In this document: positions 1-64,000 of the stretch, piece by piece
Position numbering within the stretch: position 1 is the first letter of the stretch
Layout of the letters: each line of letters starts with the position of its first letter
Source: a phage
NCBI GenBank assembly: GCA_032691205.1
Contig: GCA_032691205.1_4541.1
Strand: one strand, 5' to 3'
DNA length: 64,000 nucleotides
Position numbers and translations under genes: made by a program
Notes under the pieces: generated by a model
Database searches by the model: none
The model's input: the letters and a program-made list of their open reading frames with translations, nothing else
Told to the model about the DNA's origin: nothing

Positions 1-45
1 GCGAGCTTTAGTTCACTCTACCGAGGGCAATGACTGGGAAGATTA

Positions 46-249
46 ATGGCTTACAATTATTACTGCATTTATGCACATGAAAAGAAAAAAGGTGACACTG
101 GGACTAACGTTTATGCGGAGTCCGAATCTCATGCAAAAGAGATTGGTGCTATCCTTTTATCACGCTGGACTGGAAATAACTACAGTGCAGAAGATATGTT
201 TGCAGAAGTGGATTCTAGTATCCAAGAAGACAACATAACAACTACGTGA
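46..249 (+). CDS. hypothetical protein (67 aa)
   Basis: ORF track; co-oriented with downstream block; weak RBS. Confidence 0.4.
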   Translation: MAYNYYCIYAHEKKKGDTGTNVYAESESHAKEIGAILLSRWTGNNYSAEDMFAEVDSSIQEDNITTT

Positions 250-294
250 TATACTTATACTCCCTTTTCGGAGGGAGTATTTTAAGGAGGGATT

Positions 295-489
295 ATGCAG
301 AGCGGAGAAGAACTTTTAGAGAAACAATTCTCAACGCGTCAACAAGCTTTAAGTTATATGGTTTTTCTAAGCAATCTTGATGTGAATGAGATACTTTTAC
401 AGCGCGAAGGTAATTTCTGGAGCGTTAAATATCATGCAACAAGGTCTGTAATCTACCTGGAAGAGGCGGAATTCTCTTTGGTAGAATGA
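295..489 (+). CDS. hypothetical protein (64 aa)
   Basis: ORF track; RBS AAGGAGGG upstream of ATG. Confidence 0.55.
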   Translation: MQSGEELLEKQFSTRQQALSYMVFLSNLDVNEILLQREGNFWSVKYHATRSVIYLEEAEFSLVE

Positions 490-1076
490 TCCGAGGAGTA
501 GTTATGCGTTCAACTTTCACTGGCAAAATAAATGCTGGTTTGATTTTTACAGCAGTAAGCATTCTTAGCAAAAAGTTTAAAGTTGTTAACTTACCTGTGT
601 GTGTCGATTTCGATCATGTTTTTGATCCTTCGAACCCCACTCGTTGCATAGTAAGGAGTAATGTTGAAAACCCAACAGAAAATCTTTTTTATGTAACAAA
701 ACCATCTCAAAGCATACTTAACCAGGTTGAGGCGAAATTGATACCTAACGGTAAATATTACTCCTTTTTACCTTGTAAGTCGGTTGAAGTAGAGAATAGC
801 AATACTTTCGCTAATAACTTGTCTGTATTCGTTTTCTTTGTTTCACAGGAAGACGAAACAGATGAAATGGTAGCAACAGTGAGATCACTTTATGACTCTT
901 TAGGGGTTGTTTATAGTCAACAGGTGTGCGAAAATAATAAATCCTGTGTAGATTTCATTATCAACGGTATTTGTGTTTGTAGAGTAGAATCTTTTTGGCT
1001 GCACGATACATATGTGACTGTAGCAGAGGTTATATCTGAACCAAGATTTAGTCATGCGGTTTCGTTAATAATTTGA
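486..1076 (+). CDS. hypothetical protein (196 aa)
   Basis: ORF track; ATGA stop/start overlap with upstream gene. Confidence 0.55.
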   Translation: MIRGVVMRSTFTGKINAGLIFTAVSILSKKFKVVNLPVCVDFDHVFDPSNPTRCIVRSNVENPTENLFYVTKPSQSILNQVEAKLIPNGKYYSFLPCKSVEVENSNTFANNLSVFVFFVSQEDETDEMVATVRSLYDSLGVVYSQQVCENNKSCVDFIINGICVCRVESFWLHDTYVTVAEVISEPRFSHAVSLII

Positions 1077-1086
1077 GGAGGAAGGA

Positions 1087-1416
1087 ATGGAAATTACTAC
1101 AGAACAAGCCCTTATCGACGAGGGTCGTAAAATCTTAGAAAAGTATTTAGAGGAGATTCATAAAACCCCTGGCTATTTGGGTTGGAGAATTGTTGAAGCT
1201 GTAGATTTCCTTCCTCGTAACAGTAAAAGCGTCGAAATGCGATCTCTTTTCTTATTAGTAAAGGTGGATGGGGATACACCTTTTAAAGATGCCGCAGAAC
1301 ATATTGAAAAAGTTGAAGAGAAAGCTTATGCAGAATTTGCCGATCTTGTTTTAGAACAAGAGATTGAAGGAAAGGTGAATATTTTTATTTTCTTAGATTT
1401 TGAGGAGGATAAGTGA
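1087..1416 (+). CDS. hypothetical protein (109 aa)
   Basis: ORF track; RBS GAGGAGG upstream. Confidence 0.6.
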   Translation: MEITTEQALIDEGRKILEKYLEEIHKTPGYLGWRIVEAVDFLPRNSKSVEMRSLFLLVKVDGDTPFKDAAEHIEKVEEKAYAEFADLVLEQEIEGKVNIFIFLDFEEDK

Positions 1417-2156
1417 TCATACACAGAGAAATTACTGTTAAAAGCGATCAAGATCTTTTTATAATTGGAGATCTACACGGTTGTTATAATTTGTATGAAA
1501 AAGGAAAGGCAAAGTTAGGTATCCGAGATACAGATGTGGTTGTATCTCTAGGAGATCTTACTGACCGTGGAAAGCAAAACTTTCGTTGTGTTTTAGAATT
1601 TACTCGTAAACACAATCGCTACGCTATTCGTGGCAATCATGAAGACATGATGATTAAAGGTATGCTGGAAGGAGATCGTAGCTACTACGAGTGTTGGTAT
1701 CAAAATGGAGGATATACGGTCTTTGAAGAATGTGGTGAAGAAGGAGCTACAGCCTTAGCAATGATGACAGAAGATTTACCTGTTGTTCTCATTGTTAACT
1801 ACAGAGGCATGAAACTTGCGTTTATTCATGGTGGGTATCCATCTTCTTTGGAATATCTCCCTGTAACAGATATTCCAGAATACATTTCGAAGATGACAAA
1901 AACACAGGAAAACCGTTTTGCTGAAGCACTTATGTGGGACAGAGATATGGTAGACTGTGCTAAAGAGGGAATGAAACTTCCTGTTGTGATGGGTGTGGAT
2001 TATGTGTTTCATGGACACTCTTATGTAAAAACACCTATTATCAATGCGAATCGTGTTTATATGGATACTGGATCTGTGTTCAATAATAACTTAACATTTG
2101 CTTATTTCGATATGGACGGTGGTCTTCAATTTTATTCAACTCTTGAGGAGGATTAA
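1413..2156 (+). CDS. PPP-family metallophosphatase (Ser/Thr phosphatase or ApaH-like)
   Basis: Motifs GDLHG, GDLTDRG, GNHE in canonical order in the translation. Confidence 0.8.
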   Translation: MIIHREITVKSDQDLFIIGDLHGCYNLYEKGKAKLGIRDTDVVVSLGDLTDRGKQNFRCVLEFTRKHNRYAIRGNHEDMMIKGMLEGDRSYYECWYQNGGYTVFEECGEEGATALAMMTEDLPVVLIVNYRGMKLAFIHGGYPSSLEYLPVTDIPEYISKMTKTQENRFAEALMWDRDMVDCAKEGMKLPVVMGVDYVFHGHSYVKTPIINANRVYMDTGSVFNNNLTFAYFDMDGGLQFYSTLEED

Positions 2157-2464
2157 TGTATAAGATTACAATTATTCAAAGTGTAGGTAATATCCGTAAA
2201 GAAGTTATCTTAGAAACAGAAGATGTTAATCTTGTTCGTAAGATTGTTCTTAAGGAAGATAACCTGCAAGCTGTAGAATCAGATGCACCGAATCTTATGG
2301 TGGATCAAGAATATTCTGAACTTCGTCGTATTTTTGAAGAGATTCAGAAGAAAGAAACACAACCGACCATAAAACCTTTTGGTCCTTATGATCCGAGCAA
2401 TCCTAGCAGTCCTTGGATCATGAGAAATACGGAACCGTATACACCTTTTGAAATTACTTGTTGA
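2156..2464 (+). CDS. hypothetical protein (102 aa)
   Basis: ORF track; start overlaps upstream stop. Confidence 0.55.
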   Translation: MYKITIIQSVGNIRKEVILETEDVNLVRKIVLKEDNLQAVESDAPNLMVDQEYSELRRIFEEIQKKETQPTIKPFGPYDPSNPSSPWIMRNTEPYTPFEITC

Positions 2465-2471
2465 GGTGATT

Positions 2472-3053
2472 ATGGCAGAACTGTTCTATACGGGAGTTGG
2501 AAGTAGAGACATATCCGAAGAAGAGTGGGCTTTGATGGTAGGCATAGGGAAATGGCTTTCAAACCTTGGGTTTAAATTAAGGTCTGGGAAGGCAGAGGGT
2601 AGTGATTCTGCTTTTGAAACAGGTGTCCAAGAGTCTGAAAATCCTACTAACAAGGAGATTTATGTTCCTTGGGAAAATTTCAAAGGTAATCAGATTCCAG
2701 GGGATGTTATTGTTCTTGCAAAACCAGATACAATGAACTATGCTATCTCTGTGCAATGGATCAAAGATGTTCACCCAGCCTATGAAAAGCTTAAGCAGGG
2801 TGCTAGAAAATTGCACCAACGTAATGTGCATCAAGTGTTAGGTAGAGATTTGGAGAATCCTGCTCCATCATGTTTCTTGTTGGCTTGTGCTAATACTGAT
2901 AAACATGGAGATGCAAAAGGTGGAACAGCTACGGCTTGGAAGATAGCTAAAGCCAATAATGTTCCTTGTTTAAACATTCGTGGGAAAACAAAACAAGAGA
3001 TTTACGATTTTCTACGACCTTTGGTAATGAGGGCAATAACAAGTGATTCCTAA
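2472..3053 (+). CDS. SLOG/DprA-like Rossmann-fold protein (putative)
   Basis: Start moved to ATG 2472 (RBS GAGGTGA); motif GVGSR ... SGKAEGSD resembles DprA/LOG-type nucleotide-binding loop. Confidence 0.5.
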   Translation: MAELFYTGVGSRDISEEEWALMVGIGKWLSNLGFKLRSGKAEGSDSAFETGVQESENPTNKEIYVPWENFKGNQIPGDVIVLAKPDTMNYAISVQWIKDVHPAYEKLKQGARKLHQRNVHQVLGRDLENPAPSCFLLACANTDKHGDAKGGTATAWKIAKANNVPCLNIRGKTKQEIYDFLRPLVMRAITSDS

Positions 3054-3555
3054 ACGTAAACGTGGTGAACAAAGAACAAACTTGGCAGAAATCTTAGATT
3101 ACAACATGGTTAATGATGTGACAAAAGAAATTCTGCCTGTTGTAGAAAATATTCTTCAAAGAGGGTTACGATTCTGCTCGGATCGGGTGCATTTCATGTG
3201 GACACATAAAAGTGACTCCGCTTTGAATTTCTATCCTTTGGACTATACTCTGAACAATACGGAGATGAAAGATATCAACAAATACTTAATGGGATATAAA
3301 GATATAACAGAAACTGTTCTTGGAGAATTGGCAGAGATCTTGGCTAATGATATCCTTAGAAATATTAATAAGGCTCTTGACAGAAGTCCAGCAGGAGTAG
3401 TAGTATCTTTTGCTGTGCCAGATATGGTTAAATATGAGTCTACAATACCTAATAAAGCTTATGCCTTTCTTCGGAGAGACGTTCGTGGAAATGTGTTGGA
3501 GATGGAGTCAAACTACAAGATTGAGGAGGTTTTATGGCAGAGTTCGGATCAGTAA
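3043..3555 (+). CDS. hypothetical protein (170 aa)
   Basis: ORF track; GTG start. Confidence 0.5.
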   Translation: MIPKRKRGEQRTNLAEILDYNMVNDVTKEILPVVENILQRGLRFCSDRVHFMWTHKSDSALNFYPLDYTLNNTEMKDINKYLMGYKDITETVLGELAEILANDILRNINKALDRSPAGVVVSFAVPDMVKYESTIPNKAYAFLRRDVRGNVLEMESNYKIEEVLWQSSDQ

Positions 3556-3824
3556 CAAGTTTTGAAAGTAACTTCGTTACCGCTTGGGAAGCTTGGGATG
3601 AAATGGGTGTTGGGGAACTTTATTTTTACAATGTAACACTACGTCCAGAGTATGCTTACCTGGTACCAGAAGGAACAGTTCAAATTGGCATGTATTTGTC
3701 TTCTCAAGACGGTGTTGTTCAATTTGAGTTTTATTCTAACACAACGGACAACGAATTTACATACCGCGCATTTCATGTCAACATGTCTTTAGGAGAGGAG
3801 AAATTTTATGACGACCAAGTTTAA
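3534..3824 (+). CDS. hypothetical protein (96 aa)
   Basis: ORF track. Confidence 0.5.
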   Translation: MAEFGSVTSFESNFVTAWEAWDEMGVGELYFYNVTLRPEYAYLVPEGTVQIGMYLSSQDGVVQFEFYSNTTDNEFTYRAFHVNMSLGEEKFYDDQV

Positions 3825-4005
3825 AACAGTAGAAGAAGCCGTAAAAGCAGCTTATGAGGCTTTAGCGGAAGCAGAGCAGTTAGCAGATGAGACTGGTAAA
3901 GGTTTCCGTTTCTCCCCTGAATATGGGATGGGTGGTTATTATGATCCAGAAGACGAAAATGAGAACACTGGAACAAATTGGCATCCATCTTCTTTAAGTT
4001 GTTAA
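3808..4005 (+). CDS. hypothetical protein (65 aa)
   Basis: ORF track; RBS GGAGAGGAG upstream. Confidence 0.45.
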   Translation: MTTKFKTVEEAVKAAYEALAEAEQLADETGKGFRFSPEYGMGGYYDPEDENENTGTNWHPSSLSC

Positions 4006-4016
4006 TAGGAGGTAAA

Positions 4017-4286
4017 GTGGGAATCGAAGATATCAAAGGTTATAAACCGCATACCGATGACAAAATTGGTAAAGTGAATGCTATTAAAGATGCTGAAGTT
4101 CGATTAGGATTAATCTTTGATGCTCTAATGTCTGAATTGTGGGCTGAACTGGATGATTGTGAAGATTTGGAAGAGTCTACCAATATATCCACCCGCCTTG
4201 ACCAAATTTCAATAGCAAAGACTAAGTTGAAAGAAGCTTCTATGTGGGCCTGTCGTTCCGTTTTCCAACCAGAGGAGAAATACTAA
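4017..4286 (+). CDS. hypothetical protein (89 aa)
   Basis: Track ORF 3978-4286 trimmed to in-frame GTG 4017 preceded by AGGAGG. Confidence 0.5.
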   Translation: MGIEDIKGYKPHTDDKIGKVNAIKDAEVRLGLIFDALMSELWAELDDCEDLEESTNISTRLDQISIAKTKLKEASMWACRSVFQPEEKY

Positions 4287-4504
4287 TGAGTGATCGTAAT
4301 GTTGAAGAATTAACTGAAAAAGCCCAAGCTATTATGGCTTTAGTGGACGAACTTACAAAAGAAGCTGAAGATGCTGGTTTTGGTCTTAGTTTAGAAAATG
4401 ACGCAATCTGTTTTGAAGATTGGCAATCCTCTTCTTGTTATGGTGAAGGTGATGATGGTTTCGTCGTTAATTCTCAAGGCGTTTGGCACAGTAGTAGCTG
4501 TTAA
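4286..4504 (+). CDS. hypothetical protein (72 aa)
   Basis: Track ORF 4244-4504 trimmed to ATG 4286 (RBS GAGGAG; TAATG overlap). Confidence 0.5.
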   Translation: MSDRNVEELTEKAQAIMALVDELTKEAEDAGFGLSLENDAICFEDWQSSSCYGEGDDGFVVNSQGVWHSSSC

Positions 4505-4513
4505 GGAGAGATT

Positions 4514-4786
4514 GTGGAGTCTGAAGGCGAACTGCTGATAAAAAAGAAAGTTAAAGAGATGGAACAAGCACAAAGAAAGTTTCGTAAGGAGATTGAAGAA
4601 CTTTGTGAACAGTTTCAGGAACAAGCTTGGATAGGTGACTACGGTAACGGAGAAACTTATTACCCTACAGGAACGCCAGCCGCAGATCACTATATTGATT
4701 TCATTTGTGAAGATTATGGTGTAGAGTTGGATGAAAATGGTTTAACCACAAGAGGTGTTTGGATCTCTTCTTCCTCAATGTGTTAG
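4514..4786 (+). CDS. hypothetical protein (90 aa)
   Basis: ORF track; GTG start after AAGGAGAG. Confidence 0.5.
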   Translation: MESEGELLIKKKVKEMEQAQRKFRKEIEELCEQFQEQAWIGDYGNGETYYPTGTPAADHYIDFICEDYGVELDENGLTTRGVWISSSSMC

Positions 4787-4796
4787 TAAATAATAA

Positions 4797-4817
4797 CCCG
4801 CTTCGGCGGGTTTTTTA
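4797..4817 (+). terminator. rho-independent terminator
   Basis: cccgcttcggcggg hairpin followed by T7 tract. Confidence 0.7.
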
Positions 4818-4876
4818 TTGACAGGAATCTGGAAGCTTGATAAACTTAACCTATCAACCAATAGAGGAGAAATATT

Positions 4877-5818
4877 ATGGTGTTAATTGGTAGCCGTGCA
4901 TTGCAAATTCATGCTATGGACATGGGAAAAGACTTGTATCGCCCTTGTGTAGATTTAGATTACCTGTGTACAGAACAAGAGTGGGAAGAATTATCAAAAA
5001 TGTTCTCTCAAGACGAGTTTGTTGAACTTGTAGAACGTAAAGGGAACAAAGGCCATGTCAAAATGATAGCTGGCGCACATTTGGAATACGATATTGCTTC
5101 TCAAGGAGATAGCACAGAAGCTTTGATTAGTTATTGTGAAGATTCTGATGATGTTCGTCGAACTTACGCTGGACATGTTGTTGCTCCTTTAGATGTGCTC
5201 TACCTTCTTAAAATGAGTCATCGTTTTAAAAAGGATAGTCCTCACTTCTTTAAAACTATGAAAGATATTCATTTCATGCGGTCACTGGGCGCAAAGATCC
5301 CAGAAAATCTTAAGAGTATTTATGAGTTGCGTGAGAAAGAAACATACACTTACTCTCATCCGAACTTAAACGTAAAAAGTAAAGACTTCTTTAAAGGTGA
5401 TGAGGTTCCGTATGTTTATGATCATGATTCTATCCATGAAGCAATCGCGGTAATGGATGCTCCAGCATATAAATCTTATATGAAAGATGGAAGTGAAGTT
5501 ATGACCAGCAAAGAAAAGTTTTTTGCTCAACCAAAACATGTGCGCCTGTTAGGTGTTTATGAAGAAGCGTGTGTTTTGGCTTTGGAACGTTCACAAATTC
5601 CTTTCGGTGAAGAGATCGGAGGTCCAACCCCTAAGCAAAGTTTTATAATGGCTTTATCTAAAGTCTGCACATCCATCACTAGTGGTTGGTTTAGGGAATA
5701 TGCTTGGGAAAACCTTTATGTTGTTATTAAGCTATATGAAAACATGGGCGAAAACGACTATGTTGAACGTTTTAAAGCTAATCAACATGTAGTAAAGCCT
5801 TTTGAAGGAGGTTATTAA
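4877..5818 (+). CDS. putative nucleotidyltransferase-fold protein (313 aa)
   Basis: RBS GAGGAG; N-terminal GSRA...DLDY resembles Pol-beta-type NTase G[SG]-x-D-x-D motif (weak). Confidence 0.55.
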   Translation: MVLIGSRALQIHAMDMGKDLYRPCVDLDYLCTEQEWEELSKMFSQDEFVELVERKGNKGHVKMIAGAHLEYDIASQGDSTEALISYCEDSDDVRRTYAGHVVAPLDVLYLLKMSHRFKKDSPHFFKTMKDIHFMRSLGAKIPENLKSIYELREKETYTYSHPNLNVKSKDFFKGDEVPYVYDHDSIHEAIAVMDAPAYKSYMKDGSEVMTSKEKFFAQPKHVRLLGVYEEACVLALERSQIPFGEEIGGPTPKQSFIMALSKVCTSITSGWFREYAWENLYVVIKLYENMGENDYVERFKANQHVVKPFEGGY

Positions 5819-5819
5819 T

Positions 5820-6215
5820 ATGTGTGGATATCTTTCAGAAAGTTATTTCAAAGTGACGCATGAGGATTTAGAAAAAGCACGATTGAAACTGACAGCTATT
5901 ATTGAACACTCTAATACTGTTGATCACAGATTAAAGACTACTAAAGTATCTGTTCCTTGTTGGTTAGGTTTACGGCATAAAATAATGTCTCAACATGCCC
6001 ATGTTGTTCGAGAGATGCATGGTTGGTGTTGGTTTCACGATGTGGCTCTGCATTTTGGTTATATTACAGAAGAAGAGCATAGATTCTGTGAACTAACATA
6101 TCGTATTCCAACCCTTCACGATTTAGATTTGTGGAAGAAAGCAAACGAGATTTTTCTTACAGAAAGTGATTGGCGTAAAGTTATGGCTTGTCTTGAATGG
6201 AGGGGTAATGAGTAA
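5820..6215 (+). CDS. hypothetical protein (131 aa)
   Basis: Track ORF trimmed to ATG 5820 after GGAGG. Confidence 0.5.
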   Translation: MCGYLSESYFKVTHEDLEKARLKLTAIIEHSNTVDHRLKTTKVSVPCWLGLRHKIMSQHAHVVREMHGWCWFHDVALHFGYITEEEHRFCELTYRIPTLHDLDLWKKANEIFLTESDWRKVMACLEWRGNE

Positions 6216-6891
6216 AACAGTTTTGTCTATGTTTGACGGATCTGGGATCATGGTGTTACGTTATGCCGAAGCAGGTCACAAGTGTTTTTGTGTAAACGCT
6301 GATGAAGGGGATCACGGTAAATACGAGGTTAGGATGGAGCACCCAAACATAACCTATGTGAATGCCTGGATAGATTCTACATTCAACCCTGAAGATCATG
6401 GGATACCTAAACCCGATATTATTTTTGGATTTCCACCTTGCACTATGTTAGCAGGTAGTGGTAGCAAACACGAACGTAGCACAGAGGAATTAGATGAAGC
6501 TTTAGCTAATATTCGTGTAGTGGAAGCTTTGGGTAACAAATATAATGTTCCTTGGATGATTGAAAACCCAGTAGGTAAACTTTCAACCTTATGGCGTAAA
6601 CCCGATTTTTACTTTGATCCTTATGAGTATGGTGGGTATTTGTTTGAAGAGGAAGGAAGCTTTCATCCTAAAATGCCTACCCGTGATGGGTATACAAAGA
6701 AAACTTGTATTTGGCACGGCAATGGTTTTGTTCAACCAGTGAAGAAACCAGTAGATCATATAGGCTGCTTCTGGGGTTGGAAAAGCTTAGGCGGAGCTAG
6801 TGCAAAAACAAAACAACTCAGATCACTAACCGCACGTGGTTTTGCTCGTGCAGTGTTTTTGTCTAACAATCTTCTAGATAAGGAGAAATAA
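6208..6891 (+). CDS. C5-cytosine DNA methyltransferase-like protein (putative)
   Basis: Start ATG 6208 after GGAGGGG; motifs FDGSG, GFPPCT (PC-type) and ENP (ENV-like). Confidence 0.5.
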   Translation: MSKTVLSMFDGSGIMVLRYAEAGHKCFCVNADEGDHGKYEVRMEHPNITYVNAWIDSTFNPEDHGIPKPDIIFGFPPCTMLAGSGSKHERSTEELDEALANIRVVEALGNKYNVPWMIENPVGKLSTLWRKPDFYFDPYEYGGYLFEEEGSFHPKMPTRDGYTKKTCIWHGNGFVQPVKKPVDHIGCFWGWKSLGGASAKTKQLRSLTARGFARAVFLSNNLLDKEK

Positions 6892-7508
6892 TGTCAAATT
6901 CAAAACCAGTAGTTGCTTATCAAGTAGATCGTAATGATGGTGAAGGTAGTGTTGTAGTTTTTGATACACATGGTCTTGCAGCAAGACGCAAAGGTGCTTG
7001 TCTACTGGACATTGGTGGTGAAGATGAATACTGCACTGTACGTAGAGTAAAAGAATTTGATCAATATGCTGAAAAAGGTTTTGTACCCGTGAAAGCACTA
7101 TTAGAAGCTGGATGGTGGATACCTAGTGCACATGATTATGATATTTTGGAAGATACAGATGAATTCAACAGTGAAGATTTTGTTTTTTCTCTGGATGAAA
7201 AATGCGTTTGGAAGGACTGGGATGAAATGGAACGCCATGCTTATTTTATAAACGAAGCATTAGATCGTAAAACTTGGTTTGAGAATACAGTTAAAGCAGC
7301 GTATCCTCAATTTACTTTTACACAGTTTTGGGGTGGCCCACATCATATTACTCATACAGCATATTTCGAGTTCCCAGGCTCACGTTATAAAGGTACTGTT
7401 TATTGGGATTGGGACGAGGACAAAGAACCTTCTGCTCAAGACTTCCGTTGCTATGTTTGTCAAGGTGATCAAGAAGCCCTTGACAAATACCTACAAAGTC
7501 TGGTATAG
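6891..7508 (+). CDS. hypothetical protein (205 aa)
   Basis: ORF track; RBS AAGGAGA. Confidence 0.6.
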   Translation: MSNSKPVVAYQVDRNDGEGSVVVFDTHGLAARRKGACLLDIGGEDEYCTVRRVKEFDQYAEKGFVPVKALLEAGWWIPSAHDYDILEDTDEFNSEDFVFSLDEKCVWKDWDEMERHAYFINEALDRKTWFENTVKAAYPQFTFTQFWGGPHHITHTAYFEFPGSRYKGTVYWDWDEDKEPSAQDFRCYVCQGDQEALDKYLQSLV

Positions 7509-7525
7509 TGCCAACATCTGAACAA

Positions 7526-7556
7526 AGCCTCCTGTTTCAGGGGGCTTTTCTTTTAT
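7526..7556 (+). terminator. rho-independent terminator (imperfect stem)
   Basis: gcctcctg/cagggggc hairpin followed by T-rich tract. Confidence 0.5.
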
Positions 7557-7566
7557 AGGAGGGAAT

Positions 7567-8052
7567 ATGTTTCAAGTAAATGTCAATGTGCATAATAGTT
7601 ACTCTGATTGTGAAACGTGTGGCTATAATTCATCTAATGTTATTCGTATTAGTGGCGATTTAGGAGAAGCTTCTTTTGGAGAAGAAGCAAGTTGCTTTAG
7701 TGGTATGGATGCAGAATGGAATGATATTGCACATTGGTTAGTGAGCAAACTAAAAGAAAAAGAGAAACCATTTCCTACTCTGCTTGATCGTTCTCTTGTG
7801 GAAGATGCAGGTAAAGCATATGCAGACTATGCGTATGCAGACGGGAAATATTTGGAAGATGATAAGGCTAACCATTTGCTTTATGTTTATTATGAAGCTG
7901 AATCTGCCTACGATAATTATTACAGCATGTCTAACATCCTACGTCTGTTTGCAGAGTTTGATATTTATTTCGAAGTAGAATTTTCAGAAGATGATGTTTA
8001 TGAATATGATTCTTATGATCCATTTGAGGAGGAAGAATGCCAAGACGAGTGA
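7567..8052 (+). CDS. acidic hypothetical protein (161 aa)
   Basis: ORF track; RBS AGGAGGG. Confidence 0.55.
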   Translation: MFQVNVNVHNSYSDCETCGYNSSNVIRISGDLGEASFGEEASCFSGMDAEWNDIAHWLVSKLKEKEKPFPTLLDRSLVEDAGKAYADYAYADGKYLEDDKANHLLYVYYEAESAYDNYYSMSNILRLFAEFDIYFEVEFSEDDVYEYDSYDPFEEEECQDE

Positions 8053-8852
8053 TTTTTGTAAGTGGCGCAGGACTATCTGTGGATAGCGGTATCCCAGCTT
8101 TTAGAACAGATACTTCTTCAGGGGAGGCGTTATGGTCTTCTTATAATCTTTCTGAAGTCTGTGACATTTTCAACTTCCGTGACGGGTATCAGCAAGAACA
8201 AGGTATTCTTGATGCTATGGGCGGTTTAGATGCGGAAGGATATAACCTCTACCGTAAAACTCACGACTTTTACAATAAACGTCGCGCGGAATTAGAGAAA
8301 GTTGACCCGAATCCGGCACATCTTCAGATTGGGGAATGGTTCAAAAAACATGGTGCAGAAAAGATTATTAACATCACTACTAACGTTGATGACCTCCTTG
8401 AACGAGCAGGAGTAGATAGGGAAGAAGTGCTACATGTGCATGGTTTTCTTCCTGAAATTACTTTTCAAAGAAAAGCTGGACAACCTACAATTGTAAAAGA
8501 TGTTGGTTATCAAGCCATAGATGTAGATGACTACCATTATGTAAAACCTAATGTAATCTTCTTTGGGGAAGCTGCTCCACTTTACACAGATATGTATCAT
8601 ATTTTTGATACACTGACGGCTCAAGATATGGTTATCGTTGTAGGCTGCTCTAACCAAGTAATCAACTTCAACTGGGAACTCTTCCCTGCCCTGAATATTG
8701 GGGTTAAGATGGTTGTAGTTAACCCAGGTTTGAATTTTGTAGAACAAACTCTCTACGAAGAACGTGGAGTGCTTGTCTACCGAGAGAAAGCAGGAACAGT
8801 CTTCAGTGATGAAGGCTTTATCAAAATGGTTGAAGACCATTTAAACAAATAA
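8037..8852 (+). CDS. SIR2-family (sirtuin-like) protein lacking zinc ribbon
   Basis: Motifs GAGLSVDSGIPAFR, TTNVDDL..HVHG, IFFGE, VVGCS; no Cys pairs. Confidence 0.75.
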   Translation: MPRRVIFVSGAGLSVDSGIPAFRTDTSSGEALWSSYNLSEVCDIFNFRDGYQQEQGILDAMGGLDAEGYNLYRKTHDFYNKRRAELEKVDPNPAHLQIGEWFKKHGAEKIINITTNVDDLLERAGVDREEVLHVHGFLPEITFQRKAGQPTIVKDVGYQAIDVDDYHYVKPNVIFFGEAAPLYTDMYHIFDTLTAQDMVIVVGCSNQVINFNWELFPALNIGVKMVVVNPGLNFVEQTLYEERGVLVYREKAGTVFSDEGFIKMVEDHLNK

Positions 8853-8860
8853 ACCACTCA

Positions 8861-8883
8861 AGGGGCTTCGGCCCCTTTCTTAT
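8861..8883 (+). terminator. rho-independent terminator (weak T tract)
   Basis: aggggcttcggcccct hairpin then ttctt. Confidence 0.45.
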
Positions 8884-8895
8884 TAGGAGAACAAA

Positions 8896-9168
8896 ATGAC
8901 TGAAGAAATCCGTGATTACTACCTTGCACATTACGTTTACTACTTTGCTAATGCTACACAAAAAGGGGAAGGTAATCTTTACTTGGCAACAGGGCATGGA
9001 ACAGGTGTTAGGAAATCAAATATTGATAATGCCTTGGCTCAAGTGGCTGCTGGGCTAGAAGATAAACTTCAAATACCTGTAGTTGTAGTGATGCAAAACA
9101 TAAGTTACCTAGCAAGTTGTACTGAAACCGAATTTAACGCGTCTGAAACGCAATCTAACGAAGAATAA
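8896..9168 (+). CDS. hypothetical protein (90 aa)
   Basis: ORF track; RBS AGGAGA. Confidence 0.55.
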   Translation: MTEEIRDYYLAHYVYYFANATQKGEGNLYLATGHGTGVRKSNIDNALAQVAAGLEDKLQIPVVVVMQNISYLASCTETEFNASETQSNEE

Positions 9169-9171
9169 AAT

Positions 9172-9204
9172 AAAGGCACCCACTTGGGTGCCTTTTCTAT
9201 TTTA
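9172..9204. terminator. terminator hairpin at convergence of plus and minus blocks
   Basis: aaaggcaccc..gggtgccttt stem with flanking A/T tracts. Confidence 0.6.
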
Positions 9205-9237
9205 GAGCGTCTCTGTTCGATTTAGGTGGGTTCTAGC

Positions 9238-9468
9238 TTACTTGTGTAGTGCTCTCTCGTATAACTCAATGATCAATTCATCCTCTACTGTAATACGCGC
9301 CATTTGATCCGTCTTAAGTATTGTTGGTTGGTAGTGGTGCATTTCACTATTGATACTACAATCCCATTCGTCATAACCTAAATACTCTCCTACATGGACC
9401 TTAACCATAAAGGGAAACGGGTTATCTACCAAAAATGCCATACAACCTTCTTCGATTTTATTTAACAC
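9238..9468 (-). CDS. hypothetical protein (76 aa)
   Basis: ORF track. Confidence 0.5.
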   Translation of the reverse strand: MLNKIEEGCMAFLVDNPFPFMVKVHVGEYLGYDEWDCSINSEMHHYQPTILKTDQMARITVEDELIIELYERALHK

Positions 9469-9493
9469 ACGACCTCCTATTGCTATAGATATG

Positions 9494-9515
9494 AAAAAAC
9501 CCGCCGAAGCGGGTT
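9494..9515 (-). terminator. rho-independent terminator (minus strand)
   Basis: acccgccgaagcgggt hairpin; U6 tract on minus strand. Confidence 0.65.
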
Positions 9516-9559
9516 CTATTGCTACGATAGGATCACTATCCTATAGTATTGTTTCTGTG

Positions 9560-9841
9560 TCAAGCCTTAGCGTAGAAAAACTTCTCATATTCAGATTTTG
9601 TTACGATTGTGGGGCAACCTTTTGTTCCATCCTCGATAACAGGGGCTTCTACCATTCTGGTGTTGAATAAGCAATAAGTTCCACGCATGTAAATACCCAG
9701 TTTTGTTTCTACGATGTGCTCTTTACTTACGCTTGAAAACTTAATCTCACCATCGGAGTCTCTTATAGCAATAAGTGCATGTTCGGGCCAATCTTTTCCT
9801 TTTGCTCCTAAAGCATTATACAATTCTTGAACGAGTTCCAT
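9560..9841 (-). CDS. hypothetical protein (93 aa)
   Basis: ORF track. Confidence 0.55.
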   Translation of the reverse strand: MELVQELYNALGAKGKDWPEHALIAIRDSDGEIKFSSVSKEHIVETKLGIYMRGTYCLFNTRMVEAPVIEDGTKGCPTIVTKSEYEKFFYAKA

Positions 9842-9853
9842 ATGACCTCCTTA

Positions 9854-10027
9854 TTAAATAACAAATTTTTCTTCTTCTGGCTTATCGTAATCTGGAGAAT
9901 AAACATGTGCGGGATTAAAACCTTTAAAATTTCCGCGACCTTTACGTGGACAGTTGAATGTGCGAGCTTGATGATCCCCAAAAGATTTCCCACAATGCAT
10001 ACATTTAAAATCAGTGCGTTTAGTCAT
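9854..10027 (-). CDS. small Cys-rich (zinc-ribbon-like) protein
   Basis: Track ORF trimmed to ATG 10027 after AGGAG; CxxC...C pattern. Confidence 0.5.
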   Translation of the reverse strand: MTKRTDFKCMHCGKSFGDHQARTFNCPRKGRGNFKGFNPAHVYSPDYDKPEEEKFVI

Positions 10028-10190
10028 GCCATATCTCCTTTTAAAAGGCTGCACCTATTGAAGATGCAGCTTTGATAGATTATTTAGATGAGTCTAAAAT
10101 GTCTTTTACTTTTGCCGTGATAACGTCTTGATATTTGTTAATAAGATAGCCTACAACTACACCTACGATAAATGAAACCATTATTTCTCC

Positions 10191-10799
10191 TTATTTAAGT
10201 GGTGAGAGAACAATCTCTCGGTTTTTTAAGAACCAAAGCATGTCATCTTGATCATAGTCTGATCCCTCTGTAGTAGAATTTTTGATAGAATCAAAAAACC
10301 AACGAGGTATACCAAAACAACTTCCAGATGACTGTATGTCTTTCTGCGACATTTTAAATGTGATTGGAAAATCACAATTATCAATCTCTCGGATATCTGC
10401 TGAAGATAAGATTGTAACTTCAACCAGTTCGTCGTTAGATGTAGTATCGTTGTCTTCCTGAATAATGTCAAATGCTTTTTGCACATCTTTTGCATCTAAT
10501 GTTAAACCTGTGGCTTTCTGAAAAGCCGAAACAAAAATTAGAGCTTCTTCAGAGCAAGGGGCTTCCAGCAAATGAGCCATAATAGGTGACAAGCAAATGT
10601 TAAGATCTTTGTCATACCAACGAACAATCCATACAGGCGTTGCTCCGTTTTGTTTGTCACGAGCCAAAATTGTAACGTGCTGACCTTCTTCTGGTATATG
10701 ATACAAACCAGAAAAACCAGGGCCTGTAGTAGATTTTTTGACACGTGCTACGTGTCCAACTTCTAAAGGATCTTTACCATCCCAAATCTTCTCTTCCAT
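10191..10799 (-). CDS. hypothetical protein (202 aa)
   Basis: ORF track. Confidence 0.6.
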   Translation of the reverse strand: MEEKIWDGKDPLEVGHVARVKKSTTGPGFSGLYHIPEEGQHVTILARDKQNGATPVWIVRWYDKDLNICLSPIMAHLLEAPCSEEALIFVSAFQKATGLTLDAKDVQKAFDIIQEDNDTTSNDELVEVTILSSADIREIDNCDFPITFKMSQKDIQSSGSCFGIPRWFFDSIKNSTTEGSDYDQDDMLWFLKNREIVLSPLK

Positions 10800-10807
10800 A
10801 TAACCTC

Positions 10808-11071
10808 CTAAATAACATCTTTGAAATAGTGAATCACTTCAATATTATGGTACAAAGTGCTTCGCTCTTTTGTGTACTCTGTTTTAGTAACAAACACTTT
10901 TGCAATACCGTACTTATGTGCTGGTAGGTTTGGATTGGTTTGCATAATTTCTTTCACTACACTTATAGTTTCGTGCTCGGATTCCCAATAAGTGAAGTAA
11001 CCCTCACTATCAACGATTAAAGACTCGTTTTCAAGATCTACAAAACAGAAAAATATTGACGGATGGCTCAT
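10808..11071 (-). CDS. hypothetical protein (87 aa)
   Basis: ORF track. Confidence 0.55.
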   Translation of the reverse strand: MSHPSIFFCFVDLENESLIVDSEGYFTYWESEHETISVVKEIMQTNPNLPAHKYGIAKVFVTKTEYTKERSTLYHNIEVIHYFKDVI

Positions 11072-11232
11072 TCTTTTTCTTCAACCTTCCTCAAAGCTTT
11101 TTGATCGAATATGGCGTGTTGCAATTCCCCGTTTTCATCGAACCAAGTTACTTTACAGGATTCACCATAACTTTCTATTACTGTCATTTGTTTGTTTGCA
11201 CCTTTAAGGCAAACCACATCACCTACTTGCAT
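11068..11232 (-). CDS. small protein (53 aa), not in ORF track
   Basis: Own translation MQVGDVVCLKGANKQMTVIE...; ATGA overlaps at both ends. Confidence 0.45.
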   Translation of the reverse strand: MQVGDVVCLKGANKQMTVIESYGESCKVTWFDENGELQHAIFDQKALRKVEEKE

Positions 11233-11681
11233 CATGATTGAGTTCCTTTTTGTTTTTCAATAGCTGCACGAATTTCTGCTAAAGGTTCTGCTACCAAATC
11301 TTCAACTTCTTGGATTTGTTCATTCATCACATCACGAACCATTTGAATCCGCTCTTCAAGGGAAACAGCAAGTTCATCTGCATAAGCCATATTAAGAACG
11401 TGGTAGAAATTTTCTTGTGCACTTAAAGCACCAGATAACAAATAATCCTGATCTTCCTCTGGTAAAAGCATGTGTTGCTCATATTCAGCAAAAGTGTTTT
11501 TGTTAATCTCAAGCAAAGCACCCATCATAACATCATACTGATAATCTTTATGACCAGGATTGTTTAAAATAACATCTTCAAAGATATTAAGAAGAATCTT
11601 AGTAACAAAAGCATTGTTTTCGGCACCTTCCATCTGACGGATTACCGTGATTACTTCTTTTTCTTTAACGTTTTGGCTCAT
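11232..11681 (-). CDS. hypothetical protein (149 aa)
   Basis: ORF track. Confidence 0.6.
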   Translation of the reverse strand: MSQNVKEKEVITVIRQMEGAENNAFVTKILLNIFEDVILNNPGHKDYQYDVMMGALLEINKNTFAEYEQHMLLPEEDQDYLLSGALSAQENFYHVLNMAYADELAVSLEERIQMVRDVMNEQIQEVEDLVAEPLAEIRAAIEKQKGTQS

Positions 11682-11871
11682 AGTATTTCTCCTCTGACTC
11701 TGCTTGGATATAACCCGTGGTTTTGCACGGATTACACTCGTAGATTTGACCTACATCCGCCATAACATACCCTGCACCACCACAATAGGGGCAAGGCATA
11801 GGAGGACAAGGTATGGACGTAGTGATTGTTACGACATTATCAATTTTCAACATTTTCGCCATTATTACCAT
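11665..11871 (-). CDS. small Cys-rich protein (68 aa)
   Basis: ORF track; CPPMPCPYCGG and CNPC motifs. Confidence 0.5.
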   Translation of the reverse strand: MVIMAKMLKIDNVVTITTSIPCPPMPCPYCGGAGYVMADVGQIYECNPCKTTGYIQAESEEKYYEPKR

Positions 11872-12113
11872 TCCGCTATTAACGTCAAACCAAGTGCATC
11901 GTTAAAACGCTCAACATTTGAGTATAGGTATGGAGGGGTTATTTGCTCTAAAATTTGTGCTGCTTCCACTTGGTGCTCTATGTTTTGAGAAGTTCGGGCA
12001 TAAACTAAGACACCCATTTTATTCAAAATAAAAACAGAATCAGACCCATCCAGCTTATCAACGGCTGCATACATTTTAGTCATATCTTCTCCTGGATTAC
12101 CATTCAGCAACAA
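11865..12113 (-). CDS. hypothetical protein (82 aa)
   Basis: ORF track. Confidence 0.5.
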   Translation of the reverse strand: MLLNGNPGEDMTKMYAAVDKLDGSDSVFILNKMGVLVYARTSQNIEHQVEAAQILEQITPPYLYSNVERFNDALGLTLIAEW

Positions 12114-12312
12114 GACTAGGATTCATAGCAAAAGCTTTGAAATTTGTTATGTCATGACTAACATTAAAACTAACACCTTTTACTTTCTCTAGTATTTGAA
12201 CTTTTGTCTCTCCGTCCCACGGTAGGATGATAACACCATCTCCTGTGATCAACCACCAATGGTTCTCTCCATCTCGTGAATCTTTTGCTTTGTATAGAAA
12301 ATTGGAACTCAT
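12097..12312 (-). CDS. hypothetical protein (71 aa)
   Basis: ORF track; RBS GGAGGAAG. Confidence 0.5.
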   Translation of the reverse strand: MSSNFLYKAKDSRDGENHWWLITGDGVIILPWDGETKVQILEKVKGVSFNVSHDITNFKAFAMNPSLVAEW

Positions 12313-12349
12313 TCTTCCTCCTGTTCGGTATTATTCACCTGTGAGACAC

Positions 12350-12379
12350 AATGTAACACAAGCTTTGTGAGTTTGTCAA
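12350..12379 (-). promoter_or_regulatory. sigma70-like promoter (TTGACA N18 TACATT)
   Basis: Read on minus strand upstream of gene 12097-12312. Confidence 0.5.
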
Positions 12380-12513
12380 GGATCTAATTACATTCTACAG
12401 AAGAAGAGGGTTAATAACTATAGGAATAGTCTTACTATAGGTGCAATACTAGTTAAGACTTAGATTGATAGGTAAGACTTATCTTAAACAGATAATTGAT
12501 AGGTGAATCAGCA

Positions 12514-12571
12514 TTGACTTTTTCAAAAAAATATGGTACCCTAAACATATGTTTACGAGCGATAGCGAGTA
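12514..12571 (+). promoter_or_regulatory. conserved promoter-leader element, copy A
   Basis: TTGACT N17 (TG)TACCCT then 14 nt then GAGCGATAGCGAGTA; near-identical to copy at 48479. Confidence 0.45.
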
Positions 12572-12672
12572 GTAGATTTCTATATAATAATGTTTCATGT
12601 TACTCACGATAGTGAGGTATGAAACGTAAGTGAAGGTAGATAAACTATGATCATCTATCTACCATCTATTAA

Positions 12673-12882
12673 TCAGTATAGATCCAATGTTAGACTAACA
12701 GTTATCCAACAAACAATAACAGTCCATATAACAAGTAATGATCTACAAACTACATCCCATTCAAATACATTGTATGTTAACCATTCTCCCATCACAACAC
12801 AAGAACCTAACCAACATCCAACAATAACTATAATCCAATAAAAGAATCCTACAGTAGAGTATATAGCAAAAGCTTTTAACAT
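12673..12882 (-). CDS. small hydrophobic membrane protein (69 aa)
   Basis: ORF track; strong RBS GGAGGAAAG; hydrophobic translation. Confidence 0.5.
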   Translation of the reverse strand: MLKAFAIYSTVGFFYWIIVIVGCWLGSCVVMGEWLTYNVFEWDVVCRSLLVIWTVIVCWITVSLTLDLY

Positions 12883-13295
12883 CTTTCCTCCAGAAGTTGT
12901 TCAACAGTTTGACGAGTATGATTGTCCCAGTAAACCTTAGTGAAGTCAAGAGTCCCTTGTTCGTTTCTCTTAGTTTCGAAGAAGTATCCGCCTTCTCTTT
13001 CTACTCTGTCTCTAATGTGCTCTATAAGGTGCTTTTTACAAGATGCTGATAAACAATAGTCATACTCCCCACGAAGCAATGCTATAGCTGCAAGCCTGTT
13101 ATCACCAACTTGAGATATTGTCCAAGAAAGCATACTACCTTTTATACCTAAAGGTGTTTGTCGAATGGAATATCCACCATGCCGACTGATAGAAATTATG
13201 GCAAGTGGTTCTCCTGTTAGGGATCTTCCTAATGCACCTTCTGTTGGACTTCCTTCAATAACACGTTTGAAAAAAGCTTTGATCTTACCTAACAT
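12876..13295 (-). CDS. hypothetical protein (139 aa)
   Basis: ORF track. Confidence 0.6.
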   Translation of the reverse strand: MLGKIKAFFKRVIEGSPTEGALGRSLTGEPLAIISISRHGGYSIRQTPLGIKGSMLSWTISQVGDNRLAAIALLRGEYDYCLSASCKKHLIEHIRDRVEREGGYFFETKRNEQGTLDFTKVYWDNHTRQTVEQLLEERC

Positions 13296-13312
13296 AAGTC
13301 CCCCTTAAAAAC

Positions 13313-13447
13313 TTACTTGTTTAAAGTATCTCTTACTTGTTCTGCTTGACGTTTAGTAATAAAAGTCCCAACCGAAACGTTAAATTCATTGACTACAGAG
13401 AACGATCCATCACGATTCTCACGAATATTAAACAATTTCTTACTCAT
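13313..13447 (-). CDS. small protein (44 aa), not in ORF track
   Basis: Own translation MSKKLFNIRENRDGSF...; RBS AAGGAGGT. Confidence 0.45.
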   Translation of the reverse strand: MSKKLFNIRENRDGSFSVVNEFNVSVGTFITKRQAEQVRDTLNK

Positions 13448-13643
13448 TTCTACCTCCTTCGATGCTTTGTGCCGTACCATCCCAAGCCATTAGAATATTT
13501 GCCAATAGTTCACGAGGCTCTTTAAACCAAACTTCCATTTCATCAAGAATCTCGTCCGTGTCGTAAGTATAACCTGGAACACCAAGTTCGCATTTCTTAA
13601 GATAGCTTTCTAACCAGCGGTGATAATTCTTAACCCCATTCAT
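13440..13643 (-). CDS. hypothetical protein (67 aa)
   Basis: ORF track. Confidence 0.5.
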   Translation of the reverse strand: MNGVKNYHRWLESYLKKCELGVPGYTYDTDEILDEMEVWFKEPRELLANILMAWDGTAQSIEGGRNE

Positions 13644-14016
13644 ACTGTGCTACCTTTTCTTTTACCCAATCTACACGATCTTTATCATAATGTTGAGTGC
13701 CAAGGAAAAGACCATTGTGGAAACTTTCCTCACCGAAAGGATAAATCGGATCTAAACCATCTTCTTCAAATAACATTTTTAGTCTCTGTGATGTAGATTT
13801 CTTAGTCTCTGAGTTGTAGTTTGTGGTTATAAGCCAATCTTCCAAACAACGACACAAACCTTGACGAGAATCCCAAGGAAAAACACAATCTCCAACAGGA
13901 GCTTTTTCCGCCCATTCCAACCAGCCTTTAAAAAAGTTATACAATATGTAGTCTTCAGTGTAATACATTAGCGCCTCCTTTACGTATACAATAACACCCC
14001 GAAGAACGGGGTGCAA
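13630..14016 (-). CDS. paralog family A member (FY..W / GLC / PF / WVxDR)
   Basis: ORF track; shared motifs with 5 other ORFs. Confidence 0.6.
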   Translation of the reverse strand: MHPVLRGVIVYVKEALMYYTEDYILYNFFKGWLEWAEKAPVGDCVFPWDSRQGLCRCLEDWLITTNYNSETKKSTSQRLKMLFEEDGLDPIYPFGEESFHNGLFLGTQHYDKDRVDWVKEKVAQYEWG

Positions 14017-14019
14017 CTG

Positions 14020-14631
14020 TTATTTAATCTGTTTGAAAATTTCGTTTGGAACGGTACCGTTTAAAATACCTTCTACGATCTCCTGTGCAGACGTGTAAGA
14101 GAGTCCAAAAGAAGCTACGCCTAAAATTGCCTCCTTCAAAGGATCTGGCAGGGGTTCAAAATTACCTGCAACAAAGCCACCTGCACAAGCAGCGCCTTCA
14201 TCATCCCAGAAAACAACTGCTACATCGTTACCATGCGAAGTTGTGCGATGTGCAATAACTTCAACTTCTGTTCCTTCTTTAGGAACAGAATAAGAACTGT
14301 CCCAAGAATATCTTTCCAAATCAGGAACAAAGATAACCTTTTCACCTACTGGCGGCAGTTCACAACGATAATACCAAGAATTTTTTTCGTTCATTGTTTT
14401 ATTTTCCTCCACGTCTTCAAAAGTAACGATCCAATCGTAGCCGTAAGAAAACGGATATTTTAGATCTAAAGAATAAGTTTGACCTAGATCGTCCTCAACA
14501 AGAACCATCCTGTCAAAGTTTGCGATGTTAGGATTATGTTTAATGATAGGGTATGTTTCCCCTACAGTAAATTGCCCCAAATGGTAAAGTTCATCTCTCC
14601 AAGTAATTTGGATATGAGTGCATTGAATCAT
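14020..14631 (-). CDS. hypothetical protein (203 aa)
   Basis: ORF track. Confidence 0.6.
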   Translation of the reverse strand: MIQCTHIQITWRDELYHLGQFTVGETYPIIKHNPNIANFDRMVLVEDDLGQTYSLDLKYPFSYGYDWIVTFEDVEENKTMNEKNSWYYRCELPPVGEKVIFVPDLERYSWDSSYSVPKEGTEVEVIAHRTTSHGNDVAVVFWDDEGAACAGGFVAGNFEPLPDPLKEAILGVASFGLSYTSAQEIVEGILNGTVPNEIFKQIK

Positions 14632-14635
14632 AAAA

Positions 14636-14908
14636 TCACCCCCAAGAAATATTTATATATCTTACAATGTTTGCACTGTCTAAAGCCATGTTTGCACCAC
14701 ACCCACGCTCGCGCCAGTAACTAACAATACCTTCACAGATACTCTCTTGTATCTTCTTATCACTTGGCATTTCTAGTATAAGACTTGGGTTGTGGATGTT
14801 TATGTTATAATATCCTTCCTCTGCGGCTTGAGCTACCAATTTACTTACTTTTTCAAAGTACGGGGAATTAGTGGCATCTGCCATTGTTTTTAAGGTTTGT
14901 CTATCCAT
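14636..14908 (-). CDS. hypothetical protein (90 aa)
   Basis: ORF track. Confidence 0.55.
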   Translation of the reverse strand: MDRQTLKTMADATNSPYFEKVSKLVAQAAEEGYYNINIHNPSLILEMPSDKKIQESICEGIVSYWRERGCGANMALDSANIVRYINISWG

Positions 14909-15273
14909 TATTCTGCCTCATCATAGAAGAAATCCAACTCTTGTTCCAGTTGTTTAACTCGATCCTTAACCCACTGTACACGTTTTTCATTAAACATGCA
15001 ACGTTTTTCCTTACACTCTTGCTCAAAAGATTTTGCTGTGTTAAACGGGAAAGTTGTATCTAAACCAGCATTTTCAAAACTGGCTAATTGCATACCATAA
15101 ACAGAATATGCTAAAGAATGATCGGCTCGAAATTCATCACTTATATACATACGTAGACCTCGGCATAAGCCAACATCAGCGTAACCACTTTCTCGTGGAA
15201 AGAGACGGAGGTGTTCTAACCAATTATTATAGAAATCTAAAAGAATCCTCTTACACTTCAAATCAATTGTCAT
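14908..15273 (-). CDS. paralog family A member
   Basis: Track ORF trimmed to ATG 15273 after AAGGAG; GLC, PFN, WVKDR motifs. Confidence 0.6.
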   Translation of the reverse strand: MTIDLKCKRILLDFYNNWLEHLRLFPRESGYADVGLCRGLRMYISDEFRADHSLAYSVYGMQLASFENAGLDTTFPFNTAKSFEQECKEKRCMFNEKRVQWVKDRVKQLEQELDFFYDEAE

Positions 15274-15673
15274 AAAAAGTTTCTCCTTCATCGAACAAGT
15301 TGGCAAGATTGTTCACCGCAATTTGGGTGGAAAGAAGACAACTGTTTGCAGACACATAAGCACGGGCTATTTTGTAAACATAAGCTTTCGTATTGCAATC
15401 TTCTAAAATCGGAAGACTTTCATCGATAGCATCTATAACACTAAACATCACATCTAAAACTTTAATGGTGAGTGTTGTATTTGTATCTTCGTAACCTTTT
15501 TCAATCCGACCTGAATAGAAAGTATAGTCCTCAACAGTTCGTCGTTTAAATTGGCGCATAAAATCAGAACCATCTGTAGCAGAATTGAACAAATTTTCAA
15601 AAAATACCTCCCATCCGGCAAAAAGGGCTGACAGCATGATTAAGTGATCTACAGATTCATTTTCTTGTTTCAT
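15263..15673 (-). CDS. hypothetical protein (136 aa)
   Basis: ORF track. Confidence 0.55.
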   Translation of the reverse strand: MKQENESVDHLIMLSALFAGWEVFFENLFNSATDGSDFMRQFKRRTVEDYTFYSGRIEKGYEDTNTTLTIKVLDVMFSVIDAIDESLPILEDCNTKAYVYKIARAYVSANSCLLSTQIAVNNLANLFDEGETFYDN

Positions 15674-15681
15674 ATCCTCTC

Positions 15682-16359
15682 CTATTTAATGTTCAATCTA
15701 GCACACAAGCGAGAAACAGTTTTAGCATCCCACTTACCACCACGTGCTGTTGCGATTTTCTTACTATTGAATTTTTCAGCAATAGTTTTGTAAGGTGTAT
15801 TTAAATCTCTAAGGATCTCCAAGCGTTCACGGAATGTCTCTGCAAAAGCGTCTGCTTTAACAGAATTGTATTCCATTTTTCCTTTTCTACGTGCAGCGGC
15901 AGTTTTAGGATTAGCACTGCCTAATAAAACACCTTTGCTTTTTGCTACAGCAAGACCCTTTTTAATACGATCAGCAATACCTCTGACTTCTTGTTCAGCC
16001 AGAACAGACAGAAGCTGTATAACCATTTTATCTGCATCTGGCATGATGGCTATCTTAACATCGATCATTTCTAGAAGAGTTGCTACGGAGGCGTTGTTAC
16101 GACCCAAGCGGTCAACTTTAGCTACCAATAAAGTTGCTCCGGTAGCTTTACACATTTCAACCGCTTTGACCAGTTCCTTACGTTGCTTCCAATCGCCCTT
16201 ACCCGAATAGTATTCAGAAAATTGACCAATAACTTCAGCATCAGGCACAGAGTCTAAGAAGTAACGGATATCGTTCTCTTGGCTCTCCATACCATATTGT
16301 GCCTCACCTTTTTTCTGTTTAGAAAGACGACTGTAAACAACAAACTTTTTCATAACCAC
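15682..16359 (-). CDS. small serine recombinase (resolvase/invertase family)
   Basis: N-terminal VYSRLSKQ..GMESQ and RLGRN motifs; C-terminal HTH-like region. Confidence 0.75.
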   Translation of the reverse strand: MVMKKFVVYSRLSKQKKGEAQYGMESQENDIRYFLDSVPDAEVIGQFSEYYSGKGDWKQRKELVKAVEMCKATGATLLVAKVDRLGRNNASVATLLEMIDVKIAIMPDADKMVIQLLSVLAEQEVRGIADRIKKGLAVAKSKGVLLGSANPKTAAARRKGKMEYNSVKADAFAETFRERLEILRDLNTPYKTIAEKFNSKKIATARGGKWDAKTVSRLCARLNIK

Positions 16360-16423
16360 TCCTAAACCATTGCTGTATTCTCACTTTACAAAACGAATAA
16401 ACACTTGTCAAGGTATTTATTAT

Positions 16424-16636
16424 TTACAGCCATTCTACTTTTAAGCAGTATTCTTCGACATGTTGTTTACGCTTGTTTTTGTCTATGTAAGTGTATTCAA
16501 CAAATGTCCCAAGATAATCCTTGTCCACATTGTGTTGGCTATTAATTGGACATTTAGTACGACAAACCCGTTGCCACTGACGAAGAATTACGGTTTTGTT
16601 TTTAGGATCAAAGGGATGAGGGTAATGTGCCTTCAT
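16424..16636 (-). CDS. hypothetical protein (70 aa)
   Basis: ORF track. Confidence 0.5.
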   Translation of the reverse strand: MKAHYPHPFDPKNKTVILRQWQRVCRTKCPINSQHNVDKDYLGTFVEYTYIDKNKRKQHVEEYCLKVEWL

Positions 16637-16960
16637 TCATGCCTCCTGTTTTAGTCGAAAAATATTTTGAATAACGAGAGATGTATAGTTATCACTTAGT
16701 CCCATAAGTTCTACTTCCAAGTTTCGAATATCTTCCACCGTAGGAGGATATGTTGGTAAAAATGCTTGAGCATTACCAGATCCAACCTCATTGCTGTAAG
16801 CAGTTGTAAAATTGTAAGATACAAAACATGAAACACCTTTTTGTCGGTACCCGATTAATCGACGAATACACCAGATAAGAGCCAAACCTATGAGAACACC
16901 TCCTAAACCAGCTAACAAGAAGGATAAGTTCATAATAGCTTCGTTAACAACTGCTTGCAT
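16637..16960 (-). CDS. membrane protein (107 aa, one TM helix)
   Basis: ORF track; hydrophobic stretch LSFLLAGLGGVLIGLALIW. Confidence 0.55.
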   Translation of the reverse strand: MQAVVNEAIMNLSFLLAGLGGVLIGLALIWCIRRLIGYRQKGVSCFVSYNFTTAYSNEVGSGNAQAFLPTYPPTVEDIRNLEVELMGLSDNYTSLVIQNIFRLKQEA

Positions 16961-16970
16961 TCTTTTCTCC

Positions 16971-17270
16971 TTAGTTATGTAAACCCAAATGTGCTACAAC
17001 TTCTCTACGATAAGATAACTGCATAGCGATTTTATAGCCAGGATGAAAACCATTTACATCAATGTCATCAAACCAAACCTCAAATGAACCGTGTTTAAGA
17101 GTCATTAAGTTAATATACCATTCAATAGTATAATGATCGTTAGCAATACCTTCGATGTAAAATTCTCGACAACAGTGAGATAAATCTTCACTTGTTTCAC
17201 GTTTCCAGTCTTTGATAGCACCCTTCTCTTTGGCTTTATTCAGAATGTGGATCAGGTCTTCAACTTGCAT
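16971..17270 (-). CDS. hypothetical protein (99 aa)
   Basis: Track ORF trimmed to ATG 17270 after AGGAGAG. Confidence 0.5.
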   Translation of the reverse strand: MQVEDLIHILNKAKEKGAIKDWKRETSEDLSHCCREFYIEGIANDHYTIEWYINLMTLKHGSFEVWFDDIDVNGFHPGYKIAMQLSYRREVVAHLGLHN

Positions 17271-17280
17271 ATTCTCTCCT

Positions 17281-17835
17281 TTAGTTCCAACTAATAATGA
17301 TGTGTTTGATAATCCCAAAAATACTGTGCTCTGCGGTTGCCAATGTTACATCCAAACCTTTTGCACGTAGTATTGTAGCTACAACATTTGCCCCTCTTTT
17401 CTGTTCACTTATCTGTTCATAAGAAGAAGGGTTATTGCACAAACCAAAACTGGAAGGTTCAAAGTATTTTTCAAACTTCCCTTGTTCCGCACAATCTTCA
17501 ATCTCTAATAGAACGGCGTCTACCATTTCAGTAAAATGGGAATTTGCTTGCAGTGCTTTATTACGCAGTTTATCACGTAAACTTCCCGTAGATTCTTCCT
17601 GCTCTTCTGTCTGTCCCTCTTCACAGAAAGGATGAAGTTCAGCCCAGTCCCAAGCATCTCCTTCTAAAGCAAATGGAGTGTTGTAATTGAAGAAAGTGCA
17701 GCGCGGATATTCCCCGTTGAAAGAATCTTTCAGCAGAATATATTTCTTACCATTTGCATGGAAGAGTTCTCCTTTGATAACCTTACCTACAAGGATATCG
17801 CTGTTAGTGGAACGGGTGCAAATAAACTTTTTCAT
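17281..17835 (-). CDS. hypothetical protein (184 aa)
   Basis: ORF track. Confidence 0.55.
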   Translation of the reverse strand: MKKFICTRSTNSDILVGKVIKGELFHANGKKYILLKDSFNGEYPRCTFFNYNTPFALEGDAWDWAELHPFCEEGQTEEQEESTGSLRDKLRNKALQANSHFTEMVDAVLLEIEDCAEQGKFEKYFEPSSFGLCNNPSSYEQISEQKRGANVVATILRAKGLDVTLATAEHSIFGIIKHIIISWN

Positions 17836-17897
17836 GATTTTCTCCTCTTTGTTTCGATGAGATGATTATGACAAAGACAAATCCTTCTGTCAACGAT

Positions 17898-18119
17898 TTA
17901 TTTCCATTCCCCTTGGTGTTCTTTGATTTCATAAGAGTAGTATTCGAACATGCTCATACAAACCACACCAGACATTTCTAAACAAAGAGGTTTACTATTA
18001 TAAAAGGCACTTATCATTCTTCCAGCTTTATCTGCTGACTCTTTAGTATCACATCCGCAAACTGTTCTCACCCAAGGATCAGGGCCATCATATTTAAGAC
18101 GTACAATCCACATGATCAT
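17898..18119 (-). CDS. hypothetical protein (73 aa)
   Basis: Track ORF trimmed to ATG 18119 overlapping upstream TGA. Confidence 0.45.
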   Translation of the reverse strand: MIMWIVRLKYDGPDPWVRTVCGCDTKESADKAGRMISAFYNSKPLCLEMSGVVCMSMFEYYSYEIKEHQGEWK

Positions 18120-18343
18120 TCTTCCATCTCGAACCATTCAGGGAACACTTTGTGGAAGACACGTGTTGTTTCTAAGAGAAATTCCAACTCTTTTTCCAAG
18201 TCTGGGTTCCAACCATTTATTTTAACACGGATTGCCAATGTACTTGCACGGCGACTCAATTCTTGACAGATTGGATCACGCAGAACTATTGAATCATAAA
18301 ACTGACAAACAGCTTCAAGTTCATACCAGTTATAATCCGACAT
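18116..18343 (-). CDS. hypothetical protein (75 aa)
   Basis: ORF track. Confidence 0.5.
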   Translation of the reverse strand: MSDYNWYELEAVCQFYDSIVLRDPICQELSRRASTLAIRVKINGWNPDLEKELEFLLETTRVFHKVFPEWFEMEE

Positions 18344-18669
18344 TATTCATCCTCCTCTGCAATACGATCTCTTACCCAATTAATTCTGTCCACGTTCAGG
18401 TGACAGGCATCTGTATCTGACTCTAAGACATATGCATCGTAGTTCTCATTGAAAGGGAGTCCTTGATTCAACCCTTTATGGTAAAACTGTGCGTGCATTT
18501 CATCTGACAAGGTTGTTATAATGGGGTTGTAATTACCTCTGTGCACATAATCGAACAAGTTGGCACACAAACCACAATCCCGCCGAAAAGGTTTACCATC
18601 AGGAGCACCAACATCAATCCATGCTAGATAAATTTTATAAAACTCCATCAAATCTTTACTTGTTTTCAT
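18343..18669 (-). CDS. paralog family A member
   Basis: ORF track; FY..W, GLC, PFN, WVRDR motifs. Confidence 0.6.
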   Translation of the reverse strand: MKTSKDLMEFYKIYLAWIDVGAPDGKPFRRDCGLCANLFDYVHRGNYNPIITTLSDEMHAQFYHKGLNQGLPFNENYDAYVLESDTDACHLNVDRINWVRDRIAEEDE

Positions 18670-19013
18670 TATTTTACCTCGATCACGTTGATAAATACAT
18701 CTTCACGACAATCTTTATCGTCCCCGTAGATTTGACCTAATCGTACACATGCGTTAAAGGCGGATTTTGCGGGAATTTGATATTTACGGACAGGACCATT
18801 GTCTTTTGTGTAGGAAACCTCAAAGAGACGAATAGTGTCATCCTCAATTACATGAAACCGACCACAATCCATAATCAAAGAGATACACAGGGTATCCCCT
18901 TCTTCGTCTGTAATATAAAACAAACCTGGATTATCTATAACTTGGGAAGCTAGATACTGCTTACCCTCTTTAAGGAACTCGACAGAAGACTCTGCACATA
19001 AAAGTTTAATCAT
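18669..19013 (-). CDS. hypothetical protein (114 aa)
   Basis: ORF track. Confidence 0.55.
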   Translation of the reverse strand: MIKLLCAESSVEFLKEGKQYLASQVIDNPGLFYITDEEGDTLCISLIMDCGRFHVIEDDTIRLFEVSYTKDNGPVRKYQIPAKSAFNACVRLGQIYGDDKDCREDVFINVIEVK

Positions 19014-19074
19014 TTTTCTCTCCTTATCTGTGTTGATAATGTATGTATACCATACATAAAAGAAATGTCAAGGT

Positions 19075-19275
19075 TTATCGACACAGATAGTTGTAACGAT
19101 CCGCTTTATCCTCTGCTTCAGCAAAGTCAGCAATCAAGGAAGTTTTGAGTTCTTCCAACTCTTTCACCCAAGAGTCGTAATCGTTCTGTGTTTCTCCAAT
19201 AGTTTGGAGAAAACAATCGTCGTAGCCAATAGACATGGCTAACTCGATAATACGTTCCAGTTTTTCTTCCATCAC
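19075..19275 (-). CDS. hypothetical protein (66 aa)
   Basis: ORF track. Confidence 0.5.
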   Translation of the reverse strand: MMEEKLERIIELAMSIGYDDCFLQTIGETQNDYDSWVKELEELKTSLIADFAEAEDKADRYNYLCR

Positions 19276-19634
19276 TTCTCTCCTTCTACAGACTTCTGTT
19301 TAACATAAAAGTAAGCACCACGAGCAAGATACAAATCATGTTCAATATCGCTCACAGGAAAACCATCTGGATTTTTAAAACCGTCTTCTACAGCCAAAAT
19401 GAGAGATCGTAAACTGATAGCTAACAACTCCATTTGATCTTGTAGTTTTCTATTTTCTGCATAAAGGTTTTTGCATTTTTGTTCTGCATTTTTCCATTGT
19501 TCTAATGCATGATCATAGTTTCGCATAAGGATAGCTTTTTCTTGTTCACGTTTAAAAGTTTCTTCACAAATGAAACCCGTGCCTAAACCAGTTTCTTCAT
19601 CTTTGACAAATACTTCAACAAAATCTTTAGACAT
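19272..19634 (-). CDS. hypothetical protein (120 aa)
   Basis: Track ORF 19272-19754 trimmed to ATG 19634 (RBS AGGAG) to avoid overlap with 19636-19899. Confidence 0.5.
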   Translation of the reverse strand: MSKDFVEVFVKDEETGLGTGFICEETFKREQEKAILMRNYDHALEQWKNAEQKCKNLYAENRKLQDQMELLAISLRSLILAVEDGFKNPDGFPVSDIEHDLYLARGAYFYVKQKSVEGEK

Positions 19635-19635
19635 A

Positions 19636-19899
19636 TTATCTCCTATTTGCTTTTGGATACTCCCAGCCCTCTGGGAGATCTTCTTTACACATCCACTCAA
19701 AAGGCCAGCGACAATAACTGTGCCACTTCCCATCGAGATACAAGCAATCTTCATCTACTGGTCCACAAGGATTGATAACTACAACACACCCTTTTGCTCG
19801 CCAATACTGAACTATTTCGGGGTAAAAGCAAGAAACGTCGGTCCACTCCCAAATACGTTCATCATTCAAACGATATGCTGCTGGCAATGTTTCTTTCAT
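19636..19899 (-). CDS. hypothetical Cys/Trp-rich protein (87 aa)
   Basis: ORF track. Confidence 0.5.
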   Translation of the reverse strand: MKETLPAAYRLNDERIWEWTDVSCFYPEIVQYWRAKGCVVVINPCGPVDEDCLYLDGKWHSYCRWPFEWMCKEDLPEGWEYPKANRR

Positions 19900-19903
19900 A
19901 TTG

Positions 19904-20362
19904 TTAAACCTGAATCAAAGAGTCACGCCAATTACGGCTGTCTCCTTCTCCTAAATACCAACAATCTGCAACATTGATTACTTCATAAGGAATACGCCAA
20001 GCATGAACGAAATCTGGAATCTCTGGCTTATGACTGTAACCATAACGATCACCACTTGAATCTGTTGTAATATAATTAACAAATTCAGGAACATCTAGAG
20101 TTTCACCTTGATATTGCACACGCTTAAACCCTTCTTCTACCTCCTTTGGCAAACCTTCTACTAGACAAGCAAGAAGTTGAATGTGAGGACAAGTGAAGTC
20201 TTGTCCTGGATAACGTGAACGAATATCGTCTAACAATGCGATCACAGCATCTAATAATTCTTTATAATCCTCGTATCTTACAAATGTCCCTTCTGTAGGG
20301 TCATCTTTACATAGAGGCCAAGCATCACTCCAATTTACACCATAATGTTTAACTTTAGACAT
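19904..20362 (-). CDS. hypothetical protein (152 aa)
   Basis: ORF track. Confidence 0.6.
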   Translation of the reverse strand: MSKVKHYGVNWSDAWPLCKDDPTEGTFVRYEDYKELLDAVIALLDDIRSRYPGQDFTCPHIQLLACLVEGLPKEVEEGFKRVQYQGETLDVPEFVNYITTDSSGDRYGYSHKPEIPDFVHAWRIPYEVINVADCWYLGEGDSRNWRDSLIQV

Positions 20363-20449
20363 TTAAACTCCTATTCATAAACTAAGCTACCTAAAAGAAA
20401 TATACACACAGTGAAAAATATGATTTCGAACATCTTACGGTGAACTCTC

Positions 20450-20848
20450 TTAGTGTTGAGTACAATCAGCTTCTAGAGTAAGAACATTTGTTATTGTTTT
20501 ATCATTTTTAAGAAATGCAAACCAAGCTAAAGTGTCCCGATATTCTGTGCGTAGCATAACCACTTCAGTAGTGCCAATAAATTGTTGTGAACCGTACATA
20601 GCACTACCATCTTTACTTTTTTCTCCTGTGTATTGCAGAATGCCACTCATCAAAGCACCACCTGAATTTTTAAGGATAAAGGAGTTATCTTTATTAATGA
20701 CAACAGAAGCCATTTTCTTAGGACCAGAAATCACTTCACCTTTCAGATTTTTAACAACCACATCTGACACACACTCATAAACTTGAGACGCATTTGCTGT
20801 TCCAAGTGATGCAATGAGTAACAAGAAACCTACGATGATCTTTTTCAT
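20450..20848 (-). CDS. secreted/periplasmic protein with signal peptide (132 aa)
   Basis: N-terminus MKKIIVGFLLLIASLGTANA. Confidence 0.6.
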   Translation of the reverse strand: MKKIIVGFLLLIASLGTANASQVYECVSDVVVKNLKGEVISGPKKMASVVINKDNSFILKNSGGALMSGILQYTGEKSKDGSAMYGSQQFIGTTEVVMLRTEYRDTLAWFAFLKNDKTITNVLTLEADCTQH

Positions 20849-20943
20849 ATAAACTCTCCTCTTTATTTACCCGACGCGCCCCTGTTGGGCGGAAAGGGTT
20901 GTACGCAAAATTTTTAGCTCCAATCGTCGGGTGTCCCGACTCC

Positions 20944-21150
20944 TTACGCTTTTAATGTTTTAACAGAATGACAAGCTTTGCAAACAATAACCGGAACAAG
21001 TTCATCTCCATTATCCGCATAAATCACTGTTTTCTTCATTTCGCCACCGCATGAACAATACTCTGTATGATCCGCAGGAATATTAAATATTCCGTAATCA
21101 CTTTCATACTGTTTCTTACATATGGACACTGCTTTCGTAAAACAAGACAT
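20944..21150 (-). CDS. small Cys-rich protein (68 aa)
   Basis: ORF track; CSCGG and CKACH. Confidence 0.5.
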   Translation of the reverse strand: MSCFTKAVSICKKQYESDYGIFNIPADHTEYCSCGGEMKKTVIYADNGDELVPVIVCKACHSVKTLKA

Positions 21151-21152
21151 GC

Positions 21153-21374
21153 CTACTCCGCAAGAACATTCACTTCGTCAGAGAAGAATACGTAATCACA
21201 ACCTTCCCAAACATCTTCTTCAAACCACTCCCATCCCTCAACTTTGGACATTTCTTCTATCGTAACAAAGAATGTTGTCATATCATCGCTAACAAGATGT
21301 GCTTCAACAACAAAAGGAATCTGAACATTCTCAAAACCAACATAACCCAATACATCACAAACTCTAATTTTCAT
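21153..21374 (-). CDS. paralog family B member (EWFxE...DYVFF)
   Basis: ORF track; similar to 25461-25691. Confidence 0.5.
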   Translation of the reverse strand: MKIRVCDVLGYVGFENVQIPFVVEAHLVSDDMTTFFVTIEEMSKVEGWEWFEEDVWEGCDYVFFSDEVNVLAE

Positions 21375-21375
21375 A

Positions 21376-21576
21376 TTATGCTCCTTTGTAGATTATGTTG
21401 GTGCGTTCACACTCTGCTACCAGCAAGCGATTAGCAATGTTGTCCATAGGAACATCAATCTCTACGCTCCAGGCATTGATATACACTTCTTCAATCTTTG
21501 CTCCAAGCATTTGTGCGATCAAAGCAACAGCCCCAGCATATTCAAGTTTAATCTCAATTACCATTTTGCACCTCAA
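21376..21576 (-). CDS. hypothetical protein (66 aa)
   Basis: ORF track. Confidence 0.5.
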   Translation of the reverse strand: MRCKMVIEIKLEYAGAVALIAQMLGAKIEEVYINAWSVEIDVPMDNIANRLLVAECERTNIIYKGA

Positions 21577-21578
21577 GG

Positions 21579-21779
21579 TTATTTATCTTGCTTGTATCTT
21601 ACAAGGCGATCACACTCCAGGTCAAGAAATTTCTCCGCATTTCGTTCATGTTTGAGCACAATACATTGTTCTTTCCAGTCTGTAGCTCTTTGCTGCGCTG
21701 CTCCTGGGTCAAAATCCCAAAGCCATGCCGCGAAAAGAACAACCATAACAATTACCAAGAAACTAAACACTATTGGCAT
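21579..21779 (-). CDS. small membrane protein (66 aa)
   Basis: Track ORF trimmed to ATG 21779 after AGGAGG; one hydrophobic helix. Confidence 0.5.
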   Translation of the reverse strand: MPIVFSFLVIVMVVLFAAWLWDFDPGAAQQRATDWKEQCIVLKHERNAEKFLDLECDRLVRYKQDK

Positions 21780-22084
21780 TGCACATCCTCCTGTGTAGCA
21801 TGATCTTTTACCCATTTTATACGGGCAGCATTCAAATGCAATAGCCCGTTTCTTTGTGCAAAATCATATTTAAACCAGTCTCCGTCATCAAACGGGTATT
21901 CTTCAGACAACCCTGCTTCGCGGAATTGCATTTGCATTTCATAATTTAGATCATCATAGCCACCAGACCAAAGATAGAGGCAACTGCACAAACCTTTATC
22001 ATGCCAGAAAGGATTATTATCTGGAGCACCAGCTAACAGCCAATTATGATAGGCTTGATAAAATTCTTTAAGTTCCTCTGACAT
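21770..22084 (-). CDS. paralog family A member
   Basis: ORF track; FY..W, GLC, PF, WVKD motifs. Confidence 0.6.
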   Translation of the reverse strand: MSEELKEFYQAYHNWLLAGAPDNNPFWHDKGLCSCLYLWSGGYDDLNYEMQMQFREAGLSEEYPFDDGDWFKYDFAQRNGLLHLNAARIKWVKDHATQEDVQCQ

Positions 22085-22282
22085 TTAGCCTCCCGTATGC
22101 AGTGTTGAAAGATACACAGCAAAAGCATTCTCGGCTGTTTTCACCTCCTCTTCAAGATCTTCACGCTCTGCTGGCGTTAGCGCATTTCGCACAGCAGCGT
22201 CTGCTTCTCGGATTTTTCTTACTAAACGTGAAACATCTTTCAGTTGTTGAAAAGTAGCCATAATCTTTCTCCTTTTAGTCAA
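22085..22282 (-). CDS. hypothetical protein (65 aa)
   Basis: ORF track. Confidence 0.5.
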   Translation of the reverse strand: MTKRRKIMATFQQLKDVSRLVRKIREADAAVRNALTPAEREDLEEEVKTAENAFAVYLSTLHTGG

Positions 22283-22508
22283 ACCAGTTGTATTCAGAAG
22301 GGTAACGAGCGTAGTTTGGCTTGTACCCCAGCCTTTTCATCTTAACAGACATACGAGTGAAGCCAAAGGTTGTTTTGCCCTTAGACATAAACTTCTTCCC
22401 ACTCTTCATTGGCTTCTTAGGATTTTTGATCGTCTGGTGTAACGCTCGCGCAAGCCACAAAGTGTATGCACTCGGTACCTGATTAACTTTCATCTTGTTA
22501 CCTTTCAT
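22275..22508 (-). CDS. basic hypothetical protein (77 aa)
   Basis: Track ORF trimmed to ATG 22508 after AAGGAGGT. Confidence 0.5.
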   Translation of the reverse strand: MKGNKMKVNQVPSAYTLWLARALHQTIKNPKKPMKSGKKFMSKGKTTFGFTRMSVKMKRLGYKPNYARYPSEYNWFD

Positions 22509-22518
22509 CGATACCTCC

Positions 22519-22746
22519 TTAGTGAACTTCGTGCCAAGTGCCAAACTCTTCTGCTGATACTTTAGGAACGGCATGAGTTTCTCGGTATTTGTTTAAAGCT
22601 TTCTCAACGGCTGTAGCAAAAATATCTTGAGATTTGTGAGGCATATAATAAGCGCGTCCCATATATGCCAGTGCATCACGTAATTCTTCTGCTTGCTCTT
22701 GTGTAACTGTCAATGTGATAGTAACCATTATTTCACCTCCGACCAA
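22519..22746 (-). CDS. hypothetical protein (75 aa)
   Basis: ORF track. Confidence 0.5.
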   Translation of the reverse strand: MVGGEIMVTITLTVTQEQAEELRDALAYMGRAYYMPHKSQDIFATAVEKALNKYRETHAVPKVSAEEFGTWHEVH

Positions 22747-23027
22747 TCAATAGTGATCCACTCGTATGCCCCGTTCAAATCCATTTCTTTATAAACAATA
22801 AGCCCACGCTCACGAAGAATTGCTACTGCTTCATCCATCCATTTCACCTGATTGTAGATTTCCCCTGGGTGGGTAGGGGAATTATCCAGACCAAAATCAG
22901 ATGGCGTGAAATTTCTTGAAGAGTTTCCCGCTCGTGCTTCAGCAAAACATGTCTCGATCACTTCTTCAACAGGGAAGTTGAAGGAAGCTTCTTTTGCAAT
23001 ACGGCGTAACTGTTCGGTCAGATTCAT
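22728..23027 (-). CDS. hypothetical protein (99 aa)
   Basis: ORF track. Confidence 0.55.
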   Translation of the reverse strand: MNLTEQLRRIAKEASFNFPVEEVIETCFAEARAGNSSRNFTPSDFGLDNSPTHPGEIYNQVKWMDEAVAILRERGLIVYKEMDLNGAYEWITIDWSEVK

Positions 23028-23054
23028 TTTATTCTCCTTTCGATGTGCGAAACA

Positions 23055-23492
23055 TTATAACAGATCTAATGCTTTCAACTCTTCTTTCAATGATTCAGGC
23101 AGGTCACATTCAATGTCAATCAGAGATAACAAGTGACCAACAATGCCTTCCAGATGTTGATACTCACTATAACTTATAAATTCAGAATTGTAAACAGAAA
23201 CATCCTTAGTTTCTTTCACAACTTCCCCCGCAGACACGCACATAAAAAAGTTACGCTCTCCGCGAGCTAACAATATCTCCCAACTCCTGAACGGATACTG
23301 TCCAGCTTCAATAATATCCCCGCTGTCCAATAAAGTCAATGAGCAAACAGACCCTGATTCACTAACATCTTCGACGCGGAAACAAGACCCTTCAATCAAA
23401 GCTGCCATTTTGAAATTTTCATCAGAGATCATAGAGAAAGCTTCACATGCAGCTTTGCTTTTGAAACAGTAAACAGCATTAACTTTGAACAT
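23055..23492 (-). CDS. paralog family C member (MFKV..VY.F N-terminus)
   Basis: ORF track; tandem with two related ORFs. Confidence 0.6.
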   Translation of the reverse strand: MFKVNAVYCFKSKAACEAFSMISDENFKMAALIEGSCFRVEDVSESGSVCSLTLLDSGDIIEAGQYPFRSWEILLARGERNFFMCVSAGEVVKETKDVSVYNSEFISYSEYQHLEGIVGHLLSLIDIECDLPESLKEELKALDLL

Positions 23493-23501
23493 AATAGCTC
23501 C

Positions 23502-24287
23502 TTATTTTATTACCGCAGTAGGCTCAATACTAACAACACCAATACGCTCATAGATCTCAACAGTAGAAATTGGGTATTCTTCCTTCATCTTTTTTGCTTC
23601 TGTGGCGATCTCTTCGTAAGAATGTGACACCAGTTGGACATTCATACCTTTAACAATAGCATAGTGTTTAAAATTCTCTGCGGGTTCCTCTTGTTTAGGC
23701 TCAACAGCATCTTTAATATTTTTAAAGTAAGGGTTATCGCTTTTGATTAGCAGTGCACAAGCTTCCTTGAACCAGCCTTCACCTGCTACATGATTTGTAT
23801 TACATACAAGCCTACGGATTGCTGTTACATCTTGTCCAACCATCTTTGTGATCACGAAAGGATCATCGCCAATAAGATCGGAAATTTTTCGGTTTACATT
23901 GTTTGTCGTTTGTCCGCCGTCAATATAATTGGCGAAAAGCTTACGATCTTGTTCACTTGCAAACTTATAGACACCACCTTCTACAAAGACACAGCCTCCT
24001 GTAGGAGAATCTTCATAATCTTCAGGAGTATGTTCTTCAAAACGAGTATAATCCATACAACTTACAAGCTTATAACCTTCAGGGAAAAGCCCAGAACCAG
24101 CTTCGATGATTTTATTTGTGTCTAATACCTTCACCTTAGATACAGAACCAAGAAAATCAACATCCAAAACTTTAAACTTGCTATCTTGAATGCAACCTAC
24201 AAAGAAAGCGTTACCAATACTAGCTTTACCAAAATTCTTTTTGGTATCTTCCGATTTGAAATTATAAACAAAACCTACTTTAAACAT
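23502..24287 (-). CDS. paralog family C member (261 aa)
   Basis: ORF track; N- and C-terminal similarity to 24300-24758. Confidence 0.6.
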   Translation of the reverse strand: MFKVGFVYNFKSEDTKKNFGKASIGNAFFVGCIQDSKFKVLDVDFLGSVSKVKVLDTNKIIEAGSGLFPEGYKLVSCMDYTRFEEHTPEDYEDSPTGGCVFVEGGVYKFASEQDRKLFANYIDGGQTTNNVNRKISDLIGDDPFVITKMVGQDVTAIRRLVCNTNHVAGEGWFKEACALLIKSDNPYFKNIKDAVEPKQEEPAENFKHYAIVKGMNVQLVSHSYEEIATEAKKMKEEYPISTVEIYERIGVVSIEPTAVIK

Positions 24288-24299
24288 AACATTCTCCTT

Positions 24300-24758
24300 T
24301 TAAACAAAAGATACACCGATGGTAGCAACAACCATACGTTTATAAACTTCAACCTCTTCTGTAGGATTAGCCATTTTATGCTCTGCGGCTTCTTTCAAAG
24401 CTTCTTCATAACTTTCAAATCCAGAAATACAGGTGTCATCAGTCATTACAACATACCACTCTTCTTTTGTTGTATCAACAGGTTCTTCTTGGGGTTTTCC
24501 ACGACCACCACGAACACCACCGTCAACAAAATAATCTATATGAGCAGAATTGATTATGTAACGATCCCCTTCACCAGCAGTGATAATACCATCTCTCATA
24601 CCTATTACAACCATTGACAAGATATTACCATTTGCATCAGTGCTCAACACCTCGAAAAAATTCTCTCCAATGATAGCCGCAATACTGCTATCAAAGGTAG
24701 AATATAGTCGCATATAATCCTCATCCTGGAAACGGTAGACATGACCTTCTTTAAACAT
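24300..24758 (-). CDS. paralog family C member (152 aa)
   Basis: ORF track. Confidence 0.6.
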   Translation of the reverse strand: MFKEGHVYRFQDEDYMRLYSTFDSSIAAIIGENFFEVLSTDANGNILSMVVIGMRDGIITAGEGDRYIINSAHIDYFVDGGVRGGRGKPQEEPVDTTKEEWYVVMTDDTCISGFESYEEALKEAAEHKMANPTEEVEVYKRMVVATIGVSFV

Positions 24759-25212
24759 TGCTCTCTCCTCCTAACTCATCATACCATTTCAAAGCGTCTT
24801 TTGGAAGCATACCAAAATCTTCTTTTAGTTCTTTTTCAATCTCTTCTTGCATTTCCATCAGCGTTTTCAGTTGACGGACTTTTTTGTGCATAGCCACATT
24901 CCTTTCATTAAGGTTTGTCACTACATTATTTGTACGACTCGGTGGAAATGACAAAGGTTTCACGGGAAGATAATCTTCGATATTATCTAGTGCGTTACGA
25001 AAATTATGATCCAAGAAACGCACATCTACACGATTGTAATCAGCAGCTACAACAGTGAACACTTTAAACGGCACATTGGATAAAGTATGTTGCACACAGA
25101 CAGTACCCATATTACCTTCAATTTTACTGGTAACTTCCAGCAAACCTGTATGAGCACTAACATAATCGTGAACACATTGCACATAAGCTGCCAGTATAGT
25201 GAATTGTCTCAT
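24751..25212 (-). CDS. hypothetical protein (153 aa)
   Basis: ORF track. Confidence 0.55.
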   Translation of the reverse strand: MRQFTILAAYVQCVHDYVSAHTGLLEVTSKIEGNMGTVCVQHTLSNVPFKVFTVVAADYNRVDVRFLDHNFRNALDNIEDYLPVKPLSFPPSRTNNVVTNLNERNVAMHKKVRQLKTLMEMQEEIEKELKEDFGMLPKDALKWYDELGGESNV

Positions 25213-25457
25213 TTTCTACCTCCCCATAATGCTAACATTTTATTGAAAATGGAAACGCGTCGTGCGCGAGATGCCATATCATAATTCATTCTTTCCGTCT
25301 CTGCAAGAAATTGATCTACTGTAATCAACGCTTCTGTCTTCTCTTTCAGAGTTTGCATATTCATCCATTCACATTCAGAGTACCAATTATCGAAATACAA
25401 ACTATCGAGAAGATCCATTGCTGCTTCATTCTGTTGTGGTGTGATCATTGCACACAA
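25209..25457 (-). CDS. hypothetical protein (82 aa)
   Basis: ORF track. Confidence 0.5.
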   Translation of the reverse strand: MCAMITPQQNEAAMDLLDSLYFDNWYSECEWMNMQTLKEKTEALITVDQFLAETERMNYDMASRARRVSIFNKMLALWGGRK

Positions 25458-25460
25458 CCT

Positions 25461-25691
25461 TTAATAGACAATTTCATATTCGTGAGGAAAGAAAACATAA
25501 TCTTCCCCTTCTCGTGCATCTATCTCGTCCCAAAACCATTCCTGCACTTCCATCATCTTCGAGAATCGCACATGAGCAAGCCCACTGTATTCCACAGTAG
25601 CTTCCAACACAAGTGGAAATTTTGCATGTGCCAATCCTTTATAACCACCATCATTCTCAATACGAATTTTCATGCGTTTCATGTTATGCAT
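25461..25691 (-). CDS. paralog family B member
   Basis: ORF track; EWFWDE..DYVFF. Confidence 0.5.
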   Translation of the reverse strand: MHNMKRMKIRIENDGGYKGLAHAKFPLVLEATVEYSGLAHVRFSKMMEVQEWFWDEIDAREGEDYVFFPHEYEIVY

Positions 25692-25893
25692 CCTTCAGAC
25701 CCTTAATAAAGTAACGACCAACCGGATTCCCTCGGAAGTATTCGTTAATGAAATCGATAACACACGTTTCACTGCCTGTCACAACGGACGGCTTAAAGTT
25801 TTGGAATTCTACAACTACACGGCTGGCTTTAGCCAGTGCTTGCACACGTGTAGGATCAGTCAAGAACATTGTGACAGTTTTCAAATTCTTCAT
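25684..25893 (-). CDS. hypothetical protein (69 aa)
   Basis: ORF track. Confidence 0.5.
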   Translation of the reverse strand: MKNLKTVTMFLTDPTRVQALAKASRVVVEFQNFKPSVVTGSETCVIDFINEYFRGNPVGRYFIKGLKDA

Positions 25894-25942
25894 TTCATCT
25901 CCTCATTGGCTATCTGTTATGTCATCCATTATACAAACATCT

Positions 25943-26311
25943 TTATTCAATGCAAGCATTATTTGCATCTTCAATCCGATCTTTCACCCACTGAAGACGT
26001 AACGTGTTGGTATGACACGCCAAGTTTATACACTCTGAAAGGTAATCCATGCAATCCACATTGAACGGAAGATTGTAGTCCAGCCCTGCACATGTAAATT
26101 GTTTCCTCATTTCATATTTCAAACGGTCCAACAAATGATCACGCCATTTTCTATCTTCTTCTCTAGGTGTATCACCAACAAAATCATCTACATAATCTAC
26201 CAGACAACCACATAAGCCACTCGTTGTGCGATTCATTGCAGGATAGTTGGCAATCCATGCTTTATAGAAGCGAAGCAATGTTGCACTGCTCAACGGAATA
26301 CTATTTGTCAT
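25943..26311 (-). CDS. paralog family A member
   Basis: Track ORF trimmed to ATG 26311 after AAGGAGAG; GLC, PFN, WVKDR. Confidence 0.6.
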   Translation of the reverse strand: MTNSIPLSSATLLRFYKAWIANYPAMNRTTSGLCGCLVDYVDDFVGDTPREEDRKWRDHLLDRLKYEMRKQFTCAGLDYNLPFNVDCMDYLSECINLACHTNTLRLQWVKDRIEDANNACIE

Positions 26312-26645
26312 CTTTCTCTCCTTCATAATCTTGAATTCTATCTAGCACCCATTGTATACGATGTTTGTTTTTATGGCAAATATGTTTTTTATGTTCAAAG
26401 GTGTATTCCTCATAACCACCTTCATTAAACGGGAAATTGTAATCCAATCCTGCACCAATAAACTGTGATTTCATCTCCTGTTGTAGACGAGGTAACAGTT
26501 CATCAGGATATGTTCCCTCTACATACTTAATCAAACATATGCACAAGCCACTCGTTGTGTGACCTTCTACCTCACCAGCAAGCCAAGCTTTGTAAAACTT
26601 CATTAGACGTAAACTACTTAACGGAACATTTTTACTCTCTTGCAT
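26301..26645 (-). CDS. paralog family A member
   Basis: ORF track; FYKAW, GLC, PFN, WVLDR. Confidence 0.6.
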   Translation of the reverse strand: MQESKNVPLSSLRLMKFYKAWLAGEVEGHTTSGLCICLIKYVEGTYPDELLPRLQQEMKSQFIGAGLDYNFPFNEGGYEEYTFEHKKHICHKNKHRIQWVLDRIQDYEGEKDDK

Positions 26646-26985
26646 GACAATCTCCTCTCATCGTTAGCCATCTTTCATGGCAATCATCAATCACCAACAT
26701 CATACGATCAATCTTAAGGAATTACAATCGAATTATCATAGGGGATTCCTATCAATTATCCCATATATACCGATTATTTTTGACACCCCCACTCTTGTAT
26801 AAAAAGTAACCCAAAATATCTACGGGGAGAGATTATTTCGACACACCCTGTTTCATGGCAATCATGGCAAGAATATCTAATAGAATCAATATGATATGGC
26901 AAAAATCATGGCGCATACGTAAGAAGTGCTTAACGCGAATTTTCGGGCCGTCAGGTCCACGCAGCGACAATTCCCAAATATCATG

Positions 26986-27008
26986 CGAATGAGAATAATT
27001 ATCATTCG
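26986..27008. promoter_or_regulatory. Fur-box-like palindrome (candidate operator)
   Basis: cgaatgagaataattatcattcg, near-palindromic. Confidence 0.3.
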
Positions 27009-27338
27009 TATTCAATGACTTATGCAAGGCTCATGCCAACATAGCGACAAGGTGGGCCACCTGATTATAAATCACACAAACACTTATTTATCAATGGCTT
27101 GGCAACTTCATCATATGACGGAACAATGTCAACTGATCCCGCTCATGACAAGCAGACTATTATTTATATGAGAATGATTATTATTTAAACGTTTATTAAC
27201 ATAAAAACTAAAATAAATCAAGATTATTCTGATTTTATTTACGTTTAAGAGAAGGTGCTCAACATATCGCGTAGCGATAGTATTCGCCCCCAAAATTATT
27301 GACTTTTATTCTATTATGTGCATAGTGTGCAATGTATC

Positions 27339-27357
27339 GGAATGATGATAATCATCC
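27339..27357. promoter_or_regulatory. Fur-box-like palindrome (candidate operator)
   Basis: ggaatgatgataatcatcc. Confidence 0.3.
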
Positions 27358-27400
27358 TCCCATTGCCCCCATAATTATTGCCATGCTAATTGTTTCCTTA

Positions 27401-27423
27401 CATAATCATTACAATGATTATTG
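27401..27423. promoter_or_regulatory. inverted repeat ATAATCATT/AATGATTAT
   Basis: cataatcattacaatgattattg. Confidence 0.3.
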
Positions 27424-27901
27424 TTATTGCGCTAATGTTATGATCTTGGTAATTACATATAATGCTAATAATAAGCCAGCGCAATAAGTGTAAGCGTCAT
27501 TACGCTTGCAATTATTGCAAGCTACGCAGTAACAAGAAATAACCGTCACCGATGGTTATGATTGTTGGGGTGTAGTTGGCTTATTATTAGCTCGCTATGT
27601 GTCCGGCATAGCGTGCTAATGATGACTCTGTGAATGATTCGTTTTGTAATGATTTCATTCAGGCACTATTTTGCTAATAGTTATTATTTTAATGGTTTCG
27701 TTTGTTATTGTTCGTTAGTTGGTTGTTTTGTCGTGTTATCGTTATCTTGCTTAGTATTCATCATGGTTCGATTGTTTGTCGTTATCAATCATCTTGCTAT
27801 TATTCCTTTGATTATGATTAGTTTGCTTATTGTTTTATGTTGTTTGTTGGTTAGTTGTTGCGAACTATTATCAACATTATAATTATGCGCTTATATTGCA
27901 T

Positions 27902-27937
27902 AGATAATCATGGGTAGATGATAATGGTTATCATTGC
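27902..27937. promoter_or_regulatory. tandem Fur-box-like sites
   Basis: agataatcatgggtagatgataatggttatcattgc. Confidence 0.3.
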
Positions 27938-28142
27938 ACTAGAAAGGAGGTAAAAGGGTGTTTTTGATGGTTTGTTGTTGGTTGTTGATCGATTTTAACC
28001 GCTCTAAATGGCTCTCTAACAGCCTGTAACCCTGGGAGGTATGGTTATTCGTTTGCTGGTTGATTAGCTCGATACCGCAATTTATTCAGTTTTGTTCTGT
28101 GTCGGTTTTCCATAGGCGGAATCTATCAACATTGTTCGGGGC

Positions 28143-28169
28143 AAAAAGAAAGGGCGCTCGGTGCGCCCC
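28143..28169 (-). terminator. rho-independent terminator (minus strand)
   Basis: gggcgctcggtgcgccc hairpin; U-rich tract on minus strand. Confidence 0.6.
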
Positions 28170-28184
28170 TTGTTTTGTTGTCGA

Positions 28185-28604
28185 TTATAACGCTTCATAG
28201 ATTGAGTAGATCCGGTTTGCCAGGTCATTACGAAAGCGGAATTTTTCATCACGTTTAATCATCAGATCCTTAAAACCGTATTCTTTCAATGCTTCATTAA
28301 CTTTATGGCGGCAAACGTTCATATTATCCTGCGCGTCACCAATAAACTTATTACTGTGATGCATTGCTTTGATCTCTTCCTCTAATACCAGGGCAACTAC
28401 ACGGATCGGATCAAGCTGATATGCGGTAACATCCATGCGGCATTGTAAACGGCTTTTAACATCGTTTACCGGATACACTGCAACCTCTTCCCCGTCAACG
28501 TTCACGATAACCAATTTACCATCAATTTCGAAGCCTTTGGCGGCGCTACCGTGACAAAAAGCGTTATCGAAGGAGTAAGCTGGATTATTTGATTTAATGT
28601 TCAT
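28185..28604 (-). CDS. hypothetical protein (139 aa)
   Basis: ORF track; RBS AAGGA. Confidence 0.6.
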   Translation of the reverse strand: MNIKSNNPAYSFDNAFCHGSAAKGFEIDGKLVIVNVDGEEVAVYPVNDVKSRLQCRMDVTAYQLDPIRVVALVLEEEIKAMHHSNKFIGDAQDNMNVCRHKVNEALKEYGFKDLMIKRDEKFRFRNDLANRIYSIYEAL

Positions 28605-28639
28605 GGTGTTGTCCTTTGTTTCGTTTCGTTGTTTGCTGC

Positions 28640-28672
28640 CAGTGAGTTAAATATAATATAACGCCGATCCCC
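28640..28672 (-). promoter_or_regulatory. promoter with -35 inside a hairpin (TTGACA ... TATTAT)
   Basis: Minus-strand read cccctaTTGACAgggg...TATTAT upstream of 28185-28604. Confidence 0.45.
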
Positions 28673-28715
28673 TGTCAATAGGGGATAGCGCATTATTTAC
28701 ATTTCTTTACGTTAA

Positions 28716-28732
28716 AGGGCGCTTAGTGCGCC
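28716..28732 (-). terminator. GC hairpin downstream of 28746 gene (possible terminator)
   Basis: gggcgcttagtgcgccc. Confidence 0.4.
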
Positions 28733-28745
28733 CCCTTGTATAATC

Positions 28746-29114
28746 TTACTTTGTGCGGTTGTGAACGTTATCGCGTTCAACCATCAGGGCAAGGCGGATC
28801 AGTTGATCAGTTGTATCGCGTAAATTGTCGGGCCATGTTTTACTGTTCCAGCTATCCAGGTTTGATTGTATATAGGTTTCAATGGCTTGATCCATACTAT
28901 CAAACAAGTTTTCCTCCAAGCTCTCGGCTGTTTCACACTGGAAAGCATTAGCGACACTGTTAATCAATAAGCAAGCCAGTAAATCAGCATTACGCCAATT
29001 TTTACGGATAGTTTCATCTGTCAGATAACAAACGAGATTAACCTTTGCGCCAGTGGTTGACGTTGCGATCACTTCTTGTGCTTTTTCAAGTGCTTTAATT
29101 GCTGATTTGCTCAT
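28746..29114 (-). CDS. hypothetical protein (122 aa)
   Basis: Track ORF trimmed to ATG 29114 (RBS AGAGGA) so that it begins downstream of the promoter cassette. Confidence 0.55.
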   Translation of the reverse strand: MSKSAIKALEKAQEVIATSTTGAKVNLVCYLTDETIRKNWRNADLLACLLINSVANAFQCETAESLEENLFDSMDQAIETYIQSNLDSWNSKTWPDNLRDTTDQLIRLALMVERDNVHNRTK

Positions 29115-29131
29115 TTTATTTTCCTCTTTGT

Positions 29132-29192
29132 GGGCTTGCTGTATTGCTCGCCCTACGTGATAAATAATAATGTAAGCGTGATCCGGTGTCAA
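29132..29192 (-). promoter_or_regulatory. PeSL-like cassette (degenerate hairpin + TTGACA promoter)
   Basis: -35 tgtcaa at 29187-29192 (plus-strand spelling); gccctacgtg box. Confidence 0.45.
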
Positions 29193-29321
29193 TAGGTAGG
29201 ATTGTAAAGATTTGATAGTTTATCTCTTTGATGTTTTGTTGTTTGATAGGTATTAGCTATCGATATATAGCGGGATCTTCCGGTGATTATCTTCCCCTGC
29301 TCCCAGGTGCCGCCCGTTCAA

Positions 29322-29355
29322 TAAGTATAACAAAAAACAGGACAAAAACAAGCCC
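29322..29355 (-). terminator. rho-independent terminator (minus strand)
   Basis: aacaggg...ccctgtt hairpin; T-rich after it on minus strand. Confidence 0.45.
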
Positions 29356-29367
29356 TGTTTATTTATC

Positions 29368-29502
29368 TTAAAACCAGGTGCCAACCGTTTCCAATAGGTC
29401 GCTGACTACTAGGACAACATTGATCAGCACATGTTCAACCATGAAGGGGATAAGCGCCAGCGTTGCTACTACGATCCCCATTGTGATGATTACCTTTCTC
29501 AT
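29368..29502 (-). CDS. small membrane peptide (44 aa), not in ORF track
   Basis: Own translation MRKVIITMGIVVATLALIPF...; ATGA overlap with upstream gene. Confidence 0.4.
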   Translation of the reverse strand: MRKVIITMGIVVATLALIPFMVEHVLINVVLVVSDLLETVGTWF

Positions 29503-29789
29503 TGTTGGCGGTTTACGTAAGCTTTACCGTTTACGGTCATCGGTATGGCCTCAAGGTCTGGATCTCCCTTAAGGTCGCGTGCAAGCTCACCGCAGCGGGT
29601 ACCCTCGAATCCGTAGTACTCTGTTGTGCCGTCCTGGAAAGTTTTAGCGGCAAGGCATAGGCGATAATTAACGCCGATCCGGTTTATTGCGTTGATATCG
29701 GTTAGCGCGATGGATTCTGGCAACTCATTAGCCAGTACAGGCGCGTTAATACCAACAACCAGGGCAACTACTGCGATCATCTTTTTCAT
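29499..29789 (-). CDS. small secreted protein with signal peptide (96 aa)
   Basis: N-terminus MKKMIAVVALVVGINAPVLA. Confidence 0.55.
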   Translation of the reverse strand: MKKMIAVVALVVGINAPVLANELPESIALTDINAINRIGVNYRLCLAAKTFQDGTTEYYGFEGTRCGELARDLKGDPDLEAIPMTVNGKAYVNRQQ

Positions 29790-29843
29790 GCGTCTATCCT
29801 CTTCCTATTGCGTTTAATGGGGTGTTACCGCCCCGCTTATGGT

Positions 29844-30080
29844 TTATTGATTGATGTTATGATGAAAGTTATTTTCTTCAATAGCTTTTAAAATAAAAGC
29901 CGTGATCGCTTTCGTGTCTACTTGTTCGAACGTATCAGAATAAGCCCAATAATAATCATCCCCTACTTTCGGCGGGTAAACCTGGACAAGGAGATCGCCA
30001 CCTGGTTGATCTATAAGCTCAACATGCAAGCCGGATGATTCAGCGGTTTTAACGGCGTTTAATACTGTTGCAATACTCAT
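29844..30080 (-). CDS. hypothetical protein (78 aa)
   Basis: ORF track; GC hairpin in 5' leader. Confidence 0.55.
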   Translation of the reverse strand: MSIATVLNAVKTAESSGLHVELIDQPGGDLLVQVYPPKVGDDYYWAYSDTFEQVDTKAITAFILKAIEENNFHHNINQ

Positions 30081-30124
30081 AATCTTTTCCTTTCTGATGT
30101 GGGGCGTTGCCGCCCCTTTGTTGA

Positions 30125-30424
30125 TTAGATCGCTGTTTCCAGTAGTTCGGCTAACGTCTTACCGCCTGATAGTTGGTCTAACGTTTGCTCTTCTGGCAAG
30201 AAATTAGCTGATATTAAACCAACTTGATTTCCTTTGTGCCAGTTAGCCTGGCGGATGATTCCATCCTTTAAAGATTTTACCGCCATTGTGCAACCGTCGC
30301 CAAATGATTCATTTTTATGGTCCATCACTTCATAAGCGCCCAGTTTGCTGCTGTTAGGCACCATTAACGCGAACACATCACCAACAACCAGTTTTTCTAC
30401 GGTAACAATAGCGATAGTTTCCAT
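30125..30424 (-). CDS. hypothetical protein (99 aa)
   Basis: ORF track; RBS GAGGAAAG. Confidence 0.55.
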   Translation of the reverse strand: METIAIVTVEKLVVGDVFALMVPNSSKLGAYEVMDHKNESFGDGCTMAVKSLKDGIIRQANWHKGNQVGLISANFLPEEQTLDQLSGGKTLAELLETAI

Positions 30425-30442
30425 TTTACTTTCCTCATTATC

Positions 30443-30498
30443 GGCGGCACCATTGCCGCCCTACGTGGTAAATATTAGCACACTGCCGATCTGTGTCA
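30443..30498 (-). promoter_or_regulatory. PeSL-like cassette: TTGACA N17 TAATAT promoter + stem-loop ggcggcaccattgccgcc
   Basis: Hairpin 30443-30460; -35 at 30493-30498. Confidence 0.6.
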
Positions 30499-30505
30499 AT
30501 ACTTT

Positions 30506-30892
30506 TTATTCAATATAAATCAAATTATCTTCACCAATGTAAGCCGACACGTTCGGCATAAACTTAGCTGCATTTGTTAGGCGGTTGGCTGTGTTAGTGG
30601 TGTATATTTCAGGGCGATCCCAAAAGCCTACGCCGTGACTGTTACGGGTAAAATGTAAATCATTCCCGATCTGGTTGGCTGTTGCGCCGTCGCTCATTGC
30701 CTCAGAGATAGCGGCAAGATTAGCATTAATAAAGGCTGTTACATCCTGGGCGATCCGTTCGTCCGCGCTAGGAGAAAAATCATAATCAGTCATGTCATCT
30801 ATAAAATTACCTTCATGATCCCTTGCGGATTCAGCAAAAATAAAGGCTTCTTTATAACCGTTGATGATTTCAATAATGATTTCTGTTTTCAT
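30506..30892 (-). CDS. hypothetical protein (128 aa)
   Basis: ORF track. Confidence 0.6.
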   Translation of the reverse strand: MKTEIIIEIINGYKEAFIFAESARDHEGNFIDDMTDYDFSPSADERIAQDVTAFINANLAAISEAMSDGATANQIGNDLHFTRNSHGVGFWDRPEIYTTNTANRLTNAAKFMPNVSAYIGEDNLIYIE

Positions 30893-31104
30893 GCTGTACG
30901 CTCGACAATAATAATAGTTTGCGGGATCTCATTTTCTACTACTAACAAGGCTTTTTTCTGCGTAATAGATATTTTAACACGTTGTAACGTGGCGGTAAAG
31001 TCTTTCATCTCATTATGCGCGGATTTAGTGCAATGCCAGATCTCAGGCTTACCTATTTGCAAGCCGCGTAAAAATTCTGTTTTACCTGTCTTATTCGTGA
31101 TCAT
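30889..31104 (-). CDS. hypothetical protein (71 aa)
   Basis: Track ORF (TTG start) trimmed to ATG 31104 after AAGGTG. Confidence 0.5.
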   Translation of the reverse strand: MITNKTGKTEFLRGLQIGKPEIWHCTKSAHNEMKDFTATLQRVKISITQKKALLVVENEIPQTIIIVERTA

Positions 31105-31114
31105 TTGATTCACC

Positions 31115-31219
31115 TTAACCAATACCGTGGGAAGATAGGATCATATTAGCCATAGTTGCAACCAATCCAACCGATAACGCCAGGCCAACTATTACAACCG
31201 TGAAAATTTTCTCTAACAT
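31115..31219 (-). CDS. small hydrophobic peptide (34 aa), not in ORF track
   Basis: Own translation MLEKIFTVVIVGLALSVGLVATMANMILSSHGIG. Confidence 0.35.
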   Translation of the reverse strand: MLEKIFTVVIVGLALSVGLVATMANMILSSHGIG

Positions 31220-31237
31220 GATTCTACCCTCATTAAT

Positions 31238-31299
31238 GGGCGTTGCCTTATTGCCCCGCCCTACGAAATACATTCTATCAGATAACAAATTATCGTCAA
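31238..31299 (-). promoter_or_regulatory. PeSL-like cassette (variant hairpin gggcgttgcc..gccccgccc)
   Basis: -35 cgtcaa at 31294-31299. Confidence 0.5.
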
Positions 31300-31442
31300 G
31301 ATTTATTTTTTACTTCCCAAACGGAAAATTCGCTGCCTGTTGGGATCATCTTTTTAATCTTGTTTGCTGCCGCTACCAGGTCAACGGCTTGCACTGTAAT
31401 AATATAACCAATTGTCGAGGCTGTTGCGTTGAAAGTTTTCAT
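31296..31442 (-). CDS. small protein (48 aa), not in ORF track
   Basis: Own translation MKTFNATASTIGYIITVQAVDL...; stop lies within the downstream -35. Confidence 0.4.
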   Translation of the reverse strand: MKTFNATASTIGYIITVQAVDLVAAANKIKKMIPTGSEFSVWEVKNKS

Positions 31443-31486
31443 TATATTATCCTTTAATACAGGCGGGATTAATCCCGCCTTATTAA

Positions 31487-31657
31487 TTACTCTTCATCGT
31501 CGCCGTTATAGTATTCAATGCCGTTTTCATCGGTTACAGTGATGTTAACGCCACCGATAGCAACACGATCACGGGCAAACGTCATAGCTTCATTTAAATC
31601 TTCAGACCAAAAAATATTGTGACCTTTGCGCGATACATAAAACATAGTCGGGATCAT
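31487..31657 (-). CDS. hypothetical protein (56 aa)
   Basis: Track ORF trimmed to ATG 31657 because the cassette hairpin lies inside the track ORF. Confidence 0.45.
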   Translation of the reverse strand: MIPTMFYVSRKGHNIFWSEDLNEAMTFARDRVAIGGVNITVTDENGIEYYNGDDEE

Positions 31658-31680
31658 GATTTGTTTCTCTTCTGTTGTGA

Positions 31681-31741
31681 GCGGTGGACCATTCCGCCGC
31701 CCTATGTGGTAAACTTTACTACGTTGTTTGCGTGCTGTCAA
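31681..31741 (-). promoter_or_regulatory. PeSL-like cassette (hairpin gcggtggaccattccgccgc)
   Basis: -35 tgtcaa at 31736-31741. Confidence 0.55.
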
Positions 31742-31742
31742 A

Positions 31743-32078
31743 TTATTTTTTAATGTTTTGCCCTACAAAATTAATCATTTCCTTAAGCTGTCTCTCTGTC
31801 ATGATCGTACCTGGTAACTCTTCTTTAATTTCTTCCGGTAAATAAATATTACCGCGCCAGGTTAACAAACAACCGTTTTGATCTTCGCAGATAGAATAGG
31901 AAAACATCCACTCGCAATCATTTTCAAGCTCCCAAAAACACAAAAAGTCTTCTTTCCCTAAGTTTTCAACGGTTAAACATAATCCGCGACGTGCTGCATA
32001 ATTAGTTAGGCTTTTTGTGATTTTCATGATTTTTCTCTCTTCTTGTGAGCGGCACCATTGCCGCCCTACAAGATACAT
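31743..32078 (-). CDS. hypothetical protein (111 aa)
   Basis: ORF track. Confidence 0.55.
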   Translation of the reverse strand: MYLVGRQWCRSQEERKIMKITKSLTNYAARRGLCLTVENLGKEDFLCFWELENDCEWMFSYSICEDQNGCLLTWRGNIYLPEEIKEELPGTIMTERQLKEMINFVGQNIKK

Positions 32079-32104
32079 ATTACCAGACTAAGCCGACTTG
32101 TCAA
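32049..32104 (-). promoter_or_regulatory. PeSL-like cassette (hairpin gcggcaccattgccgcc)
   Basis: -35 tgtcaa at 32099-32104. Confidence 0.55.
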
Positions 32105-32105
32105 A

Positions 32106-32216
32106 CTATTTTTTCTTTTTCTTTGCTTCCAACCGTCTAAGGTTACGGCTTGACTTATTGCGCAAGGCGCTTAGATCGTCGTACCCTTTCCATGCTTGCA
32201 TATCTTTCGGATTCAT
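32106..32216 (-). CDS. small basic protein (36 aa), not in ORF track
   Basis: Own translation MNPKDMQAWKGYDDLSALRNKSSRNLRRLEAKKKKK; RBS AAGGGG. Confidence 0.35.
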   Translation of the reverse strand: MNPKDMQAWKGYDDLSALRNKSSRNLRRLEAKKKKK

Positions 32217-32225
32217 GTTATCCCC

Positions 32226-32387
32226 TTACTTGTTAGCCGGATTATATGCCAGGACCGCGCCGCTTGCTTTCACGCTTTCCGCTTCATAGTTGCGCAGATC
32301 GTTTTCTGTAAGGTTGAGCGCGATCACTTCCTCGATCTCAACGTCAGCGGCAAGGGCGATCTCTTTGATAATGTCTGTTGTTTTCAT
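32226..32387 (-). CDS. small protein (53 aa), not in ORF track
   Basis: Own translation MKTTDIIKEIALAADVEIEEVIALNL... Confidence 0.4.
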   Translation of the reverse strand: MKTTDIIKEIALAADVEIEEVIALNLTENDLRNYEAESVKASGAVLAYNPANK

Positions 32388-32397
32388 AGTACGCACC

Positions 32398-32517
32398 TTA
32401 TAAGATGATTGATAAGATAGTGATAACGAAAGCGATTATACTGATGGCAAATGTCATCTTTTTACCTTCGGATACTGCCGGATTCTCTACCGTGTATTCT
32501 ACTGTGTACTTGCTCAT
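32398..32517 (-). CDS. small membrane peptide (39 aa), not in ORF track
   Basis: Own translation MSKYTVEYTVENPAVSEGKKMTFAISIIAFVITILSIIL. Confidence 0.4.
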   Translation of the reverse strand: MSKYTVEYTVENPAVSEGKKMTFAISIIAFVITILSIIL

Positions 32518-32537
32518 CGTGTAATCCTCTCGTTTGC

Positions 32538-32597
32538 TTTGGGAACTATTCCCGCCGCCCTATGAATTAAATATACACTATCTCAAAATGATTGCAA
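32538..32597 (-). promoter_or_regulatory. PeSL-like cassette (hairpin gggaactattccc; -35 TTGCAA)
   Basis: -35 at 32592-32597. Confidence 0.5.
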
Positions 32598-32613
32598 GCC
32601 TTTTTCTAAATTT

Positions 32614-32928
32614 TTATGCAGTAAACAAACCATCATTTACAACGGCGGCGATGATCTCCCGCGCCATTGATTCAGGGAAAGGGGCGCTATAGTCCTGGCT
32701 TGTCTCATCGGTATCAGTGATCCAATGATAAGCTAACGAGTAAAAGCCTTTACTAACTGTTTTCAGTGAGATGACGATCACTCGGTCAAGCTTATTGGTG
32801 AATGTTGCCGTTAATGTGTTACCCTCCTGCGTCATGTTGGACAAGTAAGCGGGATCATTAATCAGGGAAAACATTAGCACGGTGTTAGCTTTACTCATGA
32901 TTGCATCCTCAAAGGGGCGCGGCACCAT
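32614..32928 (-). CDS. hypothetical protein (104 aa)
   Basis: ORF track. Confidence 0.55.
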   Translation of the reverse strand: MVPRPFEDAIMSKANTVLMFSLINDPAYLSNMTQEGNTLTATFTNKLDRVIVISLKTVSKGFYSLAYHWITDTDETSQDYSAPFPESMAREIIAAVVNDGLFTA

Positions 32929-32974
32929 TGCCGCCCTACACGATAACTATAACACAATGTAAAACAGGATCAAC
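32917..32974 (-). promoter_or_regulatory. PeSL-like cassette (hairpin gcggcaccattgccgcc; -35 TTGATC)
   Basis: Hairpin about 32919-32935. Confidence 0.45.
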
Positions 32975-33176
32975 CTTTATTTTTCCACGGTGTCAGCTTG
33001 TTAATCATTGGTGATAAATAGCGTTTACCAACGTAAAACAGCACGCCAACTGATGCAACGGCGGCGATCTCATGCATAGCCGACGGGAAACGGGTATCAT
33101 AATAAGATCCAATAATAGCAATAGCGGCAACGGCTGCAACGTCGATAATGATTTTTTCTTGTTTTGCGGTGATCAT
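32970..33176 (-). CDS. small membrane protein (68 aa)
   Basis: Track ORF trimmed to ATG 33176; two hydrophobic segments. Confidence 0.45.
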   Translation of the reverse strand: MITAKQEKIIIDVAAVAAIAIIGSYYDTRFPSAMHEIAAVASVGVLFYVGKRYLSPMINKLTPWKNKG

Positions 33177-33196
33177 AATATTTACCTTTTTGTATG

Positions 33197-33256
33197 GTGG
33201 GGGAACTATTCCCCGCCTGATGTAATACAGTTTAACAGGTCCGGTTATGGTGTCAA
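33197..33256 (-). promoter_or_regulatory. PeSL-like cassette (hairpin gggggaactattcccc)
   Basis: -35 tgtcaa at 33251-33256. Confidence 0.55.
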
Positions 33257-33262
33257 CCACTT

Positions 33263-33448
33263 TTAAAGATATTTTATACTGATAACGTTTTCCGGTTTAA
33301 CCTTGTTGTGATGTGCATCAACATAGATCAAACCATCGTCAGAAAAGCCCAGGATCACGCCCTGCGCAATAAAACCGTATTCGTCACGGTAACGCACGGC
33401 TATTTTTAACGTTGCGTTGTAGGCTGTTTTAAGCTCGCTTAAAGTCAT
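33263..33448 (-). CDS. hypothetical protein (61 aa)
   Basis: ORF track. Confidence 0.5.
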   Translation of the reverse strand: MTLSELKTAYNATLKIAVRYRDEYGFIAQGVILGFSDDGLIYVDAHHNKVKPENVISIKYL

Positions 33449-33465
33449 CTTTGTTTATCCTCTAC

Positions 33466-33496
33466 ATGTAAAAAGAAAGGGCGCTTGGTGCGCCCC
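33466..33496 (-). terminator. rho-independent terminator (minus strand)
   Basis: gggcgcttggtgcgccc hairpin; U tract on minus strand. Confidence 0.6.
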
Positions 33497-33504
33497 TTAT
33501 TATG

Positions 33505-33651
33505 TTAATCCTCTAAATCCATCCAATTATATTTGTCACTCTTCCCGCGCTTTGTTTTATTGCGCTTGTCGCCTTTGCGGATCACTTCCTCGTTCCAGGC
33601 CTTGCGGATCTTGGAAGATTGAATTTTTTCTGCGCGATTAGATGTATTCAT
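33505..33651 (-). CDS. small basic protein (48 aa), not in ORF track
   Basis: Own translation MNTSNRAEKIQSSKIRKAWNEEVIRKGDKRNKTKRGK... Confidence 0.4.
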   Translation of the reverse strand: MNTSNRAEKIQSSKIRKAWNEEVIRKGDKRNKTKRGKSDKYNWMDLED

Positions 33652-33671
33652 TTTGTTTCCTCTTCATATGA

Positions 33672-33724
33672 GCGGCACCATTGCCGCTATATTGTTAATT
33701 TAAGCTGTTTTGTAAAATTGTCAA
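33672..33724 (-). promoter_or_regulatory. PeSL-like cassette (hairpin gcggcaccattgccgc)
   Basis: -35 tgtcaa at 33719-33724. Confidence 0.55.
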
Positions 33725-33730
33725 GGTTTA

Positions 33731-34084
33731 TCATTCATAAGAGCAAGCAAGGATCACGCCTGCAATATAAAGCCAATAATTTTCCCTTTCTCGTTGGATT
33801 TTATCATCGCTGCTATTCTCTTTAATGTATCCCCAGGATGTTAACAAGCGATCAATTTCCCAATATTCGAAAGCGATATTGATATCTGATGGCAAACCTT
33901 GTAACCATGATGCAAGTGCTTTAACAATACTATAATTAAAACGTGATTGGTTATCAGGGTACCAGTACTCGGAATTAAAACGGCGCATCAATTCCGCGAT
34001 CTTCTCTTTTTCGGTTGTAATACCGTAATCATTAAAATCGATAGCGGCAAGTATGTACTCTTTAATTGCATTTTGTGCTTTCAT
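33731..34084 (-). CDS. hypothetical protein (117 aa)
   Basis: ORF track. Confidence 0.55.
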   Translation of the reverse strand: MKAQNAIKEYILAAIDFNDYGITTEKEKIAELMRRFNSEYWYPDNQSRFNYSIVKALASWLQGLPSDINIAFEYWEIDRLLTSWGYIKENSSDDKIQRERENYWLYIAGVILACSYE

Positions 34085-34103
34085 GGTCTTTCTCTCTTTT
34101 TGA

Positions 34104-34160
34104 GCGGGAACTATTCCCGCCCTACGTGTAACAGTTTACTAAAAATTAAATCGGTGTCAA
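34104..34160 (-). promoter_or_regulatory. PeSL-like cassette (hairpin gcgggaactattcccgc)
   Basis: -35 tgtcaa at 34155-34160. Confidence 0.6.
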
Positions 34161-34163
34161 GCT

Positions 34164-34385
34164 TTATTTTGTTACTACCATTTGGTACCCTGTTTCAATG
34201 TTAGTAAATACTGTTATTCCGTCCTGGCGTTCACTCATTAGCATACAAGGCGCTAACATCCTTTCTACTGCCTTGCACTCATTGTAAACGGCGGTTATGT
34301 CTCCTGCGGCCTTGTCTTCTGTGGTGAATGTATCGTTTACGTAAACCTGACCAGCGACAACGGCGACAATAGCGAAAGTGATCAT
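34164..34385 (-). CDS. hypothetical protein (73 aa)
   Basis: ORF track; begins ATGATCACTTT like the next ORF. Confidence 0.5.
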   Translation of the reverse strand: MITFAIVAVVAGQVYVNDTFTTEDKAAGDITAVYNECKAVERMLAPCMLMSERQDGITVFTNIETGYQMVVTK

Positions 34386-34459
34386 GATGTTTCCTTGTTA
34401 GTAGTGGTTTCTCTTCTCTATAGCGCCCATTATAAGGCGCTATAACGAAAAGTCAACGA

Positions 34460-34627
34460 TTATTTTTTAAGGCTTAAAGTACCTAACTTGTCAGCATGAC
34501 GCAGACCAGGGAAGATCCATTTTCCTGATTCATCTTTTACAGGGGCTTTAAGCGTAGCGCCCAGGTTGGCGGCGTTAACTTTACGGGCAACGTTGCGAGC
34601 GGCTTCACGGGTAGTAAAAGTGATCAT
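34460..34627 (-). CDS. small protein (55 aa), not in ORF track
   Basis: Own translation MITFTTREAARNVARKVNAANLGATLKAPVK... Confidence 0.4.
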   Translation of the reverse strand: MITFTTREAARNVARKVNAANLGATLKAPVKDESGKWIFPGLRHADKLGTLSLKK

Positions 34628-34651
34628 GATGTTTTCCTCTTCTCTTTGTTA

Positions 34652-34713
34652 GGCGGTGGACCATTCCGCCGCCTTGATGTAATACAGTTTACTTTATTTT
34701 TGCAGTATTGCAA
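34652..34713 (-). promoter_or_regulatory. PeSL-like cassette (hairpin ggcggtggaccattccgccgcc; -35 TTGCAA)
   Basis: -35 at 34708-34713. Confidence 0.55.
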
Positions 34714-34718
34714 GCGTT

Positions 34719-34931
34719 TTATGAAATAATCGTCAAAGTAAAATTGTAATCACCTGATTGGTACAATACTTTATCACCGAACGTTCCAACACGTTTAACA
34801 TTGCAATATATACCCATAACACTTTTTACATCTTTGATATTCTTCACGCCTGTAATATCTTTATTAAAATGATCGTGATCAGAAAATAAAACTTGACTTG
34901 CATTTTTTAACAGTGTGCGGATATTAGCCAT
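34719..34931 (-). CDS. hypothetical protein (70 aa)
   Basis: ORF track. Confidence 0.5.
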   Translation of the reverse strand: MANIRTLLKNASQVLFSDHDHFNKDITGVKNIKDVKSVMGIYCNVKRVGTFGDKVLYQSGDYNFTLTIIS

Positions 34932-34956
34932 CGTGATAATCTCTCTTCTGTTGTGA

Positions 34957-35012
34957 GCGGCACTATTGCCGCCCTACGTAATACAGTTTACTCTTTTTCT
35001 TTCCCGTGTCAA
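34957..35012 (-). promoter_or_regulatory. PeSL-like cassette (hairpin gcggcactattgccgcc)
   Basis: -35 tgtcaa at 35007-35012. Confidence 0.6.
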
Positions 35013-35021
35013 CAATCTTTT

Positions 35022-35249
35022 TCAGATTAATTCATCCAGGCATAACAGGCGATCAACGTTGAGATCGGTCAGGCTGATGGTTGGCACCTGGTAGGATTCG
35101 ATGTACTCGACGCTTGCATATTCCCCAAAATTAGCAATAGCCCACTTATTCAAGATCTCACATACATCATTAATCTTTTTGTTTGTTACAACTGCAATAA
35201 CCTGGGAAGTGCCAACGGTGCCGGATACGCGAACAATATTGATAGCCAT
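35022..35249 (-). CDS. hypothetical protein (75 aa)
   Basis: ORF track. Confidence 0.5.
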   Translation of the reverse strand: MAINIVRVSGTVGTSQVIAVVTNKKINDVCEILNKWAIANFGEYASVEYIESYQVPTISLTDLNVDRLLCLDELI

Positions 35250-35270
35250 AATCTTTAATCTCTCTGTTGT

Positions 35271-35330
35271 TGGCGGGAAACCACTTCCCGCCCTATGTGA
35301 TACATCTTACACTAATTTTAAACGTTGTCA
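35271..35330 (-). promoter_or_regulatory. PeSL-like cassette (hairpin ggcgggaaaccacttcccgcc)
   Basis: -35 tgtcaa at 35325-35330. Confidence 0.6.
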
Positions 35331-35340
35331 ACTGTTTTTA

Positions 35341-35580
35341 TTACATTCCAACCATCGCGGCGCGGATCGCAGTTTTACTATACTTAAAGCCGTCTGGCGT
35401 TGTAGTGATTCCATCCTGTTTCAAACGGTAGCACATTAAATCAGCCGCCTGATCTTTATTACCGCACTCATTGATCAATCCCAATGCAAACCGATACAAT
35501 CCCTCATCGTTATTAATCCACAGGCTTACATTCCAATGAGTTTTGTTTTTGTGACCGTTGTACATTTTAGATTTAGCCAT
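35341..35580 (-). CDS. hypothetical protein (79 aa)
   Basis: ORF track. Confidence 0.5.
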   Translation of the reverse strand: MAKSKMYNGHKNKTHWNVSLWINNDEGLYRFALGLINECGNKDQAADLMCYRLKQDGITTTPDGFKYSKTAIRAAMVGM

Positions 35581-35604
35581 GATTTTTCTCTCTTTTTCAG
35601 TGAG

Positions 35605-35663
35605 GCGGGAAGTGTTCCCGCTCTCTATGTAATACAGTTTACTCTTTTTATTCGTGCTGTCAA
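35605..35663 (-). promoter_or_regulatory. PeSL-like cassette (hairpin gcgggaagtgttcccgc)
   Basis: -35 tgtcaa at 35658-35663. Confidence 0.6.
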
Positions 35664-35669
35664 TGCTTT

Positions 35670-36023
35670 TTATAAATCTTTTTTACGTTTTACATCGCTT
35701 GCATGACTGTATACAGCGATCCCATTATCACGACAAAAACGGGTAAGGTATGATCCGCGTGAAAACTCTTTCCCTTCCAGGTCAACAACCTTGCTAAATT
35801 CTTCCAGGGCAACGGTATCAAAATGATCACCATAACCATATTGAAACGGCACGTTAACAACTTCAATCAATTTACCGCCGATCTCAACGTCCACGCTTAA
35901 AGAAAAATATGTGTTACCGTAGGACTGTTGAAACCAGCGACGGGCGCTAATGTGAACGGCTTCAATCTCACCAATTTTAAATTGAGTGTTACCCAGGATC
36001 GCAACGTTGATATTTTTAGCCAT
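35670..36023 (-). CDS. hypothetical protein (117 aa)
   Basis: ORF track. Confidence 0.55.
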   Translation of the reverse strand: MAKNINVAILGNTQFKIGEIEAVHISARRWFQQSYGNTYFSLSVDVEIGGKLIEVVNVPFQYGYGDHFDTVALEEFSKVVDLEGKEFSRGSYLTRFCRDNGIAVYSHASDVKRKKDL

Positions 36024-36048
36024 GATTTTTTCTCTCTTTTTGGTTAGT

Positions 36049-36100
36049 GGGAAGTGTTCCCGATAAAAGTTATTATGCTTATACTATCGTTTTTTGTCAA
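36049..36100 (-). promoter_or_regulatory. PeSL-like cassette (short hairpin gggaagtgttccc)
   Basis: -35 tgtcaa at 36095-36100. Confidence 0.5.
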
Positions 36101-36119
36101 TAGTATAAGACTAAAACTT

Positions 36120-36299
36120 TTAACGATAATCGTCGTAGGCTTTATTAACCTGGCGAATATAACATTCGAAAGCGAGATCAATAGAATCATATTCCCGCAC
36201 ATAATCCCCGTAAGAAACTACATACACACCTTTTTGATCCTCAAACGTCATGATGATAGAATCCAGGCCGATGATTTCAGTTTTAGCGATGATAGTCAT
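36120..36299 (-). CDS. small protein (59 aa), not in ORF track
   Basis: Own translation MTIIAKTEIIGLDSIIMTFEDQKGVYVVSYG... Confidence 0.45.
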   Translation of the reverse strand: MTIIAKTEIIGLDSIIMTFEDQKGVYVVSYGDYVREYDSIDLAFECYIRQVNKAYDDYR

Positions 36300-36320
36300 A
36301 ATAATAACCTTTTTATTGTT

Positions 36321-36377
36321 GGCGGCACCATTGCCGCCCTACGTGATAAACTATACCAGAATTTTAAACAGTGTCAA
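36321..36377 (-). promoter_or_regulatory. PeSL-like cassette (hairpin ggcggcaccattgccgcc)
   Basis: -35 tgtcaa at 36372-36377; -10 TATAGT. Confidence 0.6.
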
Positions 36378-36387
36378 ACGTTTTTTC

Positions 36388-36633
36388 TTAGTTTGCGAAA
36401 TATGGCGCGGCGGCTGATGCCGTTAATCTCCAAGTGATTTGGCTATCGATCAAGTATTCTTCATTCTTGATCCGCACGGTATCAATCGAGAAGTTACTGA
36501 AAGGCTTGCTCTTGATTTTACGAACAACCGTTACACGACGGTTATTTTTCATCTCTTTTAACTGAATCCAGGCGTAACCTTTTTCATTGACAAATATTTC
36601 ATTGTGATTGGTGATAGATGATAAGTGTTTCAT
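36388..36633 (-). CDS. hypothetical protein (81 aa)
   Basis: ORF track. Confidence 0.5.
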   Translation of the reverse strand: MKHLSSITNHNEIFVNEKGYAWIQLKEMKNNRRVTVVRKIKSKPFSNFSIDTVRIKNEEYLIDSQITWRLTASAAAPYFAN

Positions 36634-36654
36634 GATTTGTTTCTCTTCTGTTTT

Positions 36655-36714
36655 GAGCGGTGGACCATTCCGCCGCCCTATGTGTTACATCTTACTACTT
36701 TTTTAAACATTGTC
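36655..36714 (-). promoter_or_regulatory. PeSL-like cassette (hairpin gcggtggaccattccgccgc)
   Basis: -35 tgtcaa at 36709-36714. Confidence 0.6.
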
Positions 36715-36724
36715 AAGGATATTT

Positions 36725-37006
36725 TTAACTATATGATCCACATCGTTCGCAGTAGTGATCATCGTCGTCATCTGCTACCTGGCTGATAAAATGATCTACC
36801 TTTGCTTTCAAATTATTATAATTGCTTTCTACTTCCTGTAGTCGTCGTTGGTAGTATTCCAGGGCTTGCACATAGGCCATTTGTTCGGTTTTAGCTTGCA
36901 CAGCTAAATTCATGCCGCGCGTTTCATCGTATAACCAATAACCATCATTACATTCACTAATAGATAGTGTAGGGCTTAGTTTTTCGTGACGGATAACCTT
37001 GCTCAT
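36725..37006 (-). CDS. hypothetical protein (93 aa)
   Basis: ORF track; C-terminal CERCGS. Confidence 0.55.
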   Translation of the reverse strand: MSKVIRHEKLSPTLSISECNDGYWLYDETRGMNLAVQAKTEQMAYVQALEYYQRRLQEVESNYNNLKAKVDHFISQVADDDDDHYCERCGSYS

Positions 37007-37016
37007 GGTGTGCCCC

Positions 37017-37124
37017 TTACTTCAAAATGATTGTTGTGATAACTGCTACGGTGATCCAAAATGGAACGGCTAGAATGATAGCGTTAATCGTTCCAACCGT
37101 CAAACTATTTCCTTTATTAATCAT
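37017..37124 (-). CDS. small membrane peptide (35 aa), not in ORF track
   Basis: Own translation MINKGNSLTVGTINAIILAVPFWITVAVITTIILK; RBS AAGAGG. Confidence 0.4.
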   Translation of the reverse strand: MINKGNSLTVGTINAIILAVPFWITVAVITTIILK

Positions 37125-37153
37125 TGTAAGCCTCTTGCATAATTTCACTATGA

Positions 37154-37210
37154 GCGGCACCATTGCCGCCCTACGTGGTAAATATTATGCCAGTGGCGGC
37201 GATATGTCAA
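37154..37210 (-). promoter_or_regulatory. PeSL-like cassette (hairpin gcggcaccattgccgcc)
   Basis: -35 tgtcaa at 37205-37210 overlaps stop of upstream gene. Confidence 0.6.
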
Positions 37211-37773
37211 AGACTATTTTCAAAGTTTTCTAGTGCGATCCTTTTTTCTTCCTCTGTCGGCTGATAATCAGGAAAAGCATCAACACACAACAACGGCGGG
37301 ATCTCTTCGTACTCTTCCTCTTCCGTTGTCTCCTCGTCTTCCTCCTGGGCTATGGCTGCAATTTTGGCTAATTTTCTTTCAGCTTGAATCAATTTACCAT
37401 CAAGTACGTTTTTTGCCATGTTGTAAGCGGTCCAGGTGATGCGCTTACTTTCCAGGGCCTGATCGAGCGCCGCTATCTTGCTGGGGTATTCATCCAGGAC
37501 ACGAAAAGCCGGATCAACTTTGTACAAAGGATTATCTTTCGCGCCGTCGCTCGCATCTTCCGCACTGGATAAATCAGCGTTACCATTTGCCAGCCAGCCA
37601 GGGCGCACATAACGCGCTTTTACGTTGCCGTTACTACGTGCTAATCTGTTACCTATTTGCTCACCGCTATATCCCGTGGATTCATCGATAAGATGATCGG
37701 GAATGATGCGCGGATCATCTGCTTCATGTTTTACCCAAGACTGGATCACATATTCGCGGCCCATATTAACCAC
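37207..37773 (-). CDS. hypothetical protein (188 aa), acidic C-terminus
   Basis: ORF track. Confidence 0.6.
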   Translation of the reverse strand: MVNMGREYVIQSWVKHEADDPRIIPDHLIDESTGYSGEQIGNRLARSNGNVKARYVRPGWLANGNADLSSAEDASDGAKDNPLYKVDPAFRVLDEYPSKIAALDQALESKRITWTAYNMAKNVLDGKLIQAERKLAKIAAIAQEEDEETTEEEEYEEIPPLLCVDAFPDYQPTEEEKRIALENFENSL

Positions 37774-38023
37774 CTTTTTTCAACAATTGGCATACTTTAA
37801 AAAGACTTGCTGAATCCTTGCAAGGGTAGAAAGATGTACGATAATCACGTACGCCAACCTTGCGGATCTCGATGTTCTCGCATGTTGTTTGATCAAAGAT
37901 ATTTATTTCATCACGCCCCCTTATATAAACATAGTGGGGATGTATTAACGCATATTTTGCTAATCTGTAAAAAGCGTTATCTTTGAACGCGATCACGTGA
38001 CCTTTTAATTTGATGTAAAACAT
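37766..38023 (-). CDS. hypothetical protein (85 aa)
   Basis: ORF track. Confidence 0.5.
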   Translation of the reverse strand: MFYIKLKGHVIAFKDNAFYRLAKYALIHPHYVYIRGRDEINIFDQTTCENIEIRKVGVRDYRTSFYPCKDSASLFKVCQLLKKGG

Positions 38024-38041
38024 TCTACCACCTTACAAATA

Positions 38042-38096
38042 GCGGGAACTATTCCCGCTTTATGTAACATATTAACAAATTATTCGTTAATGTCAA
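38042..38096 (-). promoter_or_regulatory. PeSL-like cassette (hairpin gcgggaactattcccgc)
   Basis: -35 tgtcaa at 38091-38096. Confidence 0.6.
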
Positions 38097-38099
38097 GCC

Positions 38100-38372
38100 T
38101 TAAAGCAAAAACGCTACATCTTGCGCTTTTAGTGTAGTATCAACCATTTTCGGGCTTTTATAATCAACAAAGCGCGCGGTTTTTTCAATAGCGAAACCGA
38201 GATAATCTTGCTTGTTGAAATTACATTCTTTCTTAAATGTTTCCCGTGCAATGGCAATCGCTGCGTCCAGGGATAAACGCCCGTCAATATTGATATTAGC
38301 GAAAGATCCGCCACCGCTCATAGGTTTACCAGTTGTGCCAGCTACGATCATTGTTGCGCTATATGATGCCAT
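38100..38372 (-). CDS. hypothetical protein (90 aa)
   Basis: ORF track. Confidence 0.5.
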   Translation of the reverse strand: MASYSATMIVAGTTGKPMSGGGSFANINIDGRLSLDAAIAIARETFKKECNFNKQDYLGFAIEKTARFVDYKSPKMVDTTLKAQDVAFLL

Positions 38373-38407
38373 GATGATAATCTCTCTTCTGTTACGAGCG
38401 GGAAACC

Positions 38408-38466
38408 ACTTCCCGCCCTATGTGATACATCTTATCAGGTTGTTGTTTGTTGTCAATACTTTTTAT
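38408..38466 (-). promoter_or_regulatory. PeSL-like cassette (hairpin gcgggaaaccacttcccgc)
   Basis: -35 tgtcaa at 38461-38466 overlaps stop of upstream gene. Confidence 0.6.
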
Positions 38467-38660
38467 TCTATCCCTGCAATTTGATTAACGCGCTTGCATT
38501 TTGTAGCGTGCTGGTCTTCTGTAATGACTCCCATTTCTAACAGGGAATCAATGAAAGATAAAACCGTTTCATGATCATCCTGGGGATGACTGAACTCAGT
38601 AAAACCGTTTACTATTACGTTGATTTGTCCAGCTTTCGCCACAATGTGCAATGTTGCCAT
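38463..38660 (-). CDS. hypothetical protein (65 aa)
   Basis: Track ORF trimmed to ATG 38660 (RBS GGAG) because the cassette hairpin lies inside the track ORF. Confidence 0.45.
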   Translation of the reverse strand: MATLHIVAKAGQINVIVNGFTEFSHPQDDHETVLSFIDSLLEMGVITEDQHATKCKRVNQIAGIE

Positions 38661-38681
38661 GATCTTAACTCCAAATAGTGA

Positions 38682-38738
38682 GCGGCACCATTGCCGCGCT
38701 ACGTGGTAAATATTATGCCGCCACCTGGCGAACGTCAA
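38682..38738 (-). promoter_or_regulatory. PeSL-like cassette (hairpin gcggcaccattgccgc; TTGACG N17 TAATAT)
   Basis: -35 at 38733-38738. Confidence 0.6.
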
Positions 38739-38847
38739 CCACTTTTTCAATCTTTTTTATTTTCTTTTTGCTTGCTATATATAAAGGAAAGGGTTATCAT
38801 CTTTCTACCGCGCCAACCAGGGCGCACAACAAAGAAAGGGCGACACC

Positions 38848-39114
38848 ATGACAAATACTACATTACATCTTATGCACTCATTGGGCTGGCAAGGCGGCAC
38901 GGTGCACCAGGTAGCAAGCGCAACGGGCTTAAAGGTTGAAACCGTTCTCAACCTATCAGATTATAAGGTCGAGGATAGTTATCAATTACAAAGTTACACG
39001 GGCGGTTTTACCTGGGCGCGTGAAGGTGGGAAAGAAAGCAATATACCACATTGGGGAAAAGGTGATATTCATTTTTGGCTAGGTGTCCTGACCTGGCAAG
39101 AAAACAAAAAATAA
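38848..39114 (+). CDS. hypothetical protein (88 aa)
   Basis: ORF track; RBS AAGGG; isolated plus-strand ORF between minus blocks. Confidence 0.4.
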   Translation: MTNTTLHLMHSLGWQGGTVHQVASATGLKVETVLNLSDYKVEDSYQLQSYTGGFTWAREGGKESNIPHWGKGDIHFWLGVLTWQENKK

Positions 39115-39116
39115 TC

Positions 39117-39145
39117 TTGACAAGCCCAGGGATAGGGCTTATACT
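39117..39145 (+). promoter_or_regulatory. consensus sigma70 promoter TTGACA N17 TATACT
   Basis: Exact -35 hexamer; 17-nt spacer; -10 TATACT. Confidence 0.6.
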
Positions 39146-39151
39146 GTTTTA

Positions 39152-39370
39152 CATACAGAAGAGGAAGCGCCACCCCACGGCGTAAAGGCGGGGCTAACAT
39201 ACCAGGGGCACTGGTTGGAAGGTTGATCGCCGGTAGGCTGGGCGCTATATATTTGTAAAGAAATGTAAAGATAAAATAATCGCTTGCTTTCCTGGCTGGA
39301 TCTGTTATTCTTATTACATGGCGAGGGGACACGGGAGCGCGAGACAAACACCGCCCCTGCGCGTCATTCT
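39152..39370 (+). ncRNA. candidate structured small RNA (GC-rich island downstream of promoter)
   Basis: GC-rich self-complementary segments (gcgccacc..ggcgc; gaggggac..cgcccctgcgcg) with no convincing ORF. Confidence 0.3.
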
Positions 39371-39394
39371 CTAAATGAGAATGATTATCATTTA
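39365..39394. promoter_or_regulatory. palindrome CATTCTC-taaa-TGAGAATG plus Fur-box-like AATGATTATCATT
   Basis: 16 of 19 positions match the Fur-box consensus as I recall it. Confidence 0.3.
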
Positions 39395-39434
39395 CCTTAT
39401 CAAATAAGAATAAATCTCATTTATAAACTTAAAT

Positions 39435-39478
39435 GCGAATCATTATCATTTGCATTTCCATATGAGAACTCTTCTCAT
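39435..39478. promoter_or_regulatory. Fur-box-like site and ATGAGAA-ctc-TTCTCAT palindrome
   Basis: gcgaatcattatcatttgc ... atgagaactcttctcat. Confidence 0.3.
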
Positions 39479-39501
39479 TCTCACCTGCATAAAAATTTTT
39501 G

Positions 39502-39544
39502 TAAACTTTAAATTTTGCTTTTGTACTTTCATTTTTGTAAAAGC
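39502..39544. repeat. direct repeat copy 1 (about 43 bp)
   Basis: taaactttaaattttgcttttgtactttcatttttgtaaaagc. Confidence 0.55.
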
Positions 39545-39639
39545 AAAAAAACTTTAAATACTGTGGGCGCGCAAAATTTTTAAAATTTTCCTTGACTTTT
39601 GAGTTTTGTTTTGTATCTAACATTTTAAGATAATTTTCC

Positions 39640-39679
39640 TAAACTTTAAATTTTGGTTTTCAACTTTCACTTTTGTAAA
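39640..39679. repeat. direct repeat copy 2
   Basis: taaactttaaattttggttttcaactttcacttttgtaaa. Confidence 0.55.
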
Positions 39680-39921
39680 TTCTTAAAAAGTTTAAATAAT
39701 TTGAGGGATTTTTGAGATAATGGATAGTGGGAATTTGATATAACCTTTAATCTTATTAGTAGACCTTCAGGAACCCACCTAGATCGAATCCTAGTGATGC
39801 AAACTGAAAAAGATAAGTGTTTGTATAGGACAAAATAACAGGCTCTCTACGGTGCTGTAGGAGCCTTATTTCTGTGCTACAAAGTGACACCTTTGTTCTA
39901 AAAATGAAAAAAGTTAAAATA

Positions 39922-40464
39922 TCACAAATATCGTCTTTGCGGTATTTTGTCTGGGAAAAGTATTTCGATCAGTTTATTATGATATTTGCCTAAAAGATTC
40001 TGCCCTTTCCAGGTGGCAGGGTTTAGCACCCCTGGTTCATACATCCCCATTCCAATTCCGTAAACCTTATCGTAGGGGCTTGCTTCAACAAACGTTTTGT
40101 ATTGGTAAAGGTGTAAGTCTGCATACAAATCTGGATTCTGTACATATTTCAAGCATAAACCTCGCATAACAATACGCTCACGGTTCTCTTCCCATACATT
40201 GTTATCAAAATCCGACACTGCCCTACCCATACGTTTGTAATAAGCTTGGATCTTCTCATCTTTCCGTATCAAACTATGAGTCAGAATAGCCTGTGCAGTG
40301 TTGTGGTCATTAAAAAGCAAAGCTTTACGCCACATCATATATTGTTCGACACAATTAAATGTCTGATTGTAACCTGGTTCGGTTTCTGTAAAGGGTGCAA
40401 TATACCAATTACTAAAAACATCTTTATGTGAAAAGAAGAATACATAATCATCAGTTATTCGCAT
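39922..40464 (-). CDS. NADAR/YbiA-like (DUF1768) domain protein
   Basis: FFFSHKDVFSNWY, EQYMMWRKALLF, KRMGRAVSDFDNNVWE and EASPYDKVYGIG match the NADAR pattern as I recall it. Confidence 0.65.
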   Translation of the reverse strand: MRITDDYVFFFSHKDVFSNWYIAPFTETEPGYNQTFNCVEQYMMWRKALLFNDHNTAQAILTHSLIRKDEKIQAYYKRMGRAVSDFDNNVWEENRERIVMRGLCLKYVQNPDLYADLHLYQYKTFVEASPYDKVYGIGMGMYEPGVLNPATWKGQNLLGKYHNKLIEILFPDKIPQRRYL

Positions 40465-40675
40465 TTTTCATGCCTTCTAAAACTTTAGCTTGCCCGTCTT
40501 GAAAAGCTTTCATCAGAACTATCTTAAGATTGATTTCCAAACGTTCTTCATCCTCTCTATAACAATCCAACACTGCTTTAAGTTCATCATAGTGGTTCAG
40601 AATAGGTTTAAAGATTTCATGGTCTGCTAAACGTGCCATAGTTTCTCCTTTGTTAATCCATCCACCAGTAGCCAT
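40451..40675 (-). CDS. hypothetical protein (74 aa)
   Basis: ORF track. Confidence 0.5.
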   Translation of the reverse strand: MATGGWINKGETMARLADHEIFKPILNHYDELKAVLDCYREDEERLEINLKIVLMKAFQDGQAKVLEGMKNANN

Positions 40676-41018
40676 AAACTGCGTCTGCGTCGATGAGTTT
40701 GTGTTTGTTGTTCCGCATGTAGTCTAAGATAAGTAGACGTTTATTGTATCTGGAGAGATTATGACCCTCTTTTCCGCCATAGTCAAAATATTTTGCAAGA
40801 TCTTTACACTCAAACAAAATCAGTTCGGGAGTTTCTTCACACTGGTCTGTCTGGTACACTTGACGAATGATCATGTATACATCGTCGTCTTCCGCTAAAT
40901 GCTCTACTGGTCCACATCCAGCAGGAACAAATTCATAGTCCCATCTGATCAGATGTTTCTCTACTGCTTCAAAGAAGTCCATTCTTTCGTTGCGCATAAT
41001 TTGAACGTCAACTAACAT
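40653..41018 (-). CDS. hypothetical protein (121 aa)
   Basis: ORF track. Confidence 0.55.
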   Translation of the reverse strand: MLVDVQIMRNERMDFFEAVEKHLIRWDYEFVPAGCGPVEHLAEDDDVYMIIRQVYQTDQCEETPELILFECKDLAKYFDYGGKEGHNLSRYNKRLLILDYMRNNKHKLIDADAVYGYWWMD

Positions 41019-42472
41019 GTTTCCTCCTCTCTCATTATTCCACCTGCTTGGTTGATAGCACTTAAGACGATAGCCAAATCCTCGCGCAGGAAGGTTTCAC
41101 TATGACCATCTTTCATGTGCAAGCGTTCTACACAGCCAATAGACGGTAGAATCTGATCAGTCTTAGACTTTAGCTTACTCTCTAACGCCCTGCAAGCTTG
41201 GTAGGACGGCAGATCGAACAATGCTATACGGCGCATAGAGTAATTGTTGTTTGCATTCTGCCCTTTGATCCTGATATCACTGTCCTTTGCAATCCCCAAC
41301 TTGTAAGCTCCCGTGTCTTCTCCGTACTCATCAAGAATAATATTGATGTAAAATTCTTGCATATTTCTGTTCTTACAGCCTGGACAACCTTTCCCATTGA
41401 GATAATCGGTAGGTGTGATCGTTTGCTCTCCATGCTCCCTACATAGATATTTAAACTTGCTGTTATTGCTTACCTTATCAATGAATCCTATAAATTGATC
41501 CCCTCGTTCCTGGCAAGCTTTGGTCATACGGTAGGCCCATTGTTCAGGAGTGTAATGATAATATTTAGAACAACGGCAAGGAAGGCCACCCCTTTTCAAA
41601 TGACTCATCTTCATCTCAAATTTATTATCGCATAAGCCTTCTTTACAATAATCATCCTCTGCACATATAGGACATTCTACAGTCCAGTAAACCTGACGAC
41701 CTAATCTATCTACTCTATCGCTACGATAATATTTACGCTCTACATTATCAGGACAAGCTTTTATAAAATCTTCAACATGTTGTTTATCCTCCATTGTATT
41801 CCTTTGTTTCGTCATTTCTCTTTGACAACTGTAGCATCCAGTCCCTTGTTTAGCACTGTTTACAGTGGTAGTGCACCATTGACCATGAACCTTACACTCA
41901 CAAATCAACTTAGTGCGGGAACCGTTCCACGGTTCCACATAGCCTCTAACAATCCAGGGTTTTTCTTTATAAGCTTCTTCTACTTCTTCTTTATGTTTCT
42001 CCCATGCAATCGATGTTCTTTCTCTGTTTGCTTCTCCCATACACTTCCTGCATCCACTCCCGTTTTTCGCAGAAGATATAGAAGTAGACCTCCACTCCCC
42101 ATGTAAAGCACAACAACAAACCAGTTTAGTATTCCATCCTTTCCATTCTCCGTGCCATCCTGTAACAGTCCAAAACTTACCTGCCTGATTGTAAGTGGTT
42201 TGCACTTCTTCTTTATATTGCTCCCAGGTTTTTGATTTGTTTATAGATACTGCTTTACTTATAATCTCCCTACCGCATTCTGGACAACCCCTCCCTAGTT
42301 TAGCGGTATTTATGCTTGTTGTTTTCCATTCTCCATGCAGAGCACAGATGCATCTAAGTTTAGTTTTATTGCCGTTCCACGGCTCAATATAATCTACAAC
42401 AGTCCAAGACTTACCTTGATAAGCTTGTTTTATATCTGTTTTATATTGTTCCCAAGTGACTATTTTTGGCAC
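41012..42472 (-). CDS. zinc-ribbon tandem-repeat protein with C-terminal T5orf172/GIY-YIG-like domain (putative)
   Basis: Three-plus repeats of W.V..Y.EPWNG..TKL.C.C..HGEW.TT....AK.G.GC..C; C-terminus FYINIILDEYGEDTGAYKLGIAKDSDIR. Confidence 0.6.
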   Translation of the reverse strand: MPKIVTWEQYKTDIKQAYQGKSWTVVDYIEPWNGNKTKLRCICALHGEWKTTSINTAKLGRGCPECGREIISKAVSINKSKTWEQYKEEVQTTYNQAGKFWTVTGWHGEWKGWNTKLVCCCALHGEWRSTSISSAKNGSGCRKCMGEANRERTSIAWEKHKEEVEEAYKEKPWIVRGYVEPWNGSRTKLICECKVHGQWCTTTVNSAKQGTGCYSCQREMTKQRNTMEDKQHVEDFIKACPDNVERKYYRSDRVDRLGRQVYWTVECPICAEDDYCKEGLCDNKFEMKMSHLKRGGLPCRCSKYYHYTPEQWAYRMTKACQERGDQFIGFIDKVSNNSKFKYLCREHGEQTITPTDYLNGKGCPGCKNRNMQEFYINIILDEYGEDTGAYKLGIAKDSDIRIKGQNANNNYSMRRIALFDLPSYQACRALESKLKSKTDQILPSIGCVERLHMKDGHSETFLREDLAIVLSAINQAGGIMREEETC

Positions 42473-42527
42473 ACCTCCCCCTTTAGCTATTAGTGCGAGC
42501 CTACAACAAAAGAATAACTAAAATCCC

Positions 42528-42554
42528 TCCATAACAAATGCCCCTTGCGGGGCA
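42528..42554 (-). terminator. possible terminator hairpin (minus strand)
   Basis: atgccccttgcggggcat. Confidence 0.45.
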
Positions 42555-42560
42555 TCTTTA

Positions 42561-43700
42561 TTAGAACACGCTACCAAGTGTAGTGGAACGTTGTGTTACA
42601 GGCTCCAGCACCACTCGCAGAGTGTTTCCTGGTGTAGTGCTCATCACCAGAATCTTACCACCTTCAATCAGATCACAAGTTAGACCATCAGCAGTTGCAC
42701 ATAGATCAATATGTGGATCGCCATCTTCGTCTAGGATAACATAACTGTTGGTTTCCATTGCTTCCACTTCATCATCTTTCAAGCTTTGCAGATAGATGTT
42801 CAGGGAACAAGCACCCGACAAAAACTTAGTAGGGGTGAAGTCGTGCCAGTTATTGATCCAATTCACCTTCAAGGTTTTGCCATTAGCTACGATAGAAGCC
42901 ACATTCCATTTAGCATCGTTGCCTAAAGAAATACCCATCATTTCAAGACATTCTTTAAAAGTCATTTTTGGATAGAAATTCAATTCTTCTACAATGCCTT
43001 GAATAACATCGAAAGACAACTCTGTGCTAACATCCCATAAACGTTGGAAGTTATCTACGTGCTTTTTATTTACCAAGTTCTTATCCAAGTAATCTAACAT
43101 GGTTTCACTAGACAGTTTATCGTAATTGAAACTGTAATAGATACGACTAGGACGGTTTACAAAATATTCCGAGATATAGCCACTATTTTTAGTGAGGATG
43201 TAAAGTTTATTCCCACTTCCTGTTCCATCCAACAAGGTCAACAGTGCTTCCTGATCTTCTTTTTTAGCGTACACTTTATCAAATTCGTCAAATAAAACAA
43301 CAGCACGATCTGTAATTTTACTCATAAATTCTAAGAATCCAGCATCTGTGTAAGGTTGTGTAACCAAAATGGTTGGAATACCTAAACCTTCTGTGGACAT
43401 TAAAGACATGCTAATCAGTTTAGCTAACATCGTCTTACCACTGCCCTTTGTCCCTGTCAGTAACACCCCAGTATTTTTACCTTCTTTACTACGACGAGCA
43501 AATGTTTTAATAACATGTGCGGCGCGGTCTTTAGTTTCCCCATAAAGAGTGTTCGGAAGAGAGAAACTTTCGCCACGCACTAAAGAGTAGTTACCGTGCG
43601 GATCGCAGTTGACAACCCAAACTCCAGCAGGAAGTTTATTAGCTTCAACGCCATATTCCTTATTTACAACAGCCACATCTCCAAAAATAGTGTATTTCAT
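42561..43700 (-). CDS. P-loop NTPase (AAA-like ATPase)
   Basis: Walker A GTKGSGKT; Walker B-like VVLFDEFD. Confidence 0.7.
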   Translation of the reverse strand: MKYTIFGDVAVVNKEYGVEANKLPAGVWVVNCDPHGNYSLVRGESFSLPNTLYGETKDRAAHVIKTFARRSKEGKNTGVLLTGTKGSGKTMLAKLISMSLMSTEGLGIPTILVTQPYTDAGFLEFMSKITDRAVVLFDEFDKVYAKKEDQEALLTLLDGTGSGNKLYILTKNSGYISEYFVNRPSRIYYSFNYDKLSSETMLDYLDKNLVNKKHVDNFQRLWDVSTELSFDVIQGIVEELNFYPKMTFKECLEMMGISLGNDAKWNVASIVANGKTLKVNWINNWHDFTPTKFLSGACSLNIYLQSLKDDEVEAMETNSYVILDEDGDPHIDLCATADGLTCDLIEGGKILVMSTTPGNTLRVVLEPVTQRSTTLGSVF

Positions 43701-44086
43701 TAGAACGTTTCTCCTTTTAAAATAATTACTGTAAACTTTGCAGTTTTTTCACTCTTAATATTCTTGATTAATAAGTATTCTCCTCCAGGGGCATCTTTAT
43801 ATTGTTTAATAGCTACTATTTCATTTTTGCAAGTGGCTATAATCGAATAAAAAGGACGTTCCGTGTTATCTTCTTTTCCTGTATATGCCTCAACATCTTT
43901 ACACTCTTCTAGAACACCATTTCCAGGTGTATAGTAAAATTTGTTGCCTGTGATCACAACATCTTTACCAATATCCGTTTTAACTGCTACAAATTTTTGA
44001 GCGTAAGTGGTGAAGCTTACGGTAGCCAGCAATGTGGCTAAGATTAATTTTTTCATAAACTTCCCTCCTATTCCCACAACATACAA
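43700..44086 (-). CDS. secreted/periplasmic protein with signal peptide (128 aa)
   Basis: N-terminus MKKLILATLLATVSFTTYA; RBS AGGAGGGAAG. Confidence 0.6.
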   Translation of the reverse strand: MYVVGIGGKFMKKLILATLLATVSFTTYAQKFVAVKTDIGKDVVITGNKFYYTPGNGVLEECKDVEAYTGKEDNTERPFYSIIATCKNEIVAIKQYKDAPGGEYLLIKNIKSEKTAKFTVIILKGETF

Positions 44087-44232
44087 ATCGCAGCGACAAA
44101 CATATTAGCAATAGCCGCACCAAGAACTATAAACATCGCCAGTTCTGAACAATATTCACCAACCAGAGGGGATACTATTGCACAAAGTAGTCCCAATGTC
44201 AAACACAAATTGATGATGAAGTTTAAAATCAT
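44068..44232 (-). CDS. possible small membrane peptide (54 aa), not in ORF track
   Basis: Own translation MILNFIINLCLTLGLLCAIVSPLVGEY...; overlaps next gene by 19 nt. Confidence 0.3.
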   Translation of the reverse strand: MILNFIINLCLTLGLLCAIVSPLVGEYCSELAMFIVLGAAIANMFVAAICMLWE

Positions 44233-44241
44233 ATTCTCTCC

Positions 44242-44433
44242 TTACAACCAACCCTTTGCCCGGTAGCCTTTAGAAAATCCATCTTCCCATTCTTCGAATT
44301 CCTTTTTGTGTGTCTTTGGACAATATGGATTTACTTTATTAAACATACCAAACTTGAACCCTGCGGTATACCCTTTCTTAAAAGCTATTGATTCTAAAGA
44401 GATCATATTCTTTCTCCTCTTAGAACTCGACAA
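44242..44433 (-). CDS. hypothetical protein (63 aa)
   Basis: ORF track. Confidence 0.5.
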   Translation of the reverse strand: MSSSKRRKNMISLESIAFKKGYTAGFKFGMFNKVNPYCPKTHKKEFEEWEDGFSKGYRAKGWL

Positions 44434-44671
44434 TGATTTTGTCTAAGTGTTCTGCTTCAACTTGGGATAATGTTAACACCTGCACCAAACCTCTGTCAAT
44501 GCCTAATTTGATCACTTGCAAATAATCACCGAAAAGATCAGAGATTTCAATCTGGTGTTCAGTAACCACCACGACCTCGTTACCCTTGGTATACTCTCTC
44601 CAGATTCGTCCACACTTGTAAATGAAATCTTTCTGGTCTTCACTGATCATCTTAGGCTTAACGCTTAACAT
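44420..44671 (-). CDS. hypothetical protein (83 aa)
   Basis: ORF track. Confidence 0.5.
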   Translation of the reverse strand: MLSVKPKMISEDQKDFIYKCGRIWREYTKGNEVVVVTEHQIEISDLFGDYLQVIKLGIDRGLVQVLTLSQVEAEHLDKIIVEF

Positions 44672-45027
44672 TACATACTCCCGTATTCTGGTTCAATATT
44701 ATGTTTACGACAAATGGTATCCCAACGTTCATTACCAAAACTTCTTCCATGTAGAGCGTTAAATGCGAAATGCTCTGCCAACCACAATACTACATCATCA
44801 GGATCTGTGTCAAGAGGAATTCTAAACTCTCGATCATAACGCATACGCAGAATAAAATCCTTATCATCTTCAAGGAGATACATGTGACTTTTAGCCCGTG
44901 ATGCCAAATCAAAGAAAGGAGGCTCATCTTTCCAAACGTGACGCTCAACTTCAACACCATGATCAACTACCAGAGTAGCAATCACCTCTCTCATTTCTTT
45001 ACTAAACATATTACCTCCATTAACCAA
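44671..45027 (-). CDS. hypothetical protein (118 aa)
   Basis: ORF track. Confidence 0.55.
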   Translation of the reverse strand: MVNGGNMFSKEMREVIATLVVDHGVEVERHVWKDEPPFFDLASRAKSHMYLLEDDKDFILRMRYDREFRIPLDTDPDDVVLWLAEHFAFNALHGRSFGNERWDTICRKHNIEPEYGSM

Positions 45028-45208
45028 TTAGTTCAACCGATTTGCAAATGTAAATCCAAACTGGAGTGAGCATAAGAGCTATACCGAATACACAATTCCA
45101 CTTAATTCCCATTTCCTCTATTAGAGACATGATTAAGCCAACAGCACTAATAATCAGATAGATCCCTAAGAAAGCCATTGTGAAGAATTCAGACATATTT
45201 AGCTCCAA
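45020..45208 (-). CDS. small membrane protein (62 aa)
   Basis: ORF track; two hydrophobic segments. Confidence 0.5.
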   Translation of the reverse strand: MELNMSEFFTMAFLGIYLIISAVGLIMSLIEEMGIKWNCVFGIALMLTPVWIYICKSVELIG

Positions 45209-45555
45209 AGATTATCAAAATAACTAGCGAATAAAAGACGGCCCTCTAATCGTGCCTTCCTTTGATCTTCAGCATACACGATTTCTGGATTACCACTATC
45301 AATAAAAGCATTCTCCATCTTTTCTAAAATATTTAACCACTCTCTTCTACCTGTCTCCTCTTCTTCATCTGTATACGGCGCACTTCTATTTGGATACAAA
45401 ACACGCATCAGTTTAGTGGGGATCATGACAAACGTGCTATTGTTTGCCTTCTCACGGAAGGCTTTAATTCCTGCATAGATTACCTTCCCCAAAGCTGCAT
45501 CCAAATCCATCAGGTCACTTTCTTCTATTTGAATTTCATCGTGTACAATTTTCAT
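45199..45555 (-). CDS. hypothetical protein (118 aa)
   Basis: ORF track. Confidence 0.55.
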   Translation of the reverse strand: MKIVHDEIQIEESDLMDLDAALGKVIYAGIKAFREKANNSTFVMIPTKLMRVLYPNRSAPYTDEEEETGRREWLNILEKMENAFIDSGNPEIVYAEDQRKARLEGRLLFASYFDNLWS

Positions 45556-45839
45556 CGTGCCTTCTCCCGATCTGCATCTAATTTCAACAAGAAAGCTGTA
45601 TACTCTTCCGAACCTTGGTGTAAAAACATGCGATAAGAGCTTACCAGTTTCTTCGTTGTCGTATAACGTTCCATTTCCCCAACAACACCTCCACCTAGTG
45701 TGTAGAGCACAATACCTTCAACTCCAACATAGGTTACTACTTCAACCAAATCTGTGTTATCCCAATAGTAGTTAGGTGACACAATAAGATCGCCCACTGC
45801 CAGTTTAATGTTTGCTACTTCATCTTGTGAATAATACAT
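45552..45839 (-). CDS. hypothetical protein (95 aa)
   Basis: Track ORF trimmed to ATG 45839 after GAGGAG. Confidence 0.5.
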   Translation of the reverse strand: MYYSQDEVANIKLAVGDLIVSPNYYWDNTDLVEVVTYVGVEGIVLYTLGGGVVGEMERYTTTKKLVSSYRMFLHQGSEEYTAFLLKLDADREKAR

Positions 45840-45876
45840 TTGGTTCTCCTCTCTTAATTGATGGAAATAGTATACC

Positions 45877-46368
45877 TTACCACATAATCTCGCGCAACTC
45901 TTTTTCTTCTTTAAAATTACGCAAGTTTTCCAGTGCACGGTTTAGGTCTTCTTCCGTCTCTGCTTTCTGGACTTTTTCCATCATTTTTGCAACAATATTT
46001 TTCTTAACTTGCAAATCTGGAACAGGCATACGTTTTTCCATTTCATAAACTTCTCGTTTATGGCGTTCCTCCATCTCTGCTTTTTCTTTTACCCAATCCG
46101 CCTCGTCCATTGCACCTTTGCAGACACAAGTGTAACCTTTAATAGTATAATCACCATGTTCAATACCAGGTTGAAGAGCTAAGGCTTCATTACCACAATA
46201 CGCGCACAACGGACGACCTGGCATTTTCAAAGTTTTGGTAGCCTTAGCGCCACATTGACTATCCCAGCTTGTTTTATAACTGGAACCGTTGTCTCCGTGA
46301 GAACGACCAACCAAGAAGTTACGGAAGAAACCCATAGCACGTTCGTCAATGTAATCAGGGTAAGCCAT
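45877..46368 (-). CDS. Cys-rich hypothetical protein (163 aa)
   Basis: ORF track; CAYCG and CVCKG motifs. Confidence 0.55.
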   Translation of the reverse strand: MAYPDYIDERAMGFFRNFLVGRSHGDNGSSYKTSWDSQCGAKATKTLKMPGRPLCAYCGNEALALQPGIEHGDYTIKGYTCVCKGAMDEADWVKEKAEMEERHKREVYEMEKRMPVPDLQVKKNIVAKMMEKVQKAETEEDLNRALENLRNFKEEKELREIMW

Positions 46369-46380
46369 TATATTCTCCTT

Positions 46381-46674
46381 TCACATTAAGACACGTTTTG
46401 TGTCGATGGGTGCATTATCAAACATGTTAAGAACATTGTCAAGCAGTTTTACTAATTCGTTTGTAATTTGTTCCTTTGAACGGGAGGAAGTGAGCACTTT
46501 GCTTTCACCAACAATATGCATAACTTTTATAGGAGCGTCTAAAATGATGTTGTGCTGACGATCCTCTTCAAAAGAAGCCAACCATTTCTCATTGTTACCG
46601 TGCAAGGCTACAATCACACCAAAACCGTTAATTGTTTCAGAAATATTCTTAGTTGCTAAAGTAATGTTCATCAT
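46381..46674 (-). CDS. hypothetical protein (97 aa)
   Basis: ORF track. Confidence 0.55.
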   Translation of the reverse strand: MMNITLATKNISETINGFGVIVALHGNNEKWLASFEEDRQHNIILDAPIKVMHIVGESKVLTSSRSKEQITNELVKLLDNVLNMFDNAPIDTKRVLM

Positions 46675-46729
46675 CTACCTCTCTTGTTAATGTTCATACA
46701 TGATACCTGAAAATAATTTCAGATCAAGT

Positions 46730-46757
46730 ATTGACATACTTTTTAATCTTGTTAAGA
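46730..46757 (+). promoter_or_regulatory. sigma70-like promoter TTGACA N16 TAAGAT in divergent region
   Basis: Upstream of the plus-strand block starting at 46789. Confidence 0.55.
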
Positions 46758-46788
46758 TCAACTCCTACCAAACAAAAGGAGAAAACAA

Positions 46789-47232
46789 ATGCAAAACATC
46801 CAAAACATCAAACTGACTTGGCCCGAAGCTAAAGAAGCAATGAAGGAAGGTAGACGTGTTGAGCACCGCCATTTTTGTGGTGGCGAATGGTTTGAGATGC
46901 GAGATGGTGTTATTCTCGACGAACAAGGTTATAACATGGAAACTTGGTTCAGAGGGGAAGCTTGGCAGGAAGAGGGTTGGTCTGTAATTGAAAAAGAGGA
47001 CAGTAAGGAAGAAGGCGTGTTGTCTAATGTAGAACGCGAGGTGAGGGAAACAAAGACACCTGTTTTGGATTTTGTATACCTGGAAGAACTTGTGGCAGCA
47101 TCTTTTGTAGCAGGAAACCTTTGGAATACACCTGTTAGCCGACTGGAGAACCAAAATAACCCGTCTGCTCGTAATCACAAGCTTTATAAGGGTAAAGGTC
47201 ACAACAAATTAAAGAAAGGAAAGAAGAAATGA
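46789..47232 (+). CDS. hypothetical protein (147 aa)
   Basis: ORF track; RBS AAAAGGAGAA. Confidence 0.6.
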   Translation: MQNIQNIKLTWPEAKEAMKEGRRVEHRHFCGGEWFEMRDGVILDEQGYNMETWFRGEAWQEEGWSVIEKEDSKEEGVLSNVEREVRETKTPVLDFVYLEELVAASFVAGNLWNTPVSRLENQNNPSARNHKLYKGKGHNKLKKGKKK

Positions 47233-47375
47233 TCTACAAAAACAAGTTCACTGGTTGTCTCCGTAAATTTATCGATAAGAAAGGGTTTGTTTCTCTTGAC
47301 AACGGGGTTACATGGACAGAGAATGGCACTTCAGAACAGTTAATCAAAGCTTTGCCTTACTACGAGGAGGTTTAA
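47229..47375 (+). CDS. small protein (48 aa), not in ORF track
   Basis: Own translation MIYKNKFTGCLRKFIDKKGFVSLDNGVTW...; ATGA and TAAATG overlaps. Confidence 0.45.
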   Translation: MIYKNKFTGCLRKFIDKKGFVSLDNGVTWTENGTSEQLIKALPYYEEV

Positions 47376-47699
47376 ATGTCAAACAGTCTGTTTAGCGTGT
47401 CAATTGCACCACGTGTCAATATCCGTTGTCAGTTTGTTACTTTACCTGGTGTAACGCATATCACATTAGAATACGATCCTCGCTCACGAGACAACCCAAT
47501 CACAGGGAAAATTGATTGTGCTTATGGTGATTTTGTTATGGATCACCAAACCATCTTATGCTGTGTGCAACGCTTACAGGCAGGATCTTTATACATCTTT
47601 AAGAAAACTGTGTTCCAAGAGATTGCTCAAGCAGTTGAAAGTGGTATGGAGACTCTTAACGCTATGATTGAAGCAGCCAACAAGAAGGAGGTTTTATGA
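47376..47699 (+). CDS. hypothetical protein (107 aa)
   Basis: ORF track; RBS GAGGAGG. Confidence 0.55.
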   Translation: MSNSLFSVSIAPRVNIRCQFVTLPGVTHITLEYDPRSRDNPITGKIDCAYGDFVMDHQTILCCVQRLQAGSLYIFKKTVFQEIAQAVESGMETLNAMIEAANKKEVL

Positions 47700-47956
47700 C
47701 ACTTTATCACGTAACTACAGAAGGCGACTGTGAAGGCCGCACTACAAAAGATTTGGGGTATGTTGAAGCAGATTCACCTGAACATGCTATCAAATACCTG
47801 CATTCCATCGGGAAGTATGCGGGTTATGAGTATACTATCTACGAGGTTGAAATTATTAACCTTATACAAGTGGCAACTCCTATGGCAGAGTTGAAACATC
47901 TTAAGGCAAAAGTAAGACCTGGTATAGTGTCCGATTACAAAGGGGAAGTAAAGTGA
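47696..47956 (+). CDS. hypothetical protein (86 aa)
   Basis: ORF track; RBS AAGGAGG. Confidence 0.55.
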   Translation: MTLYHVTTEGDCEGRTTKDLGYVEADSPEHAIKYLHSIGKYAGYEYTIYEVEIINLIQVATPMAELKHLKAKVRPGIVSDYKGEVK

Positions 47957-48165
47957 GTGGATGGATTAAAGTATCTGGTACTGAGGATGTTCCTATCGGA
48001 GAGTGGCTTGTAATCATGGCAAACGGCAAGAAGGGATTCTGTGAAGTTAACAAAACACGCAATGGCACGATAGCTGTTATCAATGGTCATTTTTATTTTG
48101 ACTTGGCACCTGTGATCGCATACCATGAACTACCAACATATGAAGAGGAGATTAACAATGGCTAA
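47953..48165 (+). CDS. hypothetical protein (70 aa)
   Basis: ORF track; GTG start. Confidence 0.5.
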   Translation: MSGWIKVSGTEDVPIGEWLVIMANGKKGFCEVNKTRNGTIAVINGHFYFDLAPVIAYHELPTYEEEINNG

Positions 48166-48475
48166 CAAAGAACCACATGTATATACTGCACTGGTAAAAC
48201 ATTTGAACAAAGAACGTAACAGGATCATTGCAGATTATCGTAAATTTAAACGTAGTAGTCTAAATCGTAAATACATGCCACATGCAGCTTTTGACGCTAC
48301 ACGTGCAGTGTTTCGTGCAAAGATTGCGGAAATGGATAATCTGCTTAAGCTTGCACGATTATCTATTCAGGCATCCAAAGTAACAGGGGTCACTCACTTC
48401 TTTGACTTCGATACTAAAGCACTATATGCACCAGAAGCAGGTGAACAATTGATTTATCTACTTACCAAAAAATAA
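48158..48475 (+). CDS. hypothetical protein (105 aa)
   Basis: Track ORF trimmed to ATG 48158 after GAGGAG. Confidence 0.55.
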   Translation: MANKEPHVYTALVKHLNKERNRIIADYRKFKRSSLNRKYMPHAAFDATRAVFRAKIAEMDNLLKLARLSIQASKVTGVTHFFDFDTKALYAPEAGEQLIYLLTKK

Positions 48476-48478
48476 GTG

Positions 48479-48536
48479 TTGACTTTTTTCAAAAAATATG
48501 CTACCCTAACCCCGAAGGGTCGAGCGATAGCGAGTA
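48479..48536 (+). promoter_or_regulatory. conserved promoter-leader element, copy B
   Basis: TTGACT N17 (TG)TACCCT then 14 nt then GAGCGATAGCGAGTA; same spacing as copy A. Confidence 0.5.
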
Positions 48537-48651
48537 TAGATTATGTAATAGATTAATCTCTATCGTTAGATGTTCGAAGAACAGAGATTTAAGTACTTGT
48601 TCTTATCGGTAGATGATCGTAAGATCAAGAACAATAATAGGAGAGTGTGTT

Positions 48652-48849
48652 ATGTTAGTCAGTGAAATACTACCTGACTCTAATGGTAATCAGATCACTA
48701 TTGATTGGTTTCCTGGTACTGGTACGCTAGATCTAACTGCTGAATGGTCTGGTGATATTTATGGAGAAGGTGTATTATCATTGTCTACAGAACAAATGAT
48801 CATCCTTCGTGACTTCTTAATTAGTTTAGATCTAGGAGAAAACAAATGA
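48652..48849 (+). CDS. hypothetical protein (65 aa)
   Basis: Track ORF trimmed to ATG 48652 after AGGAGAG. Confidence 0.5.
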   Translation: MLVSEILPDSNGNQITIDWFPGTGTLDLTAEWSGDIYGEGVLSLSTEQMIILRDFLISLDLGENK

Positions 48850-49115
48850 GTAAAACTTCTGTTGAGTTTATCGAGAAATCCCCTGTTCCAAAGTTATACC
48901 GTTTATCTGAAATTGAACCTATGTCTGTTTTCTACTATTACATTGCAGAAGTAGATGAACAAGAACGGGAATACTATTTGGCTACAGATACAGGTGCAGT
49001 GTGCTTAACAGGTTCTCGTGCAGGAGAATACATTGTGAATAGTCGTTTTAATGAAGCAGACTCCTGTTGGGCTAAGGTTGAAACTAAGATTGTCATCAAC
49101 ATCACCAATCATTAA
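48846..49115 (+). CDS. hypothetical protein (89 aa)
   Basis: ORF track. Confidence 0.55.
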   Translation: MSKTSVEFIEKSPVPKLYRLSEIEPMSVFYYYIAEVDEQEREYYLATDTGAVCLTGSRAGEYIVNSRFNEADSCWAKVETKIVINITNH

Positions 49116-49197
49116 GACTAATCTGACAAAGAGTTACTTGACATGTGCAAAGCTCTTTGTGTAGAATAAAGATTCACTTACTAAGGAGATTTTATAA

Positions 49198-49395
49198 ATG
49201 GCTACAAAGAAACAGAAAATGAAATGTCTTACTCTCACTGAACTGGGTCAAGCTTCCAACTGCGTTACTGTTGGTAAGATTTATTCTACAGTTCTTGATA
49301 AAGACAACAACAGTTTTACTTTCAAAGATGATAACGGAAACCCTCAAGTTGGAATCTACCCTTCCTGTGCTTTTGGTACTTGGGAAAAAGTTTAA
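49198..49395 (+). CDS. hypothetical protein (65 aa)
   Basis: ORF track; RBS AAGGAG. Confidence 0.55.
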   Translation: MATKKQKMKCLTLTELGQASNCVTVGKIYSTVLDKDNNSFTFKDDNGNPQVGIYPSCAFGTWEKV

Positions 49396-49414
49396 TTAAC
49401 TGATCGGAGGGAGT

Positions 49415-49588
49415 ATGCAAGACAAGAAAAACAATGTTCGTTATGCTTTGTACGGACGTATGGGCGTAGATTGTGAATGGAGACTTCTGTTACAGCGTAT
49501 TCCCTCTTATCAAGAAGCTATGACGAAGCGAGAACATTATAAGAAGACGTGGAGACACGTTGTTTGCAAACATTACGAGGAGGCATAA
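49415..49588 (+). CDS. small protein (57 aa), not in ORF track
   Basis: Own translation MQDKKNNVRYALYGRMGVDCEWRLLLQ...; RBS GGAGGGAG. Confidence 0.45.
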   Translation: MQDKKNNVRYALYGRMGVDCEWRLLLQRIPSYQEAMTKREHYKKTWRHVVCKHYEEA

Positions 49589-49896
49589 TGAGCACATTAT
49601 CAACAGCAGTCAAGTTCCACCAAGATTATGAAGAAGCTGTCAAAGATGCTGACAATCCTTCCTCATTAGTGTTTGAGGATCGTACAGGTTTGAAGTGGGT
49701 TAAATCTTTCGATGAGATCTATTTCTGGTATCCGCAGGGAGCCACAAGCGATAGTTCTCTGTATAGCTACGAACTGGAATACCGTGGCCCTGTAGACGAA
49801 GATGAAAACTTTATCATGTATTTCGTAAATAATGGTTGCGGTGAAACGTTTAATGTTGTATTCTCTAAAGCAGATGAGTCTGACGAGGAGGTGTAA
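49588..49896 (+). CDS. paralog family D member
   Basis: Track ORF trimmed to ATG 49588; FIMYFVNNGCGETFNVVF similar to next gene. Confidence 0.55.
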   Translation: MSTLSTAVKFHQDYEEAVKDADNPSSLVFEDRTGLKWVKSFDEIYFWYPQGATSDSSLYSYELEYRGPVDEDENFIMYFVNNGCGETFNVVFSKADESDEEV

Positions 49897-50201
49897 TGTT
49901 GTATAACCCGACTTTAAGCTTGGCAGTTGCAGCCCACATGCTGTACAATGATTCTGTGAAGGATGAGTTGTCGCCTGTGAGTTTAGCTTTCTATCTGATA
50001 GACAGGGATTGGATGTTCTCTGGCGAGGATGAAATCTACTACGTAAATTCACGCGGTTTTATTGAAAGTTTTGAACTTGAACATCGCGCACCAACAGCAG
50101 AAGATGATCGTTTTATTATGTTCTGTGTAAATGATGGTTACGGAGAGGTATATGACGTAGTATTCTTCAAAAACCGACAGAAGACTGAAGAGGAATTCTA
50201 A
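49896..50201 (+). CDS. paralog family D member
   Basis: ORF track; FIMFCVNDGYGEVYDVVF. Confidence 0.55.
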   Translation: MLYNPTLSLAVAAHMLYNDSVKDELSPVSLAFYLIDRDWMFSGEDEIYYVNSRGFIESFELEHRAPTAEDDRFIMFCVNDGYGEVYDVVFFKNRQKTEEEF

Positions 50202-50564
50202 ATGAAAAGGCTACTTTGTGTCCTGATGTTGATGATTGCCACCAATGCTACAGCCGCCCGTGATGGTTTCAAGATTGGGGTGGAAGGTAGCCAATTCTTC
50301 ACTTGGTATGGTGGGGAGGCTGTCTACCAAGTGGATGATAAAAAGTATAACTGCAAGTTTGATCGTATAGATCGTGGAGTGGATAATTGGGGTGACGCTT
50401 ACAAAGCCACAGGTTTCTATTGCACAAAAGATTTATATATTACAGTCAAAGAACCACAAGACAACAGAAAGGTGTTGTTCATTGTGGTAAACCCTGCTAA
50501 ATTTGAAGAACGTAAAGCTTACTATGCAGATATGTTCATTGAATACAAAAAGGAGGAAAAATGA
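50202..50564 (+). CDS. secreted protein with signal peptide (120 aa)
   Basis: N-terminus MKRLLCVLMLMIATNATA. Confidence 0.6.
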   Translation: MKRLLCVLMLMIATNATAARDGFKIGVEGSQFFTWYGGEAVYQVDDKKYNCKFDRIDRGVDNWGDAYKATGFYCTKDLYITVKEPQDNRKVLFIVVNPAKFEERKAYYADMFIEYKKEEK

Positions 50565-50923
50565 GAGAAACAATCGTAGATGTTGTTATTAATGGTCAAC
50601 GTTATGTGCCTGTTGTAGAGAAAGCTGAACCAGATGCTTTAGATGTTGTTTTTGAAGACGATGATCTTGGCACTGTTACTGTGCGTGAATATTTCAGACG
50701 ACTGCTCTCTACGCTTTGGGAAGAAGAAGATAGTTTCAGTGGAAAACGCCCTTTCGGTAACTCTTGCTGGCAGTTCGATTTGATTATTGGTTTGATCGAT
50801 GCTGGGTACCTGGAAGGTAAAGTTTATCGTGACGAAGATGGTGGTATAGAAGATACCGACTATGATCGTGAAGAAGCAGATAAACTCATCCAGGGTCTGA
50901 TCGCACGTATGTGTTTAGGTTAA
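50561..50923 (+). CDS. acidic hypothetical protein (120 aa)
   Basis: ORF track. Confidence 0.55.
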   Translation: MRETIVDVVINGQRYVPVVEKAEPDALDVVFEDDDLGTVTVREYFRRLLSTLWEEEDSFSGKRPFGNSCWQFDLIIGLIDAGYLEGKVYRDEDGGIEDTDYDREEADKLIQGLIARMCLG

Positions 50924-50924
50924 T

Positions 50925-51293
50925 ATGAAGGTATTAAACTTTTACCATTTAGGCAAAACAATCCCAGAAGGTGCTGTTTATATTGGTAGAGCAATGCCAC
51001 ACATGGGGCTAAAAGCCTCCAAGTTTGCAAACCCTTTTAAGTTAAAAGATGATGAACCACGAGGATCAACTATACAAAGGTATAAAGAGTGGTTGTGGGA
51101 GCAAATTCGTTGTGGTAAGATCACTCTTGAAGATTTATTAGGGTTAGAAGGGAAAGATTTAGTTTGTTTCTGCTCACCTCAACCTTGTCATGGAGATGTA
51201 TTGGTAGCAGCCGTAGCTTGGGCTAGAAAAGAGTGGGACAAAAGGCATCCTACTTATGTAGACAATTATTGGATTTGGGAGGAGAATTTTTGA
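50925..51293 (+). CDS. DUF4326-like protein (putative; CFCSPQPCHGDVL motif)
   Basis: ORF track; motifs YIGR, SKFANPF, CFCSPQPCHGDVL. Confidence 0.5.
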   Translation: MKVLNFYHLGKTIPEGAVYIGRAMPHMGLKASKFANPFKLKDDEPRGSTIQRYKEWLWEQIRCGKITLEDLLGLEGKDLVCFCSPQPCHGDVLVAAVAWARKEWDKRHPTYVDNYWIWEENF

Positions 51294-51643
51294 AAAATAT
51301 TATTGATGTGGATGTGTTTGGTATCACAACACTACAAGACAAACAAGCAACATTGTATTATCATAAAAAAGAGGACCAAGCTTACATCTACATCGGGGCA
51401 GAAAAGTTTGGTGTCGGAGATATGGTTTTAAATGTTGAAGGAGATCTTCCTTTAGAACAAAAGTTGAAAGTTTTTCGTTTCACAGGAGATGTTAAACTAG
51501 ATGGCGTTATCGCAATCCTACAAGAAGACCATTATTATATGGTAACTTTCGTTACTCCTGCTTTCTCTGGCCTTAATGGAGAAGAAGCTCTTAATGATGT
51601 TATTATCTTAAAGATTGGTAATGCTCTAAACGATGTAAACTAA
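51290..51643 (+). CDS. hypothetical protein (117 aa)
   Basis: Track ORF trimmed to TTG 51290 after GGAGGAG. Confidence 0.45.
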   Translation: MKNIIDVDVFGITTLQDKQATLYYHKKEDQAYIYIGAEKFGVGDMVLNVEGDLPLEQKLKVFRFTGDVKLDGVIAILQEDHYYMVTFVTPAFSGLNGEEALNDVIILKIGNALNDVN

Positions 51644-51650
51644 AGGGGGA

Positions 51651-52166
51651 GTGAGTATGTTCTTTGATGCAAATTCTCTTTTTGTATCTACAGCAGGGCA
51701 GTCTGCTGTTAATGCAGAATTTGAGGAAAGAGAAGAATGGATTGATAATCACAACTACGATCCAAGTAATTTAAACTGGTGCAGTTTGGATGTTGGTAAT
51801 CTTAGTAGAGATAATGCACTTAGAGCATACTACTCTGTATATACTGTTGACAATCTTTATCAATACTACGTGTTTCGTAGTCTTATTGTTAATCTTAATT
51901 TAGCTGGACGTTTAAAGAACAATAAGGCATTCACATTGGGACATTATATTCCCTTCCGTAAAGGTGGTGTGCATTTTCCATGCAATTGGATTATTCAAAC
52001 ACGAAAAGAAAACAGTTTAGCAGGAGACACCATGCCAAGATTTAAAGATAAGTGGACATGGGAAAAACAAATGGGGTACATTAATGCACATTTGCCACCT
52101 AATCTAAAAGAACCTTACGCCAGCAGAGCTAAGGAAATGATGAGGATTGTCAAGAGTTTTTATTAA
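51651..52166 (+). CDS. HNH-type nuclease-like protein (putative)
   Basis: HYIPFRKGGVHFPCNWIIQTRKEN resembles the His-Me finger pattern. Confidence 0.5.
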   Translation: MSMFFDANSLFVSTAGQSAVNAEFEEREEWIDNHNYDPSNLNWCSLDVGNLSRDNALRAYYSVYTVDNLYQYYVFRSLIVNLNLAGRLKNNKAFTLGHYIPFRKGGVHFPCNWIIQTRKENSLAGDTMPRFKDKWTWEKQMGYINAHLPPNLKEPYASRAKEMMRIVKSFY

Positions 52167-52180
52167 GAGAGGAGAAATAC

Positions 52181-54811
52181 GTGTCTACACAATTGAGTTT
52201 TACACCTACTGATGAACAATACGCTATTGAAAGCGGGTATAAAGAAAATCGTTTCGTTACAATTCAAGCTAAATCTGGATCAGGTAAAACGTCAACACTG
52301 TATATGTTGGCTAATGGCACAAATGATAGTATTCTATATTTGGCATTTAACAAAAGTATGGCAGAGGAAGCTCGACGTAAAATGCCGCCCAATGTTATGT
52401 GCCGAACGCTACATTCAATCTGTTACCAACGTCTTCCACAAAACCTTCGACACAAATTGTCTCGTCCAGAAGGTCAATATGTTAACGTAGCTGGAACTGG
52501 TAGTGAGATTGCCAAAAAATTCAAGATTCAGAATTTGATTGATAAGAATGGTAAAGTGCTACTGACTCGTGCAATGATCGGGTTAATGGTAAAACAAACT
52601 TTAGCTAAATATGAGTTTTCTGACGATGAACATATTGGACATAAACATTTTCCTAAAGTGCATATGTCAGATCTTAAACGTAAGAACATCAACGAACAAA
52701 AACTTATTAACGAAGTTGTTAAATATGCGAAGCAACTTTGGCGTGAGCGTATTGATCCTAAATCAGAAACCATTATGACTCATGACACCTATGTGAAACT
52801 CTTTGAATTGAGTAAAGAAGATTTAGGATACGATATTATTTTTGGAGATGAATTCCAGGATGTTAACCCTGCATTCCTGTCTATCCTTCGCAATGCTAAA
52901 TCGGCTAAACGTATTGTTGTTGTGGGTGATGAGTTTCAGTGTGTGTCTGAGAACACTTTGCTTAACACTGAACAAGGGAAAGTTTTAATGAAAGATCTTC
53001 AGGTCGGGGATAAAGTAGAGTCTTACTTAAACGGTAAAGTGGTGTTTAAAACAGTCACAAACAAAACTTTATCTACTCGAACAGAAGGCAGAAACATTAT
53101 TACATCCAAAGGGAATACGTTAGACATGACTCACAATCATCGCATATGGGCTTCTTCTTACACTTTAAAAGAAGACCAAATGATTGTTTACCTTATGTGG
53201 AGAAAAGATTTAGGCTTTCGTGTAGGAATTACTAACAAATTCGATGATAAAGAAGGTTTTTCTAAACTGGGGCAACGTACACGTTCTGAAAAAGCACAGA
53301 AATTGTGGGTGTTGGATATTGTTGAAAACCGTGAAGCTGCTATGGAAAAAGAAATGGCATACAGTTTACAATATGGCATTCCTACTTGTGTATTTGAAGC
53401 AAGTTCACGCAGTATTAATCAAGAAAGGGTCAATAACATTTTTGAACAATTCGGACAAAACGGTTTTAAACTTTTAGAGGATAAAGATTATCATTTTGAC
53501 TATCCTCATTGGCACAGTATTAACTCTTCAACAGAGAATCGCAAAATGCTTACTGTCTCACTGCGTGCTCAAGGTAAGAAAGGGACTGAGGTGCACTTTG
53601 AATGGACAGAAGAAGAGATGCAGATTTTCGATACTTTGGTAGAGGCAGGTGTTAAGATAAGTAATGCTAAAAATGCAGGTCGTTTCCGTGTTCGTAAGTA
53701 TTTTGCATCTTATAGTGAAGCTTTAACTTTCGCAGAAGAAATTTTAACTATTATTCCTTTCGCCTCTTTGAAAGAGTCTATGGCATCTGTAGATGGTGTA
53801 AAGTATAACTTAATACCTGCCGCAGGATTGTTTAAAGGAATGTCTGTGCTTGTTAAAAACGGGGATACTGTTGTTGCTGAAGAGATTGTAGAGATTGAAG
53901 ATACTCAAGGTTTCTACTATGATGTAGAGATTGAAGATACTGCAAACTTCTTTGGGAATAACATTTTAAGTCATAATTGTATCTACCAGTTCCGAGGTAG
54001 TTCTAATATGATGGTTGAGACTGCCACATATGGGGTTGAGTTGCCTCTGACAGCTTGTTTTCGCTTTGGTCCTAAAGTTGCGGACATTGCTAATGCGATC
54101 CTTTCTGATCGCTCACCTCTGAAGCATCCGCTGGTAGGGAAAGGTTATGATACTGTCACTGGAAGTTTTCATTCTGATGTGGTAGATTATAGTAAACCTT
54201 ACACCATTATTTTCCGTAAGAATTTGACCCTGTTGCTCGAAGCTATGGATCGAATCGCTAACGGAGAAGAGATTATTATTAACGTAGATACCAAAGATTT
54301 CATTTCTATGGTTGATAGTGTTAATGCTTTACGTAGAGGTGATTTGGACAAAGTTAAGCATGAGACAGTTCTACCTTACACTTCTTGGGAAGAATTTGTA
54401 GAGTGTGCAGAATCAGATCCTGATGCAAAACGACTTTTAAACATCGTTGTTTCTGGTAAAGCTAATAATATTGCATACACTTTACGTATGCACCGTAACT
54501 CTCCAACGGCTAAAGTTACTTTAACTACAGCCCACAAATCAAAAGGTTTGGAATGGGATCAGGTTATTGTTGCAAATGACTTCCCTTCTAATTATGATAA
54601 GAAGGGTGAGTGGGTAGGTCTTGAAGAATCAGAACGAAATCTTCTGTATGTTGCACATACACGTTGTATTAAATGTCTGCAATGGAACCGAACTGTTCAA
54701 GAGATTTTAGACATGCATCGTTTAGGTAAGAGCACGGCTCCTGTATCTGAAGAAGATAAGCTTATAGCTGCCCTTGCTCGTAAGATTAATCAAATCAGAG
54801 AGGATCGTTAA
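52181..54811 (+). CDS. UvrD/Rep-like SF1 helicase interrupted by an intein
   Basis: Walker A SGSGKTST; VVGDEFQ then intein then CIYQFRGSS (motif III); TAHKSKGLEWD; YVAHTRC. Confidence 0.8.
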   Translation: MSTQLSFTPTDEQYAIESGYKENRFVTIQAKSGSGKTSTLYMLANGTNDSILYLAFNKSMAEEARRKMPPNVMCRTLHSICYQRLPQNLRHKLSRPEGQYVNVAGTGSEIAKKFKIQNLIDKNGKVLLTRAMIGLMVKQTLAKYEFSDDEHIGHKHFPKVHMSDLKRKNINEQKLINEVVKYAKQLWRERIDPKSETIMTHDTYVKLFELSKEDLGYDIIFGDEFQDVNPAFLSILRNAKSAKRIVVVGDEFQCVSENTLLNTEQGKVLMKDLQVGDKVESYLNGKVVFKTVTNKTLSTRTEGRNIITSKGNTLDMTHNHRIWASSYTLKEDQMIVYLMWRKDLGFRVGITNKFDDKEGFSKLGQRTRSEKAQKLWVLDIVENREAAMEKEMAYSLQYGIPTCVFEASSRSINQERVNNIFEQFGQNGFKLLEDKDYHFDYPHWHSINSSTENRKMLTVSLRAQGKKGTEVHFEWTEEEMQIFDTLVEAGVKISNAKNAGRFRVRKYFASYSEALTFAEEILTIIPFASLKESMASVDGVKYNLIPAAGLFKGMSVLVKNGDTVVAEEIVEIEDTQGFYYDVEIEDTANFFGNNILSHNCIYQFRGSSNMMVETATYGVELPLTACFRFGPKVADIANAILSDRSPLKHPLVGKGYDTVTGSFHSDVVDYSKPYTIIFRKNLTLLLEAMDRIANGEEIIINVDTKDFISMVDSVNALRRGDLDKVKHETVLPYTSWEEFVECAESDPDAKRLLNIVVSGKANNIAYTLRMHRNSPTAKVTLTTAHKSKGLEWDQVIVANDFPSNYDKKGEWVGLEESERNLLYVAHTRCIKCLQWNRTVQEILDMHRLGKSTAPVSEEDKLIAALARKINQIREDR
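52940..53977 (+). other. intein (346 aa) within helicase motif III, possibly with a homing-endonuclease domain
   Basis: Starts Cys (CVSENTLL), internal TLDMTHNH block, ends ...NNILSHN followed by Cys. Confidence 0.7.
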
Positions 54812-55063
54812 ATGGCAGGGTATCACATAACAGACATTAAGAAACAATCTTACGGAAGCATAGAAAAGATTAAAGAGGAAGTGGAAGAACTTTTCGATGC
54901 TGTTGAACAGGATTGCAAAATAATGCAACTTGTTGAACTATCTGATATTATAGGTGCTGTCGAGGGAGTGTTAGAACAACAGTTCCCAGGTACGACTTTA
55001 CAAGATTTGATCATTATGTCAAACATTACTAAACGTGCGTTTCGCACAGGAGGAAGGTCATGA
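54812..55063 (+). CDS. MazG/HisE-like NTP pyrophosphohydrolase (putative, 83 aa)
   Basis: EE/ExxD-rich helices IEKIKEEVEELFDAVEQD ... VELSDIIGAVEGV. Confidence 0.45.
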   Translation: MAGYHITDIKKQSYGSIEKIKEEVEELFDAVEQDCKIMQLVELSDIIGAVEGVLEQQFPGTTLQDLIIMSNITKRAFRTGGRS

Positions 55064-55617
55064 ACACAGGTGTGATTGCCGAAGCCATCCAGAGTTATGG
55101 ACGCTTTGCTGAAATGTTAGATGTTCCTTATTTAGTGGATGCAGATATTTTGGCATTCACACTGCCACCTGGCAAAGAAGATGCTCCTTTGGGGCATCCT
55201 AATGGGAAGTTTTATGTTGCCAGTGCCGAGCAATCATTCTTGCAAATGGAAAAGGATGGCTACGAGTTTATCGCTGGTCATCCCTACATGGCCCTGACAC
55301 CATGTTACCGCACAGAGGAAGTGTTGGATGATTCTCACTTCAACATCTTCTTGAAGCTGGAGTTGATTGAGTTCTATCCCAGCTTTGGTGAAGTGAAAGA
55401 GTATGCCGAAGAAATGCGATACTTCTTCTGGACCTACTACAAAGTCCAAACAAGAATTGTAGAAACAGAAATAGGGCTTGACGTGGAAGACATGAATGGT
55501 TTAGAATTAGGGTCATTCGGAACAAGATTGTCCCCACAAGGTCATCCATATATTTATGCAACAGCCATAGCCGAACCTCGTGCATCTATGGCAATTAACA
55601 GGAGGAATCATGATTAA
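55060..55617 (+). CDS. hypothetical protein (185 aa)
   Basis: ORF track. Confidence 0.55.
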   Translation: MNTGVIAEAIQSYGRFAEMLDVPYLVDADILAFTLPPGKEDAPLGHPNGKFYVASAEQSFLQMEKDGYEFIAGHPYMALTPCYRTEEVLDDSHFNIFLKLELIEFYPSFGEVKEYAEEMRYFFWTYYKVQTRIVETEIGLDVEDMNGLELGSFGTRLSPQGHPYIYATAIAEPRASMAINRRNHD

Positions 55618-56995
55618 TAAATTTGCCCGTAAACAGGAAGTTGCTGAAGCAGCACGTCGCGCTGGTGTGTATGACAAATTGTGTGAAGGTATTGTGAAGG
55701 TGTATGGCTGGGAGGGAGAAGATGATCCAACCTGTTCAGGTGATTTTGCAATGAACGATATGACCTTCCCATATATTTCCTACAATGCCTCCACTGGTGA
55801 AATAAACGGTGTAACCAGCACCAGTGTTGATCGTTATCCAGACGCAGAACAAACCACAGGAGGTTACATGTTAGATCTGATTCTTAAGAAATCAGGGTTA
55901 TTGGGAATCGAAGACGTTTTCGTAGATGCAGATAGTTTATCATTAGGAGATGTTGTTAAACTACTGGTAGACTTTAGATTTGCAACAGGTAAAAGCTTCT
56001 GGAAGCCAGAAGATGCTGAACGTTTGAAGACAATCGATCCAAGTATGTATGAACTGCCACAATATAAAGATAAACAATTCCGCAAGGTTATCTTCTTTGA
56101 TCGTCAAGCAGGCTTAGATGCAATGCATATTGAAGTTGGGGATTTACCACGCCCACACTCTGCTGCTACTGGTGATCGCGGCCTTGTAGAAGTCACGGCT
56201 CAAGAATTTAAAAATATGTTTGCTGCGAAATACGATGAAGCTGCGCCTGTGCCAAGTATTGAAGAGCAAGAGGAAGAACAGTTTGTAGCGGAAGATACTG
56301 CATTTGAATATCTGCCGAACACAGGTGTTATGCCTTCAGAAGATTTCGTGCAGGTTCGCTTCAACAATGGTCAAACAGATGTTGCTAAGGGAACAGTATT
56401 CACTTGGAATATCGACAATCTGGAAGAGTGGGCGATTAAAGAATACTTCATTCTCCCGCGCACGGCAAAATACAACTATAATAATGGTGGACACCGCCCT
56501 TGTGGTGGTCACGTAGAAGTTCTCTTTCGTGACGGAACTACGGATAGTGGATCGGCTACGCATTTCACTTGGGGTCATGTTGGATATGATCGGGATATTG
56601 TTGGTTGGCTTCCAACTAACAACCCTAAACCACGTTACCGTAAGCCTCGTAAGAAGCCTCCGGTAGGTAAGAAGAGTGTCGTTCGTGTCCTCTACACTAC
56701 GCAACAGACCTACACATTTAAAAATGTGGTAGACGTGCAAGTAACCGAGGAGCGAGTTTATATCCAATATGATCGTGAAGTTACAGAGGGTATCAAAGAA
56801 TCGGTTACTACCGAAATTGAAAATAAGCTTGTTATGGCAATCATTGTGGAAGAAAGTAAAGTAGAGAACGGTAAAGCCTATACTGTTCGTGATAGCTTCT
56901 TGCGTAATATCGATGGAACCTGGGATTACAATGGACACGATGGGACCGCTGTGAAGAACGGTAAGATCATGGGAAGACAATTCCTCTCCAAATGA
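55610..56995 (+). CDS. hypothetical protein (461 aa)
   Basis: Track ORF trimmed to ATG 55610 after AGGAGGAA. Confidence 0.6.
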   Translation: MINKFARKQEVAEAARRAGVYDKLCEGIVKVYGWEGEDDPTCSGDFAMNDMTFPYISYNASTGEINGVTSTSVDRYPDAEQTTGGYMLDLILKKSGLLGIEDVFVDADSLSLGDVVKLLVDFRFATGKSFWKPEDAERLKTIDPSMYELPQYKDKQFRKVIFFDRQAGLDAMHIEVGDLPRPHSAATGDRGLVEVTAQEFKNMFAAKYDEAAPVPSIEEQEEEQFVAEDTAFEYLPNTGVMPSEDFVQVRFNNGQTDVAKGTVFTWNIDNLEEWAIKEYFILPRTAKYNYNNGGHRPCGGHVEVLFRDGTTDSGSATHFTWGHVGYDRDIVGWLPTNNPKPRYRKPRKKPPVGKKSVVRVLYTTQQTYTFKNVVDVQVTEERVYIQYDREVTEGIKESVTTEIENKLVMAIIVEESKVENGKAYTVRDSFLRNIDGTWDYNGHDGTAVKNGKIMGRQFLSK

Positions 56996-57004
56996 TAAAA
57001 CTTA

Positions 57005-57028
57005 AAGGCGCACTTTGCGCCTTTTTTG
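57005..57028 (+). terminator. rho-independent terminator
   Basis: aaggcgcactttgcgcctt hairpin followed by T6. Confidence 0.7.
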
Positions 57029-57098
57029 ATTTCCCTCAAAGCTTTTTTCGGTTGAAAGAGGTAGAATAATAGTTCTACTCACAAAATAAGGATTAATA

Positions 57099-57971
57099 AT
57101 GAAAGATTTGTACCAAGATGTTTTTTCTTTTTTAGATCGCACTTCAGAAACATACACTAGAGAGAATGCAAACAAACCTTCCCACCTTGTTAACACGCAC
57201 AGGGATCTCTTGGCGGGGATTTTAAGCAAACATATGGCAATGACACAGATACTGCCAAAAAACTTGTCAGAGTGGCATACAGAAGGTTTTGGACATATTC
57301 ACGACTTGGATTATCTGCTCTCTCCTCTTACAAACTGTTGTCTTGTTAATTATCAAGATATGTTAGAGAATGGTTTTAAGATCGGTGCTGCACAGATAGA
57401 AAAACCAAAATCTATTGGAGTAGCTACTACAGTGCTAACTCAAATCATCCAAGCTGTTGCCTCCAGTCAGTATGGAGGTCAGACGTGTGCTCACATTGAT
57501 AAAGGTCTTAGTCCTTATGTTGAAGCCAGTTTCCTTAAAAACATGGAGATAACCAAACGTCGCTACGGTTGTTATGCAAGGAAAGAAGCCCTAGAAATGA
57601 CCGAACAAGATGTATATGACGCTATGCAAACTCTCTTGTATCAGGTTAACACTTTAATGAGTGTTAATGGACAATCTCCTTTTATTACAATCAGTATGGG
57701 TCTGGATACCTCTGTTTTTGGCAGAATGATCACAGCTAACTATCTTAAAGTGCATAGTAACGGTCTAGGCAAAGATCATGTAACGCCTGTATTCCCTAAA
57801 GTTATTTTCTTTTTACAAGAAGGTGTTAACATGAAACCTAGTGATCCTAACTACGACCTTAAGCAACAAGCTTTGGCATGTTGTGCTGATCGTATTTATC
57901 CAGATTTTATTTCTGTTCCTTTGAACAAAGAAGTTACGGGATCAGCAGATGGTACCGTTACGAGTATGGGT
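57099..57971 (+). CDS. nrdD: anaerobic ribonucleoside-triphosphate reductase, exon 1
   Basis: NrdD-like N-terminal translation; exon ends at ...VTSMG (codon ggt ending in T) before the in-frame stop. Confidence 0.8.
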
Positions 57972-58740
57972 AAACTATAACTGCTCATGTAAAATCTGCC
58001 TAAACGGGGGAACTCTCAACGAGACAATCCCGTGCTAAACGTAACAGAACTCCCAACACAGAAGAAGGGGGTACTGATATGAGAAAACAAATTCGTGATT
58101 TTGAAGGGTATGAAATTGACGAGCTTGGAAATGTTTATTGTACCAGGTATAAGGATGAAAGAATCCTTCGCTCGTGGGAAGAAATAAACACAGGATACCA
58201 ACTTGTCAGAATACGTAAAAACAAGAAAACTGTTTGCTTTCGGGTGCACAGACTTGTAGCTGAAGCGTTTTTACCCAATCCAGACAATTTACCTTATGTG
58301 AAGCATAAAGGTGACAATAGGAAAGACAACAGTGTATACAATCTTGAGTGGGGATCTTGTCCAGACAACACGCAAGAGGGTTACGATAATAACTGTTATG
58401 CTTTCTATACAAGGTGTCACAGTGTAAAAGCTACTCATAAGGCTACTGGTGAAGTTTTTTACTTTAAAAGTCTGAGATGTTGTGCTGACGCTTTAGGGTT
58501 GGACAGAAAAAGAATATCTGCAATCTTAAAGCGAGGAGCACCAAATAATTATGATTATGAGTTCTGTTACGAAATGCCTAACGACTAGCTGTGATGAATG
58601 TAGCAGCGTAGGGTGTAAGCCTATGACACCCCAAATGGTAGACATGCTTTAAGCATGAAGATATAGTCTGATCTGCATGGTGACATGCAGCAGCACGTAA
58701 TGGTGCGGGAGCGGCCTTGCGAGCCACTTTGAACATAATG
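57972..58740 (+). mobile_element. group I intron in nrdD (boundaries inferred)
   Basis: Splits the conserved ...TSMG/CRSFL... junction; ends in G; contains an HNH endonuclease ORF. Confidence 0.6.
58079..58588 (+). CDS. intron-encoded HNH homing endonuclease
   Basis: YEIDELGNVY (NUMOD4-like) and HRLVAEAF..VKHKGDNRKDN..NLEW (HNH_3-like). Confidence 0.8.
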   Translation: MRKQIRDFEGYEIDELGNVYCTRYKDERILRSWEEINTGYQLVRIRKNKKTVCFRVHRLVAEAFLPNPDNLPYVKHKGDNRKDNSVYNLEWGSCPDNTQEGYDNNCYAFYTRCHSVKATHKATGEVFYFKSLRCCADALGLDRKRISAILKRGAPNNYDYEFCYEMPND

Positions 58741-59682
58741 TGTAGAAGTTTCTTGTCGTACTATGCCACCGAACAAGGAGAAAAATATGATGGACGATTC
58801 AACCTTGGAGTAGTTTCTATCAACTTGCCTCTGATTGCTGCGGAAGCGAGAAGTAAAGGAGAATCTTTCACCGATCTTCTTAATAAACATATGGAGATAG
58901 CCTACGATGCTCACATGTTACGTGTAAACCGTATCAGACATACCAAAGCATCGGAAAACCCTATTCTTTTCATGGAAGGGGCTTTAGCGCGTTTAAATGC
59001 CAACGATGAAATTGGTGCTTTGTTTGAAGGTGGTTATGCTTCTATTAGTATTGGTTATGTAGGTCTTGCCGAAGCTTTGGAAATCCTTTATCCAGAGGAA
59101 AAAGATAAAAAGGAACTAGGTAAAAACATTCTGCAACATATGAAAGATGTGTGTGCTGTGTTTAAAGAACGATCTAAGTTGGCATTTAGTCTTTATGGAA
59201 CTCCAGCAGAATCCTTGTGCTATAAATTTGCAACAGCTTTAAATGAAAAATATCCAGGTCTGGTAGAAAGAGACTATCTTACTAATTCTTTTCATCAACC
59301 TGTAGGGTTGGTAACAAATCCTTTTGAAAAATGGGATTATGAAGCAGGTTTTGCACAGATTAGCAATGGTGGTAACATAAGTTATGTCGAAACACCAAAC
59401 TTAAAGAATAACTTAGAAGCTTTGGAGACTTTAGTAGACTACGCTTATGAACATATTCACTATTTTGGTATTAATCAGCCCGTGGATCAATGCTTTAAGT
59501 GTGGTTTTCATGGAGAATTTAAGGCAACGGCTAAAGGGTTTGAGTGTCCTGATTGTGGCAACCATGAAGAAGAAACTATTTCTGTAGTTAGACGTGTATC
59601 AGGGTATCTTTCTGCCCCTAATTCACGGCCTTATAACAAAGGTAAAATGCAGGAAGTTTTGCAAAGGGAGAAACATCTTTGA
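58741..59682 (+). CDS. nrdD: anaerobic ribonucleoside-triphosphate reductase, exon 2
   Basis: C-terminal Cys cluster CFKCGFHG..CPDCG and glycyl-radical motif RVSGYL. Confidence 0.8.
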   Translation, partial: CRSFLSYYATEQGEKYDGRFNLGVVSINLPLIAAEARSKGESFTDLLNKHMEIAYDAHMLRVNRIRHTKASENPILFMEGALARLNANDEIGALFEGGYASISIGYVGLAEALEILYPEEKDKKELGKNILQHMKDVCAVFKERSKLAFSLYGTPAESLCYKFATALNEKYPGLVERDYLTNSFHQPVGLVTNPFEKWDYEAGFAQISNGGNISYVETPNLKNNLEALETLVDYAYEHIHYFGINQPVDQCFKCGFHGEFKATAKGFECPDCGNHEEETISVVRRVSGYLSAPNSRPYNKGKMQEVLQREKHL

Positions 59683-60149
59683 ATTTTGCAGGATATGAAC
59701 CTGTAGATCTTATTAATGGTGAGGGAGTTAGGTGCTCCCTCTGGGTTAGTGGTTGTAGCCACGGTTGTCGTGGCTGTTTTAACCAGAAAGCCTGGTCTTA
59801 TTCTTATGGGAAACCGTTCACTAACGAAAATGTAGAGCAAGTTTTAAAAGATTTGTCAAGACCATTTGTAAAAGGTTTAACAATTTTAGGAGGAGAACCA
59901 TTAGATCCGCAGAATATTTACAATGTTAAAAACCTTATAGAAAAGGTTAGAGACGTTTATGGGTCAAGCAAAGATATAATGGTGTATACAGGATATACTT
60001 TTGAGGAAGTGCCTTTGTATATTAAAAATCTTGTTGACATTATTGTAGACGGAAAGTATGAAATAAACAATCCAACCACAAAACCTTTCAGAGGGTCAGA
60101 TAATCAAAGATTATGGACCAAAACGGCAAGTGGTTGGCAATCAGATTAA
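59679..60149 (+). CDS. nrdG: anaerobic RNR activating protein (radical SAM)
   Basis: CSLWVSGCSHGCRGC motif; immediately downstream of nrdD. Confidence 0.8.
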   Translation: MNFAGYEPVDLINGEGVRCSLWVSGCSHGCRGCFNQKAWSYSYGKPFTNENVEQVLKDLSRPFVKGLTILGGEPLDPQNIYNVKNLIEKVRDVYGSSKDIMVYTGYTFEEVPLYIKNLVDIIVDGKYEINNPTTKPFRGSDNQRLWTKTASGWQSD

Positions 60150-60162
60150 CTTAGGAGGTTTC

Positions 60163-60354
60163 ATGGTTACATATTTTGCTGTAGGAGATAGAGTAGGGAC
60201 GGCAGGAGAACTTTTGAAGAACAGTGATCGGGACGTTAAGGACATTCTTGCAACCCTTGCGGATATTTTACAAAGAAAAGAGTTGCTTTCTGATCGAGAT
60301 GTTGCTAAATTACTTGATATCGGAGGAGATGAACTTCAAAGACTTCCATTTTAA
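60163..60354 (+). CDS. hypothetical protein (63 aa)
   Basis: Track ORF trimmed to ATG 60163 after AGGAGG. Confidence 0.45.
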   Translation: MVTYFAVGDRVGTAGELLKNSDRDVKDILATLADILQRKELLSDRDVAKLLDIGGDELQRLPF

Positions 60355-60369
60355 GTGAGGAGATAAGTA

Positions 60370-60975
60370 ATGCAACATAGTGTAGTAGTCAATATGCCGA
60401 ATAGTGGGGATAAATCTTTTGGTGTCCCTGCTAAAAAAGTGTGGAAAGCCCATTTTCATCTTACTTTATCTAACGTTAGTTCTGAAGAGTTGATGAAAGC
60501 AGCTAAGATTATTGGTGCCAAATGCACAACAATTGATTTACATCGGGATACAAAGTCTCAACGTGATCGTATGTTAACAAAGTATCAAAGCGATCTCGAC
60601 ACTACTTTAATGTTGCAGTGTGTAGAAAAACTTGAGAATGCAGGTTTCAATGTTGTTCGTTACAAACTGGAACGAATGTTTAAACATGTTGCCTGTGTTC
60701 TTTTCATGGATCTAAGTAAAGAAAATTATGGAGAAGTTCACATTAAGACTTCAGCAAGTGATCCCGAAGTAGAAACAAACTTCTTCCGTATTTCTTCTAA
60801 TGCTGAAGAAATTGATTACCGATTTTATAATGCTCGCTTATATTCCGCAGAAGATAAGTTGCGTTTCAATGAAGCGTATGATATGCTCTTGAACAGTGGG
60901 ATACAGATAAAAGGCTACCACATAGAACAAGTTGTGGTAGACAGTAACTTAAATCTTGATGCGTGGTGGGCCTAG
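60370..60975 (+). CDS. hypothetical protein (201 aa); one HxTx motif
   Basis: RBS GAGGAG; FHLTL resembles a 2H-phosphoesterase motif but no clear second copy. Confidence 0.55.
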   Translation: MQHSVVVNMPNSGDKSFGVPAKKVWKAHFHLTLSNVSSEELMKAAKIIGAKCTTIDLHRDTKSQRDRMLTKYQSDLDTTLMLQCVEKLENAGFNVVRYKLERMFKHVACVLFMDLSKENYGEVHIKTSASDPEVETNFFRISSNAEEIDYRFYNARLYSAEDKLRFNEAYDMLLNSGIQIKGYHIEQVVVDSNLNLDAWWA

Positions 60976-60976
60976 T

Positions 60977-61633
60977 ATGACAATAAAACATATTTCTTTT
61001 GATGTATGGAATACTCTTATTTCTGCCAATCAAAACTATGCAGATGCACGTACGCACACTATTGCTACATATGGTAGAATGTCTGAACGTGCGGCAAAAG
61101 AAGCATATAAAGATGCCAAAGAAATTATGGATAATGCTGCACTAAATGGGTGTGCAGAAGGTGTAGCATATGCATGGAATATGTTGGGAAGAAAGATAGG
61201 TTTAACCCCTGTAGAATCTGCACAAATGCGTTTTGAGTGTGAGCAATGGTTTCTTAAATTTCCTCCACATATCGCTTTAGATTTGCCAGTTTGTTTGCTA
61301 TACTTGTCTGGTAAATATGATCTTAGTATTAAAAGCAATACTAATTTTATATCTGGGGATATTTTGCGTCGTGCTTGTATGTTCGACAGTTGGAATTGTT
61401 TTGAATTTATGCATTTTTCAGACGAACATCTGTTATGTAAACCAGATCCTAGATTCTTTGTTAGGACCGCCACATATTCAAGCATTCCTTTGAAGGCTGA
61501 AGAGATTTTACATGTTGGGGACAGCGAAGAATTTGATGGTAAATGTGTTGACATAGGGATTAACTTCTGTCATATTAAGAACCCTAACGATTTACTAGAG
61601 AAACTTAAAAGAGGAGAAATTGTAAATGCGTAA
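60977..61633 (+). CDS. HAD-like hydrolase with non-canonical motif I
   Basis: FDVWNTL (second Asp replaced by Trp), KPDP, GDS. Confidence 0.55.
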   Translation: MTIKHISFDVWNTLISANQNYADARTHTIATYGRMSERAAKEAYKDAKEIMDNAALNGCAEGVAYAWNMLGRKIGLTPVESAQMRFECEQWFLKFPPHIALDLPVCLLYLSGKYDLSIKSNTNFISGDILRRACMFDSWNCFEFMHFSDEHLLCKPDPRFFVRTATYSSIPLKAEEILHVGDSEEFDGKCVDIGINFCHIKNPNDLLEKLKRGEIVNA

Positions 61634-62453
61634 TCAAACTCAAATTTTTGCAAATAAATTTGATGACCTGGAAACTGCTACTTTTGATATCAAAGACTAT
61701 TCAAAATTGAAATTTGGTTGTAACCAAGCTGCGCGTCGTATGGGTAAAGAATTGGCACTTCAGTTTTTTGCTCAAGTGGCAATGAAACATATTGGGGAAC
61801 AATTTGTTATCATCCCTTCTCCTTATAACCATGTGCACAATGCTGCAACAATGATGACAGATCATTTTATTAATTACTTTAATATGTTGCAAGCACAATA
61901 TGATCAAGGTCGTTCAGCAGAACTGGATATTATTCATCGTAAAGTTAGCTATATCAACGATTATGGTTTCTTGGATAAAGCTAGTCGTAAGAAACTTATT
62001 GATGGGGATACATTCTACTGCAACAAAGAATTCTGGGGTGATAAGAAGCTTGTGTTCATTGATGATGTAAATATCACCGGAACTCATGAAGACAAACTGA
62101 TTGAGATTCTTGATGAAAATCAAGTTAAAAATGATGTTTACTTCTTGTATTTTGCAAAATATGAAGGTAATCAAGCAGATACTGAAGCTAAACTGAATTT
62201 TAACTACATCAATACACCAGAAGCGTTTGTTAAAATGATTAATGAAGAACGTGATGCACAGTGTCTTGTTCGTCCTATTAAGTATCTTATGGGCCAAAAT
62301 CACGAAGACTTCAAAATCATTCTTAGCCAATTGCCACACTACTATGTAGAGCAACTTTTCTTCGGATGTTTGGGAGAAGGTTACAACCGAATTTCAAAGT
62401 ATGCTGAAAACTTTGAATTCTTGGATCGTTACACAAAACAACACATTCTGTAA
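61626..62453 (+). CDS. type I phosphoribosyltransferase-fold protein (putative)
   Basis: KKLVFIDDVNITGTHEDKL resembles the PRPP-binding loop. Confidence 0.55.
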   Translation: MRNQTQIFANKFDDLETATFDIKDYSKLKFGCNQAARRMGKELALQFFAQVAMKHIGEQFVIIPSPYNHVHNAATMMTDHFINYFNMLQAQYDQGRSAELDIIHRKVSYINDYGFLDKASRKKLIDGDTFYCNKEFWGDKKLVFIDDVNITGTHEDKLIEILDENQVKNDVYFLYFAKYEGNQADTEAKLNFNYINTPEAFVKMINEERDAQCLVRPIKYLMGQNHEDFKIILSQLPHYYVEQLFFGCLGEGYNRISKYAENFEFLDRYTKQHIL

Positions 62454-62466
62454 TAAGGAGCTAAAA

Positions 62467-62940
62467 ATGCTTAAAATGAAAACAGGTAATCTTATTGATG
62501 CCGCTAAAGCAGGTGAAGTAACTGTTATTGCTCATTGTTGCAATTGTATGTGTAATATGGGAGCAGGAATTGCTCCGCAAATTAAACGAGCATTCCCTTA
62601 TGCATATGCGGCAGATTTAGACACAATGGCTGGTGATCAAAGTAAGTTAGGTTCTTTTAGTTTAGGGGTGCCAGACGAACAATCAGACCCTTTGGTATAT
62701 AATCTATACGGGCAATACCGTTACGGATACAATGCTAAAGGTCGTCAGTTGGACTATGATGCACTTTACGATGCACTAATAGCTATGGCTAATGATTTGC
62801 TTCTCCGTGACCAAAAATGTAAGATAGGTTTACCTATGATTGGAGCGGGACATGCCGGAGGTAATTGGGCTATCATCCAAGTGATGATTGAAGAAACTTT
62901 AGTAAAAACAGGTCACGATGTGACTATTTATAAACTTTAA
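62467..62940 (+). CDS. macro domain protein (ADP-ribose binding/processing)
   Basis: Start ATG 62467 after AAGGAG; VIAHCCNCMCNMGAGIA and GLPMIGAGHAGG. Confidence 0.7.
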   Translation: MLKMKTGNLIDAAKAGEVTVIAHCCNCMCNMGAGIAPQIKRAFPYAYAADLDTMAGDQSKLGSFSLGVPDEQSDPLVYNLYGQYRYGYNAKGRQLDYDALYDALIAMANDLLLRDQKCKIGLPMIGAGHAGGNWAIIQVMIEETLVKTGHDVTIYKL

Positions 62941-62952
62941 GAGGAGATTAGT

Positions 62953-63174
62953 ATGGGTGTTTTTGCAGGTATTGTTGCAGTGGTAAGCTTTTTTGTTATT
63001 GCTTTTATGCTTAGTTTGATTCCAGCTTGGTTACTGTTGCTGGCTTACAACTATGTTGCTGAAGTTATGGGTCATGCAGATATCACTGTCCCAGTAACCT
63101 TCTGGACCGTGGTTTGTGTTTCGTTTATTTTGGCGGTATTACGAGGAATCTTTTCCTCTCATTCAACAAAATAA
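62953..63174 (+). CDS. small membrane protein (73 aa, two TM)
   Basis: ORF track; RBS AAGAGGAG. Confidence 0.55.
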   Translation: MGVFAGIVAVVSFFVIAFMLSLIPAWLLLLAYNYVAEVMGHADITVPVTFWTVVCVSFILAVLRGIFSSHSTK

Positions 63175-63177
63175 GTG

Positions 63178-63236
63178 TTGACATAGTTCTTAAAAAGAGT
63201 AAGATATATCACATGAAGCGGGGAATAGTTCCCCGC
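63178..63236 (+). promoter_or_regulatory. PeSL-like cassette on plus strand: TTGACA N16 TAAGAT + stem-loop gcggggaatagttccccgc
   Basis: Hairpin 63218-63236 is the same family as the minus-strand cassettes (reverse complement of gcgggaactattcccgc type). Confidence 0.55.
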
Positions 63237-63252
63237 AAAGAGAGGAGAAAAG

Positions 63253-64000
63253 AATGCAACTCGGTTTCCCAATTATTGATGTAGTTGTTTTAGTTGGTAT
63301 TTTAGCATTGTCTATTGGTATCGATTTCTTTGGTCATAAAGAGAATAAAGAAATTGGAATTAAATCTGCTTTGCTTTGGTCTGTTTTTTGGATTGCTTTA
63401 GCTTTAGGGTATTACGCATTCATTTGGGTAGAACATGGTAAAGAGTTTGCCGCGCTTTTCCTAAGTGGCTATGTGTTGGAAAAGAGTCTTTCTGTAGATA
63501 ACCTAATGGTGTTCATGGCAATTTTTGCAAGCTTTGGAATTAAGAGCACACATCTCCAACATAAGATTCTACTTTGGGGGATTGCAGGAGCCATTGTCTT
63601 CCGAGGTATTTTTGTTGCAGCAGGGACCGCTTTGTTTAACCTTCATTGGTCGGTCCAAGTGTTGTTCGGTTTGATTGTAGCTTGGTCTGCCGTGGCTATC
63701 ATCAAAGGTGGTGACGAAGAAGAGGATATTGATTACTCTAAACATTGGGCTGTTCGTTTAGTAGGTAAAGTTCTGCCTGTGCACAATGCACTGGATGGTG
63801 AAAAGTTCATCACCATTAAGAATGGTATTAAATATGCAACTCCTGCTCTTCTTTGTGTGTTTGTTATTGAGCTTACAGATATTGTCTTCTCTTTTGATTC
63901 AGTTCCGGCTGTGATCGGTGTGACACAAGAACCTCTGCTAGTTTATTCTGCAATGCTGATGGCTGTTCTTGGTTTACGTGCACTTTTCTTTGTGTTAAGT
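63253..64000 (+). CDS. TerC-family integral membrane protein (partial, runs off window end)
   Basis: Own translation from ATG 63253 (RBS AGAGGAGAA): multiple TM helices; not in ORF track because no stop. Confidence 0.6.

Follow-up and report, generated by a model that had tools for sequence, protein, structure and literature searches.

In a lytic phAPEC8-group phage of E. coli, the TerC gene probably forms a self-contained transcription unit, in which an early promoter and a hairpin serving as a leader element precede the gene for a Mn2+-type exporter that belongs to a phage Ter (tellurite-resistance-type) system. The 5' part of the unit lies at the 3' end of the window, the stretch of 64,000 nucleotides analysed here, and the promoter-leader cassette of the unit belongs to a family with 21 copies in the genome: 20 are clustered on the minus strand (29.1-38.7 kb), and only the TerC copy lies elsewhere. 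The window is 99.9% identical to phage ESCO13 and comes from a ~150-kb, non-jumbo Phapecoctavirus (Stephanstirmvirinae), not from a T4-type phage. The TerC gene and the phage Ter set are already known: the phAPEC8 record annotates TerC, and comparative-genomics work has dealt with phage Ter systems before (PMC7824862, PMC8386662). Neither the cassette family nor its contribution to gene shuffling seems to have been described for the phAPEC8 group. In the papers that our literature search retrieved, promoter-hairpin cassettes were not described for Phapecoctavirus or rV5, phAPEC8 was not linked with TerC, and no transcriptome of the Stephanstirmvirinae subfamily was reported.

The TerC ORF starts with an ATG at 63254 and is open through the window end (63254-64000, plus strand), covering codons 1-249 of 324, and the 249 in-window residues are identical to those of ESCO13 TerC. 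The description of its product as a multi-pass TerC/Alx-like membrane protein was borne out, as the full-length ORF does carry TerC profile similarity: Pfam TerC (PF03741) was matched with E = 3e-40, and the full-length 324-aa protein scored 138.3 bits against a cut-off of 27.8. It also scored 318.6 bits with the NCBIfam model TIGR03718 (cut-off 246.4), stayed under the cut-offs of the YkoY and YjbE subfamily models, and fell into PHROG 7180, TerC, of the category 'moron/AMG'. A 19-residue Kyte-Doolittle scan resolved nine separate hydrophobic segments, confirming the multi-pass topology, and nine transmembrane segments were reported by DeepTMHMM for near-identical (99.7-100%) TerCs of closely related phages (PMC10698182). 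Five acidic residues, E76, D82, E206, D209 and D215 (codons starting at 63479, 63497, 63869, 63878 and 63896), show no variation when the protein is aligned with Salmonella Alx and two further phage TerCs. They align with Alx E86, D92, E213, D216 and D222, which are required for Mn2+ export in E. coli (PMC10197570). The protein shares 48-50% identity with plasmid TerC inside terZABCDE operons and 32% with Salmonella Alx; judged by its sequence, the phage TerC is of the ter-operon type. TerC had further been described as uncommon in phages, which agrees with the 177 terC-carrying records found among 50,697 phage records.

TerC had also been read as phage cargo, but it is not isolated; it is one part of a co-directional Ter system that is conserved across the subfamily. 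Upstream of TerC on the plus strand, the window encodes a HAD-like hydrolase (60977-61633; weak PF00702 match, E = 0.0012, 19.7 bits against a cut-off of 26.4; phrog_14393 'hydrolase'), a PRTase_3 (ComF-like phosphoribosyltransferase) of a Ter-associated family (61626-62453; PF15610, 6.1e-42), a Macro-domain protein annotated as 'phosphatase' (62467-62940; PF01661, 23 bits against a cut-off of 22; phrog_335, 1e-55) and a 73-aa protein with two hydrophobic segments (62953-63174; phrog_16065), which adjoins TerC in the other genus too. In ESCO13, TelA (3.2e-33), vWA-TerF-like (1.6e-37) and TerD (3.2e-28) genes continue the set, TelA and vWA lying just beyond the window and the TerD domain about 7 kb downstream. 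Altogether, HAD-like, PRTase_3, Macro, TerC, SprT-like, TelA, TerF-type vWA and TerD genes make up a co-directional set of ~10 kb, with Pfam matches for PRTase_3, Macro, SprT-like, TelA, vWA-TerF-like and TerD. The Ter-system components present, namely PRTase plus HAD (the latter weak), TerD, TelA and TerF-type vWA, agree with the component list published for phage Ter systems (PMC7824862); neither TerB nor TerZ/A or ATP-grasp genes were detected in the phage Ter set. The neighbouring Ter genes have no cassette. An intrinsic terminator (AGCCTCC-TTCG-GGAGGCT followed by ATTTTAT; L001 7836-7853) lies 7 nt past the TerC stop codon, just beyond the window, and the alia and phi1_175008 loci have it too, in versions whose stems have changed. 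Among the recognisable Ter genes, TerC alone has an early-type cassette and its own terminator.

The promoter and stem-loop that the sequence-only reading had placed before a plus-strand ORF, TTGACA-N16-TAAGAT, were confirmed at 63178-63253, with the ORF in the right frame; the promoter is of the sigma-70 type and close to consensus. The -35 hexamer TTGACA (63178-63183) is an exact motif that begins 3 nt past the stop codon of the 73-aa upstream gene, with an A-rich stretch on its 5' side, and a 16-nt spacer separates it from the -10 hexamer TAAGAT (63200-63205). Next come the leader hairpin GCGGGGAA-TAG-TTCCCCGC (63218-63236), a GC-rich stem of 8 bp with an A/G-rich tail and without a U-tract, and the Shine-Dalgarno sequence AGGAG (63243-63247), 6 nt 5' of the ATG, which is annotated as a ribosome-binding site in ESCO13. 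Transcription is predicted to start at about 63211-63213, giving a leader of ~42 nt with a simple hairpin that would begin about 5-7 nt into the mRNA. The motif TTGACA-N15-18-TAAGAT occurs five times in the window against 0.08 expected, and at least five occurrences were found in 0 of 100 shuffles. Four orthologous TerC cassettes, from four lineages, keep TTGACA or TTGACT at -35, the -10 hexamer and the 16-nt spacing, while the spacer sequence itself diverges.

The claim that the TerC stem-loop is of the same family as the minus-strand array was examined with profiles built solely from array copies, and it held. The array (29135-38748, minus strand) comprises 20 promoter-plus-hairpin cassettes, each heading one or a few small ORFs, in a hyperplastic early-gene region where promoter-like sites are enriched (54 against 27.6 +/- 6.1 expected). 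With a full-cassette profile, nhmmer recovered the TerC copy at E = 3e-10 as the only match outside the array, and a profile of the 36 nt 3' of the -10 hexamer matched 63207-63238 on the plus strand (E = 4.4e-5). The geometry matches as well: the hairpin free energy is -14.6 kcal/mol for TerC against an array median of -15.0, the distance from stem end to ATG is 17 nt against a median of 17.5, and the 16-nt spacer is shared by 17 of the 21 cassettes. The TerC stem starts 12 nt after the -10 hexamer, compared with 7-11 nt for the array core stems. For a structural comparison, RNAalifold on a MAFFT alignment of 16 cassettes returned no structure, the arms being misaligned by loop-length differences, and it was replaced by covariance models. 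The first, built on a single stem class, was overly specific for sequence and did not recover the TerC copy up to E = 1; one seeded with eight same-geometry copies and iterated gave the TerC copy a marginal 15.4 bits (E = 0.26), the best non-array site across the whole-genome equivalent.

The hairpin appears to be under selection. In TerC its stability (z = -4.08) was equalled by 0 of 200 shuffles, and in the orthologous leaders of four lineages it keeps -14 to -15 kcal/mol with stems that differ (GCGGGGAA/TTCCCCGC, GCGGGGA/TCCCCGC, GCGGAGGA/TCCTCCGC and AGAGGGG/TCCCTCT), the changes between them being compensatory. Within the array, 94.6% of stem positions are paired, compared with 87.7 +/- 1.8 in shuffles and 40-59% with slid partners, and one stem pair is CG in eight copies and GC in seven. 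Moreover, nearly all copies in the Phapecoctavirus and Justusliebigvirus arrays share a (G/T)TA(T/C)CAC(A/G)TAG flank, a GCGG/CCGC stem base and AAT(A/G)G-type loops. The near invariance of the stem base and of the 5' flank CAC(R)TAG across the two genera hints at sequence-specific recognition rather than mere stability.

As to its role, the hairpin lies 3' of the -10 hexamer and within the predicted transcript in every cassette copy, the 8 nt 3' of the stem contain only 0-3 T in all 21 cassettes, with A/G-rich tails, and a terminator scan called no cassette hairpin terminator-like on its own strand. Since it sits inside the transcript and lacks a U-tract, a terminator role is doubtful, and the hairpin is more likely a 5' leader element; termination was rejected as the main explanation. 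An antisense terminator was likewise rejected, as the opposite-strand tails, read from the sequences, are not T-rich either. Protection by a 5' hairpin in E. coli is usually considered optimal when no more than roughly 4 nt are left unpaired ahead of it. A transcription start 6-8 nt after the -10 hexamer would leave a predicted 5-7 nt unpaired, which exceeds that optimum and counts against a protective hairpin. A Mn2+ riboswitch was also rejected, as the ~42-nt leader is too short for a Mn2+ aptamer and has no Rfam match (nothing at E up to 10 for the leader, and nothing at gathering score for the window). Because the Salmonella alx leader, run as an Rfam control, also lacked a gathering-level match, this rejection rests on leader length. 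A Mn2+-sensing yybP-ykoY leader is typical of the bacterial 'R_switched' members, but belonging to the TerC family does not depend on it.

The sequence-only reading had further proposed that one shuffling mechanism delivers genes on both strands. Its array half stood, while recent delivery of TerC did not. In nieznany, a close relative, two chimeric cassettes were found, with crossovers in shared stretches of 20 and 17 nt. One crossover, within the shared hairpin TAGGGCGGCAATGGTGCCGC, removed 1.54 kb (window 30511-32049), and the other, in the shared -10 and initial transcribed stretch, removed 268 nt. It is thus well supported by these comparisons that recombination inside cassettes deletes and inserts early genes of the array, as described for PeSLs. 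Cassette plus TerC, on the other side, occupy the same syntenic position, downstream of nrdD/G-HAD-PRTase-Macro, in Phapecoctavirus, Justusliebigvirus and a Klebsiella-phage lineage, and because this synteny extends across genera, recent delivery by shuffling is unsupported. At the TerC cassette, the only events seen are the replacement of an allele and the indel of one neighbouring ORF. In tuntematon, which otherwise resembles the window, the TerC allele is Justusliebigvirus-like; its left switch point falls at ~63317-63340, in a conserved patch that extends from the 3' part of the cassette into the gene as far as about codon 25. In alia, the one-ORF indel lies directly 5' of the TerC cassette, where an additional 83-aa ORF separates it from the upstream gene. 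In Klebsiella phage FBKp34, TerC has no cassette at all and the upstream genes differ, so the cassette is not essential to TerC.

Several other explanations were weighed against an autonomous TerC unit with a leader-element hairpin. PeSL cassettes are known from the T4-like phages RB49/phi1, PST/T4 and nt-1/KVP40, and their stem-loops, mostly upstream of or overlapping the promoter, are described as terminators (PMC2839356, PMC4122927); encapsidated mini-circles are a further feature described for PeSLs. Were the TerC cassette a genuine PeSL in the Arbiol/Comeau sense, its hairpin would terminate or attenuate transcription coming in from the upstream nrd-HAD-PRTase-Macro genes, leaving TerC insulated on both sides and dependent on its own promoter. 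PeSL hairpins do lower lacZ expression to the same extent as rrnB T1, and in one subclass of PeSLs the stem-loop follows the -10 (PMC2839356); TerC looks insulated by the terminator right after its stop codon, and the array, with its crossovers inside cassettes, resembles a PeSL-rich hyperplastic region. A hairpin 3' of its own predicted start, however, would stop its own transcripts too, and the T-poor, A/G-rich tails, the empty sense-strand terminator scan and a phage that is not T4-like all speak against this account, which we regard as clearly unlikely. The term 'PeSL-type cassette' used earlier is fair as 'PeSL-like', but PeSL membership is not established for a hairpin placed 3' of the -10 without a U-tract. 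Alternatively, the hairpin, as RNA or DNA, may be recognised by a factor, encoded by the phage or the host, that controls the 20 array units and TerC jointly as an 'immediate-early regulon', with stability secondary; such control might take the form of timed shut-off, processing or translational regulation. This is possible, though we consider it unlikely. The stem base, flank and loops recur in the arrays of both genera despite ~30% protein divergence, and in IMG/VR the exact promoter-leader motif is confined to the phAPEC8-type phage group (5 contigs of 97-153 kb). Yet GCGG is missing from the TerC hairpin of the Klebsiella phage phi1_175008, whose stem differs, the TerC hairpin of alia has another loop, similarity among copies is explicable by common descent and gene conversion between cassettes, and no candidate binding protein was identified.

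The remaining two explanations concern how TerC came to be there and whether its promoter is real. That TerC was delivered as a cassette-flanked mobile module by the shuffling process of the array, as first proposed, draws on the real cassette-mediated indels in the array, the 83-aa ORF inserted exactly 5' of the cassette in alia, the Justusliebigvirus-like allele of tuntematon and the cassette-free TerC of FBKp34 next to other upstream genes. Set against these are the shared position of cassette and TerC in several lineages, the functional link of TerC to neighbouring Ter genes that have no cassette, and the presence of a single cassette rather than a flanking pair; the tuntematon event, moreover, is allelic exchange by ordinary homologous recombination, not insertion. 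We consider such delivery very unlikely. It is hardly credible that the promoter match is fortuitous and that TerC is transcribed only within the long plus-strand operon. Relaxed sigma-70 matches are indeed not above chance at 56-64 kb (19 sites against 22.7 +/- 5.9 expected), and the scan found no terminator between the upstream gene and TerC, but the promoter is intergenic with an exact -35, its hexamers and spacing outlast the divergence of the spacer in four lineages, and the cassette matches the profile of the 20 others.

We favour the autonomous TerC unit and propose that it works as follows. Host RNA polymerase would fire the TerC promoter as soon as the cell is infected, at the same time as the early array, and the hairpin would act as a 5'-terminal protective or leader element, possibly a recognition element, rather than as a terminator. 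Short identical stretches of the cassettes would provide patches for homologous recombination. TerC itself may be an inner-membrane exporter of divalent metals (Mn2+-type) and the membrane arm of the phage Ter system, and its early production could plausibly exclude superinfecting phages or buffer envelope or metal stress. Three points are new. A phage subfamily with no relationship to T4 has a PeSL-like cassette family, and comparisons at the base level show the cassettes to be the crossover points at which early genes are lost and gained. The stem-loop is placed in the mRNA leader, which shifts the likely function from terminator to leader element. TerC, alone among recognisable Ter genes, is wired to an early-type cassette and followed by a terminator of its own. 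If confirmed, this wiring would provide a concrete way into the function and timing of phage Ter systems, and would offer a compact, portable promoter-leader module for phage engineering. A bolder and doubtful extension is that the cassette defines an immediate-early regulon of the Stephanstirmvirinae, the hairpin being both a cis-regulatory RNA read by a factor and a recombination patch, with TerC as the only non-array, functionally recognisable member. If true, TerC would be an immediate-early effector that, only minutes into infection, alters the membrane of the cell or its metal state, for example through Mn2+ efflux or assembly of a Ter complex that blocks superinfection or metal-dependent host defence, and PeSL-style modular shuffling would reach beyond T4-like phages, with the stem-loop moved into the mRNA.

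Compared with known systems, the cassettes resemble PeSLs in their order of elements, an A/T-rich intergenic stretch, a sigma-70-like promoter, a G/C-rich stem-loop, a Shine-Dalgarno sequence and an ATG, in the clustering of many copies among small variable ORFs (20 of 21 at 29.1-38.7 kb, the TerC copy excepted), and in crossovers inside cassettes that yield deletions and insertions between close relatives. They differ from PeSLs in belonging to a Stephanstirmvirinae rather than a T4-like phage and in a spacer of mostly 16 rather than 17 nt, and from most PeSLs in a hairpin that is always 3' of the -10, in the transcript and without a U-tract; the TerC copy, also unlike PeSLs, is a singleton on the strand opposite to the array, within a conserved gene block. 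The ompA 5' UTR and the T7 phi10 leader carry 5'-terminal stabiliser hairpins, and lambdoid 'morons' consist of promoter, gene and terminator. The TerC leader resembles the former in having a GC-rich hairpin close to the 5' end of the mRNA and, after it, an A-rich Shine-Dalgarno region free of structure, but differs in the ~5-7 nt predicted to be unpaired at the 5' end. Like a moron, TerC is a single gene with a promoter and a terminator of its own, set among co-directional genes; unlike one, it is conserved in the subfamily and not sporadic.

The protein is similar to TerC of plasmid- and island-borne terZABCDEF operons (IncHI2 R478-type), with 48-50% identity over the full length and the same TIGR03718 subfamily, and, as in plasmid ter operons, for which the Enterobacter plasmid NZ_CP096189 was compared, TerC co-occurs with TerD, TerF-type vWA and PRTase genes. 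Unlike in these operons, the phage set is scattered among ORFans and adds Macro, SprT-like and TelA genes, and TerC has its own promoter and terminator, whereas plasmid terC is an internal operon gene. E. coli/Salmonella Alx (YgjT) is a Mn2+ exporter under a yybP-ykoY-type riboswitch (PMC10197570). The phage protein shares with Alx the subfamily model, the nine hydrophobic segments and the five required acidic residues with identical spacing, but only 32% identity, and the phage leader matches no Rfam family. Phage Ter systems have been reported in the Acinetobacter jumbo phage ME3, Caulobacter jumbo phages and Klebsiella phage phiKp34 (PMC7824862, PMC8386662), and a role in competition with superinfecting phages was proposed from comparative genomics (PMC7824862); the phenotype by which a Ter system is known is resistance to tellurite, phages or colicins. 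In the phage-Ter literature found, a separate early-type TerC transcription unit was not pointed out. The Ter set described here shares with those of ME3, the Caulobacter phages and phiKp34 the PRTase plus HAD, TerD, TerC, TelA and TerF-type vWA genes, but, different from ME3 and the Caulobacter jumbo phages, it is carried by a 150-kb non-jumbo coliphage.

Over 62400-64000, the window matches Escherichia phage ESCO13 at 99.9% identity, and it matches ~50 further phAPEC8-like myoviruses of ~150 kb each at 98-99.9%, which places the phage, on sequence similarity, in the genus Phapecoctavirus (subfamily Stephanstirmvirinae), not among T4-type phages. Because none of the nine window/ESCO13 differences across 60000-64000 falls in the TerC gene or the cassette preceding it, sequence past the window end was taken from ESCO13. 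Extended in this way, the ORF proposed as a multi-pass TerC/Alx-like membrane protein has 324 aa, matches the Pfam TerC profile (E = 3e-40) and scores 318.6 bits against the NCBIfam TerC/Alx metal-homeostasis subfamily TIGR03718 (cut-off 246.4), while scoring below the cut-offs of both the YkoY and YjbE models. The identification is correct and already in databases, the protein belonging to PHROG 7180 (category 'moron, auxiliary metabolic gene and host takeover'). Nine hydrophobic segments were found in it, and 9 TM have been reported for TerC of closely related phages, 99.7-100% identical to that of the window (PMC10698182). In an alignment with Salmonella Alx (YgjT), E76, D82, E206, D209 and D215 correspond to Alx E86, D92, E213, D216 and D222, all five of which are needed by Alx for Mn2+ export (PMC10197570). 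Identity to Salmonella Alx is merely 32%; to plasmid TerC proteins it is 48-50%, and the one plasmid TerC examined for its surroundings lies within a terZABCDE operon, with PRTase and ATP-grasp genes adjoining.

Upstream of TerC, a plus-strand promoter and stem-loop are borne out by the sequence: -35 TTGACA (63178-63183), -10 TAAGAT 16 nt further on (63200-63205), the stretch ATATCACATGAA, the leader hairpin GCGGGGAA-TAG-TTCCCCGC (63218-63236), AAAGAG-AGGAG-AAAAGA and the ATG at 63254, from which the ORF stays open to the window end. Promoter-like sites are not in excess in 56-64 kb (19 vs 22.7 expected in a relaxed sigma-70 scan), so the promoter's consensus match alone is weak proof. Five exact TTGACA-N15-18-TAAGAT strings lie in the window, where 0.08 would be expected, and the hairpin (-14.6 kcal/mol, z = -4.08) was equalled by 0 of 200 shuffles. 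The same TTGACA-N16-TAAGAT string at 46731-46758 (+) heads a long plus-strand gene block, with a leader lacking a hairpin. The TerC leader gave no Rfam match, and its length falls short of what a Mn2+ riboswitch would need.

On the minus strand, scanning of the window revealed a dense run of near-consensus promoter-plus-hairpin units at 29.1-38.7 kb. In layout, the array cassettes run from an A-rich stretch through TTGACA, N16(-17), TAnnnT and (G/T)TA(T/C)CAC(A/G)TAG to a GC-rich hairpin with a GCGG...CCGC base, followed by an A/G-rich, SD-containing tail and ATG. Profiles trained on array copies alone, with the TerC copy withheld, bear out the proposed kinship of the TerC stem-loop with this array: nhmmer matched 63207-63238(+) with the 36 nt after the -10 (E = 4.4e-5) and the TerC copy with the full cassette (E = 3e-10), its sole match outside the array. 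A covariance model of the leader gave the TerC copy a marginal 15.4 bits (E = 0.26), still the best non-array site across the window together with the other 86 kb of ESCO13. The stem starts 12 nt after the -10 at TerC vs 7-11 nt in array core stems, hairpin free energy is -14.6 vs an array median of -15.0, and stem-to-ATG distance is 17 nt vs a median of 17.5 nt. With 20 cassettes in the array and one at TerC, the genome holds no further copy; among IMG/VR contigs, only five carry the exact promoter-leader motif, and at 97-153 kb they have genome sizes usual for this phage group. Within the array, a perfect palindromic hairpin of cassette type (GCGG...CCGC base), AGGCGGGATTAATCCCGCCT, lies at 31454-31490 with no recognisable promoter upstream; by analogy with those reported for the promoter-early stem-loop (PeSL) cassettes of T4-like phages, it may be a degraded 'half' cassette.

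In the array, 94.6% of stem cells are paired vs 87.7 +/- 1.8 in shuffles (observed value reached by 0/500), pairing drops to 40-59% when partners are slid, and at one pair position of the stem eight copies have CG where seven have GC. As array copies are related by descent, these statistics are supportive of a real hairpin rather than decisive. Stronger evidence comes from the orthologous TerC leaders of four lineages, in which the -35, the 16-nt spacing and the -10 are all kept and a co-positioned hairpin of -14 to -15 kcal/mol is built on differing stems: that of the window, shared by ESCO13 and tuntematon; GCGGGGA-GTGGT-TCCCCGC in phiWec186; GCGGAGGA-TTG-TCCTCCGC in Justusliebigvirus alia; and AGAGGGG-GATAGGC-TCCCTCT in Klebsiella phage phi1_175008. 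Two compensatory pair changes separate the window stem from that of alia. Upstream of TerC in Klebsiella phage FBKp34, neither promoter nor hairpin was found.

TerC is accompanied by Ter-type genes on one strand over ~10 kb, all plus-strand and in the order HAD-like hydrolase (weak match), PRTase_3 (6e-42), Macro-domain protein, 73-aa membrane protein with two segments, TerC, SprT-like protein, TelA (3e-33), TerF-type vWA protein (1.6e-37) and TerD (3e-28). The same component classes are listed for Ter systems, including those of some phages, for which a role against superinfecting phages has been proposed (PMC7824862); terC, terF-vWA, terD and telA were noted before in the related Klebsiella phage phiKp34 (PMC7824862, PMC8386662). 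TerC was expected to be uncommon in phages, and 177 of 50,697 phage records contain a homologue, ~130 of these being Stephanstirmvirinae. Unrelated Grimontviridae phages again carry TerC beside TerD/TerZ-like and PRTase genes, indicating that phages assembled Ter sets more than once. In two of these (Cronobacter phage GAP52 and Proteus phage 3H10_20, 76-90 kb), TerC is 50-55% identical and its annotated neighbours are TerD/TerZ-like, stress response protein, PRPP synthetase, NAMPT and phosphoribosyltransferase.

Within this phage's Ter set, only TerC has an early-type cassette, and such selective wiring within a phage Ter system appears to be new. A terminator, AGCCTCC-TTCG-GGAGGCT ATTTTAT (hairpin and T-run), lies 7 nt past the TerC stop; alia and phi1_175008 keep it with changed stem sequences. 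With its own cassette and its own terminator, TerC is thus a monocistronic promoter-gene-terminator unit in a co-directional block. In ESCO13, ~6.3 kb past the window end (13507-13534), a small ORF contains a 12/12 consensus promoter with extended -10 (TTGACA-N16-tgTATAAT) but no cassette hairpin; an 89-aa ORF and TerD follow, and the promoter may separately serve the TerD end of the set. Separating nrdG from the HAD-like gene, a 201-aa ORF (60370-60975) drew no Pfam match and falls in a function-unknown PHROG; alia has a 386-aa ATPase and small ORFs in its place, so mosaicism extends to the block upstream of the Ter genes. Further upstream and still within the plus-strand gene block, the 9-bp hairpin AAAGGCGCA-CTT-TGCGCCTTT at 57004-57024 has a T-run on either strand and resembles a terminator whichever strand is read. 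The nrdD gene, for anaerobic ribonucleotide reductase, is a single 605-aa CDS in the window (57868-59682) and ESCO13; in phage nieznany (31718-34303) it is annotated as two CDS ~740 nt apart with a 169-aa ORF in the gap, an arrangement that suggests an intron or homing-endonuclease insertion.

The array of nieznany, a phage 98.9% identical to the window in the TerC region, was compared with that of the window. Several segments are confined to one phage, and two junctions were resolved to base level. One nieznany cassette takes its promoter from the window's 32104 cassette and its SD and gene from the 30499 one, switching inside the common hairpin TAGGGCGGCAATGGTGCCGC; nieznany lacks window 30511-32049 (1.54 kb, at least two cassette-headed units). 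In the other, the 35012 promoter is followed by the leader of 34713, the switch falling inside the common AAAGTAAACTGTATTAC with loss of 268 nt. Such chimeras carry the signature reported for PeSL-mediated modular shuffling, here in an unrelated phage lineage, and a non-T4 cassette family with base-level crossover evidence appears to be new. A stretch of ~1.2 kb almost without long ORFs (38750-39920) separates the array from the next minus-strand genes. It contains a consensus promoter (39117-39145, +) followed by GC-rich hairpins, three to four palindromes spaced 29 nt apart (39372-39480, e.g. AAATGAGAATGATTATCATTT) that resemble the E. coli Fur box, and AT-rich direct repeats (39494-39703). 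It gave no Rfam or tRNA match and could be an origin or regulatory hub.

The sequence-only reading had one shuffling mechanism delivering genes on both strands. Cassette crossovers support this within the array, but recent delivery of TerC is unsupported: the cassette-TerC pair is old, since it occupies a syntenic position across Phapecoctavirus, Justusliebigvirus and the lineage of phi1_175008. In alia, an additional 83-aa ORF has been inserted precisely where the 73-aa gene adjoins the cassette. In tuntematon, both flanks are window-like and the TerC allele is alia-like, the alia-like tract running from about 63320-63340 to ~55 nt before the stop codon. Its left switch falls in the segment most conserved between the genera, which starts at the hairpin and takes in the first ~25 codons (83-90% identical vs 52-80% for the rest of TerC). 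The tuntematon event is an allelic exchange through homologous recombination adjoining the cassette; insertion of a cassette-flanked module was rejected for it.

The probable role of the hairpin was judged from its position and from the sequence that follows it. Transcription usually starts 6-8 nt after the -10, and the stem starts 7-12 nt after it, so the stem lies inside the cassette's own predicted transcript; the leader position of the family's hairpin likewise appears to be new. None of the 21 cassettes has a U-tract after the stem (the next 8 nt hold 0-3 T, and tails are A/G-rich), nor was any of their hairpins called in a sense-strand terminator scan. A canonical terminator role is therefore unlikely. 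The hairpin would instead act as a 5'-leader element shielding the mRNA 5' end and leaving the A-rich SD region downstream free. The predicted unpaired 5' end before the stem is 5-7 nt, which exceeds the usual optimum for 5'-hairpin protection. A recognition-site model stays alive because GCGG/CCGC and the CAC(R)TAG flank are near-invariant in the arrays of both Phapecoctavirus and Justusliebigvirus.

PeSLs are described as a sigma-70-like promoter with a stem-loop terminating transcription from upstream; the stem-loop precedes the promoter in PST and nt-1, and in RB49/phi1 it mostly separates or overlaps the hexamers and, in a minority class, follows the -10 (PMC2839356, PMC4122927). The cassettes of this phage differ from those of PST and nt-1 and most of RB49/phi1 in the constant stem position after the -10, and they occur in a phage that is not T4-like. 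They had been called PeSL-type: crossovers inside array cassettes agree with this, whereas a hairpin within the transcript and lacking a U-tract does not. The cassettes thus resemble PeSLs, with membership not established, and the likeness is a good functional analogy for recombination and an imperfect one for transcription.
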